64,000 bases of DNA from Squalus acanthias (Eukaryota): assembly GCA_030390025.1 (NCBI GenBank), contig CM059431.1:98644001-98708000 (forward strand), in the 5' to 3' direction. Under the pieces are notes generated by a model. It worked only from the letters and a program-made list of their open reading frames with translations. It did not search any database and had not been told where the DNA came from. A program made the translations under genes and the position numbers. This document shows, in pieces, positions 1 to 64,000 of this stretch (position 1 is the stretch's first letter; every line of letters begins with the position of its first letter).

Positions 1-1237
1 GTGTGTGTGTGTGAGTGTGTTTGTGAGTGTGTGAGTGTGAGAGTGAGTGTAAGTGTGAGTGAGTGTGTGTGTGTGTGTGAGTGTGTGTGTGTGAGTGTGT
101 GTGTGAGAGTGTGTGTGTGTGTGAGTGTGTGTGTGAGAGTGTGAGAGTGTGTGAGAGTGTGAGTGTGAGTGAGAGTGTGAGTGTGAGTGTGAGTGTGAGT
201 GTGTGTGAGTGTGTGTGTGAGTGTGTGTGTGAGTGTGTGTGTGAGTGTGAGTGTGAGTGTGTGTGTGAGTGTGTGTGAGTGTGTGTGTGAGTGTGTGTGT
301 GAGTGTGTGTGTGAGTGTGTGTGTGAGTGTGAGTGTGAGTGTGTGTGAGTGTGTGTGAGTGTGTGTGTGAGTGAGTGTGAGTGTGTGTGAGTGTGTGAGT
401 GTGTGTGTGAGTGTGAGAGTGTGTGAGTGTGAGTGAGTGTGAGTGAGTGTGAGTGTGTGTGTGAGTGTGTGTGTGAGTGTGAGTGTGTGTGAGTGTGTGT
501 GTGTGTGAGTGTGTGTGTGAGAGTGTGTGTGTGTGAGTGTGAGTGTATGTGAGTGTGAGAGTGTGAGTGAGTGTGAGTGTGAGTGTGTGTGAGTGTGTGA
601 GTATGTGAGCGAGTGTGAGAGTGTGAGTGAGTGAGAGTGTGTGTGAGTGTGAGTGAGTGAGTGCGAGTGTGAGTGAGTGTGAGTGTGTGTGTGAGTGTGA
701 GTGAGTGCGAGTGTGTGTGTGAGAGTGTGTGAGTGTGAGTGTGTGAGTGAGTGAGCGTGAGTGAGTGTGTGTGGGTGAGTGTGAGTGTGAGTGAGTGTGA
801 GTGTGTGAGTGAGGGTGAGTGAGTGAGTGTGTGAGTGTGTGTAAGCGTGAGTGTGTGAGTGAGCGTGTGAGTATGAGTGAGTGTGTGAGTGTGTGTGAGT
901 GAGTGAGTGAGTGAGTGTGAGTGTGTGTGAGTGTGAGTGAGTGTGAGTGTGTGAGTGAGTGTGTGAGTATGAGTGTGAGTGAGTGTGTGAGTGAGTGTGA
1001 GTGTGTGAGAGTGTGTGAGTGTGAGTGAGTGTGTGAGTGAGTGTGAGTGTGTGAGAGTGTGTGAGTGTGAGTGTGTGTGAGTGAGTGAGAGTGTGAGTGA
1101 GTGTGAGTGTGAGTGAGTGTGTGTGAGTGTGAGTGTGTGAGTGTGAGTGTGGGTGTGAGTGTGTGTGTGTGTGTGTGAATGTGTGTGTGTGTGAATGTGT
1201 GTGAGTGTGAGTGTATGAGTGTGTGAGAGTGAGTGTG
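1..1237. repeat. Compound (GT)n/(GAGT)n microsatellite
   Basis: Seen directly. Confidence 0.97.
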
Positions 1238-1283
1238 ATCTGTTTTGGTTTCCAGGTGATTAACCCTGACTAACGCTGCTCAC

Positions 1284-1398
1284 CTCGTCGACAATGGGCT
1301 TCAGCGTGACCTGCAGGTAGTGCCGCCCCGCCAGCTTCATCGTCTCATCGATGCACTTGGAGGTCAAGGAGTTCCCTCGGAAGATGGTGTTTGGATCC
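1284..1398 (-). CDS. RASA3: RASA3 coding exon (about exon 12), RasGAP arginine finger
   Basis: tttcag/gtgagc; 115 bp; [38 protein letters not shown]. Confidence 0.95.
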
Positions 1399-2227
1399 CT
1401 GAAAAGGAACAAATCTGCATCACTAACGGGTTAGGCAACGCAGTGACTAAAGCTTTGCAGAAGGAGACGGTGACCGAGAGTCTGATCAGTCCACCGAGAA
1501 TCTTCCACATCTAACATCGCCTCGGAGACCACAGCTTCAGTCTCACCCCCGACACCGACATGTTCGGCTGATGTTGGCTCCTTGCTCAGCAACAAGCATC
1601 AGTTCTTTCCCACCCTACTGGACGGAACACCCCTGCCCAGGAGAACGTTCCGGTACGGTGACCAAGGGCTGGGCTAACGGAGTCCGTCTAACGTCAGTAC
1701 CGCCCCGCTCTTGATACGAAGCAACAACTCCCATTTATATAGCGTCTTTAACGTAATAAAACGTCCCGAGGTGCTTCACAGCAGCGTAATCAGACAAACT
1801 GACACCGAGCCACATAAAGAGATATTAGAACAAGTGACCAAAAGCTTGGTCAAAGAGGGAGGTTTTGAGGAGCGTCTTAAAGAGAGAGAGAGAGGCGGAG
1901 AGGTTTAGGGAGGGATTCCAGAGCTCAGGGCCCAGGCAGCTGAAGGCACGGCCGCCAATGGTGGAGCGATTATAATCAGGGATGTGCAAGAGGCCAGAAT
2001 TGGAGGAGCGCAGAGATCTCGGAGGGGGGGGTTGTGGAGCTGAAGGAGATTACAGAGATAGAGAGGGGTGAGGCCGTGGAGGGATGGGAATTTTAAAATC
2101 GAGGAGCCAATGTAGTGGGACAGTGGAGTAAAGAGAGAAACAAGGAGACAGAATAATCAGTTTGTGTCTTTATTTAAACATAAGCTCCGCTCGGAATCAA
2201 TGAGAGGATTATTTGTTTTCTACTCAC

Positions 2228-2376
2228 AAGGTCCTGTTTATTTCAGCATTCGCAATCGCACTGATGAAGGGAACAATCCTTCCGTAATGCAGGAAGAGTC
2301 TGACCAGAGGCATGGCAGCTTCCTGCTTCTCCCGGCACACTTCACCCAACACATGAGCCGTAGACGCAGAAACTGG
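2228..2376 (-). CDS. RASA3: RASA3 coding exon (about exon 11), start of RasGAP domain
   Basis: ccgcag/gtgagt; 149 bp; [49 protein letters not shown](L). Confidence 0.95.
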
Positions 2377-2989
2377 CTGCGGAGAGTAAACGGGGGATGG
2401 TGGGGGGGCGGAGAGAAAAACAACGTCAGCGCCTTTCGTTCACAAGAAACCTGTTGCTTGACTTTCTCTGTCATCACCGGGGGCAGAATGGGAACAGCAA
2501 GGCTCTGCTAGCTTAAGCGGGGAAAAGATGAGGCGCCACAAGGCCGGAATTACTCCGCAGAAGGCGGCCATTCGGCCCGCCGTACCCGTGCTAGCTCTTC
2601 AGCAGGAGCTGTCGGCTCTCATACCGTTTCCCTGCCCTTTCCCCCAGTCCTTTCATCTACAAACACCGATCCAATTCCCTTTCGCATTGTGTTATCGTCG
2701 TCCCTGGTGGTAAACCGCTTTGGCAGGGAATTTCCTCAGAGTTGCTCCTGTTCCATCACTGCAGCCCCGACTTTTCTGCAAATACTGATGCATTAACAAG
2801 ACGCCAACAGGAGAGGGCAGCAACGCGCCGTACAACTGCACAGTAACACCATGTAACTGGGGCAGAGCTAAACTGTCACTCCAAAAGGCACTTAACAATC
2901 ACAAAAGGTGCAATCAGCAACAGCAAAAAGGGGCTAATTTCTCAACGTGAAATTGGTCCCGTTTTAAATTCCTGACAGTGAACTGTACA

Positions 2990-3445
2990 AGAATTACACA
3001 GAGTGTCCGGCATAGAAACAGGCCATTTGGCCCAACTGGTCCGTGCCGGTGTTTATGCTCCACACCAGCCTCCTCCCACCCCTCTTCATCTCACCCCATC
3101 AACATAACCTTCTATTCCTTTCTCCCTCATGTGTTTATCCAGCTTCCCCTTAAATGTCTCTCTGCTATTCGCCTCAAGATTTATTAGTGACTATCTTATA
3201 TTGATGGCCCCTAGTTCTGGTCTCCCCCACAAGTGGAAATATCTTCTCTACGTCTACCCTATCGAACCCCATTCATAATTTTAAAGACCTCTATCTAGAG
3301 AAAAGAGCCCCAGCCTGTTCATCCTTTCCTGACGGTTACAACCTCTCAGTTCTGGTATCATCCTAGTAAATCTTTTTTGCACTTTCTCCAGATCCTCTAT
3401 ATCCTTTTGAAATACAGAGAACAGAACTGTGCCCAGTGCTCATTC
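2990..3445 (-). mobile_element. CR1 LINE 3' fragment
   Basis: Reverse-complement homolog of 35050-35535. Confidence 0.7.
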
Positions 3446-3530
3446 TCAGAAACACAGCCCCTGACGCAGAATCGGAGGTGGGAATCAGTGGAGTTCCAAT
3501 CCATGCTCCCGTTAGGCGAGGCTCTGCGCT

Positions 3531-4360
3531 GGGTAGGGTCAGGGTCAGGGTCAGGGTCAGGGTTAGGGTCAGGGTCAGGGTTAGCATACACTGTATTAGG
3601 GTCAGGGTTAGGATCAGGGTTAGGATACGGGAGTTATGGTCAGGGTGTTAAGGTGAGGGCTAGGATTAGGGTTAGGGTTAGAGAGTTAAGGTCAGGGTTG
3701 AGGTTAGAGTTAGGGAGTTAAGGTTAGGGGGTCAGGGTTAGGGAGTTAGGGTCAGGGTTAGGGAGTTAGGGTCAGGGTCAGGGTTAGGGAGTTAGGGTCA
3801 GGGTTAAGGTTAGAGTTAGAGTTAGGGTTAGGGTCAGGGTTAGGGAGTTAGGGTCAGGGTTAGGGTCAGGGAGTTAGGGTCAGGGAGTTAGGGTCAGGGT
3901 TAAGGTTAGAGTTAGAGTTAGGGTTAGGGTCAGGATTAGGGAGTTAGAGTTAGAGTTAAGGTTAGAGTTAGAGTTAGGGTTAAGGTCAGGGTTAGGGAGT
4001 TAGGGTCAGGGTTAAGGTCAGGGTCAGGGAGTTAGGGTTAAGGTTAGAGTTAGAGTTAGGGTTAGGGTCAGGGTTAGGGTCAGGGTTAGGGAGTTAGGGT
4101 CAGGGAGTTAGGGTCAGGGTTAAGGTTAGAGTTAGAGTTAGGGTTAGGGAGTTAGAGTTAGAGTTAAGGTTAGAGTTAGAGTTAGGGTTAAGGTCAGGGT
4201 TATTGAGTTAGGGTCAGGGTTAGGGTCAGGGTCAGGGAGTTAGGGTTAAGGTTAGAGTTAGAGTTAGGGTTAGGGTCAGGGTCAGGGTTAGGGAGTTAGA
4301 GTTAGAGTTAAGGTTAGCATTTAGGATTAGAGTTAGCATTTAGGGTTAGGGTTGGGGTTA
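3531..4360. repeat. Degenerate telomere-like array (TTAGGG/TCAGGG/TTAGAG)
   Basis: Seen directly. Confidence 0.9.
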
Positions 4361-4377
4361 GCATACACCAATCCTAC

Positions 4378-4531
4378 CTCAACATCTGCTGATTTTAATA
4401 AAAGGTCTCTCAATGGATCGTAGTATTGAGAAAGGAAAACATGGTCCTCAGTGTAAACAACATTCAGTCGTAAGGAACCCAAGTCAACAGGTTTAATCGG
4501 CTTGCCGTTATCTCGGGGCTGCAGGAAGTAC
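4378..4531 (-). CDS. RASA3: RASA3 coding exon (about exon 10)
   Basis: cacag/gtagga; 154 bp; [51 protein letters not shown]. Confidence 0.95.
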
Positions 4532-5115
4532 CTGTGATATTTGGGAAACAAAACAGCAAGAAAGGAAATTGTCTACTTTCTTATCACAGATGTCACCATA
4601 TAAATACCCAATAAATATTCAGAAACCTGTGCTCGTTAAATTAACCCAATATGGTTTTCTGTAAGATATACAAGGTGTGTTCCACATATACGGAGAGTGA
4701 TAGAAACCTGTCGAGACCTCGGATATGATGCAGAGGTTGTGAGTTAATTCCCACCGTGGTAGATTGGGAAATTGCATTCAGTAAATCTGGTGACCTGAGC
4801 TGGCAACAGGAAAATGTTACTGGACGAGTAACCAGGGAATGAGAATTCTTCTCCCACCAATTTAAATTCAGTTTATAAAAAAAATCCGGGAATAAAAAGC
4901 TGGGATCAGTAAAATGACCATGAAACTGTCGGATTGTCATAAAAACCCAACTGGTTCACTAATCTCCCTTTAGGGAAGGAAACCTGCCGTCCTTACCCGG
5001 TCTGGGCCTATATGTGACTCCAGTCCCACACCAATGTGGTTGACTCTTAACTGCCCTCTGGGTAACTAGGGATGGGCAATAAATTATGGCCAGGAGAAAA
5101 TAAAGTGTACACAAT

Positions 5116-5852
5116 GGCCCAGATCTTGCTGGAGTGGGTCATCTCGCGGTGTGCCCTGTTATTTAGACTTTTCCCCTCACCCTTCAGCTCAAATATAATT
5201 TGCCCTGTAACTCGCTGGGAGTGCGAACTGATAACGGGGCGGCGAGGGTAATGGGGCATCTGGGACCCCAGTGAACGAAGGGACCAACAGTCTATCTCCT
5301 TAACCCATGAGATTTAAAGATTGAGAAAGAAACAGAGGAACGACGGAGAAGAAAATAGAGTCAAATCAGGTACAGAAAGTGAAATAAAGAGAGGAAAAGA
5401 GCGGATTGAGAGAGAAAGAAAAGACAGAAAGGAAAAGTAAGAAAAAAAATTGAATTTTAAAAATCTGTTAAGGACAATTTACTACCTGCAGGAGTGAGAT
5501 TCCACAGTTTCAATTGTTCCCTTTCTGGGCCGGAGAGGTTGATTGGCATTACAGGAACATAAATCTCATTGAAAGGGTACTGACGCTGTTGATCACCAGC
5601 CCTAACTTCTGCGGCGAGTTTAATGGGCAATTAATGTGCAAATCCAGCAAGTTGTTAAAAATACCGGGGAGGCTGAGGGCGAGATGCCGTTTGTGTGAAG
5701 CAAACAGCGGAGCGACGTAAATCCACCAGCAAGTTCTGGAGATTCGCAACTAATGACGTATCTCCCCATCCCCTGAACTCGCTGGCTGATTTACGCATTA
5801 ATAACCGCGTGCGTCGTTAACACACCGTTAATGTTCCAGCAAGAGCAGGCCC
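5116..5852. mobile_element. Non-autonomous TIR element (Harbinger-like MITE)
   Basis: Imperfect TIR GGCCCAGATCTTGCTGGA / TCCAGCAAGAGCAGGCCC; homologous to 33985-34741. Confidence 0.7.
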
Positions 5853-6730
5853 ATTGATTTCCCTCTTACTATTTCAGATGTTTTCAAGAATAACTTGACT
5901 GAGACATTCGTTATACGCTCGCTCAGTTCAACATCAGGCCGTTCCACCGTGGGGGGGGGAATGGGAACCCCAATCCTGCCCTCCGCCACCGTGCACTCAC
6001 CCCGTGCACTCACCCCGTGCACTCACCCCGTGCACTTTCCCCGCAGGGGCTCCTGGATCGCAATTCGGGGGGGAAACTCCGGTCTGGTTTTGCTCTTCCT
6101 GGTACAGGGGCGCGAGGCCCAGTTACAACGCCTCTACCCTCCCTCCAGCTCAGCTCAGCTAACGCAGCGCTGACTGAGGATTCAATCTTAGACTCTCCTG
6201 CTCTGCGGGACTCACCTCCTCCCAGGACAAACTCGCCATCTGACTGGGGAAACCCGATGTGAAATTCTGGCACGGAATGGCCACCCAGACTCACTGTATT
6301 GAAACTTCTAGCAACGCCCGGAGTTAACTCATATCAGTGGTATTCAACTGGGGGTATCGGCGCCGAGTTACCTCATTGGCCGATTCAGTGTTTGGAACAT
6401 AGGAACAGGAGGAGGCCACTCAACCCCTCGAGCCTGTTCCGCCATTCAATTAGATCATGGCTGGCCTTTATCTTAACTCCATCTACCCACCTTGGTTCTG
6501 TATACTTCAATACCCTTGCCCAACAAAAATCTATCGATCTCAGTTTTGACATTTTCAATTGACCCCCCAGCCTCAACAACTTTTTTAGGGCAAGAGTTCC
6601 AGATTTCCACCACCCTTCGTGTGATGCTGTGCTAATCAATTCGCCACCCATCTCAACAGGTCGCCTCCAATTTCATGCAATCTCATTTTTGTTAACAGTC
6701 TCTTATGTGGAACCTTTTACTACTTTGGTG

Positions 6731-6836
6731 CTTTTCTATATCGCGAGCTATTTTCTATATCGCGAGCTATTTTCTATATCGCGAGCTATTTTCTATATCG
6801 CGAGCTATTTTCTATATCGCGAGCTATTTTCTATCG
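6731..6836. repeat. 19-bp tandem repeat (ttttctatatcgcgagcta), about 5 copies
   Basis: Seen directly. Confidence 0.9.
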
Positions 6837-7122
6837 CTGCTTTCCATTCCTCAGACACAAACGTGCAGAGAGAGAAAGCACGCAGGCTGTGGAATCCGCT
6901 CTAGGAGCTATACAAGTGTGGCAGCAGTGGGCAATGAATTTCTTGCTGATCTAGCTCCTTAAAGCTTCCCAGGTACACACCACGCAGGAAATCAGATGTG
7001 CCCCTCAATCCACAGTCAGGCACTAACGCGCTGTCACATGGGGCAGTGCTCTAATCCTTGAATACGACGTGACACGGTGTCACAACATTTCATGACAGCA
7101 ACAGCTGACATTGAGAGACATT

Positions 7123-7833
7123 GGGCCAGAATTTACTGTAAAAATAACGGCGAGGCTAATGGCGCTCACCGTTATTGTGTGCGACTTCAGATAAGCGCAG
7201 ATGTGCGGTTAAACGTGAAAATCTGGAAGTTGCTGTCCGAGCTGTGCCGCTCCGCCGGAAGCTACGCGAAAGTGGCATCTCGCTGTCTGCCTCACCATTG
7301 ACAGGTATTGAACGGCGTGAGATTCTTGTACTTGCACTGTAGATACGGACTAAACTCGCCACAGAAAGTTAGGGCTTGTCCATTTCAGTCTAAGTACCTT
7401 TTTTAACGGCATGATAAGTCTTAATTACTGCCAAACAACCTCTCTAGCACTGAAAATTAACTTTTACAAGTGTGGAGTCTCATTCTGTCAGCTTTTTATT
7501 GTTGTTGGAGGTTTTCTTTCTGTCTATTTTTTTTCTCTCTCTCTAAATCCAATCTTTCTTTCCCTCTCTTTAATTTGTTGATTTGATGTTGAATTCAATA
7601 TTCTAACAAACACTTCCTGGTTCAGACTGTGCTGTTCATTAACAATTCTTCAATCCGATTGGTTAAGGAGACACACAGTTGCTTGCCTTGTTCACACAGG
7701 TCCTGGATGCCCTGTAGAGGGCGCTGTGCTGTTTCCATCTCCCACTTGCAGCAACTTGCTGTGCAAAAGCTCATGGAGATGAAACAGGCAAGGCCAAGTC
7801 TAACTAACGGCGGGCTACAGCAAATTCTGGCCT
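7123..7833. mobile_element. Non-autonomous TIR element (Harbinger-like MITE)
   Basis: TIR GGGCCAGAATTTACTGTA / TACAGCAAATTCTGGCCT. Confidence 0.7.
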
Positions 7834-8624
7834 AATGTGTGTTGCAGGATACAGTTATTTAGACAGATCATAGCTATAAACTATTTAGCTGACTTCATTG
7901 TGTAAAGGGGAAACTGTAGTATGGGAGTAGGTGCCATGCAATGCAAGTAACAGCCTGCTGGGTCAAGCCTTCATTAATAACACTACTTCTGTTCACCCAT
8001 TTGAAAGCAAGGGGAGCACCATGGTGACACAGAGCAAAATGATCCCTTGTAACATCAGCGTCACAGGAACATAGGATGAAGGGATGGTTTGGCCCATTGA
8101 GATTGAGCAAGTGTGACACTTCGATGTGTCACGAACATTCTGGAGACATGGAAACATAGAAAACATAGTAAAATAGGAGCAGGAGTCGGCCATTCTGCCC
8201 TTCGAGCCTGCTCCGCCATTCAATATGATCATGGCTGATACTCTATCTCAATACCATATTCCCACTCTCTCCCCATACCCCTTGATGCCTTTTGTGTCTA
8301 GAAATCTATCTATCTCCTTCTTAAATATATTCAGTGCCTTGGCCTCCACAGCCTTCTGTGGTAGAGAATTCCACAGGTTCACCACCCTGGTGACTTCAGT
8401 CTGGTTCTGTGCACCACTCCTCCATGCCAACATGACATGACCTCAAGTCGCCAATCCAGCTGACGCCTCAGTAACCGGCTACCCTTTCACCACATGCAGG
8501 CGCTGGTTATCCAGCGTGGTGCTGGCACATTACCTCAACACAGTGGGCCAAACTCAACATGCTAACTGCTGTTCAATCTGCTTCGTACAGAAAGGTATTG
8601 TTAACTGAGCGAGCCCTCAATTAC

Positions 8625-8729
8625 CATGCTTGGTGAGAGGACGACTGCTTTAGGATCTTCAAAGGGAGGCGTAGTTCTCCAAGAAATTCATCCCCAAACT
8701 TTAAGTTACTGGCGTTCCACAGATCAATC
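8625..8729 (-). CDS. RASA3: RASA3 coding exon (about exon 9)
   Basis: tttctag/gtaatt; 105 bp; [34 protein letters not shown](W); not in the ORF track. Confidence 0.95.
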
Positions 8730-10494
8730 CTAGAAAGATAACATTAATTGTCTCAGGAGATGTGAAATAAGTCACAAGGTATCACAGAACATACTGTAAA
8801 CACTGCTGCCTATTATAGGATGTTAGCAGACATATATATCTTATTATATAAGTCTTATATGTATCTTAATACAGGTGGTGTAGAGATTAGGTTATTGGAC
8901 TGATATTTGGAAATAAAAATCTGGTCTCAGTAAAAGTGACTGAAGCTGTCGGATTGTCGTAAAAACCCAACTGGTTCACGAATGTCCTTCAGGGAAGGAA
9001 ACCTGCCGTCCTTACCCGGTCTGGGCCTATATGTGACTCCAGTCCCGCACCAACGTGGTTGACTCTTAACTTCCCTCTGAAGTGGCCCAGCAAGACACTC
9101 AGTTAAGGGCAACAAGGGCCGGGCAATAAATGCCGGCCTTGCCAGCATAGCATAGCCTCTATTTAGAAAGAGCATTTTTACACTGGTCCAAACTCCCTTA
9201 CACCACGGCACAATTTTTAATATTTTCAGTCTCTCCGTAATCACACAAAGTTTTGTGTATTAGATGATTAACTGAGTGAGGCCAAATTTATAGTGAATGT
9301 GTGCTCCCAGCACACAGCCTAGGTCAGGCTGGTCAGTTGGATCGAGGTGACTGGCACCAATTCTCCAACCCACGCTCTTTGTATCTCTGGTATGAAGTGA
9401 AAGACACAGTAAAACTCTTTAACAAATCAATATTAGCACGGTTGAAAAGCATTCCACAAGTTGCATTCACGCTGCAGAAAATCAATATTGTGCCTGTTAC
9501 TAAACTGCAGAAGAAATTCAACTTCCAAGAAATAACAGGAAACATTTCAAGATGTGTTGGTCACTAACTAAATTTTAAAAGTGCGATCTTGCGGTGAACG
9601 ATAAGACACCAATTTTTTTTTTTTTAAAAACAACATTTCCTGTTAGCACAACAGTATTCAAATGGGATGTTTACGACAGCTCTCTGGGAGAGGAAGTACT
9701 AGGAACAAGTCAATTCCCCGGCAAAGTCTGAGAGGAAACCGTGAATTGGAGAAAAACAGGATAAGACTACACAATAATAGGTAAAACATCAGAGAGAAAG
9801 AACTCACATTTATGTTCCATCTCTCGGGACATTGCAAAATGCTTTACAATCCATGAATGAATTATCAAAGTGCGGTCAGCACTGTTACACGGCAACCAAT
9901 CTGCAAAGTCCCCCCAAACAGAAACTAAAATTCAAAACGCAGTTCATCTGATTTTTTTGTTGGTTTTTTGAGGGAGGAATGTTGGCCAAGGAACTCGGAA
10001 CACTCCCAGTTCTTCGTTAAATAACCTTGGGAACGGGGGAGTGTGCAAGGATAGATCCTTGGGGGCATTGTTGGTTTCTGCTTGTATCTCAACCAGCCAG
10101 TTCTCTGCTTTCTGCCCGTGAGAATTATGCCAGTCCTATTTGATTAAAGAGGGTTTATTTCCTCCATTGCCCCACTCTTCTCAGCTGCAATCACAGCACA
10201 GAAACAGGCCACTCACGCCATCTAGTCCATGTGGTGAGTGTAGCGAGCTCGGGAGGAACAGGTGACTTTGGACCTCTGGTTCCCAAAGCTCTCCACCACT
10301 GGGGGTTTTCCTCACCTCATGTCTGGGTCTGTTGTAGACTCATTGATAGAGATTGATCGCTGTGATTGGTCAACAACTCCATTATCGTTGGATCAGGCGA
10401 CTACCAGGATGGTAGAAGGTGAACCAGATGGACCTCGGTCTTTCTTTGTCCAGCAGTTCCTGTGTTCCTTTACAAGCACTGTTCTCCACATGGG

Positions 10495-11355
10495 CCACCC
10501 AGTCTAATCCCACTCTCCCGTTCACTCCCCGTACCCTTTAATATCCCACCCAGTCAAATCCCACTCTCCCCCTCACTCCCCGTACACATTAATATCAGAC
10601 CCAGTCTAATTGCACTCTCCCCCTCACTCCCCGCACCCTTTAATATCCCACCCAGTCTAATCCCACTCTCCCCCTCACTCCCCGTACCCTTTAATATCCC
10701 ACCCAGTCTAATCCCACTCTCCCCCTCACTCCCCGTACCCTTTAATATCCCACCCAGTCTAATCCCACTCTCCCCCTCACTCCCCGTACCCTCTAATATC
10801 CCACCCAGTCTAATCCCACTCTCAAGCTCATTCCCCACACCCCTTTAATATCCCACCCAGTCTAATCCCACTCTCCCCCTCACTCCCCGTACCCTTTAAT
10901 TTCCCACCCAGTCTAATCCCACTCTCCCGCTCACTCCCCACACCCCTTTAATATCCCACCCAGTCTAATCCCACACTCCCGCTCCCTCCCCGTACCCTTT
11001 AATATCCCACCCAGTCTAATCCCACTCTACCCCTCACTCCCCACACCCTTTAATATCCCACCCAGTCTAATCCCTCTCTCCCCCTCACTCACCGTACCCT
11101 TTAATATCCCACCCAGTCTAATCCTACTCTCCCCCTCACTCACCATACCCTTTAATATCCCACCCAGTCTAATCCCACTCTCCCCTCACTCCCCGTACCC
11201 TTTAATATCCCACCCAGTCTAATCCCACTCTCCCCTCACTCCCCGTACCCTTTAATATCCCACCCAGTCTAATCCCACTCTCCTGCTCACTCCCCGTACC
11301 CTTTAATATCCCACCCAGTCTAATCCCACTCTCCCCTTCACTCCCCGTACCTTTT
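10495..11355. repeat. 51-bp minisatellite; second array at 18008-18440
   Basis: Unit ccacccagtctaatcccactctccccctcactccccgtaccctttaatatc. Confidence 0.92.
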
Positions 11356-11828
11356 ACTCTCCCTCTTTTTCAAGCAACTATCTTCTAAGATAATTTATGG
11401 GCTTTGCTTCCACAGCGCTTTATGGCCGAGATTTCCACATGGAACAGGAATAGGGTTGTGCTGGAAGATCCCTCGAGACACAAGACAATATCTGGCAGCA
11501 GTCAAAAAGCTAATGGCATGTCGGGTTGCATAAAAAGAGGATTGAGCGTAGATCAATGGAAGTAATCCCGCCTTAATATAGGAGTATTGATCAGACCCCC
11601 ATCTGGAATATTGTGTGTAACTTCTTCTGCAAAGCCTATTTGACCCCGTGTAAAATAACCACTCCACGAAGAGGTCAAGCAAGTTCGCAGTTTCTTCTGC
11701 ACAGAAACAATGCTACAAATATATACTCTTGGTTTTTGTTCAGTAAGATCTGGGAGAACAAAAATATTACTTAATCCAAGACTGAGAATCAAACACCAGC
11801 TGAAGGAGCTTCCAGCAAATCTTCTCAC

Positions 11829-11905
11829 CTGATTTCCATCTTCTCCACATGCTCCTCCTCAACGTCAAAGTGCGACTTTCGACTGTAGCTGCATGGCCTT
11901 GTCAC
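11829..11905 (-). CDS. RASA3: RASA3 coding exon (about exon 8)
   Basis: tgcag/gtgaga; 77 bp; VTRPCSYSRKSHFDVEEEHVEKMEI(R). Confidence 0.95.
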
Positions 11906-12384
11906 CTGCAGTGAAAGGAGCAGGTGAGTGACGGAGGAACGAGATCCCCTTTGAGTAGAGGTTTGCACAGAGAGCCCGCAGTGTAAACTCTGACACCAAT
12001 ATCCGATCCAGTTACATCGCACAATGGCTCCTAACTCCAAAGGGTGGGGAGAGAGGCAATGTTCTGGCCAGACACACACTGGGTGCAGTGGGATCTTTGT
12101 GCCGCAGCCCTGTGGAGGGACAGGGATGTATGAACTGAAGCCATGTTGCCGCACACGTGCGGTGATAATCAGGGGTTGGATAAAGTGGGAGTGGGAGTGG
12201 CCAGTGTAATCGGATTGTTGTTGCGATATCTGGCACAGGCACAATGGGCCGAATGGTCTCCTCCTGTGCTGTATCATTCTGTGATTCTATGAGAGCAACT
12301 TCCTTTTCTATAGCTCTCCTCACGTACAGCAAGACATCTCCGAGACCTTTACAGTGGGGACGAAAGGCAGATGGTGGAAAATGA

Positions 12385-12765
12385 GCATGGGGAAAGGGGG
12401 AGGGAATGGGGCGGGTGGGATGGGGATTGGGGCGGGTGGGATGGGGAATGGGAAAGGGGGAGGGAATGGGGTGGGTGAGATGGAGATGGGGCGGGTGGAA
12501 TGGGGAATGGAGCGGGTGGGATGGGGAATGGGGAATGAGGCGGGTGGGATGGGGAATGGGGCGGGTGGGATGGGGAATGGGGTGGGTGGATGGGAATGGG
12601 GAATGGGGCGGGTGAGATGGGGAATGGGGAATGGGGTGGGTGGAATGGAGAATGGGGAATGGGGCGGGTGAGATGGGGAATGGGGAATGGGGTGGGTGGG
12701 ATGGGGAATGGAGCGGGTGGGATGGGGAATGGGGCGGGTGGGATGGGAAACGGGAATGGGCGGGT
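12385..12765. repeat. G-rich (GGGAATG/GGGTGGGATG) repeat
   Basis: Seen directly. Confidence 0.85.
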
Positions 12766-13244
12766 GTTGGAGAGGGTGGGATGTGGAGGGGAATGGAGAA
12801 GTTGGGATGAGGAAAGGAGTGGAGAATGGAGAGGCTAAGAGATGGTAACTGAAGGTATGATAAGAAGAGAAGGTTTTTGAGGAGGATTTTGAAAGGAGGG
12901 AAGGAGGTAGTAAAGTGGGTCAAGAATTCCAGAGGGCAGGAAATTAGTAGCTGATAGTATTCGGCTAGAAGATCAACCACAATCTTATTGAATGGTGGAG
13001 GAGACTCAAGGGGCCGAATGGCCGACTCCTATTTATGTTCATATGTTCTTATTCCCGACCTCGGCACAGAAACCCAAAATATAAGAACAGTTTGTGCTGT
13101 GGTGTAAAAGCTCAGTCACTTTACATAAAGTTTCAGAAATTCTCCCTCTGCTGTATCTGAGATATTTCCAAAAGCAGCTTTACAACCAGACTGAGTACCA
13201 GTTCCAGGAGTCCGCACTGAGTCCGCACCCGAAGTCCGCACCGC

Positions 13245-13498
13245 GACTCCGCACCGGGTGGGCACCGGGACTCCGCACCGGGTGGGCACCGGGACTCCGC
13301 ACCGGGTGGGCACCGGGACTCCGCACCGGGTGGGCACTGGGACTCTGCACTGGGTGGGCACCGGGACTCTGCACTGGGTGGGCACCGGGACTCTGCACTG
13401 GGTGGGCACCGGGACTCTGCACTGGGTGGGCACTGGGACTCTGCACTGGGTGGGCACTGGGACTCTGCACTGGGTGGGCACTGGGACTCTGCACTGGG
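13245..13498. repeat. 24-bp minisatellite (ggactccgcaccgggtgggcaccg)
   Basis: Seen directly; about 10 units. Confidence 0.9.
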
Positions 13499-13732
13499 CT
13501 GGTGTATTCATTCAGTGCCAGTGGAAAGAGTTTAATGCGCTTGTATGTAACTTTGCTTCAAATTTTCATCACTACAATTTATTGTGGCAAAGTGCTGGAA
13601 AGCGACGCACTAATGAGTCATGAAAAGGCCCCGTTTCATAAGGTCAAACCCAAAACAAAATGGAATCACAAACACCTGTACCTGTGAAGATCGAGTGAGA
13701 GATTTTCAGACAACCCTTGGATAAGCACTTAC

Positions 13733-13805
13733 CTCAAAATAGAAGACTTCATCAAACTGGGGATTGTTGGTCTTTCGCTTTACTTTTGTTTTCTTCAACT
13801 CAGAC
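13733..13805 (-). CDS. RASA3: RASA3 coding exon (about exon 7)
   Basis: ctag/gtaagt; 73 bp; [24 protein letters not shown]. Confidence 0.95.
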
Positions 13806-14527
13806 CTAGTACCCAAAAAAAACAGAGTCCGAAGCCTTGTCAATGCGGAGATTTGAAGGTTTATCCAACAGGAAACATTTAAAAACAAAAAGCAAAATAC
13901 TGGAGATACTGGTGACCTGAGATAAAACCAGAACATGCTGGAAACACTCGGCAGGTCAGGTAGCATCAGGATTCTCAAACGGTGGGATGTGAACCCAATC
14001 TGCCCGTTGGGAAACGGACGGGATGGGGAGCAATGCTGGTTTTACCCGCCGCCTGATTTCACTCTCCATTGAAGTCGATATTGGGCGGGGTGTAAAACCG
14101 CCGTTCCACCCAATCCCGTGGGATTCCCACCCAGAGAGTTAGGTTAGAATTACTCCCCTCGGTCTCTGGATTACTAGCCCAGTAACATAACCAATACACT
14201 AGTGTAGCTGGGAGAGATAGAGTTAAAAACTCATTCTACAGAGCCACCTAGAGGTCAAATACTGCAACTATTTCGTGACAGTTGACATAGCAAAACGAAA
14301 TGGGAAATGTTGTGGCAGCGGGAAATGAAAATTGGGCTCTTTCTCTTCTGGGCGGCAAGTTAAAATTTAACCCCTTTATCAGAAAAGTGTGACCAAAAAT
14401 TGTGACAACAGAGAGTGAGGTTTGTGAACAGGAAGGGCACAGGAATGTTAATAAAATATAGATTGGGATCAACTGTTTCTGCAGGTAACAGACAAGTGAT
14501 AATAAATGCACGCAAGTTAATGGATAC

Positions 14528-14608
14528 CTGGATGGGCTCGACAAGGTAACTGTTGCATAAGGATCACATTGTCCATTGACAATTGGCAAGTCTTGGCACT
14601 CTATAACA
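14528..14608 (-). CDS. RASA3: RASA3 coding exon (about exon 6), C2B domain
   Basis: ccag/gtatcc; 81 bp; [26 protein letters not shown](R). Confidence 0.95.
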
Positions 14609-14884
14609 CTGGATAGAAACAAAAAGATAAGAAGCAAATCAATTATTAAAAATCATGATGAGTTCTCTTACCATACAACATGTCTGCGCAGGGTTTCTGA
14701 GTAACTGATTGAACAAATATACTGAACACTGAAAACATTCTAGGTATCCACCATGTCCTTTGCCCTCTTTAAGGTTATCAAGCATGGTTCAGTGGGTAGC
14801 ACTCTCCCCTCTGAAGCAGAAAATTGTGGATTCAAGCCCCACTTCAGAGATTTGAGCCCATAATCCAGGCTGATACTCCCAGTG

Positions 14885-16083
14885 CAGTGCTGAGGGAGTG
14901 CTGCACTGTCAGAGGGGCAGTACTGAGGGAGCTGCATTGTCAGAGGGGCAGTACTGAGGGAGCTGCACTGTCGGAGGGGCAGTACTGAGGGAGCGCTACA
15001 CTGTCGGAGGGGCAGTACTGAGGGAGCTGCACTGTCGGAGGGGCAGTACTGAGGGAGCGCTACACTGTCGGAGGGGCAGTACTAAGGGAGCATTGCACTG
15101 TCGGAGGGGCAGTACTGAGGGAGCGCTGCACTGTCGGACGGGCAGTACTGAGGGAGCGCTGCACTGTCGGAGGGGCAGTACTGAGGGAGCGCTGCACTGT
15201 CGGAGGGGCGGTACTGAGGGAGCTGCACTGTCAGAGGGGCAGTACTGAGGGAGTGCTGCACTGTCGGACGGGCAGTACTGAGGGAGCGTTGCACTGTCGG
15301 AGGGGCAGTACTGAGGGAGCGCTGCACTGTCGGAGGGGCAGTACTGAGGGAGTGCTGCACTTTTCGAGGGGTCAGTACTGAGGGAGCGCCGCACTGTCGG
15401 AGGGGCAGTACTGAGGGAGCGCCGCACTGTCGGAGGGTCAGTACTGAGGGAGCGCTGCACTGTCGGAGGGGCAGTACTGAGGGAGAGCTGCTCTGTAGGA
15501 GGGTCAGTACTGAGGGAGCGCTTCACTGTCGGAGGGGCAGTGCTGAGGAAGCGCCGCACTGTCGGAGGGGCAGCACCGAGAGAGTGCGTGAGTGTGTGCG
15601 AGAGTGCGTGAGTGTGTGTGAGAGTGCGAATGTGTGCGAGAGAGTGCGCGAGAGAGTGTACGAGTGTGCGAGAGTGCGTGTGAGAGTGTGTGCGAGAGTG
15701 CGTGTGTGCGAGAGAGTGCGTGAGTGTGTGCGAGAGTGCATGAGTGTGTGCGTGCGAGTGCATGAGTGTGTGCGTGAGTGCGTGCGAGAGTGCGCGTGAG
15801 AGTGTGCGTGAGTGTGTGCGTGAGTGTGTGCAAGAGCACGTGAGTGCGTGTACGAGAGAGTGCGTGAGTGTGTATGTGCGTGCAAGAGTGAGTGTGCATG
15901 TATGACAGTGAGTGTGTGAATGAGACTGTGTGTGTGTGTGTGTGTGTGAGAGAGCGAGTGTGTTTGCGAGTGTGTGTGTGTGTGCGTGAGAGAGCGAGTG
16001 TGTTTGCGAGTGCAAGAGTGTGAGTGTGCGTGTATGACAGTGAGTGTGTGAATGAGACTGTGTGTGTGTGTGTGTGTGTGTGT
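14885..16083. repeat. 33-bp SINE-internal minisatellite followed by (GT/GA/GC) microsatellite
   Basis: Unit cagtactgagggagcgccgcactgtcggagggg up to about 15575. Confidence 0.9.
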
Positions 16084-18824
16084 GGAGGGGAGGCAGGGGA
16101 TTGAGAAAAGTGAAGGGACGAGTGAGAAATGAATTGAGCCCCGATTCTATTGGCTGAAACGACAGGTGAGTGGGCTGATCTAAAGCGAGCCATCAATCTG
16201 CTGAAAGAACATGACGTACTGTAACAGCTCCTGATTCATGTGGCCCACTGGCACAGTAAACTGCTCGACTTGACACGTGAGTTCTGTTACAAGCCAGCCA
16301 GCTGAAGATAGACTTCATTTCACGCTGAACAAGGGCTCAAAATTGTGATTTAAGGCATGGAAGGATGTGGAGAATTCCCAATGAGGAAACTGTTGTATAA
16401 TTTCCAGTGTCCTTTCAACAGGAGCCAAATAAACATTTCCTTCCCACAAAAATGAGAGCTTCACGCAGCTTCTCGGAACAAGTTAGTACTTGTTTCATAT
16501 CTTGCATGTGTCTGCAGTCCCTGGGTTTCTCAGCACTGTATCCATTCCCTCTGGATACACTGTCAGGGCTTTACACAACTCCGATAATGGCCGGGTATTC
16601 GGCTGGGAAAAGGAGATTATTTTTTTCATTTCAAAGGGAGCCCTCAGCAAAAAAATGTGACGGTGCCTTTTCTTTCGTTTTAAACACTTGTGTTTGGCAT
16701 TTTTAAAATGGTTGGTTTTGTGCATTTTGACAGCACATTACTTTCACCGTCAATCATGTACACACAAAGTCCCCATGATGTTAAAGAAAGAAATAACTCG
16801 CATTCCTACAGCGCCTTTCACCACCTCAGGACGTCCCAAAGCGCTTTGCAGCCAATGAAGTACTTTTTGAAGTGTAGTCACTGCTTGTAATGTAGGAAAC
16901 GCAGCAGCCAATTTGCGCACAGCAAGCTCCCACAAACAGCAATGTGATAATGACCAGATCATCTGTTGTAGTGATGTTGGTTGAGGGATAAATATTGGCC
17001 CCAGGACACCGGGGATAACTCCCCCTGCTCTTTGAAGTACTGCCAAGGGATCTATTACATCCACCTGAGAGGGCAGACGGGGCCTCGGTTTAACGCCTCA
17101 TCCGAAAGATGGTGGATCCCAATGGCACTATTCAAAGAGCAGGAGAGTTCTCCCGGTGACCTGACCAACACCAACAAAAACAGATCAACTGACCATTTAT
17201 CTCATTGCTGTTTGTGGGACCTTGCTGTGCGCAAACTGGCTGCTGCGTTTGCCGACAAGACGATAGTGACTGCGCTCCAACAAGTAATGAATTGGCTGTT
17301 AGGGGGTTGAAATGTCCTGTCACGGAAGGTTTTGTATAACTGCAGGTTCGGTCATCCTTCCTTTCTGTGCCTCTGCTCTCCCCCCTCCCTCAGCTCTTCC
17401 AGCTTGTTCCCTCCCTCCCTGCTTGCAAACGCCTCTTAAAGACCCTTCCCTTCAATCATGCTTTCGCCCCCTCCTAGATCCTCTGTTGCCTATATTCCAC
17501 CCCCTCCCCTCCCCCGGTTCACTATCCATTGTCCTGTGATATGCGGAGGTGCCCCTCTATACACTGGGAGCACTGGAAGTTATTCTTAAACTTGGAGGAA
17601 ATGAATCACAAGTTTGTCTTAAACTCCGACAAACTCGTAGATTTATGGTCAGTTTTACAAATACTGAACACGTGCGAGGGGCAATTTCCAGTTTATCTTT
17701 TGTCAAAACTAACAAAGAAAATCCATGATCAAGTCTATTGAAAAGGCAATGAAGAGATTTAGAAGTTAGCGATGGTGCCCAGGGCCTTGTTCACAGGAAC
17801 CCGACAGTGGCCTGATGCACTCAGCTTCCCAGGATACCGGGCTTGTAAAAGTAAAACAGCTCCCCCCGCCCCACCCCCCAACACCGAGGCGATGGGGTCA
17901 CCAACCCACCGGGATTGGCCTGGAGTCTCCAGGAGTTGAGATTAATCTCCAGGACACGGCTACCAGCAACACCCGGGAGAATAATCATAGAAAGGAGCAT
18001 TAAAATACCTCACTCCCCGTACCCTTTGATATCCCACCCAGTCTAATCCCACTCTCTCCCTCACTCCCCGTACCCTTTAATACCCCACCCAGTCTAATCC
18101 CACTCTCCCCCTCACTCCCCGTACCCTTTGATATCCCACCCAGTCTAATCGCACTCTCCCCCTCACTCCCCGTACCCTTTGATATCCCACCCAGTCTAAT
18201 CCCACTCTCCCCCTCACTCCCCGTACCCTTTGATATCCCACCCAGTCTAATCCCACTCTCCCTCTCACTCTTCATACCTTTTAATATCCCACCCAGTCTA
18301 ATCCCACTCTCCCTCTCACTCTTCATACCTTTTAATATCCCACCCAGTCTAATTCCTCTCTCCTGCTCACTCCCCGTACCCTTTAATATTCCATCCAGTC
18401 TAATCCCACTCCTGCTCGATCCACATACCCTTTAATATTTCTCTTTTTAAACCAACTATCTCATTCTCTTTTGAAAGAATTGTTGTGCGCTGCTTCAGGA
18501 ATGGTTGGTTTCACATTCTAACCGCCCACTGTGTTCTTTCTGGATGAATGAGCTACGATGAGGTCAATGACCTTCCCCATCTGTGTCTATCCTGTGATAT
18601 GTTTCTGTACACTGACTTAATGCAGTAAATCCACGCTATCACTGGCTCCTTGGGAGCAAGCCAGAAAGCATTTGAGAGAGAGGTGCGTGTGACATTGATT
18701 ACACGGCTGACTCTGGGAGAACAGGACCTGCAGTCTTGAAGCAAACTACAATCAGCACCTTCAATCAATGTCACAGCACAAGCCAGCAGCAGTTTGTCAC
18801 TTCACCCATTGACCATCTAAAACA

Positions 18825-19200
18825 CAAGAATTAGGAGCAGGAGTCGGCCATACGGCCCCTCGAGTCTGCTCCGCCCCTCAATAAGGTCATGGCTGATCTT
18901 CTACCTCATCTCCACTTTCCCGCACTATCCCCATATCCCTTGATTCCCCTAGAGTCCAAAAATCTATCGATCTCTGTCCTGAATATACTCAACGACTCAG
19001 CATCCACAGCCCTCTGGTGTTGAGAATTCCAATGATTCACAACCCTCTGAATGAAGAAGTTGCTCCTCATCTCAGTCCTAATTGGCCGACCCCTTATCCT
19101 GAGACTGTGCCCCCTAGTTCTAGACTCTCCAGCCAGGGGAAACATCCTCCCTGCATCTACCCTGTCAAGCCCTGTAAGAATTTTATACATTTCAATGAGA
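18825..19200 (-). mobile_element. CR1 LINE 3' fragment; similar copies at 6395-6620, 8150-8390, 25185-25540, 54120-54520, 56845-57290, 58222-59050
   Basis: YKILTGLDRVDAGRMFPL..SRTRGHSL..QRVVN and a shared 3' UTR (ggcccctcgagcctgctccgccattcaat). Confidence 0.8.
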
Positions 19201-19619
19201 TATCGAATCAACAGTTCTACAAGTATCTAGCAAGAAACCAAGAGATTAAAATTAATCTTCTGGTGCCCTAGGGTTACGGAACCAAGGCGGGTAAATGGAG
19301 TTAAGGTACAGATCAGCCATGATCTAATTGAATGGCGGAACAGGCTCGAGGGGCTGAATGGCCTCCTCTGTTCCTATGTTCCTATCTGTTTGAACTTTTT
19401 GAGTCGTTCTCTGTCCCCTTGAGCAAGGAGGGATTCTAGAGGCTCATGGGATCCCAGGAGGAAGGAAGGTTTTGGGAGTCAAGCACCAATAGTTTTCTCG
19501 CGAAGAACTGTACTGAGCTTACATCTACAGTAAATGCTACAATCACACAGCAAATCTCACGGAATGATCGATACAGCACGAGGACAGGTCTCTAGGATAC
19601 AAAATACAACTGGTCTTAC

Positions 19620-19696
19620 CGTGTTGCCAACTTATGGCAAATGGTCCCACTGTCAGTGATGACTTCACTCAGTCTCAGCTCCAGGTGAACTTTGCC
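19620..19696 (-). CDS. RASA3: RASA3 coding exon (about exon 5)
   Basis: ttcag/gtaaga; 77 bp; GKVHLELRLSEVITDSGTICHKLAT(R). Confidence 0.95.
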
Positions 19697-20926
19697 CTGA
19701 AATAATTATCATAATGTAGTTACACAATGGGCAGTTCACCTGCATCAAGAACATACTGTGACTGCCCTCTGAAATTTACTTTCTAATAAAGGACTTGCGT
19801 TTATATATACAGAGCCTTTCACATCCTCAGGATGTCCCAAAACACTTCACAGCCAATCAATTAATTTTGTAATGCTGTCACTGTTCTTGTGTAAGGAAAC
19901 ACAGCAGCCGATTTGCTCAAGTTAATCTGTTTTAGTGATGTTGGTTGAGGGATAAATGGTGGCCCCGGGACACCGGGGAGAACTCCCCTGATCGTCTTTG
20001 AATAGTTCCATCCGACCTGAAACATCCAGCTCAGAGAGCAGACGGAGCGGAGCCTTGGTTTGCCGTCTCATCCGAAAAATGGCACCTCCGACAGTGCAGC
20101 ACTCCCTCAGTACTGCCCCTCTGACAGTGCAGCACTCCCTCAGTACTGCCTCTCCAACAGTGCAGCGCTCCCTCAGTACTGCCCCTCCGACAGTGCAGCG
20201 CTCCCTCAGTACTGCCCCTCCGACAGTGCAGCGCTCCCTCAGTACTGACCCATCAACAGTGCAGCACTCCCTCAGTACTGCCTCTCCAACAGTGCAGCGC
20301 TCCCTCAGTACTGCCCCTCCGACAGTGCAGCACTCCCTCAGTACTGCCCCTCCGACAGTGCAGCGCTCCCTCAGTACTGCCCCTCCGACAGTGCTGCACT
20401 CCCTCAGTACTGCCCCTCCGACAGTGCAGCGCTCCCTCAGTACTGCCCCTCCGACAGTGCGGCGCTCCCTCAGTACTGCCCCTCCGACAGTGCGGCGCTC
20501 CCTCAGTACTGCCCCTCCAACAGTGCGGCACTCCCTCAGTACTGCCCCTCCGACAGTGCGGCGCTCCCTCAGTACTGCCCCTCCGACAGTGCGGCGCTCC
20601 CTCAGTACTGCCCCTCCGACAGTGCGGCGCTCCCTCAGTACAGCCCCTCCGACAGTGCAGCGCTCCCTCAGTACTGCCCCTCCGACAGTGCAGCGCTCCC
20701 TCAGTACTGCAGTGAAATGTTAGGTACGGTGATGTAGTGGTTATGTTACTGGACGAGTAATCCAGAGAACGTGAGTTGAAATCCCACCCATGACAGATAG
20801 AAAATCTGAATTCAGTTTTTTTAAAAACATGACAATGAAAAGCTGGTCTCAGTAAAAGTGAGCTTGAAGCTGTCAGATTGTCGTAAATGGAATATTGGGA
20901 TTTATGGTAAGAGGTTGTGACTCTAA

Positions 20927-22146
20927 GGGCTGGATTTTGTCTTGGGGTCAGGTTGGGGTCGTGTCATCCGCATTTCGTGTTCCCCCCCGACTCTAGATTA
21001 ATGTGGATGAATGATGCAATTTTCACTTAATTGGGCAATTGAGTTCCAGCATGTGGGAACCCATGAACCAATTAGTGGTTTCAGTCTGAAAGTCGCCTCT
21101 GATGATGTCATCATTGCTGCTGCATTGCAGGTCAGAGACTGACTGCCTGGTCTCAGAGACTGACTGGATGTTGGTGAGAGAGGACCTGCCTGGCTTTTGC
21201 TGTGAGTGGGCCTAGATGTATATGTGTGTGAGAGAGAATGGAGAATGGAGAATGGAGAATGAGAATGGAGAATGGAGAATGAGAATGGAGAATGAGAATG
21301 AGAATGAGAATGAGAATGAGAATGAGAATGAGAATGAGAATGAGAATGAGAATGAGAATGAGAATGAGAATGAGAATGAGAATGAGAATGAGAATGAGAA
21401 TGAGAATGAGAATGAGAATGAGAATGAGAATGAGAATGAGAATGAGAATGAGAATGAGAATGAGAATGAGAATGAGAATGAGAATGAGAATGAGAATGAG
21501 AATGAGAATGAGAATGAGAATGAGAATGAGAATGAGAATGAGAATGAGAATGAGAATGAGAATGAGAATGAGAATGAGAATGAGAATGAGAATGAGAATG
21601 AGAATGAGAATGAGAATGAGAATGAGAATGAGAATGAGAATGAGAATGAGAATGAGAATGAGAATGAGAATGAGAATGAGAATGGGAATGAATTTTTTTG
21701 CATCCAAGTCCTCTCACAGCAAAGGCCAGGCAGTCTCTGAACACATTCAATGCAGCAGCATCAGAGGCGACTTTCAGACCTAATACTACTACCTTCACAT
21801 CTCCGTTGTAATAGTGGACCTGCAGCTGATAGTCAGCTATCCACTTGTGCTCCCGCCAGGTTTCACTGGAGTGTTTCACACCAGGCGTGCTTCACGTCAG
21901 AAAAGGGTTAAACTAGCTAAAACGTTTCAAAATGGCATTACAGAGCCAATTTAGGGCTGGTTAAGGGCTTTAATGGCCTCTCCCGCCTCTTGGAGGCGGG
22001 ACGGAGTCGGGAACCCCGCGACTGATTTTGTCAAAATTGCGTGGAGGCGGGATGGAGTCGGGATGGGGTCGGGACCCCCGACCCCGCAAATTTAACCCCC
22101 CACACGCCTCCAAACCCGACTCCATGGGTCATTCAAAATCCAGCCC
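20927..22146. mobile_element. Harbinger/Tourist-type MITE containing (GAGAAT)n
   Basis: Perfect 13-bp TIR GGGCTGGATTTTG...CAAAATCCAGCCC; TAA on both flanks. Confidence 0.85.
21232..21690. repeat. (GAGAAT)n microsatellite
   Basis: About 400 bp of near-perfect hexamer. Confidence 0.97.
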
Positions 22147-22659
22147 TAAGACTCCAGATGTAACGGTGAATTCATATAAAATCTTTGTCAGACCACAGTT
22201 GGAGCACTTTGTGCCGTTTTGGGCTCCACACTATAGGGAGGATGTTGAGGGAATAGAGAGGGTACAACGCGGATTCACTGCGATGCTGCCTGTTGTGAGG
22301 AAATAGTAATACAAAGAAAGACTTGAAAAAATTAGAGCCTTTTTCACTAGTGCAGAGGAGATTAAGGGATGATTTAACAGAGGGTTTAAATTTATGAAGG
22401 GATGGGGCAGAGTAGATAGCTACACACTGTTTACAATCATTGAGGAGCCTAGAACAAAGGAACATAGGTTATAAGATTACATGTAGGAGATTTCGGACAG
22501 TGAGCAGGAGAAACCTTTTTACAGGGAGGGTTGAGAGGCTGTGGAATTCACGACTGGAGATAGTGATTGGAGCAGAGACCATACATTTAATTAAGATTGG
22601 ATAGGTGGCTGAGGGAAAGGGGAATAAAGGGAGACGGGAACGGGGCGGGTACATGGGAT

Positions 22660-23098
22660 AACGGTAGCGGTAGTGGTGATGTCACTGGGCTAGTAATCCA
22701 GAGGCCTGGACGAATGATCCAGAGATGCGAGTTCAAATCCCACCACGGCAGCTGGGGAATTTAAATTCAGTTAATTAAATAAATCTGGAATAATTACTAG
22801 TATCAGTGATGGTGACCATGAAACTATCGGATTGTCGTAAAAACCCAACTGGTTCACTAATGTCCTTTAGGGAAGGAAACCTGCCGTCCTTACCCGGTCT
22901 GGGCCTATATGTGACTCCAGTCCCACACCAACGTGGCTGACTCTAAATTGTCCTCTGAAATGGCCGAGCGAGACACTCAGTTGTAACAAACCGCAGTTCA
23001 AGGCGGCGGCTCACCACCACCTTCTCAAGGGCAATTAGGGATGGGCAATAAATGCCTTGCCAGCGATGCCCACATCCCATAAACGAATAAAAAAAAAT
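22660..23098 (+). mobile_element. Second tRNA-like SINE family, near full length
   Basis: Head with gagttcaaatccc B box; body aaaacccaactggttcactaatgtcctttagggaagg; tail ggcaattagggatgggcaataaatgc then A-run. Copies at 4810-5090, 8815-9145, 20725-20885, 51965-52290 and 53105-53370 (-). Confidence 0.7.
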
Positions 23099-23319
23099 AA
23101 GGAGACTGCTCCTGTGGGTAGAGGAACACCAACACGGACTGGATGGGCAGACAGTGAAGTGCGCAAAAACGCCCTTTAAAATAGGTCAGGCAGTAACATT
23201 TTCTTTCCTAATTGAACTTACCAAGGCAACATGAAGTTAAGAAAACTGAGGGGCAGATTGAGACAAAGGAGGAAATAAAGGGAGAGAGACAGGGAGGAGA
23301 ATAGCATGGAGTTGTGCAG

Positions 23320-23600
23320 AGTGGTCACTCTCTGCCCAGTGGTCACCCTCTGCCCAGTGGTCACTCTCCGCCCAGTGGTCACTCTCCGCCCAGTGGTCAC
23401 TCTCCGCCCAGTGGTCACCCTCCGCCCAGTGGTCACCCTCCGCCCAGTGGTCACCCTCCGCCCAGTGGTCACCCTCCGCCCAGTGGTCACTCTCTGCCCA
23501 GTGGTCACCCTCTGCCCAGTGGTCACCCTCTGCCCAGTGGTCACTCTCTGCCCAGTGGTCACCTCTGCCCAGTGGTCACTCTCTGCCCAGTGGTCACTCT
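23320..23600. repeat. 18-bp minisatellite (cagtggtcactctctgcc)
   Basis: Seen directly. Confidence 0.9.
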
Positions 23601-25837
23601 GACTACAGTCCAGAGACGTCTTGTCACGTTTTGCACAAAGACCATTTCTTTAAAAGAGATCTCCAGTTTGTCGTGACAGAGGGGGAGGAAACACTGCGCG
23701 CTTTGCAAACTCTTTCGACCCAAAACCAAACTGCTGCTGCGATGAAAATAATCAGAAAAAATTAAACGGTGAAAAATGGCAAAGAGTAATTCCGATGCTA
23801 GAAGAGTCTTTCGGAATTCATGCATGACGGCTCTTTATTTGTTGAAACCAACTAAATACTGGAGCCAAAAAAAAAATCTCTTCAAAATTATCACTGAAAT
23901 ATTTTGAGCGTTTTTTGTTTTTCTTCTGCAATGCATTAATTTTCTAGCGAAGGTAATTTTACCCAGTCATTCATCTTACCTTTGTGTGGCACGCTGGCTA
24001 ACTGCCTAGCCACAACTGGCAGCTTGACACCTGGAGAAAGTCCAACTGTAAACGCCTGCCAAGGCCCGACCTGCCAGCCAATAGTGCAGGATACTGGCCC
24101 CACAGATGCCGGCTCACCTGACTGCGGGTACCTGCAACTCCACAATCTGATGACTGCCTTAAACTCACTTCTGAACGTAGACACTGAAATTCACCCTGTC
24201 CCCCATTGCCACTGTTGTTTCAGGGTGGCACGTTGATGGGGGGAGATGAAGTAAGGGTGGGAGGAGGCTCGTGTGGCCTGTTTCTTGCTGTAAAATTCGA
24301 TGTAATTCTGTGCAATCATGCAGTAATACCAAGGGGTGTGTTATCGTGGCTCCGCTCCGCTCCCAGCGTGGAGCGTCTCTAGGTGAGAATGCCGATCAGA
24401 GATAGGGCTACAGCACCTCAGGCATGATTCTGCAATCCGTGGTTCCATCTACTGAGGCTTCACATCAGGAACATAGCCTCGCAAATGACTCCCATCGATG
24501 GTACATTACAAAGAAATAGGAAATACTGGATTGGAGAGACAGGAATGAAAAGCTTTTTTTTGGTAAATCTATGTTCATTGAAGTAGTGGATGTCAGTGTT
24601 TAAAAAAAATACTTTTCCTCTCTTAACATCCAATGTCCTAGAAATTGAGCAGCCTAGTGCCCGTTTTTCAGGCGCATCGCAGTCTATTAAGGCCCCAAAA
24701 TGGCAGGCTGGAATGGCGCCCACATTTCCGGTTGAAAGTGCGCATATTGGGCGAAGACAAACAAGAGGTGTCCTTTACCCACGCCTGAAACGGGTGTTAG
24801 GGTGTTTTCTTATGCAAATGAGAGGCCAAACGCCGGCTTCAGATTCCCCGTTCCAACACTGGTTTGCCCCGAGGCAGCCAGTGCCTTCGTGGACTTCACT
24901 CGGGAAAACCAGCCCTAGAGATCACCTGTCGACCAAGAAGGTAGGTAACTTACCCGAACGTGGAGTCGGGAAGAGCAGGCGGGCTCCTCCCGACCCCACA
25001 TTAAAGACCCGGATCGCTTCTTCTAACCCCTAGCCCCACCTCCGCCTCTCCCGACCTTCCCCTTGCATTCCCCACCGAACGCCGAAAAAATGGGCGCTCT
25101 CGACTTTTGAGGCCACAATCTTTATTGAGCATTCTCCAGTCAGACCATGCAGATTTGTTCCTACACTGCTTCTCACTGTGAGATATAGGAACTGGAGGAG
25201 GCCATTGAGCCCCTCGAGCCTGCTCCGCCATTCAATGAGATCGTGGCTGATCTGTGACCGAACTCCATATACCCGCCTTTGGCCCATATCCAGTAATACC
25301 TTTGGTTAACAAAAAGCTATCAATCTCAGATTTAAAATTAACAGTTGATCTAGCATCAGTTGCCGTTTGCAGAAGAGAGTTCCAAACTTCTACCACCCTT
25401 TGTGTGTAGAAGTGTTTCCTAATTTCACTCCTGAAAGGTCTGGCTCTAATTTTTAGACTATGCCCCCTAGTCCTAGACTCCCCAACCAGCGGAAATAGTT
25501 TCTCTCTATCGACGCTATTAGTTCCCCTTAATATCCTGAAAAATATCTTGAGATATTTATTATTATTATGCAAAGATTTATTCATTTGAAGAGGTATGTT
25601 AGGAGAGCAGGTTTATTGATGTACCTGCAGTGGGTGAGAGAAACACTGTTTATTTTCCAGGAACCAACCAGAAAACACTTACTTCACTGCTCAAGCTGAT
25701 CTCTTGCACTTTTCTTTCTCACGGCTCTCAGTGAGGATGTGACTCCTCTGCTACAACAGCAGACACTCCAACTCACTGGGAGCAATACTACAGGGGATAT
25801 TTTGAGAATTTCAGTGTTTCAGATCTGCTGCATAGTG

Positions 25838-26305
25838 TCAGCCATGGCTCAGTGGGCAGCACACTCGCCTCTGAGGTCAGAAGGTTGTGGGTTCAAGTCC
25901 CACTCCAGAGACTTGAGCATAAAAATCCAGGCCGACACTCCCAGTGCAGTACTGAGGGAGCGCCGCACTGTCAAAGGTGCCATCTCTCGGATGACATGTT
26001 GAACCGAGGCCCCGTCTGCTCTCTCAGGTGGATGTAAAAGATCCCACGGCCACTATTTCAAAGAAGAGCAGGGGAGTTCTCCCTGGTATCCTGGGCCAAT
26101 ATTTATCCCTCAACCAACATCACTAAAAAAACAGATTATCTGGTCATTATCACATTGCTGTTTGTGGGAGCTTGCTGTGCGGAAATTGGCTGCTACGTTT
26201 CCCACATTACAACAGTAACCACACTTCAAAAGTACTTCATTGGCTGTAAAGCGCTTTGGGACATCCTGAGGTCGTGAAAGGCGCTATAGAAATGCAAATC
26301 TTTCT
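25838..26305 (+). mobile_element. Full-length tRNA-derived Deu-domain SINE (SacSINE1-like)
   Basis: A box tggctcagtgg, B box ggttcaagtcc; Deu-like core cggatga..aaccgaggcccc..aaagatccca..ggcacta; tail gaaaggcgctatagaaatgcaa. Other copies at 14785, 16790, 19790, 37230, 38008, 43324, 47320, 52705, 55870, 60045. Confidence 0.8.
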
Positions 26306-26333
26306 TTCTATTTCCCTTACATTAGTCACTCAC

Positions 26334-26428
26334 CTGAACTTCTGAATCAGCATCTACTGGCTGCAGTGGGAACCAGGTATCTCGATTATGATATTTCTGA
26401 AGTTCTTCTTTCTTGATGGCAACTTTAC
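26334..26428 (-). CDS. RASA3: RASA3 coding exon (about exon 4)
   Basis: acag/gtgagt boundaries; 95 bp; (G)[31 protein letters not shown]; phase fits previous exon. Confidence 0.95.
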
Positions 26429-26529
26429 CTGTAAAGAGACAACAGAAAGATGTGTATAGTTAATGATTCCCCTTTTCAAAAGTATGCACTGAGTTCAGCT
26501 GTTTTATCCAATAACTACCTAAAACATTA

Positions 26530-27158
26530 GGAGGAAAAATTGGGTTGCTTTGCGCCTCTGTTAAATGTGGCGCCCAGGCGTGGCGCCGCTAACGCCTCCC
26601 GCGAAATTCAGCGGGAGGTTAGCGACGGCAGTGGCGCCCCTGGGCGCTGCGCTCACGGCAATGACGTCATCACTATGCGCAACATCCCGCTCGCGCCCCC
26701 TGACCTACCGCTGGACGCTGTGACCGACAGGGTCAGGGTGCCATGTTTGCGGCTGGGGCGGGGCAGCGCAAATTAAAGCGCAAGTGCTGGGCAGCCATTT
26801 TTTTTGGCCCGCCTGCCAACACCTGCTCCCTTTCGCCTCCTCCTGCGGGGTGCTGGCCACGATCGCTCACCTCGGCACTCCTCAAGCGCCGGGCTCTTTT
26901 GCCGGCACCCCATTCCCTGGTGGTCCAGCAGGACCCCGGTGCGCGCAGCACTAGGCCCCTCCCCTTTAATGAGGGGAGGGAGGCCTGTCGTATCGCAGCG
27001 CTACGAGCCGACGCGCGTGGTGCTGTTGCACATAGCGCCGCGATATTGAATGGGAGCGCCCCAAGAGGGAGGGGGAGTGCTTCCAGTAGCGCCCCGCCTC
27101 CTGCTTGGGGCGCTACCATTCAATTTCCGGTGCGGGGTTGCGACCCAATTTTTCCCCC
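26530..27158. mobile_element. Harbinger-type MITE
   Basis: TIR GGAGGAAAAATTGGGTTGC / GCGACCCAATTTTTCCCCC; TTA target-site duplication; CpG-rich. Confidence 0.85.
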
Positions 27159-27626
27159 TTATTGTTTTCTTCAAGATGTGCCAAATGCAGAACACAGGGG
27201 GGTGGGGGGGGGAGAAATTTGTGTTGCATTAGCGCTGGCACTAAAGTACTGTTGACAGCTGTAACAACGGCTGATGCCGGTTCCAGCGCTGCACACCATA
27301 TCGGTGGTGCCGGGAGCGCTGCCAGTAACCTCGATCGCCAGGGAGCTCACCATGATGGAGATCATGACGTCAGTGAGTGTGCAATGCTCACTGGACGCCC
27401 AATCTGCCAACATCGTTTTAGCCAATGTACTTACCAGCTGGAGAAAGCAGCAACAGGTTGAGGTGGTGAGCAGCACCAATCACTCGCACCTGTCAGGGTT
27501 TTGAAGTTTGAGTGGCCGTGTGCTACTTCCTGCTACTGGATGAGTTTTCCTTAGAAATTTCAAGGTATCAGGGAGTGTTCTTGCAACTACAAAACTCCCT
27601 CATTATTTTCGAAAGGCTTCAAAGTA

Positions 27627-27981
27627 CAGGAAACTCTTGTTTAACCGGCACCTAAATATCTGGAATTCTCTCTTAACCGGCAAAAATCATACTCCGAAAA
27701 CTCCTCTCAAATAACCGGCAATGTTGCCGAGTCTGAGTCCGAGTCTCCCGCGAATGCCGAGTAATCCGAAAACTCCTCTCAAATAACCGGCAATGTTGCC
27801 GAGTCCGAGTCCGAGTCTCCCGCGAACGCCGAGTTAGTCAGTGGGGGTAGTTCTCCAAAGTGCCACTACTCGGCCTCCTGGCACTGTCGTTAAAAATAGC
27901 CTCGGTAGATATAACTCTCCGTTATCCGGAACTTTTGATCAACCGGCACCACGCCAGTCCCGGATACCAAAGAGTTTCCTG
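27627..27981. mobile_element. Tc1/mariner-pogo-like MITE with an internal tandem duplication of about 72 bp
   Basis: TA-CAGGAAACTCTT...AAGAGTTTCCTG-TA (12-bp TIR, TA TSD). Confidence 0.75.
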
Positions 27982-28754
27982 TACAACACTTGCTAAAAAT
28001 CACTCACTCACTCAATGTGCAGTTGGTGTGCGGCCACAGACAGCGAATCCTCAACGTCAATGCCCGCTATCCTGGCAGCAGCCATGATGCTTTCATGCTG
28101 CGCCAGCACTCTTCCAGCCACCACATCAAGCTTGCAGCTGGCTGCTCGGAAACAAGGGCTATCCGCTCTCCACCTGGCTCATGACTCCCCTCTGCAATCC
28201 CAACACTCGTGCCCAGCACTCATATAATGACAGCCATGCTGCCACCAGGAACATCATTGAGCAGATCATCAGCTTATTGAAGCAACGGTTACGCTGCCTT
28301 GACCGCTCGGGAGGAGCCCTCCAGTACTCGCCAGAGTGGGTGTCCCATTTCATGCATGCGCCACAACTTGGCCATCATGAAGGTGTAGCCCTTGCCAGCA
28401 GGGATTACGGGACCACCTCAGCGGGAGGACGAGGGAGAGGAGGAACAGGAGGGAGGGAGGAGGCAGTGAGACAATCGGCCTTCCGGACGGGCTGTCCATG
28501 ACCGGCTCATCAGACTGCGATTTGAATGAATGAAACCCCAGATCCCCGTAGCTCACCACATCCCCATCATAGCATCCCTGTCTCACGCCATATCACAGCA
28601 TCCTCCTAGGCGCAAAGGTGAAATGAGAGAGACCACAAAATATTCCAAACACCATTAATAAATTTATCTCTAAACATATCACACATATTACATGAATTCT
28701 AATAACTAATGACCCTTGTGCCTGTCATAGTTGAATAGCTATCATTGTGTGCAA

Positions 28755-28958
28755 TGATGTGGAGATGCCGGTGTTGGACTGGGGTGGACAAATGTGAGAA
28801 GTCGCACAACACCAGGTTATAGTCCAACAGTTTTATTTGAAATCAGAAGCTTTCGGAGCGCTGCTCCTTCTTCACCTGACGAAGGAGCAGCGCTCCGAAA
28901 GCTTGTGATTTCAAATAAAACTGTTGGACTATAACCTGGTGTTGTGCGACTTCTCACA
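28755..28958. mobile_element. Penelope-like retroelement remnant (palindrome)
   Basis: 78-bp inverted arms 28793-28870 and 28881-28958 with one mismatch; 11-bp direct repeat ATTGTGTGCAA on both flanks. Confidence 0.75.
28872..28908 (+). ncRNA. Minimal type I hammerhead ribozyme motif
   Basis: UCAC-CUGACGA-A-GGAGC(AGC)GCUCC-GAAA-GC-UU-GUGA: intact core, stem I UCAC/GUGA, stem II, palindromic mini stem III. Confidence 0.7.
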
Positions 28959-30010
28959 ATTGTGTGCAAGTTGTGAGATGTGGGTGTGAGTGTTGCTAGG
29001 TAGAGATTGTTGGTGGGTGAGTGCTGGGGGTGTGGTGCATTGAGCAGTGTGTGAAGCTTGTGGTACAGATGGTGGTATGTAGCATTTGTTGAAGCCTTCA
29101 CTCACCCTGACCACCCGTGTGAGGTTGTTAAACTTCTTCCTGCACTGAGTGTGAGTCCTGGGGACCACAGTGCTGCCCCTGGCGTGCTGCGCTACCTCCC
29201 TCCACATAGTGCGGCAGACTTGTGACGAGGGCCTCCAGCCAGTTGGTAGGTACAGGACCGCCACCTTCCATCCACTGCCAAAACCAATTCCTCTAAAGCT
29301 TCAACGGGAAACCTCCGGGCTCTCTCCATGGAGCGGTGATCTGCCATCAGGATTTGTAACTAAGTGCTCCTTCTCCTTGTCCTTCTTGTTATGGTCGTTG
29401 AGGCAGCTGCACACCCAACAATGCTGAGAACGAGATGCTGCAGCATCAATGGTCCTCCCCTTTAAGTAGTGTGGCAATCATTACTTCATTACTTGAGTTT
29501 AGGCTACACCCAATATTGGTCCATCTTTTCAGTGTAACGCCAATGAGCTTGGGTTTTTAGACGAGAATCATGACTGCAATCATTTTAATTTGGAGGATGA
29601 ATTTTGCGTGCAGTCTAGACGATTTTCACCTGGCTACTTAAACATTTTGGGGTAAAAATTAGGTCGCGCCCCATTTGGGGCGCAAATATCGTCTGGACGC
29701 AAATATTAGCGCCTGGCGCTAATTATCGGCACTGACTGGAAACTTCACTTTTACCGCCCCGGGAGGTGAGTGGAGCGCTAAATCAGGCGCTGCACACCTG
29801 TCTTAAGGCGCAAAGGCCAATGAGTGAGGCGCTAACTCAACGCGCGAGCGCAGCGCAGCTGCTGCCAGTTAGCGAGGGAACACAGACACACTGGCGCCGG
29901 CCACTTCTTAAAGCGGGGGGGGGGGGCAACTTGCTCCCCAGCCACACCCTGCTCATTGCAGCCTTGAATCTCGGCCTGGAGAGACCTGTGAATCCATTTT
30001 GCTGCCAAGC

Positions 30011-31944
30011 ATGGAGAGGGTGAGAGAACGCGCTCATCGCTTCACCGAGCGGGCCTTGGATGCTCTGGTTGGCACGGTGGAGCGCAGAAGATGTATGCTC
30101 TTCCCTGAGAGTGGCAGGAGGCCTTTGCCACGCGAGTTCAGAAGAGTGTGGAGGGAGGTGGCTCAGAGCGTCTCCTCCAGGAGCATGGTGCCCAGGACCC
30201 ATACTCAATGCCGCAAAAAGTTCAACGACCTCACTCGGGTCGTCAGGGTGAGTGGCTTTTTCTCAATACCTCTCCATCCCTCCATCTCAACCTCACTCTA
30301 TGGCCAGAGGGTCTTAAAACCCCAATGCACAACACTCATCCAACACCTATGGCCCTTTCATGAAACACACACACACATTCCACACTTTGCATACAGTAAG
30401 GGCTATTCACCTATGGGAGGCACATCAGGCAACACCATGGCTGTATACAGTAAGGGCTATTCACCTATGGAGGCACATCAGGCAAGACCATGGCTGTATA
30501 CAGTAAGGGCTATTCACCTATGGGAGGCACATCAGGCAAGACCATGGCTGCATACAGTAAGGGCTATTCACCTATGGGAGGCACATCAGGCAAGACCATG
30601 GCTGTATATTTACTCAGATGCTGTCCTTTTTCTTACAGGCCAAGCTGGCGCATAATCGGAGACAGCAGCAACGGACAGGTGGAGGGCGGCCTCAGCTGCA
30701 ACCCCTCAGCGATCTTGAGGAGCGCGTCCACAGGATTGTGGCAAGCCGGGTGATCGGTCCCGTCGCCACTGGAGACGCCGACCCCGTTCTGGACAGCAAT
30801 GGTAAGGTCATCACCTTTTTGTCCTCTGTCCTTCCACTTGTCCCTCACAACACCAGCCTTTGACACTTTCAATCCAACTTGCTAACTCGCTGCACTTATC
30901 CTCCCTTACTGCCACCCTGTCCTCACGCTAAAGCCACTCTTGTACCTCCCTGCTTTCAGATGGTGATTCACCAGCTGAGGAGACGGGCCCTCAAGCTGCC
31001 AGTGGGAGTGAAGCTGCAGCCGAGGAGGAAGAGGAAGCCGGAGCATCAGTGCCACCCTCTCCCGAGGAAGCCCATGCCCACACTGGGAACACGCCTTCCC
31101 TGGAGGGGAGCAGGGGGGAAGGGTCTGATGAGGGTGAAGCTCCAGGACCCAGCGGGCTGCAGCAACGCCATGGGGGGGGGGGGGTAGGGAAGAACGGGGG
31201 CCTTCTCCCCAGAGGGAGAGTATGCCAGACACTCCTACTGCAATGGACGCAGAGGAGGAGCGGCTGATCGCAGAAATGAACACCCAGGCGGTGGGCATGC
31301 ACACTGAGCTCATGGGTGCAGTGGGAAGGGTGCCCGAATGCATTGAGTCACTGGCAAGGAGTGTGGAGCACTTCGCTGTAGCACAGGCGGATGCCACACT
31401 AACGCTTAGTGCTGCAATTCAGTCACTGGCTGCCGTGATCCCATCTCTGACTGCTCTCATACAGACTCAGATTGAGGCCACGCGAGCACAGACTGCTGCC
31501 AACCTCGATGGTTCGTGCACATGTCCCCGGGGCTGTCACCGCGCCGCAGCAGGCCAGCAATCTGTTCTCCGGTAGATTGCTCCGGATGCTGAAGTGCTGC
31601 CCCGTGGGAGTGCCAGTGTGTCGGGCGAGCAGGGAGTTGCTGTCCTCTCTCACGATGACAGCATTCCTGCTGCCAACACTGTCACTTCTCCACTGCACTT
31701 GCCACCGCCTGTAGGACAGACTGCTGCCGCCCATGCAGAGTTGGTGCAGTCTGCAGCCGGGCCCTCCAGGCCCAGAACTGGTCGAGGCCGTCCTTCAGGG
31801 GCATCTGCAGTGTCAGGGTCTGACGAGCAGCAGCCTTCCACCAGCCTTGCTGCAGCCACTGAGGTCCTATTACGGAGGAGCAGTAGGGTTAGAAGGGGGG
31901 AAGTGCACAAGGGAAGGAGATCACCCTCGAAGGGCAAAAAGTAG
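30011..31944 (+). pseudogene. Myb/SANT gene of copy A; exons 30011-30247, 30639-30801, 30960-31944; disrupted
   Basis: Same exon structure as copy B; expanded G-run at 31172-31184 shifts the frame; in-frame TAG at 31573-31575. Confidence 0.8.
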
Positions 31945-32238
31945 GAGGTGTGACAAAATGCTGGTCATTTTTTTATTAAAGTTTGAGGTTCATGGTCCAA
32001 CTTTTGTTTAGTGTTTTGGACATTATCTCCAGGTTGTGAGAACCAGTTATGTTATTGACTGTTTTTTTGTGTTTATTTCTATGAGTTTGTCATGAGGAAT
32101 TGACACACACAGAGTTTGTAAAATAAATAAGTTTCTGTATTCAAAATATACATGGTTGGTGGTTGGAATTATTGGTGCCTTGGCCGGCTTAGGGGTTGCG
32201 TGCTGGGTTCATTAATGTTGTTAGCAATGGCAGGGGCC

Positions 32239-33400
32239 CTAGAAGCGGCTTGCTATTAGCCGTTGACGGACGGCCCTTGCAGTTTGACCATTGTGGGCCA
32301 CCCTCCCGCCTTGGTGCTGCTGATGATCATCCTCCTCGTCCTCTTCCTCCTCTTCCTCCTCCTCCTCTGGTGGTGCTCCAAGGCCTGGTGGCATTGGCTG
32401 GGTCTTGAGGATTGCCATGTTATGCAACATGCAGCACACGACTACGAAGTTCGATACTCGCTCAGGCGAGTACTGCAGGGCTCCTCCAGAATGGTCGAGA
32501 CAGCGGAACCGTTGCTTCAGCACGCCGATTGTGCGCTCAATTATGTTCCTGGTAGCTTGATGGCTCTCATTGTACCGCAGCTCAGCAGGGGTGTTGGGCG
32601 TACGGAGCGGTGTCATCAGCCAGGTGCTCAATGCATACCCCTTGTCCCCGAGAAGCCAACCAACTGGCTGATGCGGTGCCTCGAAAAGTTCTGCCACAGT
32701 AGTCTGGCGCAGGATAAAAGCATCGTGGCAGCTGCCAGGATACTGGGCATTGACAGCGAGTATCAGCTGTCTGTGGTCACAGACCAACTGAACATTCAAG
32801 GAATGGAACCCCTTTCTGTTCCTGAATTCCTCGGCATTCTCATGCGGAGCACGCAAAGCCACATGCGTGCAGTCAATGGCGCCCTGCACCATGGGGAAGC
32901 CCGCTACCCTCGCAAAGCCCAGAGCGCGGTCACGCTGCTTGTCTGGGGTCATGGGGAAAGAGATGAACTCTCGTCTCCTTTTAAAGAGGGCATTTGTGAC
33001 CTGCCGGATGCAGGCAATGCACCGCGAACTGGGAGATATTGGCGAGGTCCCCAGCAGCAGCTTGAAATGAGCCAGTAGCGTAAAAGTTGAGAGCCACTGT
33101 GACCTTCACTGCCACCGACAGAGACGTCCTGGACCTCAGTTGAGGCTGCAGATCTGGCTGCAGCAGGTGGCAGAGCTCAGTGACCACCTCCTTGCTGAAT
33201 CGCAGCCTTCGCAAACACAGCTCCTCAGACATATGGATGTAGGAGAGCTGTTCACGATATACCCTGGGAGGGTAAGCTCTCCTGTACATACGCTTGATGG
33301 CCCTCCTCCGTCTGGCCATCATTGCCACTCTCTCTCTGCGTCTCTGTATCCTCCGATTCAGCTGGAACAGGACGACGCCCCCAATCAGTGCAGCCCCCAT
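32239..33400 (-). pseudogene. Harbinger transposase of copy A, frameshifted
   Basis: Split into ORFs 32981-33469 and 32239-32952 by a 1-bp insertion near 33013 (caggcaatg versus cagcaatg in copy B); DDE motifs retained. Confidence 0.85.
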
Positions 33401-33984
33401 ATTCTCTTTGCAAGCAAAGTAATGAAGGACAGCAACTAAAGTACCAGCGAAGTTAGGATCAATAGGCAAAACTACCTCACAAAGCGTTGAGTCAATGTAG
33501 AAGTCTCTCTTTCTCTCTCTCCGAATCTCTCTCTCTCTCTCAGAACGAGTGGTGCAAAAATGTCGACCACAGAAAAAGACAGGAAGAGGCCCCCTTTAAA
33601 TAGCGCCCCCCCAGCCCCACAGCGATTGATAGCGTTCCAGTCTTCCGGTCGTTGGAAGCGCCAGGCGGTAAGGCAGGGGGCGCCACTCAATTTCCGCTCC
33701 GGGGCGCCACAAGGGCGTTGCACCATGGAATGACGTCACAATCTGCGCGCGCAGGTGGTCGCAGCGGTAAGTTTTAGCGCCGCTGCACAATCTCTAGTTA
33801 AGTTCCCGAGCGGCGCAAACATCGCTGCGCCCGGGCGTTAGCGGCTTTGCGCCCCATTAGCGCCCTCTTAAGGCGCTAACGGGAGGCGCAACCAACTGAA
33901 TTTTTACCCCTTTTAGTCTAAACACGGCCCATTCCTTGGCTATAACGAATTTCTAGCCCAGGGTGTTTTGGAACCTGACTTATT

Positions 33985-34741
33985 GGCCCAAATCTTGCTG
34001 GAGTGGGGCATCTCACAGTGTGCCCCATTAATTAGACTTTTTTCTTCAATCTTCAGCTCAAAAATGTTTTGCTCTGTAACTTGCTGGCAGTGTGAGCTGA
34101 TAACGGTGCAGCGAGGGCCACGGGGCATCTGGGACCTCGGTGAACGACGGGACCAAAGTCTATCTCCTTAACCCATGAGATTTAAGGATTGAGAAAGAAA
34201 CAGAGGAACGACGGAGAAGGAAATAGGGTGAATTAGAGTCAAATCAGGTACAGAAAGAGAAATAAAGAGAGGGAAAGAAAGATTGAATTAAGAGAGAAAA
34301 TAGAGTCAAAAAGGAAAAGTAGGAAAAAAAAATTTTTTTTAATTTTAATAATCTCCAAGAACAATTTACTAGCTGCACGAATGAGATTCCACAGTTTCAA
34401 TTGTTCCCTTTCTGGGCCGGAGAGGTTGCGCGGCATTGCAGGATCATAAATCTCCTGTTTAAAAGGGTCCTTCTCACTGTTAAGTACCAGCCCTAACTTT
34501 CCGCGGCGAGTTTAACGGGTAATTAATGCGCAAATGCAGCAATTTCCTGAAACTCGCGGGGAGGTTGAGAGCGAGCTGCCGTTTTCGCGAGGCTAATGGG
34601 CAGAGCAAATCGTCCGGCAACTTGTGGCGATTGGCAACTCACGGGGAATCTCTCCCTCGCCACAAGTTGCCGGACGAGTCGCACGTCAATAACGGCGAGC
34701 GCCATTAAACCCACCGTTATTCTGGCAGCAGATTCTGGACC
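33985..34741. mobile_element. Non-autonomous TIR element, same family as 5116-5852
   Basis: Colinear similarity over about 700 bp; GGCCCAAATCTTGCTG start. Confidence 0.7.
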
Positions 34742-34919
34742 ATAGTTTCACTACTGTTTGCCATTGGCTGAAACTTTCAAAATGTAACAGTGTTTGACGT
34801 GTAACAAATCCTTGGTTTCTAACACAGCGGAGAGATTAATGAGGCAGTGTCTGCATGAGAAAAAACACTTGCAAACACCTGAGCATCCGGGGAGGGAGGA
34901 CAGCCTCATGTCATTTCAT

Positions 34920-35535
34920 TTTAGAGCACTGTGCATAGTTCTGGTCTCCATATACCTTGGTTAGACCACACTTGGAGCACTGCGCATAGTTCTGGTCTCC
35001 ATATACCTTGGTTAGACCGCACTTGGAGCACTGCGCACAGTTCTGCTCTCCATTAATAAAAAGGATATAGAGGCACTGGCGAAGGTGCAAAAAATATTTG
35101 CAAGGATGAAACCAGAACTGAAAGGTTATAACTATCAGGAAAGATTGAACGGGCTGGGGCTCTTTTCTGTAGAAAGAGAAGGCTGAGGGGTGACCTGATT
35201 GAGGTCTTTAAAATTATGAAGGGGTTCGCTAGGGTAGAGGTAGAGAAGATGTTTCCACTTGTGGGGAGACCAAAGCTAGGGGCCATAAATATAAGATAGT
35301 CACTAGTAAATCCAATAGGGAATTCAGGAGAAACTTCTTTACCCAGAGAGTGGTGAGAATGTGGAACTCGCTCCCACAGGGAGTGGTTGAGGCGAATAGC
35401 AGAGATGCATTTAAGGGGAAGCTGGATAAACACATGATGGAGAAAGGAATAGTAGGATATGCTGACAGGGTGAGATGAAGAGGGTGGGAGGAGGCTCGGA
35501 CCAGTGGGGCCGAATGGCCTGTTTCTGTGCTGTAC
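34920..35535 (+). mobile_element. CR1 LINE 3' fragment with an internal tandem repeat of about 51 bp
   Basis: Matches CR1 C-terminal coding sequence; homologous to 2990-3445. Confidence 0.75.
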
Positions 35536-36052
35536 ATTCCATGTCATTTCCTCAGGCCAACATGCGCAAATACTGCTTGCTTCCAAGTTCAAGGATGTTT
35601 GCTGCTCACGTTTAAGGCGTGTTACAACTTTTTAGCTAAGGTGCAAACGGAAAACACAGCTGGGATCAGCGGCTTGTGGAGTTGTTTTCACAGCAAGACT
35701 TTCAGAACCCATTTGTGACGATTGCTACTCGGGCAAGGGAAGGCAGAAATGTACAAGAAACATCTCGCTCCGCTGGCAGCTCCCACGCTGTGAACTCTTC
35801 CTGACTAACAGAATGACCCACACCTGCTGTGTGGCTGGCGTCTCACTTCACAATTAACTGCAGCGTTGGGCTTGTGCTTCTGGAGTTCCCTCTGAGCTTT
35901 TTTTTTAAACTCTCGATTTTTCTTTGGTTTCCATGTCATAGACTGATCTCGTAGGCGAGCCCTCACTCTCGATACAGAGACTGTCCATTCGATTTTATTC
36001 ACTCCGTACCTTCAGCTGCCTCGGCCCTAAGCTCTGGATTTCCCTCCCTAAA

Positions 36053-36500
36053 GGACAAAGTAGCCCGCTTGATCGGCACCCCATCCACCACCTTAAACAT
36101 TCACTCCCTCCACCATCGGCGTACCGTGGCTGCAGTGTGTACCATCTACAAGATGCACTGCAGCAACTCGCCAAGGCTTCTTCGGCAGCACCTCCCAAAC
36201 CCGCAGCATCTACCACCAAGAAGGACAAGGGCAGCAGGCGCATGGGAACACCACCACCTCCAAGTTCCCCTCCAAGTCACACATCATCCTGACTTGGAAA
36301 TATATTGCCGTTCCTTCATCGTTGCTGGGTCAAAATCCTGGAATTCCCTCCCTAACAGCACTGTGGGAGCACCTTCACCACACGGACTGCAGCGGTTCAA
36401 GAAGGCGGCTCACCACCACCTTCTCGAGGGCAATTAGGGATGGGCAATAAATGCTGGCATTGACAGCGATGCCCACATCCCATAAGCGAATTTAAAAAAA
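36053..36500 (+). mobile_element. LINE 3' fragment sharing its tail with the second SINE, inserted in an L2 tail; second copy at 59680-60036
   Basis: HSLHHRRTVAAVCTIYKMHC..WNSLP; ends in an A-run; flanks rejoin as ..ttccctccctaaa/cctctccgcctc.. Confidence 0.7.
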
Positions 36501-39500
36501 CCTCTCCGCCTCTCTCTCCTCTTTTAAGACGCTCCTTAAAACCTGTCTCACCTGCCCTAATATCTCTCAAATGTGGCTCGGTGCCAAATTTTTGTCTGAT
36601 TATTGCTTCTGTGAAGCGCCTCGGGAAGTTTTACCACGTTAAAGGCGCTGTATAAATGCAGGCTGTTTCCCAGAAAGAGTGCGGAGATCAAACAGAAAGC
36701 TTCATCAGTTATTGGTTTTATCATGTGGTCCTTAGTGTCTTTGGAAGGTAGCAGACTGGCCTTTCACAAATTTGTCAAACAGTAAAAGAACACCTGGATA
36801 ACAGCAGAAACACAACATGCATTCTTACAGTTGTTCAGGTTAGCTCGAATCTTAATTAGTAAAATATAATGAGAGTCTTGTGCTAAACTATGATACAAGT
36901 AACATTCTTACATCGTGAGTCTTTTCATTCTCTCACCAGCCATGGGAACTATCTGCAATAATTCCATTTGGTAATTAACGGCAGTATTTGCACCTTATCT
37001 TTCTGCTCTTCTTGAAGTTTCACAACTCTTTTCTGAATTAGTTTCATGGCAGACACAGTGTTGTCCGTGCTCCTGCTACAGCGCCGTGCGTGCTTCATTC
37101 TTGGGTGTCATCTTCTACCAAATATCTCCAGAACGGCACACACCAAGGATCCCTCATCTGTAGATCTTAGTTCTTGCTAACAAGAACTGCTCACTCCAGT
37201 GTTACATCAATGAATTTTTCTGCATTCATGTCCTGGGCCAATATTCATCCCTCAACCAACATCATTAAATTAAATTAGCTGGTCATTTATCTCATTGCTG
37301 TTTGTGGGAGCTTGCTGTGCACAAATTGGCTGCTGCGTTTCCCTACATTACAACAGTGACTACACTTCAAAAGCACCTTGGGACGTCCTGAGGTTGTGAA
37401 AGGCGCTATATAAATGCAAGTCTTTCTATCTAAAAAAGCGAAAGATCTGCCCGGGATCTTTAAGACAACAAGAGATTAGTTCCTTCAAAAAAGTGTGGAT
37501 TCCCTAACTCTCCCCCACACCCCCTTTCATCAGAGAATTTATCCAGAGCTCTCAAAGGGTTAAGTGCCACGTTGCAGAGTTTATGAGTTTGTATAACTTA
37601 CAATTCCTCTTTATGAGTCTTAAAGCAATGAATAATCTAATACTGAGTCATCTTGTGTGAATAAAGTCAGTGTAACCATTACATACCCTTTAAATCGAGC
37701 TTGACTTCAAGCCTTCATTGAGCAGATTCTGATGATGTAATTTGGTGAGGTCCTACTATCCTCCTCTCCCAATATTGAACAAATCTCTCCCACTGCCCCA
37801 TCCTGTCTGTTGTGTGATGAGTTGATGAGTCAAATAGTCATTCGAATTTCTCAATCCCTGCGGCCACTCAAGTACTTTTTGATTGTTCACCATTTTTACT
37901 TCCCAAAAAGGCAGCCGTTCTGGTATTGTAATGTGCTTAAAGTATGAATGCAACAAAACATTTTGATGTTTTCTAAAATAAATACAATTAAGCAAATACC
38001 TTAAGGTTATCGGATGAGATGTTAAACCGAGAACTCAACTGCCCTCTCAGGTGGACGTAAAAGATCCCACGGCCACTATTTCGAGGAAGAGCAGGAGAGT
38101 TCTCCCTGCTGTCCTGGGGCCAAAATTTTTCCCTCCACCACTGTCACTAAAACAGATGATCTGATCAGTATCACATTGCTGTTTGTGGGAGCTTGCTGTG
38201 CGCAAATTGGCTGTCGCGTTTCCCTACATTGCAACAGTGACTACACTCCAAACAAGTACTTCATTGGCTGTGAAGCGCTTTGGGGACGTCCTGAGGTTGT
38301 GAAAGGTGCTGGAGAAATGCAAGTTCATTCTATATAACTGAGGATAGTCAATAAATGTCGGCCTTGTTAGTGAGACCCACATCCCAAGGATGAATATAAA
38401 ATGTTGTAGTAAAGAAAATATATTTGTGATGCTAAAAATGAGGCATCTTTCAAATTATAAATCCTCAATGTACAATTAAACCGGCAAGGAACTTGGACTG
38501 TGTAAACAAGGTAACTTCCTTCCAAACAGTTTTAAAATGCTAAATGTCTATTCTTAACTCCTTATAGTCCCAATTCTAGGCAACAAAAAGGTATTTCAAG
38601 GCGTTTCAGTTTAAAGCTCTGGGCAATATGAACGCACAGGACAGCACTGCTACTGTCATCCGTCTCCTCTGATTCAAGTCTGACGCATGACTGCAGATTA
38701 TGCAATCTGTTTATCTGAACATACAGCATGATGATGCATTCTGGAAACACTCGGGTGGTGGGGAAACATTAAGCAGAATGAATAATGCTGGAATGGTTCG
38801 AAACAGAAAAATAAATGACAACAAGGCTGAAGGGCAGGGTTTACAGATCAGCACTTGGAGTAGATCAGCACTCAGCCTTGGGTCTCCAGGCAAAGCTCAC
38901 TCCTGCAGTCATCAAATTATCAAAATTCCCCCCGAGCTCTCTGCGCTCCGCCAATTCTGGCCTCTTGCACATCCCCGATTTTAATCGCTCCACCATTGGC
39001 GGCCGTGCCTTCAGTTGCCTGGGCCCTGAGCTCTGGAATTCCCTCCCTAAACCGCTCCGCCTCTCTCCGCCTTTAAGACGTTCCTCAAAACCTACCTCTT
39101 TGACTAAGCTTTTGGTCACCTGTACTAATATCTCATGTGGCTCGGTAGCACTCTCGCCTCTCGCACTCAGAAGATTGTGGGGGGAAAAATTCAGTCGCGC
39201 CCCATTTGAGGCGCAAATATCGTCCGGGCGCAAAAATTAGCGCCTGGCGCTAATTATCGCCACTGACTGGAAACTTCACTTTTAACGCCCCTAGAGGTGA
39301 TTGGAGCGCTAAATCAGGCGCTGCACACCTGTCTTAAGGCGCAAAGGCCGAGGAGTGAGGTGCTAACTCAGAGCGCGAGCGCAGCGCAGTTGCTGCCAGT
39401 TAGCGAGGGAACACAGACACACTGGCGCCGGCCAGTTCTTAAAGGGGGGGGCGATTTTGCTCCCCAGCCACACCCTGCTCATTGCAGCCTTGAATCTCGG

Positions 39501-39536
39501 CCTGGAGAGACCTGTGAATCCATTTTCCAGCCAAGG

Positions 39537-41347
39537 ATGGAGAGGGTGAGAGAACGAGCTGAGCGCTTCACCGAGCGGGCCTTGGATGCTCTGGTTGGCG
39601 CGGTGGAGCGCCGAAGAGCAATACTGTACCCAGAGAGTGGCAGGAGGCCTTTGCCGCGCGACTACAGAAGAGTGTGGAGGGAGGTGGCTCAGCGCGTCTC
39701 CTCCAGGAGCATGGTGCCCAGGACCCATGTCCAATGCCGGAAAAAGTTCAACGACCTCACTCGGGTCGTCAGGGTGAGTGGCTTTTTTGCAATACCTCTC
39801 CATCCCTCCATCTCAACCTCACTCTATGGCCAGAGGGTCTTAAAACCACAATTAACAACACTCATCCAACACCTATGGCCCTTTCATGAAGCACACACAC
39901 ACATTCCATACTTTGCATACAGTAAGGGCTATTCACCTATGGGAGGCACATCAGGCAAGACCATGGCTGTATACAGTAAGGGCTATTCACCTATGGGAGG
40001 CACATCAGGCAAGACCATGGCTGTATACAGTAAGGGCTATTCACCTATGGGAGGCACATCAGGCAAGACCATGGCTGTATATTTACTCAGAAGCCGTCCT
40101 TTTTCTTGCAGGCCAAGTTGGCGCATAATAGGAGACAGCAGCAACGGACAGGTGGAGGGCAGCCTCAGCTGCAACCCCTCAGCGATCTTGAGGAGCGCGT
40201 CCACAGGATTGTGGCAAGCCGGGTGATCGGTCCCGTCGCCACTGGAGACGCCGACCCCGTTCTGGACAGCAATGGTAAGGTCATCACCTTTTTGTCCTCT
40301 GTCCTTCCACTTGTCCCTCACAACACCAGCCTTTGACACTTTCAATCCAACTTACTAACTCACTGCACTTATTCCTCCCTTACTGCCACCCTGTCCTCAC
40401 GCTAAAGCCACTCTTGTACCTCCCTGCTTTCAGATGGTGATTCACCAGCTGAGGAGACGGGCCCTGAAGCTGCCAGTGGGAGTGAAGCTGCAGCCGAGGA
40501 GGAAGAGGAAGCCGGAGCATCAGTGCCACCCTCTCCCGAGGAAGCCCATGCCGACACTGGGAACACGCCTTCCCTGGAGGGGAGCAGGGGGGAAGGGTCT
40601 GATGAGGGTGAAGCTCCGGGACCCAGCGGGCTGCAGCAACGCGATGGGGGTAGGGAAGCTCGGGGGCCTTCTCCCCGGAGGGAGAGTATGCCAGTGAGTC
40701 CTGCTGCACTGGACGCAGAGGAGGAGCGGCTGATCGCGGAAATGAACACCCAGGCGGTGGGCATGCACACGGAGCTCATGGCTGCAGTGGGTAGGGTGCC
40801 CGAATGCATTGAAGCACTGGCAAGGAGTGTGGAGCACTTCGCTGCAGCGCAGGCGGATGCGACACTGAAGCTCAGTGCTGCAATTCAATCTCAGACTGCT
40901 CTCATGCAGACTCAGATTGAGGCCACGCGAGCACTGTCTGCTGCCATCCTCGCTGGTTCGTTCATATTTCTCCGGGGCTCTCACCGCGCCGCAGCAGGCC
41001 AGCAATCTGTGCCCCGTGGGAGTGCCAGTGTGCCGGTCGAGCAGGGAGTTGCTGTCCTCGCTCAAGATGACAGCATTCCTGCTGCCACCACTGTCACTTC
41101 TCCACTGCAGTTGCCACCGCCTGTAGGACAGCCTGCTGCCGCCCATGCAGAGTTGGTGCAGTCTGCAGCCGGGCCCTCCAGGCCCAGAACTGGTCGAGGC
41201 CGTCCCTCAAGGGCATCTGCATTGTCAGGGCCTGACAGTCAGCAGCCTTCCACCAGCCTTGCTGCAGCCACTGAGGTCCCATTGCGGAGGAGCAGTAGGG
41301 TAAGAAGGGGGGAAGGGCGCACGGGAAGGAGTTCACCCTCGATGTAG
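39537..41347 (+). CDS. Harbinger Myb/SANT-like DNA-binding protein; exons 39537-39773, 40112-40274, 40434-41347; about 437 aa
   Basis: RFTERALDALV..WREVAQRV..RTHVQCRKKFNDL is a Myb/SANT (MADF/NAIF1-type) signature; two GT-AG introns (gtgagt/ttgcag and gtaagg/tttcag) join the three exons in frame with no stops. Confidence 0.85.
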
Positions 41348-41658
41348 GAGGTGTGACAAAATGCTGGTCATTTTTTTATTAAAGGCCGAGGTTCGTGGTC
41401 AAACTTTTGTTGAGTGTTTTGCACATGATCTCCAGGTTGTGAGAACCAGTTATGGTAATGACTGTTTTTTTGTGTTTATTTGTATGAGTTTGTCATGAAG
41501 AAATGACACACACAGAGTTTGTAAAATAAATAAGTTTTGGTACTCAAAATATACATGTTTGGTGTTTGGAATCATTGGTGCCTTGGCCGGCTTAGGGGTT
41601 GCGTGTTGGGTTCATTCATGCTGTTCTCAATGGCAGAAGCCATTTCCACAGCAGGGGC

Positions 41659-42810
41659 CTAGAAGCGGCTTGCTATCAGCCGCTGACGGACGGCCCTTGC
41701 AGTTTCACCATTGTGGGCTGCCCTCACGCCTTGGTGCTGCTGCTGATCATCCTCCTCCTCCTCTTCCTCCTCCTCCTCTGGTGGTGCTCCAAGGCCTGGT
41801 GGCATTGGCTGGGTCCTGAGGATTGCCATGTTATGCAGCATGCAGCACACAACTACGATGTTGGAAACTCGCTCAGGCGAGTACTGCAGGGCTCCTCCAG
41901 AATGGTCGAGACAGCGGAACCGTTGCTTGAGCACGCCGATTGTGTGCTCCACGATGTTCCTGGTAGCTTGATGGCTCTCGTTGTACCGCAGCTCAGCAGG
42001 GGTGTTGGGCGTACGGAGCGGTGTCATCAGCCAGGTGCTCAGTGGATACCCCTTGTCCCCGAGATGCCAACCAACTGGCTGATGCGGTGCCTCGAAAAGT
42101 TCTGCCACAGTAGTCTGGCGCAGGATGAAAGCATCGTGGCAGCTGCCAGGATACTGGGCATTGACAGCGAGTATCAGCTGTCTGTGGTCACAGACCAACT
42201 GAACATTCAAGGAATGGAACCCCTTTCTGTTCCGGAAATCCTCGGCATTCTCATGCGGAGCACGCAAAGCCACATGCGTGCAGTCAATGGCGCCCTGCAC
42301 CATGGGGAAGCCCGCTATCCTCGCAAAGCCCAGAGCGCGTTCTTGCTGCTTGTCTGGGGTCATGGGGAAAGAGATGAACTCTCGTCTCCTTTTAAAGAGG
42401 GCATTTGTGACCTTCCTGATGCAGCAATGCACCGCGAACTGGGAGATATTGGCGATGTCCCCAACAGCAGATTGAAATGAGCCAGTAGCATAAAAGTTCA
42501 GAGCCACTGTGACCTTCACTGCCACCGACAGAGACGTCCTGGACCTCAGTTGAGGCTGCAGATCTGGCTGCAGCAGGTGGCAGAGCTCAGTGACCACCTC
42601 CTTGCTGAAGTGCAGCCTTCGCAGACACTGCTCCTCAGACATATGAATGTAGGAGAGCTGTTCACGATATACCCTGGGAGGGTAAGCTCTCCTGTACAGA
42701 CGCCTGTTGGCCCTCCTCCGTCTGGCCATCATTGCCACTCTCTCTCTGCGTCTCTGTCTCCTCCGATTCAGCTGGCGCAGGACGACGCCCCCCATCAGTG
42801 CAGCCCCCAT
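41659..42810 (-). CDS. Harbinger (HARBI1-like) DDE transposase, 383 aa
   Basis: Uninterrupted ORF from ATG 42810; motifs LNFYATGS, GAIDCTHV, NRKGFHSLNVQLVCD, PGSCHDAFIL, LGDKGY, YNESH..TRNIVEHTIGVLKQRFRCL, CCMLHN; acidic tail. Confidence 0.93.
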   Translation of the reverse strand: MGAALMGGVVLRQLNRRRQRRRERVAMMARRRRANRRLYRRAYPPRVYREQLSYIHMSEEQCLRRLHFSKEVVTELCHLLQPDLQPQLRSRTSLSVAVKVTVALNFYATGSFQSAVGDIANISQFAVHCCIRKVTNALFKRRREFISFPMTPDKQQERALGFARIAGFPMVQGAIDCTHVALRAPHENAEDFRNRKGFHSLNVQLVCDHRQLILAVNAQYPGSCHDAFILRQTTVAELFEAPHQPVGWHLGDKGYPLSTWLMTPLRTPNTPAELRYNESHQATRNIVEHTIGVLKQRFRCLDHSGGALQYSPERVSNIVVVCCMLHNMAILRTQPMPPGLGAPPEEEEEEEEEDDQQQHQGVRAAHNGETARAVRQRLIASRF

Positions 42811-43003
42811 ATCTCTTAGCAAGCAAAGTTATGAAGGCCAGAAACCAAAGTCCCAGCGAAGTTAGGATGAGTAGCCAAAACTACCTCACACAGCGTTGAC
42901 TCAATGCAGAAGTCTCTCTTTCTCTCTCTCCGAATCTCTCTATCTCTCTCAGAACGAGTGGTGCAAAAATGTCCACCACAGAGAAAGACAGGAAGAGGCC
43001 CCC

Positions 43004-43011
43004 TTTAAATA
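43004..43011 (-). promoter_or_regulatory. Candidate TATA-like box (TATTTAAA) upstream of the transposase
   Basis: About 200 bp upstream of the ATG; identical in copy A (33595-33602). Confidence 0.4.
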
Positions 43012-43927
43012 GCGCCCCCCCCGAGCCCCACAGCGAATGATAGCGTTCCACTCTACCGGTCGTTGGATGCGCCAGGCGGTAAGGATGGGGGGGCGCCACT
43101 GAAATTCTGCTCCGGGGCGCCACAAGGGCGTTGCACTCTCGTATGATGTCACAATCTGCGCGCGCAGGAGATCGCAGCGATAAAGTTTAGCGCCGCCGCA
43201 AAATGTCTAGTTAAGTTCCCGAGCGGCGCAAACATCGCTGCGCCCGGGCGCTAGCTGCTTTGCGCCCCATTAGCGCCCTCTTAAGGCGCTAACGGGAGGC
43301 GCAACCAACTGAATTTTTCCCCCTGTGTGTTTTAGTCCCACTCCAGTGACTTCAGCACAAAATCTAGGCTGACACTCCCAGTGCAGTACTGAGGGAGCGC
43401 CGCACTGTCGGAGGGGCAGCACTGAGGAAGTGCTGCACTGTCGGAGGGGCGGTACTGAGGGAGCGCCGCACTGTCGGAGGGGCAGTACTGAGGGAGCGCC
43501 GCACTGTCGGAGGGGCAGTACTGAGGGAGCGCCGCACTGTCGGAGGGGCAGTACTGAGGGAGTACTGCACTGTCGGAGGTGCAGTACAGAAGGAGCGCTG
43601 CATTGTCGGAGGTGCCATCTTTCGGATGAGATGTTAAACCGAGGCCCCGTCTGCCCTCTGAGATGGATGTAAAAGATCCCATGATACTATTTCAAAGAGG
43701 AGCAGGGGAGTTATCCCCGGTGTCCTGGGCCAATATTTTTACCTCAACCAACATCATTATAACAGATTATCTGGTCATTTACTCTGTTGCTGTTTGTGGG
43801 ATCTTGCTGTACGGAAATTGGTTGCTACATTCCCTACATTACAACAGTGACTACACTTTAAGAGTACTTCATTGGCTGTGGATGTCCTGAGGAATGTGTA
43901 ATATAAGGGCAAGGTCTTACTTTCATT

Positions 43928-44450
43928 GGGGAGGGGGGAGGAGGGAGGGAGGAGGGAGGAGAGGAAGGAGGAGGAGGCGGAGGAGGGGAGGGAGGAGGGG
44001 AGGAAGGAGGGAGGCGGGGGGGAGGAGGGAGGGCGGAGAGAGGAGGGAGGCGGGGAGGAGAGGAGAAGGGAGGCGGGGAGGGGAGGAAGGGAGAGAGATG
44101 GGGAGGATAGGAGGAGGGGATGAGAGGAAGGAGGGAGGGGAGGGGGGAGGGATAGAGGGAGGCGGGAAGGGGAGGAGGGGAGGAGGGGGGAGGAGGAGGG
44201 GAGGAGAGGAGAGAAGAGAGTAGGAGAGGAAGAGGAGGGGATGGTGAGGGCGGGGGGGAGGAGGGGAGGAGAGGAAGGAAGGAGGAGGGGAGGATGGAGG
44301 GGAGAGGAGGATGGAGGGGAGGGCGAGGGGAGGATGGAGGGAAGCAGGGGAGGGAGGAGAGGAGGAGGGGAGGGAGGAGGATGAGGGGAGGAGAGGAGAG
44401 AAGAGGGCAGGAGAGGAAGAGGAGGGGATGGGGAGGGCGGGGGGGGAGGA
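43928..44450. repeat. Polypurine (GGA/GGGA) low-complexity tract
   Basis: Seen directly. Confidence 0.9.
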
Positions 44451-44814
44451 GTTAAACAGAATCCAGACGTGTTCAGTGAAAGAGTGATGGTGACCTTTCT
44501 CCAAATGATGTCTGAGGCTCCTGATATTTTGAGTGAATGAGCTAGCATTTTATCTGGGGGTTGCAAATTTGGAAATTCAGAAAAGCACATTTCACAATCT
44601 GATTGGCAATGGTTTTATTAAAAGTTTAATTACTAAATAAACAGTTAATTTGGAACATTAAAAAAAAACACAAAAAAGATTCACAGCAACGAGTGGTGAT
44701 TAAGCTCAGTGTGCCCACTCCATTCAGAGTCCGTGTCTGATTACTCCGTCATGGACCCCCGCACACAGCACCCGTACACCCACCACATTGCACAGCACCA
44801 ATTACCTTCCCAAT

Positions 44815-46865
44815 CCCTATTAAACCATTACGCTCTCTCACCCTGGCCGTTCCCCCTGGTACTGTTCTCATCTTCGCTCCCTTAAGTCCAAGGGACGCAG
44901 ACTTGAAAGGATATGGCGGACAACTGGTTTCGCCATTCACCGCCAGATCTGGCTGGACCACATAAAGCACAATCGGGTCCTGCTCTCGCCTGCCAAAATT
45001 GCTCACTATTCCAGAATCATTCTGGAATGCAAAGATAAACCCCGGCTTCTATTCTCTACTGCTAACCGTCTCCTTAAACCCCTCTCCCGTCTCCTCCACC
45101 CTCACCTCCGAAAACAAGTGTGAGGAGCTCATGGACTGCTTTGTCTCTAAGATTGAGACCATCTGTTCAGCTGCCTCTGCCACTTCCCTTCCTTCCCCTA
45201 ACCCACTGGGCCAAACTTCCTCTAAGGTTCCCCCCTGCCCTAGCCCTGAACTCACATCTTTCTACAGTTTCTCTCCAATCTCCCTCTCATGATCTCTCCG
45301 TGTTCATCTTGTCCATGAGACTCACTTCCTGCTCCCTCGACCCGATTCCCACTAAACTGCTGACCACCCAACTACCTTTTCTGGCTCCCACTGTTAGCTG
45401 ACATTGTTAACGGTTCTCGCTCCTCAGGCACTGTCCCCCTCTCCCTCAAATCTGCCGTCATCACCCCTCTCCTCAAAAAAAACAACCCTTGACTCCTCCA
45501 TCTTTGCAAACTACCGCCCCATCTCCAACCTCCCTTTCCTCTCCAAAGTCCTTGAACGTGTTGTCACCTCCCAAATCCATGCCCACCTTTGCCACAACTC
45601 CATGTTTGAATCCCTCCAATCGGGTTTCCGCCCCTGCCACAGTACCGAAACGGCTCTCATCAAAGTCACAAATGACATCCTTTGTGACTGTGACAAAGGT
45701 AAACTATCCCTCCTCGTCCTTCTTGACTTGTCTGCAGCCTTTGACACGGTTGACCACTTCATCCTTCTCCAACACCTCTCCACCGTCGTCCAGCTGGGTG
45801 GGACTGTATTCGCCTGGTTCCATTCTTATCTATCTAATTGTAGCCAGAGAATCACCTGCAATGGCTTCTCTTCCCACTCCCACAGCGTTACCTCTGGTGT
45901 CCCCGAAGGATCTATCCTTGGCCCACTCCTATTTCTCATCTACATGTTGCCCCTTGGCGACATCATCCGAAAACACAGCATCAGTTTCCACATGTACGCT
46001 GATGACACCCAGCTCTACCTCACCACCACTTCTCTCGACCCCTCCACGGTCTCTAAATTGTCAGACTGCTTATCCAACATCCAGTTCTGGATGAGCAGGA
46101 ATTTTCTCCAATTAAATATTGGGAAAACCGAAGCCATTGTTTTCGGTCTCTGCCCCAAACTCCGTTCCCTAGCCACTGACTCCATCCCTCTCCCTAACAT
46201 CTGTCTGAGGCTGAACCACACTATTCGCAACCTTGGTGTCATATTTGACCCTGAAATGAGCTCCCGATCTCGTATCCGTGGCATAATAAAGACCACCTAT
46301 TTCCATCTCCATAACATCGCCCGTCTCCGCCCTTGCCTCAGCTCATCCGCTACTGAAACCCTCATCCATGCCTTTGTTACCTCTAGACTTGACTATTCCA
46401 ACACACTCCTGACTGGCCTCTTACATTCTACCCTACGTAAACTTCAGGTCACCCAAAACTTGGCTGCCTGTGTCCTAACTCGCACCAAGTCCCGTTCGCC
46501 CATCACCCCTGTGCTCGCTGACCGACATTGGCTCCCGGTTAAGCAACGCCTCGATTTCAAAATTCTCATCCTTGTTTTCAAAATCCTCCATGGCCTCGCC
46601 CCTCCCTATCTCTGTAACCTCCTCCAGCCCTACAACCCCCGAGATCTCTGCGCTCCTCCGATTCTGGCCTCTTCAGCATCCCCGATTTCCATCGCCCCAC
46701 CATTGGCGGCCGTGCCTTCAGCAGCCGAGGCCCTAAGCTCTGGAATTCCCTCCCTAAACCTCTCCGCCTCTCTCTCCTCTTTAAGATGCTCCTTAAAACC
46801 GACCTCTTTGACCAAGCTTTTGGTCACCTGTTCTAATATCTCTTTATGTGGCTCGGTATCAAATT
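44815..46865 (+). mobile_element. L2-clade LINE, 5'-truncated and frameshifted ORF2
   Basis: RT motifs NYRPISNLPFLSKVLE, QSGFR, LLDLSAAFDTVDH, GVPEGSILGP, YADDTQLY; C-terminal HWLPV..R..FKIL. Confidence 0.9.
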
Positions 46866-47023
46866 TTAGAAATACATGCTACAACCACAACTTGCATTTA
46901 TATAGCACCTTTAACTTAGAGAAACATCCCAAGGCACTTCACAGGAGCGATTTTCAGATAAAATTTGACACCGAGCCACACACGATTGGGCTACACTCCG
47001 CACACGAAGACATAACCGAACTC

Positions 47024-47125
47024 AGTTCAGACGAAAGGTCATCGACCTGAAACGTTGACTCTGTTTCTCTCTCCACAGATGCTGCCTGACCTGCTGAGTG
47101 TTTCCAGCACTTTCTGTTTTTATAA
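47024..47125 (+). mobile_element. Penelope-like terminal repeat fragment with degenerate hammerhead
   Basis: AGTT-CAGACGA-AAGGTCATCGACCT-GAAACGTT-GACT (core CUGA changed to CAGA), followed by gatgctgcctgacctgctgag. Confidence 0.6.
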
Positions 47126-47539
47126 CTAAACTCAGTACATCCCCAGCAGTGTAATTAGGATTCCTGCCAATCTGGGTCAGCCAGGAGTTAAATCAGTTCT
47201 CTTGCACAACAGCCATTCCACTTAAACAAAACACGAGAAAGAAAGGCAGTATTTCTACAATACAAAACTCATTAACTCCCTTGGCAGAGTAGGCCAAGAA
47301 AGAAAGGAAACATCTGAGACATAAGCAGCACCTTCACACATTCTCAGTACATCGCAAAGCGCTACACACCCAAGGTGCTGACTGTAGCGGTCAATCACTG
47401 TTGTTACGTAGGCTAGCACAGCGGCTAATTCCATACAGCAAGATCCCACAAACAGAAAATCTGTTCTGCTTTGCTGGCGATAGTTCAGGATGAATATTAG
47501 CCAGGACACCAGGAGTTCTCCCTACTCCACTTCAAATAG

Positions 47540-48838
47540 TACTCAGTACTGCCCCTCCGACAGTGCAGCGCTCCCTCAGTACTGCCCCTCTGACAGTGCA
47601 GCACTCCCTCAGTACTGCCCCTCCGACAGTGAGGCGCTCCCTCAGTACTGCCCCTCCGACAGTGCGCCGCTCCCTCAGTACTGCCACCCCGACAGTGCGC
47701 CGCTCCCTCAGTATTGCCCCTCCGACAGTGCGGCGCTCCCTCAGTACTGCCCCTCCGACAGTGCAGCACTCCCTCAGTACTGCCCCTCCGACAGTGCAGC
47801 GCTCCCTCAGTACTGCACCTCCGACAGTGCGGCGCTCCCTCAGTACTGCCCCCCCGACAGTGCGGCGCTCCATCAGTATTGCCCCTCCGACAGTGCGGCG
47901 CTCCCTCAGTATTGCCCCTCCAACAGTGCAGCGCTCCCTCAGTACTGCCCCTCCGACAGTGCGGCGCTCACTCAGTACTGTCCCTCCGACAGTGCAGCAC
48001 TCCCTCAATACTGTCCCTCCGACAGTGCGGCGCTCCCTCAGTACTGCCCCTCCAACAGTGCAGCACTCCCTCAATACTACCCCTCCGACAGTGCAGCGCT
48101 CCCTCAGTACTGACCCTCCGACAGTGCGGTGCTCCCTCAGTACTGACCCTCCGACAGTGCGGCGCTCCCTCAGTACTGACCCTCCGACAGTGCAGCACTC
48201 CCTCAATACTGCCCCTCCGACAGTGCATTACTCCCTCAGTACTGCCCCTCCGACAGTGCGGCGCTCCCTCAGTACTGACCCTCCGACAGTACAGCACTCC
48301 CTCAGTACTGCCCTTCCGACAGTGCAGCGCTCCCTCAGTACTGCCCCTCCGACAGTGCAGCACTCCCTCAATACTGCCCCTCCGACAGTGCATTACTCCC
48401 TCAGTACTGCCCCTCCGACAGTGCGGCGCTCCCTCAGTACTGACCCTCCGACAGTACAGCACTCCCTCAGTACTGCCCTTCCGACAGTGCAGCGCTCCCT
48501 CAGTACTGCCCCTCCGACAGTGCAGCGCTCCCTCAGTACTGACCCTCCGACAGTGCGGCGCTCCCTCAGTACTGCCCCTCCGACAGTGCGGCGCTCCCTC
48601 AGTACTGCCCCTCCGACAGTGCGGCACTCCCTCAGTACTGCCCCTCCGACAGTGCGGCGCTCCCTTAGTACTGCCCCTCCGACAGTGCGGCGCTCCCTCA
48701 GTACTGTCCCTCCGACAGTGCAGCGCGCCCTCAGTACTGCCCCTCCGACAGTGCAGCACTCCCTCAGCACTGCCCCTCCGACAGTGCGGCGCTCCCTCAG
48801 TACTGCCATTCTGACAGTGCAGCGCTCCCTCAGTACTG
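47540..48838. repeat. 33-bp minisatellite, longest array; others at 20085-20710, 43382-43615, 49540-50037, 60145-60478
   Basis: Same unit as the 14885 array; always within Deu-SINE sequence. Confidence 0.93.
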
Positions 48839-50454
48839 ATGTAAAGGATCCCATGGCGCTTTTCAACAACAACAACTTGCATCGACACAGTGTTTTTAAC
48901 CTCCAGAAACGTCCCAAGGCATTTCACTGAGTGTTATTCGAAGAAGAGCAGGGAGAAGCAATGGGCAACATTCCTCCCTCAACCAACACCACCAAAAACT
49001 GCTTAACTGGTTACTCATCACGTGCTGGTGATGTTTATGGGACCTTGCTGTGCGCAAATTGGCCCATCACAGCAGCGGCTTGAAGCACTTTGGGAGATGA
49101 TGAGCTATGGCCTACAATGATCAGGGTGCTTGTTAAATGTTCGGTTTTGATTTCACCAGCACTCCCGGCAACCTCCAGAGTGAACCTCCTGAGACATCTG
49201 GCTTTGTTCCAGCCAGTTGCAGCTGCATCAGGCTCCGAGCACAACATTCAGCAGGCAAACCACAACACTGCTCGGATTCCAAGGCAGAACAAAAATGTAT
49301 TGTATCAGCCAGTCTGTCATATAAGATAAACAAAAGACCTTGAGTCATAAGCCATACTGTTCTTATTTACTTAGCCATGCAATGGTGAAATCTGATATAT
49401 ATTACAGGACATCAGTAATTGCCAGGTATGTCAGCCCTGGCTCAGTGGGTCGCTCTCTCGTCTCTGAGTCAGAAGGTCGTGGATTCAAACCCCGGCTCCT
49501 GAGATTTGACAACAACAATAATCTGGGCTGGCACTCCCAGTGCAGTACTGAGGGAGCGCCGCACTGTCGGAGGGGCAGTACTGAGGAAGCTCCGCACTGT
49601 CGGAGGGGCAGTACTGAGGGAGTGCCACACTGTCGGAGGGGCAGTACTGAGGGATCGCCGCACTGTCGGAGGGGCAGTACTGAGGGAGCGCCGCACTGTC
49701 GGAGGGGCAGTACTGAGGAAGTGCTGCACTGTCGGAGGGGCAGTACTGAGGGAGCGCCGCACCGTCGCAGGGGCAGTACTGAGGGAGCGCCGCACTGTCG
49801 GAGGGGCAGTGCTGAGGGAGCGCCGCACTGTCGGAGGGGCAGTGCTGAGGGAGCGCCGCACTGTCGGAGGGGCAGTACTGAGGAAGTGCTGCACCGTCGG
49901 AGGGGCAGTACTGAGGGAGCGCCGCACTATCGGAGGGGCAGTGCTGAGGGAGAGCCACACTGTCGGAGGGGCAGTGCTGAGGGAGAGCCACACTGTCGGA
50001 GGGGCAGTACTGAGGGAGCCCCGCACTGTCGGAGGGGCTTGAACCCACGACCTTCTGACTCAGAGACGAGAGTGCTACCCACTGACAGCTCAGACTCCAC
50101 AGGTAGGAGTGGACGTCGCCCTTCAGAATATAAACTGCTGCCGCTGTAAGCTTTCAACTGATGAAAATAACAGGAGAAATACAAGAAACAGATGTCGCAA
50201 GAATTGTCTGATAATCGCTCCTGTTCAGTGCCTTGGGACGTTTTCCTACATTAAAGGCGCTATATAAATGCAGCTTGTTGCTGCTGTTTAACTGGAGAAC
50301 ATGCGCCTCAGTCAGAGGTCCTCAGGTGTCACTCTCTGCCATGCCCAGATAACTGGCTGCTAGTCAGTCTGCTCCCTGGGTCAGCAATCACATGCCTCCT
50401 GTGCCCTCCCAGGCTGCCCTCGCTTCCTCCGCTGTTGGCAATGGCAGTTATACT

Positions 50455-51280
50455 GATAGAGTCATAGAGTTATACAGCACAGAAAGAGGCCCTTCAGCCC
50501 ATCGTGTCCGCGCCGGCCATCAAGGCCTATCTATTCTAATCCCATTTTCCAAGCACTTGGTCCATAGCCTTGTTTGCTATGGCGTTTCAAGTGCTCATCT
50601 AAATGCTTCTTGAATGTTGTGAGGGTTCCTGCCTCTACCACCCTTTCAGGCAGTGAGTTCCAGATTCCAACCACCCTCTGGGTGAAAAAGTTTTTCCTCA
50701 AATCCCCTCTAAACCTCCTGCCCCTTACCTTGAAACTATGCCCCCTGGTTATTGACCCCTCTACTAAGGGGAAAAGTTCCTTTCTATCTACCCGATCTGT
50801 GCCCCTCATAATTTTGTACACCTCAATCAGGTCCCCCCTCAGCCTTCTCTGCTCTAAGGAAAACAACCCCAGCCTGTCCAGTCTCTCTTCATAGCTGAAA
50901 CGCTCCAGCCCAGGTAACATCCTGGTGAATCTCCTCTGCACCCTCTCCAATGCAATCACATCCTTCCTATAGTGTGGCAGCCAGAACTGCACACAGTATT
51001 CCAGCTGTGGCCTAGCTAGCGTTTTGTACAGCTCCATCATAACCTCCCTGCTCTTATATTCTATGCCTCGGCTAATGAAGGCAAGTATCCCATATGCCTT
51101 TTTAACCACCTTATCTACCTGTCCTGCTGCCTTCAGGGATCTATGTACATGCACACCAAGGTCCCTCTGATCCTCTGTCCTTCCTAGGATCCTACCATTC
51201 ATTGTGTATTCCCTTGCCTTGTTAGTCCTCCCAAAATGCATCACCTCACACTTTTCAGGGTTAAATTCCATTTGCCACTT
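50455..51280 (-). mobile_element. CR1 LINE 3' fragment
   Basis: ORF MEFNPEKCEVMHFG..RDLGV..LYKTLARPQLEYCVQFW..RRLRGDLIEVYKI. Confidence 0.88.
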
Positions 51281-51729
51281 AGACAGTTATACTCAGTTAT
51301 ACTCAGTCTGAAGGGCAGAAGGGGTCTCTATACGATTCACTTTTCTCACTGCTGTGGTGACAGTGATCCAAGGTTTTAAACTCCAGCTCTGACCTGGAGT
51401 TAAATAAATGCTCTCCCACCCTGGAGTTTATCACCCACCCTGCATAACACGGCACAAGTTGTCCAAGATTGGCTCTTGGCATGGACCGATAATTGTCACG
51501 AAGCCATTTCTGATGTGATGAATCCTTCGTGCCACGCCGGAGACGGACCAATTGTCTGTTGGTGCCTTCTACAGACTGTGTAAAACTAGGTGCACATACA
51601 CTCTTTCCCTTAAATGAGTATAAACAATGGAAAGTAAGAGTTAACATGAGGACTTGGCACTTGGCAAAGTGCCAGCAACAGCAGACTGATCCGAACATGT
51701 AATAACTGATCAGCAAGGGTTCCACTTAC

Positions 51730-51833
51730 CAATAATTGAATCCCTCCGAAAGACATCTCTGTCAAAAATATAAAACGATAGGTAGCGAAAAGTTCTTGGA
51801 ATTTCACAATAGAAGTCTTCACCATAAAAGGGG
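51730..51833 (-). CDS. RASA3: RASA3 coding exon (about exon 3), C2A domain
   Basis: tttcag acceptor and gtaagt donor; 104 bp; translates [34 protein letters not shown](G), recognised as RASA3. Confidence 0.95.
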
Positions 51834-53409
51834 CTGAAATGAGAGACGGTCTTTGTCAGTTTATTTGCCTACAGTTGTTGGAGAAAATAAAAGCTAGTTT
51901 TCTTTTTAAATCGTCGCTCCGCTACTAAACCTTCGGTTTGCATTCAGTCAAAAAGGTTATTGGGTACGGTGGTGTAGTGGCTACAACACTGGATTAATAA
52001 TCCTGAGAGCGTGAGTTCAAATCCCAACAGGGCAGTTTCAGAATGAGAATTCAGTTTAAAGAAATAAAAAGCCAGGGTCAGTAAAAGTGACCGTGAAGCT
52101 GTCGGGATTGTTGTAAAAACCCAACTGGTTCACTGATGTCCTTTAGGGAAGGAAACCTGCCGTCCTTACCCGGTCTGGGCCTACACGTGACTCCAGGCCC
52201 ACAAGCCTAGCAAGCCACTCAAGGTGTATCAAACTTAGGGCGACTGGGGGATGGGCAATAGATGCCGGCCTTGCCAGTGTCACCCACACTGAGAACAGAT
52301 AAAAGAAAAATAATACAGCGAAAGATGGCTTGCACAGAACTCTGGAGTGAATTGTGTCAATGATAATACTGCAAACAATACAGTAAACAATTTTGAAATG
52401 GTCACTCACTGGAACACTGTGGTTTGAAGGGACAACAGCTGGGAATAATCTCAGCCCCGAGAACTTCAAAGTACGGCAACAAACCTTCCATCTTTGATCC
52501 TTCAAACTCTGAATTACTCCCAGATGCCCCTTTAGGTTGTTCAGCGCCTGCTTTGGCACAGTTAGTGCTTAATAGTGCAAGCAGCGGATTTCACCATGGC
52601 TGGAGACAAACAGCCAGAATGTGCCGTACGGGAATCCCGACAACACGAGGAAAGTGAGGGATGAGAAACAGGTCATTCGGCCCCACAAAACCCACCCCTC
52701 TAAAAGAAAGAAAGACTTGCACTTTCACAACCTCAGGACGTCCCAAAGCGCTTTACAGCCAATGAAGTACTTTTTGAAGTGGAGTCACTGTTGTAATGTA
52801 GGAAATGCGGCAGCTAATTTGCGCACAGCAAGCTCCCACAAACAGCAATGTGATAATGACCAGATAATCTATTTTTAGGTTCTGGTTGAGGGATAAATAT
52901 TGGCCCCAGGACACTGGGGAGAACTCCCCCTGCTCTTCTTCGAAATAGTGGCCATGGGATCTTTAACGACCACCTGAGGGGGCAGACGGGGCCTCGGTTT
53001 AACGCCTCGTCTGAAGGACGTACGAAACAGAGACTGTGGACAAGTGTTGGAGCAGCCCAGCACACCTGTCCCTGTTTCATGGCTGCCAATTTCTTATTCT
53101 TATTCACTCTCGGGATGTGGGCGTCGCTGGCAAGGCTGGCATTTATTGCCCATCCCTAATTGTCCTTGAGAAGGTGGTGGTGGGCCTTCCTCTTCAACAG
53201 CTGGTAGCGGTTGAGATACACCCGAGTGACTTGCTCGGCCACTTCAGAGGGCAGTTAAGAATCAACCACGTTGGTGTGGGACTGGAGTTACATATATGCC
53301 CAGACCGGGTAAGGTTTCCTTCCCTAAAGGACATTAGTGAACCAAGTTGGGTTTTTACGCCAATCCGACAGGTCACCGAACCACATAAGGAGATATTAGG
53401 ACAGGTGAC

Positions 53410-53843
53410 CAACAATGTCCCCACTAAGGTGTGTGCGGCCGTGCAGTAATCTGAAAGATCCCGCACAGGCCGCTCACCGGCTTTTACACTGTGAACACCG
53501 CACAGGCCGCTCACCGGCTTTTACACTGTGAACACCGCGCAGGCCGCTCACCGGCTTTTACACTGTGAACACCGCGCAGGCCGCTCACCGGCTTTTACAC
53601 TGTGAACACCGCGCAGGCCGCTCACCGGCTTTTACACTGTGAACACCGCGCAGGCCGCTCACCGGCTTTTACACTGTGAACACCGCGCAGGCCGCTCACC
53701 GGCTTTTACACTGTGAACACCGCGCAGGCCGCTCACCGGCTTTTACACTGTGAACACCGCGCATGCGCAGAAAAGTAAAGGGACCGCGCATTGAAAGAAA
53801 CAGGCCGCGCAGAACAACACACCTGTTACAGGGAACATTGGTG
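53410..53843. mobile_element. Small TIR element carrying about 8 copies of a 37-bp repeat, inserted in an L2 tail
   Basis: Ends CAACAATGTCCCC / GGGAACATTGGTG; GTGAC(CAA) duplicated on the flanks; repeat unit caggccgctcaccggcttttacactgtgaacaccgcg. Confidence 0.65.
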
Positions 53844-55009
53844 GTGACCAAAAGCTGGGTCGAAGAGGCATATTTTAAGGAGTGTCTCAAAGGAGAAGAG
53901 AGGTAGGAATTTGGTGACAAAAATTGACAAATGTTCAATTTTATTTTACATATATATTTTCATTAAATAATAATTCTGACAAATTCAAGGGCAATTAGGG
54001 ATGGGCAATAAATCCTGGCCTTGCCAGCGACGTCCGAATCAATCAATTAAAAAAAATGTTTTTATTGGAGAACATCAACCTTATAACTGACAGCCTTAAT
54101 CTCGCTGTGCAGCTGTGTAGGAACATAAGAACATAAGAAATAGGAGCAGGAGTCGGCCATTGGGCCCCTCAAGCTTGCTCCGCCATTCAATGAGATCATG
54201 GCTGATCTTCGACCTCATCTCCACTTTCCTGAACTTTCCCCATACCCTTGATTCCCTTAATATTCAAAAATCTTGAATATACTCAACGACTGAGCCTCCA
54301 CAACCCTCTGGGGTAGAGAATTTCAAAGATTCACAACCCTCTGAGTGAAGTCCTAAATGGCCGACCCCTTATTCTGAGACTGTGACCCCTGGTTCTAGAC
54401 TCTCCAGCCAGGGGGAAACATCCTCCCTGCATCTACCCTGTCACATCCTGTAAGAAATTTGTATGTTTCAATGAGATCACCTCTCATTCTTCTAAACTCC
54501 AGAGGACATAGGCCGAGTCTACCTGCCTTTAAATAAAAGGGGGTCAGGTTTGCCAACACTGCTGATAAACACCATCATGCAGCATCGTGCCGGGGGGATG
54601 CTTCAGCTGTTTAGGATGGAAGGAGATAAATCCACAGCACAATTTCTCCCTGTACTGTTAAGATTGGTCCTGCAACTTACAGAGCGAGTGTTCAAGCGTT
54701 GGCTGTTTTGAGGGATGGGGTGAGGGGGGGTGAACGTATTTCGGGAATATTTGTTGCCTGGTCGAGTGCCAGAATGAGGCTTTGTGTCATTCAGCAGTTG
54801 GCATCAATTTGATGTCATGTGACACCAATTCATTAACATTCACCGCAAGGTCCAGTCTGAATCCGAGGGCTGTGAGTGATTCAACAAACCTCACCACTGG
54901 GATCGTACCCACTTCAGAATTTAGAAAAATCTTATTATCACTTGTGTAATTTAAAAAAAATCAGATCAGGGTGGATCATTGATTAATTGATTATCAGCAG
55001 CAATTCCCC

Positions 55010-55846
55010 TCTCTCTGACCCCCCCCCCCCCCACACTCTGCAACCCACAACCCACTCCTCTCCTCCTCCCCCCTCTCTTCACCACCGCCTCCATTCCCTG
55101 CCCCCTCTCCCCACCACACCCTCCCCACGCCACCTGTCCCCGTGCCCCCCTCTCCCAGCACCCCCTCTATCCCCACCACCCCTCTCCCCTCCTTCCACCT
55201 CCCGGCCCCCACCTCTCCCGGCCCCCACCCCTCTCCCCACACCACCTGTCCCCGTGCCCCCCTCTCCCAGCACCCCCTCTATCCCCACCACCCCTCTCCC
55301 CTCCTTCCACCTCCCGGCCCCCACCCCTCTCCCCACACCACCTGTCCCCGTGCCCCCCTCTCCCAGCACCCCCTCTATCCCCACCACCCCTCTCCCCTCC
55401 TTCCACCTCCCGGCCCCCACCTCCCGGCCCCCACCCCTCTCCTCACCCCACCTGTCCCCGTGCCCCCCTCTCCCAGCACCCCCTCTATCCCCACCACCCC
55501 TCTCCCCTCCTTCCCCCTCCCGGCCCCCACCTCTCCTGGCCCCCACCCCACCTGTCCCTGTGCCCCCCTCTCTCAGCCCCACCTCTCTCCCCACTCCACC
55601 TGCCCCCGTGCCCCCCTCTCCCAGCACCCCCTCTATCCCCACCACCCCTCTCCCCTCCTTCCACCTCCCGGCCCCCACCCCTCTCCCCACGTCACCTGTC
55701 CCCGTGCCCCCCTCTCTCAGCACCCCCTCTATCCCCACCACCCCTCTCCCCTCCCCCCACCTCTCCCGGCCCCCACCCCTCTCCCCACGCCACCTGTCCC
55801 CGTGCCCCCCTCTCTCAGCCCCACCTCTCTCCCCACACCCCCTCTC
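55010..55846. repeat. C-rich compound minisatellite
   Basis: Recurring cacctgtccccgtgccccctctcccagcaccccctctatccccacc blocks. Confidence 0.85.
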
Positions 55847-56129
55847 TTCGTCATTAACGATCTTCACAGCCAGTATTGGAAGAGGGAGTAGGGGAGTTCG
55901 CCCAGTGTTCTGGCCAATATTCCTCCCTGAAGCAACCCAACAAAACAAAACAAAACAAAAAGATTAACTGCTCATTCACCTCATCTGCTGTTTGTGGGAT
56001 CTTGCTGTGCACAACTGGCTGCCTCCTTTGCCTAATTAACAGTGACTACACTTCCAAAATAACCTGTTGCATGCGCAGTGCTGCAGGACGTCCTGCGGGC
56101 AGGATAAGTAACTACATCAATGTAGGTTC

Positions 56130-56630
56130 GATAGCAAAATACTGCAGATGCTGGAAATCCGAAATAACAACAGAAAACGCTGGAAAAACTCAGCAGGCCA
56201 GGCAGCATCCGTGGAGAGAGAAACAGAGTAAACGTTTCAGGTCGAAGACCTTTCATTAGAACTGGAGACAGCAGGAAATCAAATAGATTTAAGGCAAGGA
56301 TAAAGCTGGGAAAAGGGGGAGGGGATGAAAGAACAAAAGGAGAGATTAAGAGACATTGAGAGACATTCAAGGCAAGAGGTGGTGTTAATGTGACAGGTTA
56401 AGGCTGAAAGAAGTGTGAAATGCAATGGCAGAATGAAGGACAGCTGCCAGCTTCTAGGAGGGAAAAAAAAAGGGGGGGGCAAATAAAAGGGTGGATGAAA
56501 AAATAAAATATAAATGTGATTGGGGCTGAGGTTATGATCAAAAATTGTTGAACTCGATGTTGAGTCCAGAGGGCTGTAGCGTGCCTAAACAAAAGATGAG
56601 GTGCTGTTCCTCGAGCTTACGCTGCGCTTG
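56130..56630 (-). mobile_element. Penelope-like fragment with degenerate hammerhead (56227-56263)
   Basis: Reverse strand reads AGTT-CTAATGA-AAGGTCTTCGACCT-GAAACGTT-TACT; homologous to 47024-47125; right boundary approximate. Confidence 0.55.
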
Positions 56631-58259
56631 TAATGTAGGTTCTTTCCTTACTCACTCATTATTAGTCATTGTTAGAGGCCGGAAGCTGGAGGCTAAAGCC
56701 CAGAAAGGACAAGCTAACTAAAAACTTCCACAAATGTAGTGCGTTTCCCTGAGCAACACTCCCAACTACCCCCTCCCCCCCGCCCGCCACCCCTCGGCCA
56801 GTTTCTCGGATACTGACTGCTTCGTCTGGTCTCACCCGGCACTGAACACAGGAACAGGAGGAGGCCACTCTGCCCCTCGAGCCTGTTCTACCATTCAATC
56901 AGATCATGGCTGATCTGTATCTTAATTCCATTTCTTCCTTGGTTCCGTAACCCTTAATACCCTTACCCAACAAAAATCTATCAATCTCAGTTTTGAAATT
57001 TTCAATTGCCCCCCAGTCTCGACAGCTTTTTTGGGGGGAGAGAGTTCCAGATTTCCACTCCCTTTGTGTGAAGAAGTGATTCCTGACATCACCCCGGAAC
57101 GGCCTGGCTCTAGTTTTAAGGTTATGGTCACTTGTTTTGGACTCCCCCCACCAGAGGAAATAGTTTTTCTCTATTGACCCTATCAACTCCTTTAAATCAT
57201 CTAAAACACCTCGATCAAATCACCCCTTAATCTTCTACACTCGAGAGGATACAAACCCAGCCTACACAACCTGTCCTCGTAATTTAACCCACTAAGTCCC
57301 ACCGTCGCCGGGGAACAAACTGCGCGGTTGCAACTTGTGGTGGCCTGCGCGGGAGAAATGTCCTGGGGCACTGGGAATCCTGGCAAACGGCCAGTCACCG
57401 TCTCGCTGCAGTTTAAGCCGCATAAATCCTCAGCGGTAACGCACAAAAACTACTCTCAGCAGCTCCTTGTTCAGTTGGCCAGCTCTGTGGGCACTGTAAA
57501 CAAACGTGGGACAATTCCGCTTCGCTACTCAACAGAAAACAAACAAAAAAAACCTCGAATATTTAGTTGGCAGAGCTGAGAAAGTAAAGTCTCTTTATTC
57601 GCTGGTCAAGGGAGACTCTTGTTCAGGCGCTGGCACGGAATTATTTTTTCAGAAGGAGGAGTGACAGACAAAATCCCTGATTTTATTCATTAAAGCTTCT
57701 AAAGCTCACTTGCAAAGATTTGACGTCGGAACAACAAAAGGGCAATGAAGCAAATTAAAAATGCAGAGACTTGAACTGAGCTACTGACTGTAATCGATGT
57801 GTGAGTTTGGCTCGATGAGCTCCATTTCAAGTTGAGATTGGCTGGAAATGCCGATGGTGGGACACTTTCCAAACCTCGCCCTAACTTTCCCAGCGTGGCA
57901 GGTGACAGGAGGGCTCCCGTCTCCATCAGTCGGGGCAACAACAAAGCTGCTTGCGTTGCTCAGTTCCAATTTCTGACTCTGGTTTTCGTGCCTGCTGAAC
58001 TAGTGGGGGTCGGCCATTCAAAATCCCCAATGGCTAAAAGGAAATGAAAAGGATAAAAAGAGAGACATTCTGGGGATAAGATTAGGAATAGACTGAATAT
58101 TGGGCGGATCTTCTTTTGCCAGAGAGCAGTGAGCGTGTGGAATGTGTTGCGGGCTGGTGTGGTGGGTGCTGACTCTCTGCCTTCAAGAGGGAGTTGCATC
58201 GGATCCTGATGGGGGCAGAGATCATAAGAACATAAGAAGTAGGAGCAGGAGGAGGCCAT

Positions 58260-58656
58260 TCAGCCCCTCAAGCCTGCTCCACCCCTCGGCGCCTCGAGCC
58301 TGCTCCGCCATACGGCCCCTCGAGCCTGCTCCGCCCCTCGGCCCCTCGAGCCTGCTCCGCCCCTCGGCCCCTCGAGCCTGCTCCGCCCCTCGAGCCTGCT
58401 CCGCCCCACGGCCCCTCGAGCCTGCTCCGCCCCTCGGCCCCTCGAGCCTGCTCCGCCCCTCGGCCCCTCGAGCCTGCTCCGCCCCTCGGCCCCTCGAGCC
58501 TGCTCCGCCCCTCGGCCCCTCGAGCCTGCTCCGCCCCTCGGCCCCTCGAGCCTGCTCCGCCCCTCGAGCCTGCTCCGCCCCTCGGCCCCTCGAGCCTGCT
58601 CCGCCCCTCGGCGCCTCGAGCCTGCTCCGCCACACGGCCCCTCGAGCCTGCTCCGC
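58260..58656. repeat. 26-bp minisatellite expanded within a CR1 3' UTR
   Basis: Unit ggcccctcgagcctgctccgcccctc; flanks continue as CR1 tail. Confidence 0.88.
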
Positions 58657-60777
58657 CATTCAATAAGATCATGGCTGATCATTGACCTCATCTCCACTTT
58701 CCCGCCCGATCTCCATATCCCTCGATTCTCCTCGAGTCCAAAAATCTATCTACCTCAGCCTTGAATATACTCAAAGACTCAGCATGCACAGCCCTTCTGG
58801 GGTAGAGAATTCCAAAAATTCACAACCCTCCGAGTGAAGAAATTTCTCATCTCAGTGCTAACTGTCCGACCCCTTATTCTGAGACTGTGACCCCTGGTTC
58901 TAGACTCTCCAGCCAGGGGGAAACAACATCTCAGCATTTACCCTGTCAAGCCCTGTAAGAATTTTGTATGTTTCTATGAGATCACCTCTCATTCTTCTAA
59001 ACTCTAGAGAATATAGGCCGAGTCTACTCAATCTGTCCTCATAGGACAATCGCATCATATAGAAGGCAAGTGTCTTTCTAGACAACACTTGGTCCGTGTG
59101 ACCTCCTGGACCGGTTTCGAACACCTGAGGGGGTGAGAGAGGAATTTTCCAGAGTATTTTTTCCTCTAATTGGGCCTGGGTTGTTTCTCTGGGGTTTTTT
59201 GTTTCTCCCAGGAGATTTTATGGCTGCAAGGTGGTAAGGAAGTGTCTAGTCATGATGATGCAGTCATCATGAGTGTGGGAGCAGGCTCAGTGGACCAACT
59301 GGGCTTTTCCTGCTGTCAATTTGGTTGTTTGTGTATAAAAGTTACGATTGAGCTCTCCCGGCACATGGCTGAGTATTGGACATGCTCATCAGGAAATCGA
59401 GCCCGCAGGTCAGTGCATCTGATTCACGGCCCACGCGATTATCTGGTTACTCATTTTCCCGGATGGATATTCTGCACCATGCAAATCAGGCGCACTGACC
59501 TCTTTTACTGAATTCTCAACAAGTACTCCCGTCGGGAGTTGCGAGTTGTAAAATTGATCCCCCCACCATCTCCTTTATTTTTGAATGCTCATTTAAAAAT
59601 TTGGACAAGGGCACAGACATTCCTGGTGTTTGATGGTAACTCTTGCCCCTCACCAAGACCCAACCACCCAGCAACCCATCTGCAAGATGCACTGCAGCAA
59701 CTCGCCAAGGCCTTCTTCGACAGCACCTCGCAAACCTGTGACCTCTACCACCTAGAAGGACAAGGGCAGCAGGCGCATGGGAACACCATCACCTCCAAGT
59801 TCCCCTCCAAGTCACACACACCATCCTGACTTGGAAATATATCGCCGATCCTTCATCGTCGCTGGGTCAAAATCCTGGAACTCCCTCCCTAACAGCACTG
59901 TGGGAGCACCTTCACCACACGGACTGCAGCGGTTCAAGAAGGCGGCTCACCACCACCTTCTCCAGGGCAACTAGGGATGGGCAATAAATGCCGGCCTTGC
60001 CAGAGACGCCCACATCCCAGGAATTAAAAAAAAAAACGTTGCACCTTGGCTCACTGGGTAGCACTTTCCCCTCTGAGTCAGAAGTCGTGGGTTTAAGTCC
60101 CACTCAGGAGACTTCAGTGCATAATCCAGGCTGACACTCCACTGCAGTACTGAGGGAGCGCCGCACTGTCGGAGGGGCAGTACTGAGGGAGCACCGCACT
60201 GTCAGAGGGGCAGTACTGAGGGAACGCTGCACTGTCGGAGGGGCAGTACTGAGGGAGCGCTGCACTGTCGGAGGGGCAGTACTGAGGGAGCGCCGCACTG
60301 TCGGAGGGGCAGTACTGAGGGAGCGCCGCACTGTCGGAGGGGCAGTACTGAGGGAGCGCCGCACTGTCGGAGGGGCAGTACTGAGGGAGCGCCGCACTGT
60401 CGGAGGGGCAGTACTGAGGGAGCGCTGTACTGTCGGAGGGGCAGTACTGAGGGAGCGCTGTACTGTCGGAGGGGCAGATGAGATGTTAAACCAAATTCCC
60501 GTCTGCCCTCTCCGGTAGATGTTAAAGGATCCCATGGCACTATTCGAAGAAGAGCCGGGGAGTTATCCCTGGTGTCCTGGACAATATTTATCCCTCAATC
60601 AACATCACAGAAACAGATTGTCTGGTCATTGCTGTTTGTGGGAGCTTGCTGTGCGCAAATTGTCTGCTGCGATCCCTACATTACAACAGTGACTACATTT
60701 CAATTGTACTTCATTGCTGTAAAGCGCTTTGAGAGGTTGTGAAAGGCGCTGTAGAAATGCAAGTATTTCTTTCTGCT

Positions 60778-63352
60778 AAGAACATAAGAAACAGGAGCAG
60801 GAGTCGGCCAATCGGCCCCTCGAGCCTGCTCCGCCATTCAATAAGATCATGGCTGATCCAATCTTGGCCTCAACACCACTTTCCCTCGCTCCCCATACCC
60901 CTTGACTCCCTTGTAGTTCAAATGTCTGTCAATCTCCGTTTTGAATATATTCAGTGACTCCGCCTCCACAGCTCTCTGGGGTAGAGAATTCCAAAGATTC
61001 ACCACCCTCTGAGAGAAGAAATTCCTCCTCATCTCCGTCTTAAATGGGTGCCCCCTTATCCTGAAACTATGCCCCCTAGTTCTAGATACCCCCACGAGGG
61101 GAAACATCCTCTCAGCATCCACCCTGTCAATCCCCCTCAGAATCTTATATGTTTCAATAAGATCACCTCTCATTCTTCTAAACTCCAATGAGTATAGGCC
61201 CAACCTGCTCAACCTTTCTTCATACGTCAACCTTTTCATCCCAGGAGTCAACCTAGTGAACCTTCGCTGCACTGCCTCCAATGCAAGTATATCCTTCCTT
61301 AAATACGGAGACCAAAACTGTACGCGGTATTCCAGGTTCGGTCTCACCAGCGCCCTGAAAAGTTGCATCAAACCTTCCCTACTTTTATGCTCCATACCCC
61401 TTGCAATAAAAGCCAACATTCCATTAGCCTTCCTAATTACTTGCTGTACCTGCATGCTAACTTTGTGTTTCATGTACGAGGACCCCCAGATCCCTTTATA
61501 CCGCAGCATTTTGTAGTCTCACTCCAATTAAATAATAATTTGCTTTTTCATTCTTCCTTCCACAGTGGATAACCTCACATTTTCCCACATTGTACTCCAT
61601 CTGCCAAGTTTTTGCCCACTCACTTAACCTATCTATATCCCTTTGCAGACTCTTTGCGTCCTCCTCACAACCTGCTAACCCACCTATCTTTGTATCATCA
61701 GCAAATTTGGCTACAGTACACACGGTCCCTTCATCCAACTCATTAATATAGACTGTAAATAGTTGAGGCCTCAGCACTGATCCCTGTGGCACCCCACTAG
61801 TTACTGATTGCCAGCTGGAAAATGACCCATTTATCCCGACTCTCTGTTTTCTGTTAGTTAGCCAATCCCCTATCCATGCCAAAATATTACCCCCAACCCC
61901 GTGCGCTCTTATCTTGTGCAGTAACCTTTTATGTGGCACCTTATCGAATGCCTTCTGGAAATCCAAATACACAACATTTACTGGTTCCCCTTTATCCACC
62001 CTGTTTATTACATCCTCAAAGAACTCTAGCAAATTTGTCAAACACAATTTCCCTTTCATAAAACCATGTTGACTCTGCTTGATTGTCTTATGTTTTTCTA
62101 AATGTCCTGCTATTACCTCCTTAATAATGGATTCCAGCATTTTCCCAATGACAGATGTTAGGCTAACTGGCCTATAGTTTCCTGCTTTCTGTCTCTCTCC
62201 TTTTTTGAATAGTGGCGTTACATTTGCGGTTTTCCAATCCGCGGGGACCTCTCCAGAATCCAGGGAATTTTGGTAGATTACAACCAACGCATCCACTATC
62301 TCTGCAGCCACTTCTTTTAAGACCCTAGGATTCAGGCCATCAGGTCCAGGGGACTTGTCAGCCTTTAGCCCCATTACTTTGCCTAGTACTTTTCCTCTAG
62401 TGATAGAGATTGTTTTAAGTTCCTCCCTCCCTCCCTATAGCCCCTTGATTATCTATTATTATTGGGATGTTTTTAGTGTCTTCTACCGTGAAGACCGATC
62501 CAAAATAATTGTTTGGAGTCTCTGCCATTTCTCCATTTCCCATTATTAATTCCCCAGTCTCATCCTCTAAGGGACCAATGTTTACTTTAGCTACTCTCTT
62601 CCTTTTTATATACCTGTAGAAGCTCTTACTGTCTGTTTTTATATTATTTGCTAGTTTACTCTCATACTCTATCTTCTCCCTCTTTATAATTTTTTTAGTC
62701 ATCCTTTGCTGGTTTCTAAAAATTTCCCAATCCTCTGGCCTACCACTAATCTTTGCAACATTATATGCCTTTTCTTTCAATCTGATACCATCCTTAACTT
62801 CCTTAGTTAGCCATGGATGGTGCATCCTTCTCGTAGAGGCTTTCTTTCTCACTGGAATATACCTTTGCTGAGATTTATGAAATATCTCCTTAAATGTCTG
62901 CCACTGCTGATCTACTGTCTTACCCTTTAATCCATTTTCCCAGTCCACTTTAGCCAACTCTGTCCTCATATCCTTGTAATTGCCTTTATTTAAGTTTAGG
63001 ACACTCATTTCAGACCCAAGTTTCTCACCCTCAAACTGAATTTGAAATTCTACCATGCGATGATCACTCTTTCCTAGGGGATCCTTTACTATGAGATCAT
63101 TAATTAATCCTGTCTCATTACACATTACCAGATCTAAAATAGCCTGCTCCCTGGTTGGTTCTTCAACGTATTGCTCTAAGAAACCATCCCGAATACACTC
63201 TATGAACTCGTCCTCAAGGCTACCTTTGCCAATTTGATTTGTCCAATCTATATGATGATTAAAATCGCCCATGATTATTGCAGTACCTTTCTTACAAGCC
63301 CCCATTATTTCTTGATTTATACTCTGTCCTACAGTATAGCTACTGTTAGGGG
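60778..63352 (-). mobile_element. CR1-clade LINE, 5'-truncated; ORF2 broken by frameshifts
   Basis: Endonuclease motifs IIMGDFN, LDLV, SDH; RT motifs GNYRPVSLTS, YLDFQKAFDKVPH, KFADDTK; CR1 C-terminus RGDLIETYKI..TRGH; short-repeat 3' tail. Confidence 0.92.
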
Positions 63353-64000
63353 CTGTGCCAAAGAAAGCTCTCAAAGAGCTATGGGGCTTTCCCATTCATT
63401 CTAACAGAGGGAAAGTGGTGCAGAGCGTCCGAACTATGCACCCAAATTTTCGATACGATTTCAAACTCCACACCAGGAGACCTAATCGGTAGAATCTGTC
63501 CCACTATCCATGGGTTTAATCGCATCGGGCTGTTAATCAGGTAAAAGCAAGGATTTAAAATGCTGCATCTCACGCGTATTTGAACAGTCAAAAGGTTGAA
63601 ATTGTATATTGCACTGTGTGGCGGGTTCCTGAGCAAATGTGGAAACATTAGCACAATGGACTTTAGTGGTAAAACCACATTAATCCGAGTTTTCAACAGT
63701 TGTTTCCACAAGGAAGACAATCTCAGTCCTAACAAGTCAGGTTATGACCCACTGATACCCACTTAATAACTCCAACTGATCCCAGCCTTAGGTCGCCTCT
63801 CGGCTGGGGCAGAGATCGCATCATGTAGAAGGCAGGTGGGATTACAGCTGACATACGCACGGTCTGGCCTGGACTGGTTCCGATCACCTCTGGGGGTCGG
63901 AGAGGATTTTTCCAGAGTTTTATCCGTCCCTTATCGCCCCTGGCAGATGGAAACCTTGGAGAAACGGTGTAAAAGCCATTTACGAATTTTCTCCAGCTCT

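Follow-up and report, generated by a model that had tools for sequence, protein, structure and literature searches.

The 64,000-nucleotide stretch of DNA analyzed here (the window) contains a Harbinger element, copy B, that is a real and complete two-gene cut-and-paste transposon; the genome is of shark type, and the family is very abundant in it. With a probability of roughly 0.72, we consider copy B to be a young but damaged full-length member of this family, one that probably yields little or no working transposase, rather than an expressed master copy. The preliminary description had presented it as a candidate still-active element; the anatomy proposed there has held up: the element is a full-length Harbinger of two components whose reading frames are both open, and homology points to a cartilaginous fish as the vertebrate host. 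The suggested activity of this copy is not supported. The element and its insertion site comprise the following features:

39136..39178, + strand: 5' part of a SINE-like repeat, the target of the copy B insertion, which resumes from 43327
39170..39175, + strand: GAAGAT, left half of the palindromic target, part of a 10/12 match
39176..39178, + strand: left TSD, TGT
39179..39179, + strand: sixth G at the left terminus, a surplus base or, less favored, the 4th base of a 4-bp TSD, TGTG
39179..43323, no strand: copy B, 4145 bp if the TSD is read as 3 bp, with 39180-43323 between perfect TIRs
39180..39195, + strand: left 16-bp TIR, GGGGGAAAAATTCAGT
43308..43323, - strand: right 16-bp TIR, perfect pair of the left TIR
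43324..43326, + strand: right TSD, TGT
43327..43332, + strand: GTGTTT, right half of the target

The two TIRs pair without a single mismatch, as originally reported, and the chance of finding any such 16-bp pair is about 1e-3 (for 2 kb x 2 kb of end positions). They are short and begin with GGG, in line with the A/G start of the PIF/Harbinger (PHIS) superfamily. The termini are indeed rich in CpG (observed/expected 0.81 and 0.96, against 0.51 for the window). However, the termini of the frameshifted sister copy A (0.79 and 1.01) and a related MITE (0.87) are equally rich, so that the termini say nothing about activity, and CpG richness was rejected as a sign of youth.

The true TSD of copy B probably spans 3 bp and reads TGT (ACA on the complementary strand). 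Read this way, 10 of the 12 flanking positions match the Harbinger3_DR target consensus AAACACCWGGTCTTT, against a background of 4 in 63,970 positions, and the left end carries six G against five C at the right; the extra left G could stem from slippage or from a homopolymer error of the assembly. It is very improbable that the TSDs of the family are instead 4 bp long (TGTG at B and TTTT at A), contrary to the 3-bp rule of Harbinger. Such duplications would suit both copies with symmetric ends and would leave both ends of B perfect, but the target match falls in the 4-bp register from 10/12 to 7/12 at B and from 7/12 to 3/12 at A, and the 4-bp reading fails at the MITE with the same TIR type, which is flanked by TTA/TTA. 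This idea was rejected after the target-register test, and a literature search for a 4-bp Harbinger TSD found nothing. A 3-bp TSD with an extended target preference is typical of PIF/Harbinger in the broad sense and requires the extra left G at B. The TWA duplication of PIF/Harbinger in the narrow sense occurs, among these few insertions, only in the MITE (TTA; A has TTT), and the CWG that defines NuwaI is absent from both full-length insertions in the window.

When the flanks are rejoined at the insertion point, they align ungapped to an uninterrupted SINE-like copy at 25855-25920; this repeat may be SacSINE1-like. The host gene is a C2-domain gene, and copy B sits within one of its introns. 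An empty-site joint was not among the 15 of 71 joints listed, all of which have a depth above 30, where a joint from a single locus would be hidden.

The coding parts of copy B are arranged as follows:

39537..39773, + strand: Myb exon 1, Myb_DNA-bind_5 E=2.6e-10
39774..40111, + strand: Myb intron 1, GT-AG, containing a 53-bp unit in about three copies
40112..40274, + strand: Myb exon 2
40275..40433, + strand: Myb intron 2, GT-AG, 159 nt, spliced joint in probable RNA runs
40434..41347, + strand: Myb exon 3, with an acidic low-complexity linker, a helical segment (about aa 261-320), a Pro/Arg-rich tail and the stop
41375..41530: AATAAA poly(A) signals in the gap between the two convergent genes, one on + (41525) and two on - (41375, 41475)
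41659..42810, - strand: transposase ORF, 383 aa, ATG 42810, stop 41659, DDE_Tnp_4 E=1.9e-41
41947..41949, - strand: E288, catalytic Glu, E in 75/116 homologs, model helix 271-297
42055..42057, - strand: D252, second catalytic Asp (GDKGY), D in 92/114 homologs, after a strand in the model
42064..42066, - strand: H249 codon, Leu in the family, locus-private change at 42065
42283..42285, - strand: D176, first catalytic Asp (IDCTH), D in 97/117 homologs

The three-exon Myb/SANT gene, convergent to the transposase gene, encodes 437 aa with no internal stop and has two GT-AG introns; it thus agrees with the original proposal, as do the polyadenylation signals between the genes. The join of exons 1 and 2 aligns ungapped to the shark protein P0009 (51/112 identities), and the splice joint of intron 1 is absent among the 15 of 71 joints listed. 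The spliced joint of intron 2 appears in three contigs of run X16 and one of run X18 and in neither of the DNA runs X3 and X6, which supports splicing of this intron at the level of the family. X16 and X18 are judged to be probable RNA runs from this very GT-AG joint, which the DNA runs lack; among the listed runs that carry the family, none is recorded as RNA. The predicted helical segment (about aa 261-320) is proline-free and helix-favoring as claimed, but a Pro-rich tail of about 115 aa follows it, which places the segment inside the protein and not at the C-terminus. A search with exon 1 for longer proteins yielded 1 match among 471 candidates.

The transposase is of the DDE_Tnp_4/HARBI1 type, complete and with the D/D/E triad intact, as first described, and fits PIF/Harbinger (PHIS) in the broad sense; its AlphaFold model has a mean pLDDT of 88.8. 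A Foldseek search of the model against PDB returned 0 matches at E<=0.001, and the best of the weaker matches (piggyBac, TnsB and Tn5 transposases) are uninformative on residue 249; a PDB sequence search gave only 2 matches, both low-complexity. The three histidines of copy B that differ from Arg or Leu in copy A, and had been flagged as possibly impairing, are real and of unequal weight. H289 was rejected as a lesion, His being common at this position (35/116 homologs), and H67 is rare (3/97). H249 lies three residues ahead of D252, in strand 248-250 of the model, and is found in 0 of 114 aligned homologs, where the column reads L 99, I 8, F 3, M 2, V 1 and P 1; with a hydrophobic residue in 113/114, this column keeps its character more strictly than that of D252 itself. 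Judging from this conservation, His249 would be expected to entail a loss of function.

His249 is private to the copy B locus. In X3, the best-matching DNA run, the Leu allele accounts for 715,929.6 of the total depth of 715,944.1 at position 42065, and the remainder of 14.5, which could also be a third allele, is at single-locus depth, given a unique-flank depth of 15.1; X6, X16 and X18 contain the Leu allele only. Near-identical sisters of copy B are therefore not supported, the 42065 haplotype being at single-locus depth in the X3 contigs, a comparison that covered about 55% of that run. Another site, 40771, is nearly private as well. Given this coverage and a listing of 40 of 188 variant rows, the tally of private changes in B is a minimum. 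At published rates, namely, 7e-10 mutations per generation in sharks (PMC10587355) and about 1e-3 changes per site per My in Callorhinchus TE copies (PMC5499810), two private changes in 4.1 kb already translate, roughly, into 0.5 My (Callorhinchus rate) or 0.3-3.5 million generations (shark rate). Copy B is probably relatively young.

The family surrounding this copy was detected in sequencing runs of nine labelled organisms; scanning metagenome contigs with right-end and left-end patterns gave 0 loci. Among the 59,625 X3 records compared, 6,601 are 99+% alike and 35,000 are 90-95% alike, and crude bounds on the copy number at the transposase core are 1,500-47,000. Under neutral decay, the share of copies that still appear intact would be 17-59% at 0.5% divergence and 3-38% at 1%. 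With the slow clock of sharks and a family of this size, intact-looking ORFs are to be expected in many copies. The premise that intact vertebrate copies are uncommon is also at odds with the 269 intact copies given for the sea krait Laticauda colubrina in the published account (PMC8437027). At four positions (39293, 40118, 40362 and 42154), the letter of copy B makes up 3-8% of the X3 depth compared to 0-0.5% of that in X6, which suggests that the sublineage of copy B multiplied recently, once organisms A and B had parted. In the RNA contigs, letters of other sublineages predominate: in X16 (organism A, probable RNA), only a non-B letter is present at 34 of the 40 listed rows, including 10/10 in the transposase ORF, and X18 has a non-B letter at 9 of the 10 listed sites of this ORF. 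Logan contigs drop rare variants, and low expression of B may escape.

Two relatives of copy B are present in the same window:

26530..27158, no strand: non-autonomous element (MITE), same TIR type, TTA/TTA TSD
29649..33910, no strand: sister copy A, TSD TTT, 5.65% substitutions from B

Copy A is frameshifted in the transposase (33013) and in Myb exon 3 (31172), in both cases by a change in the length of a G run. Between A and B, the transposase has a dN/dS of 0.46 (p=0.009), its core one of 0.21 (p=0.003) and the Myb gene one of 0.84; the two transposase values are as expected if the lineages joining A and B were transposing. The differences are mosaic, with 14/760 at 39860-40620, an interval chosen post hoc, against 219/3362 elsewhere (p=3e-8). 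The A-B distance was rejected as a clock because it is mosaic and shaped by selection.

How, then, should an intact-looking copy with a change next to its active site be understood? By analogy with Harbinger3_DR and Ping/Pong, the Myb/SANT protein would bind the TIRs, take the DDE transposase to the nucleus and place it at the ends, after which the element would be excised and integrated into a loose 15-bp palindrome, with duplication of the central 3 bp. Copy B went into such a target within the SINE and afterwards acquired several private changes, among them Leu249His in the beta-strand ahead of the second catalytic Asp, and probably a surplus G at the left end. It looks intact and yet probably supplies transposase poorly or not at all; mobilization in trans may still be possible. 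The mutation adjoining the active site makes copy B more likely a young, quietly decaying copy than an active source. That copy B itself is a currently active autonomous element, with His249 tolerated, both genes expressed in the germline and the insertion recent or polymorphic, is unlikely: the ORFs, the triad, all four splice dinucleotides, the TIRs and the TSD are intact, the family splices Myb intron 2, and B-sublineage alleles make up a larger share in organism A than in organism B, but a residue that no homolog shares and that stays at single-locus depth has not been propagated, the RNA contigs carry other letters at 10/10 (X16) and 9/10 (X18) of the listed transposase sites, and the left end carries the extra G on the best TSD reading.

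Decidedly improbable is the explanation that His249 and the extra G are assembly errors, or the private allele of one individual, at a locus that is fully intact in reality. The surplus base does lie within a G run, and the copy A frameshifts are likewise changes in G-run length, but T>A at 42065 is no homopolymer error, and the X3 contig at single-locus depth that lacks the family letter there fits a real allele. Least credible of all is a copy heading for domestication, with both genes kept for a HARBI1/NAIF1-like host function while catalysis is being lost. Harbinger genes have been domesticated repeatedly in vertebrates, by the published account (PMC9392472), and both ORFs are open, but a domesticated gene of this type is single-copy and without TIRs or TSD, whereas copy B keeps both, is one of thousands of relatives in a family of very high copy number and gives no sign of expression of its own in the contigs examined, and the Myb dN/dS between A and B is 0.84. 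A statement on the family as a whole is distinct from the reading of copy B as a decaying member. Some lineage may still be mobile, and it is conceivable, if doubtful, that this is a multi-thousand-copy shark family of co-existing, recombining sublineages, at least one of which, close to B, was amplified after the host species diverged from its relatives and is mobile still.

Set against known systems by their published descriptions, copy B resembles the reconstructed zebrafish Harbinger3_DR (Sinzelle et al. 2008, via PMC3016246, PMC2836001, PMC9392472) in combining a DDE transposase and a Myb-like partner with a 3-bp TSD and a 15-bp palindromic target, and differs in the central triplet (CWG there, TGT in B and TTT in A); also, Harbinger3_DR was rebuilt from a consensus, whereas the frames of copy B are open natively. 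The NuwaI group of PHIS (Han et al. 2015, PMC4482050) shares the GGG start of the TIRs, the DDE and Myb/SANT ORFs, a length of about 4.1-4.5 kb and animal hosts, but has a CWG TSD unlike that of A or B, and its listed hosts do not include cartilaginous fish. Harbinger-Snek of sea kraits (PMC8437027), like the family of copy B, is a vertebrate element with very high copy numbers and intact two-ORF copies; RNA covers both its genes, and it was proposed as possibly still transposing. It came by horizontal transfer into one genus, whereas the shark family occurs in several labelled organisms and has many elasmobranch relatives. Rice Ping/Pong-mPing (PMC2836001, PMC9921582) has the same two-protein requirement, 3-bp TSD, MITE derivatives and extended target preference, and differs in the plant TWA target, a 9-bp preference and proven natural activity. 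Proteins annotated as 'putative nuclease HARBI1' in Pristiophorus, Narcine, Mobula, Heptranchias, Carcharodon, Scyliorhinus and other elasmobranchs belong to the same transposase clade; the HARBI1 name is an automatic label. Among the best 120 of 415 matches, the named close homologs are all from sharks and rays, the best identity is 67% and none exceeds it; the family's own transposase appears to be unannotated in the protein collection searched.

Elasmobranch Harbingers are thinly described. A 2022 survey reports no Harbinger in elephant shark and calls for the examination of other cartilaginous fishes (PMC9179366), and a 2025 grey reef shark paper gives Tourist/Harbinger as the commonest DNA transposons (PMC12498223). 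In titles and abstract beginnings, we found no description of this shark family, which Repbase, Dfam, subscription journals or supplements may contain, and no natively active vertebrate Harbinger. Taken by itself, copy B is what a large family ordinarily produces. The locus is nevertheless a clean model of an autonomous shark family, with its ends, target and exon structure, that can serve annotation and the testing of activity. Were such a sublineage close to B still mobile, its natural, unreconstructed transposase-Myb pair would be a working vertebrate Harbinger with semi-site-selective integration at a loose 15-bp palindrome, and would keep generating insertions in a lineage whose mutation rate is among the lowest of vertebrates. 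If a lineage of the family proved mobile, it would provide a natural two-component, semi-target-selective transposon.

Copy B, the two-gene Harbinger element under study, is a real, complete and young-looking member of a large shark Harbinger family.

Features of copy B and its surroundings (window positions)
42810-41659, minus strand: transposase ORF of B, 383 aa, DDE_Tnp_4 match with E=1.9e-41
three exons with GT-AG joins, plus strand: Myb/SANT gene of B, 437 aa, Myb/SANT domain N-terminal
26530-27158: MITE (non-autonomous element) with TIRs of the type found in B, TSD TTA/TTA, no 4-bp duplication
7123-7833: probable further Harbinger MITE, ends GGGCCAGAATTT, flanks ATT/AAT, site matching the Harbinger3_DR target at 10/12
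13733-13807, 19619-19696, 26334-26426 and 51728-51838, minus strand: host-gene exons, two C2 domains, Pfam matches on 2 of the 4 exons

The preliminary description had presented B as an element with perfect TIRs, a complete 383-aa D/D/E transposase, a three-exon Myb/SANT partner of about 437 aa and an AATAAA between convergent genes, and this anatomy was borne out: the inverted repeat is perfect over 16 bp at both ends (39180-43323), the catalytic D176, D252 and E288 occupy conserved positions in the homolog alignment, the AlphaFold model of the transposase has a mean pLDDT of 88.8, the join of Myb exons 1-2 aligns gap-free to a sawshark protein (51/112 identities), and AATAAA lies between the two genes on both strands. 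As for the splice junctions predicted there, the family's spliced intron 2 joint occurs in contigs of X16 and X18, two probable RNA runs (X16 from organism A), and in none of the DNA runs. B carries every Harbinger superfamily feature that we tested. By analogy with Harbinger3_DR and Ping/Pong, as described in PMC2836001 and PMC9392472, the Myb protein would bind the TIRs, bring the transposase into the nucleus and position it, and the transposase would excise the element, insert it in a 15-bp palindrome and duplicate 3 bp.

Read with symmetric ends, B is flanked by TGTG/TGTG and its frameshifted sister, copy A (29649-33910), by TTTT/TTTT. A 4-bp TSD was nevertheless rejected, given its lower target scores and the MITE at 26530-27158 that lacks a 4-bp duplication. 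Against the Harbinger3_DR target, published as AAACACCWGGTCTTT (PMC3016246), the target halves of B match at 7/12 under the 4-bp reading and at 10/12 when the element is read as 39179-43323 with a TGT/TGT TSD, a score attained at 4 of 63,970 window positions; A matches at 3/12 with 4 bp versus 7/12 with a 3-bp TTT. These scores, together with the TTA/TTA of the MITE, argue for a 3-bp TSD and for a sixth G on the left end of B, produced either by true slippage or by an error of the assembly. For mPing, alterations of both ends have reportedly shown that most of the terminal bases are important (PMC9921582); the TIRs and TSD of B are free of mutation. The target choice of B resembles that of Harbinger3_DR, whereas the two insertions A and B, with TTT and TGT, follow neither the TWA nor the CWG rule of the subgroups.

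All three Harbingers in this region, A and B included, lie between host-gene exons 26334-26426 and 51728-51838 of a C2-domain gene that is probably RASA3/GAP1-like by its motifs. The third is older and deleted (27208-33959, left boundary uncertain), with a transposase remnant at 28005-28523 (~70% nucleotide identity), a Myb remnant at 29099-29255 and a right end at 33959; the bases after that end, AGG GTGTTTT, show the same half-site of the target. Copy A sits inside this old element, ~50 bp off its end, and the old remnant also holds a long inverted-repeat (hairpin-type) insertion at 28760-28960. The repeat that B splits is SINE-like, and a copy of it without an insertion (25855-25920) can stand in for the empty site; a 33-bp unit of the repeat body is tandemly expanded at 43378-43600, 19941-20846 and 47410-50038, in both orientations.

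The proposal that B is still active did not find support. Three histidines of its transposase had been flagged as potentially impairing, and they fare differently: H289 is normal (His in 35/116 homologs), H67 is rare (3/97), and H249, which lies in the strand just before D252 in the AlphaFold model, stands alone, with His in 0 of 114 aligned homologs and a hydrophobic residue in 113. At position 42065 in X3, a DNA run from organism A, the Leu allele accounts for 715,929.6 of 715,944.1 depth; the remaining 14.5 equals one-locus depth and, therefore, the His249 haplotype of B has not been copied onward. Leu alone is seen in X6 (DNA, organism B), X16 and X18. B is thus probably impaired by a private substitution adjoining the active site.

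Intactness, in turn, is weak evidence of activity. In a neutral simulation, 17-59% of copies retained the DDE triad, the splice sites and an open frame for each of the two genes at 0.5% divergence, and 3-38% did so at 1%; with a shark germline mutation rate reported as 7e-10 per generation (PMC10587355) and change in Callorhinchus TE copies as ~1e-3 per site per My (PMC5499810), intact-looking copies last long. The CpG-rich termini noted earlier are present but do not signal youth, since the broken copy A has them too. Intact vertebrate copies, described earlier as uncommon, also have precedents: Laticauda colubrina is reported to hold 269 intact Harbingers, and L. laticaudata a single one that has RNA across both genes (PMC8437027). 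The catalogue of Han et al. contains 88 PIF/Harbinger families of eukaryotes regarded as potentially active, as well as 11 NuwaI families (PMC4482050). We put the probability that B itself is active at roughly 0.13; that some lineage of its family is still mobile is doubtful, with a real chance attached.

The family is widespread. The element was found, whole or in part, in 20 of the 24 runs recovered by the run search (12 studies, nine labelled organisms), its word shares among these organisms ranging from 0.31 to 0.76, with none at 1.0; four runs (X3, X6, X16 and X18) were compared in detail, all as contigs. The unique left flank of B is matched by X3 at 150/150 letters (depth 15.1), so X3 may derive from the animal that was assembled, and X6 differs at 3/180. 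Summed X3 depth is 190,000-2,450,000 per bin. This does not translate into copy number, for which rough limits are 1,500-47,000 at the transposase core and 30-1,000 at the intron site with the least coverage of those examined. Among 59,625 aligned X3 records, 35,000 are 90-95% alike and 6,601 are 99+% alike, similarity being biased downwards by short variant contigs. The best transposase homologs are elasmobranch "putative nuclease HARBI1" proteins, at most 67% identical among the best 120 of 415 matches, which points to a cartilaginous fish as the probable host. Full-length HARBI1-like proteins of 377-378 aa from Pristis, Scyliorhinus and Rhincodon (P0024, P0025, P0044; 47-52% identity to B) are possibly a conserved, domesticated elasmobranch gene of the same clade.

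X16 displays the non-B letter alone at 34 of 40 rows, including 10/10 in the transposase ORF; as these rows were chosen for difference, with 148 further rows beyond them, and contigs lose rare variants, this shows that transcription is dominated by other copies, not that B is silent. Between A and B, the Myb gene carries in-frame indels of 21, 33 and 9 bp (at 40888, 41010 and 41342 in B), and X16 has RNA-type contigs with the A-type 33-bp and 9-bp forms, which makes the lineage expressed there A-like. An X18 contig over the catalytic core differs from B at only 3/220 letters. The 15 joints displayed, out of 71, do not include one for an empty site; a joint from one locus would lie below the depths on display.

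Twenty of the 40 displayed rows were tabulated. At four, the letter of B makes up 3-8% of X3 depth versus 0-0.5% of X6 depth, which suggests that its sublineage was amplified following the split of organisms A and B. Only two (40771 and 42065) look private to B across all runs covering them, so that B may be ~0.05-0.3% from its parent copy. At six of the 20 the letter of B is the majority (60-87%) in the organism B run and 0-4% in the organism A run, in contrast to the unique flank, which matches organism A; old sublineages may have sorted unevenly, or introgression or horizontal transfer may have produced this excess. A and B also form a mosaic, with 14/760 differences in 39860-40620 (the end of intron 1, exon 2, intron 2 and the start of exon 3) versus 219/3362 elsewhere, pointing to recombination or conversion among sublineages. 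Transversions exceed transitions (141 vs 92 between A and B; 83 vs 55 at X3 variant places), which is unusual for vertebrate DNA in neutral decay. Between the two copies, CpG transitions are raised only mildly (25/209 CpG sites vs 30/403 GpC sites). Comparison of A with B shows purifying selection on the transposase (dN/dS 0.46, with 0.21 for its core). Given the suggested amplification of the sublineage, the two private sites, the clean TIRs and TSD, purifying selection, splicing and the X18 contig, a living lineage near B is plausible.
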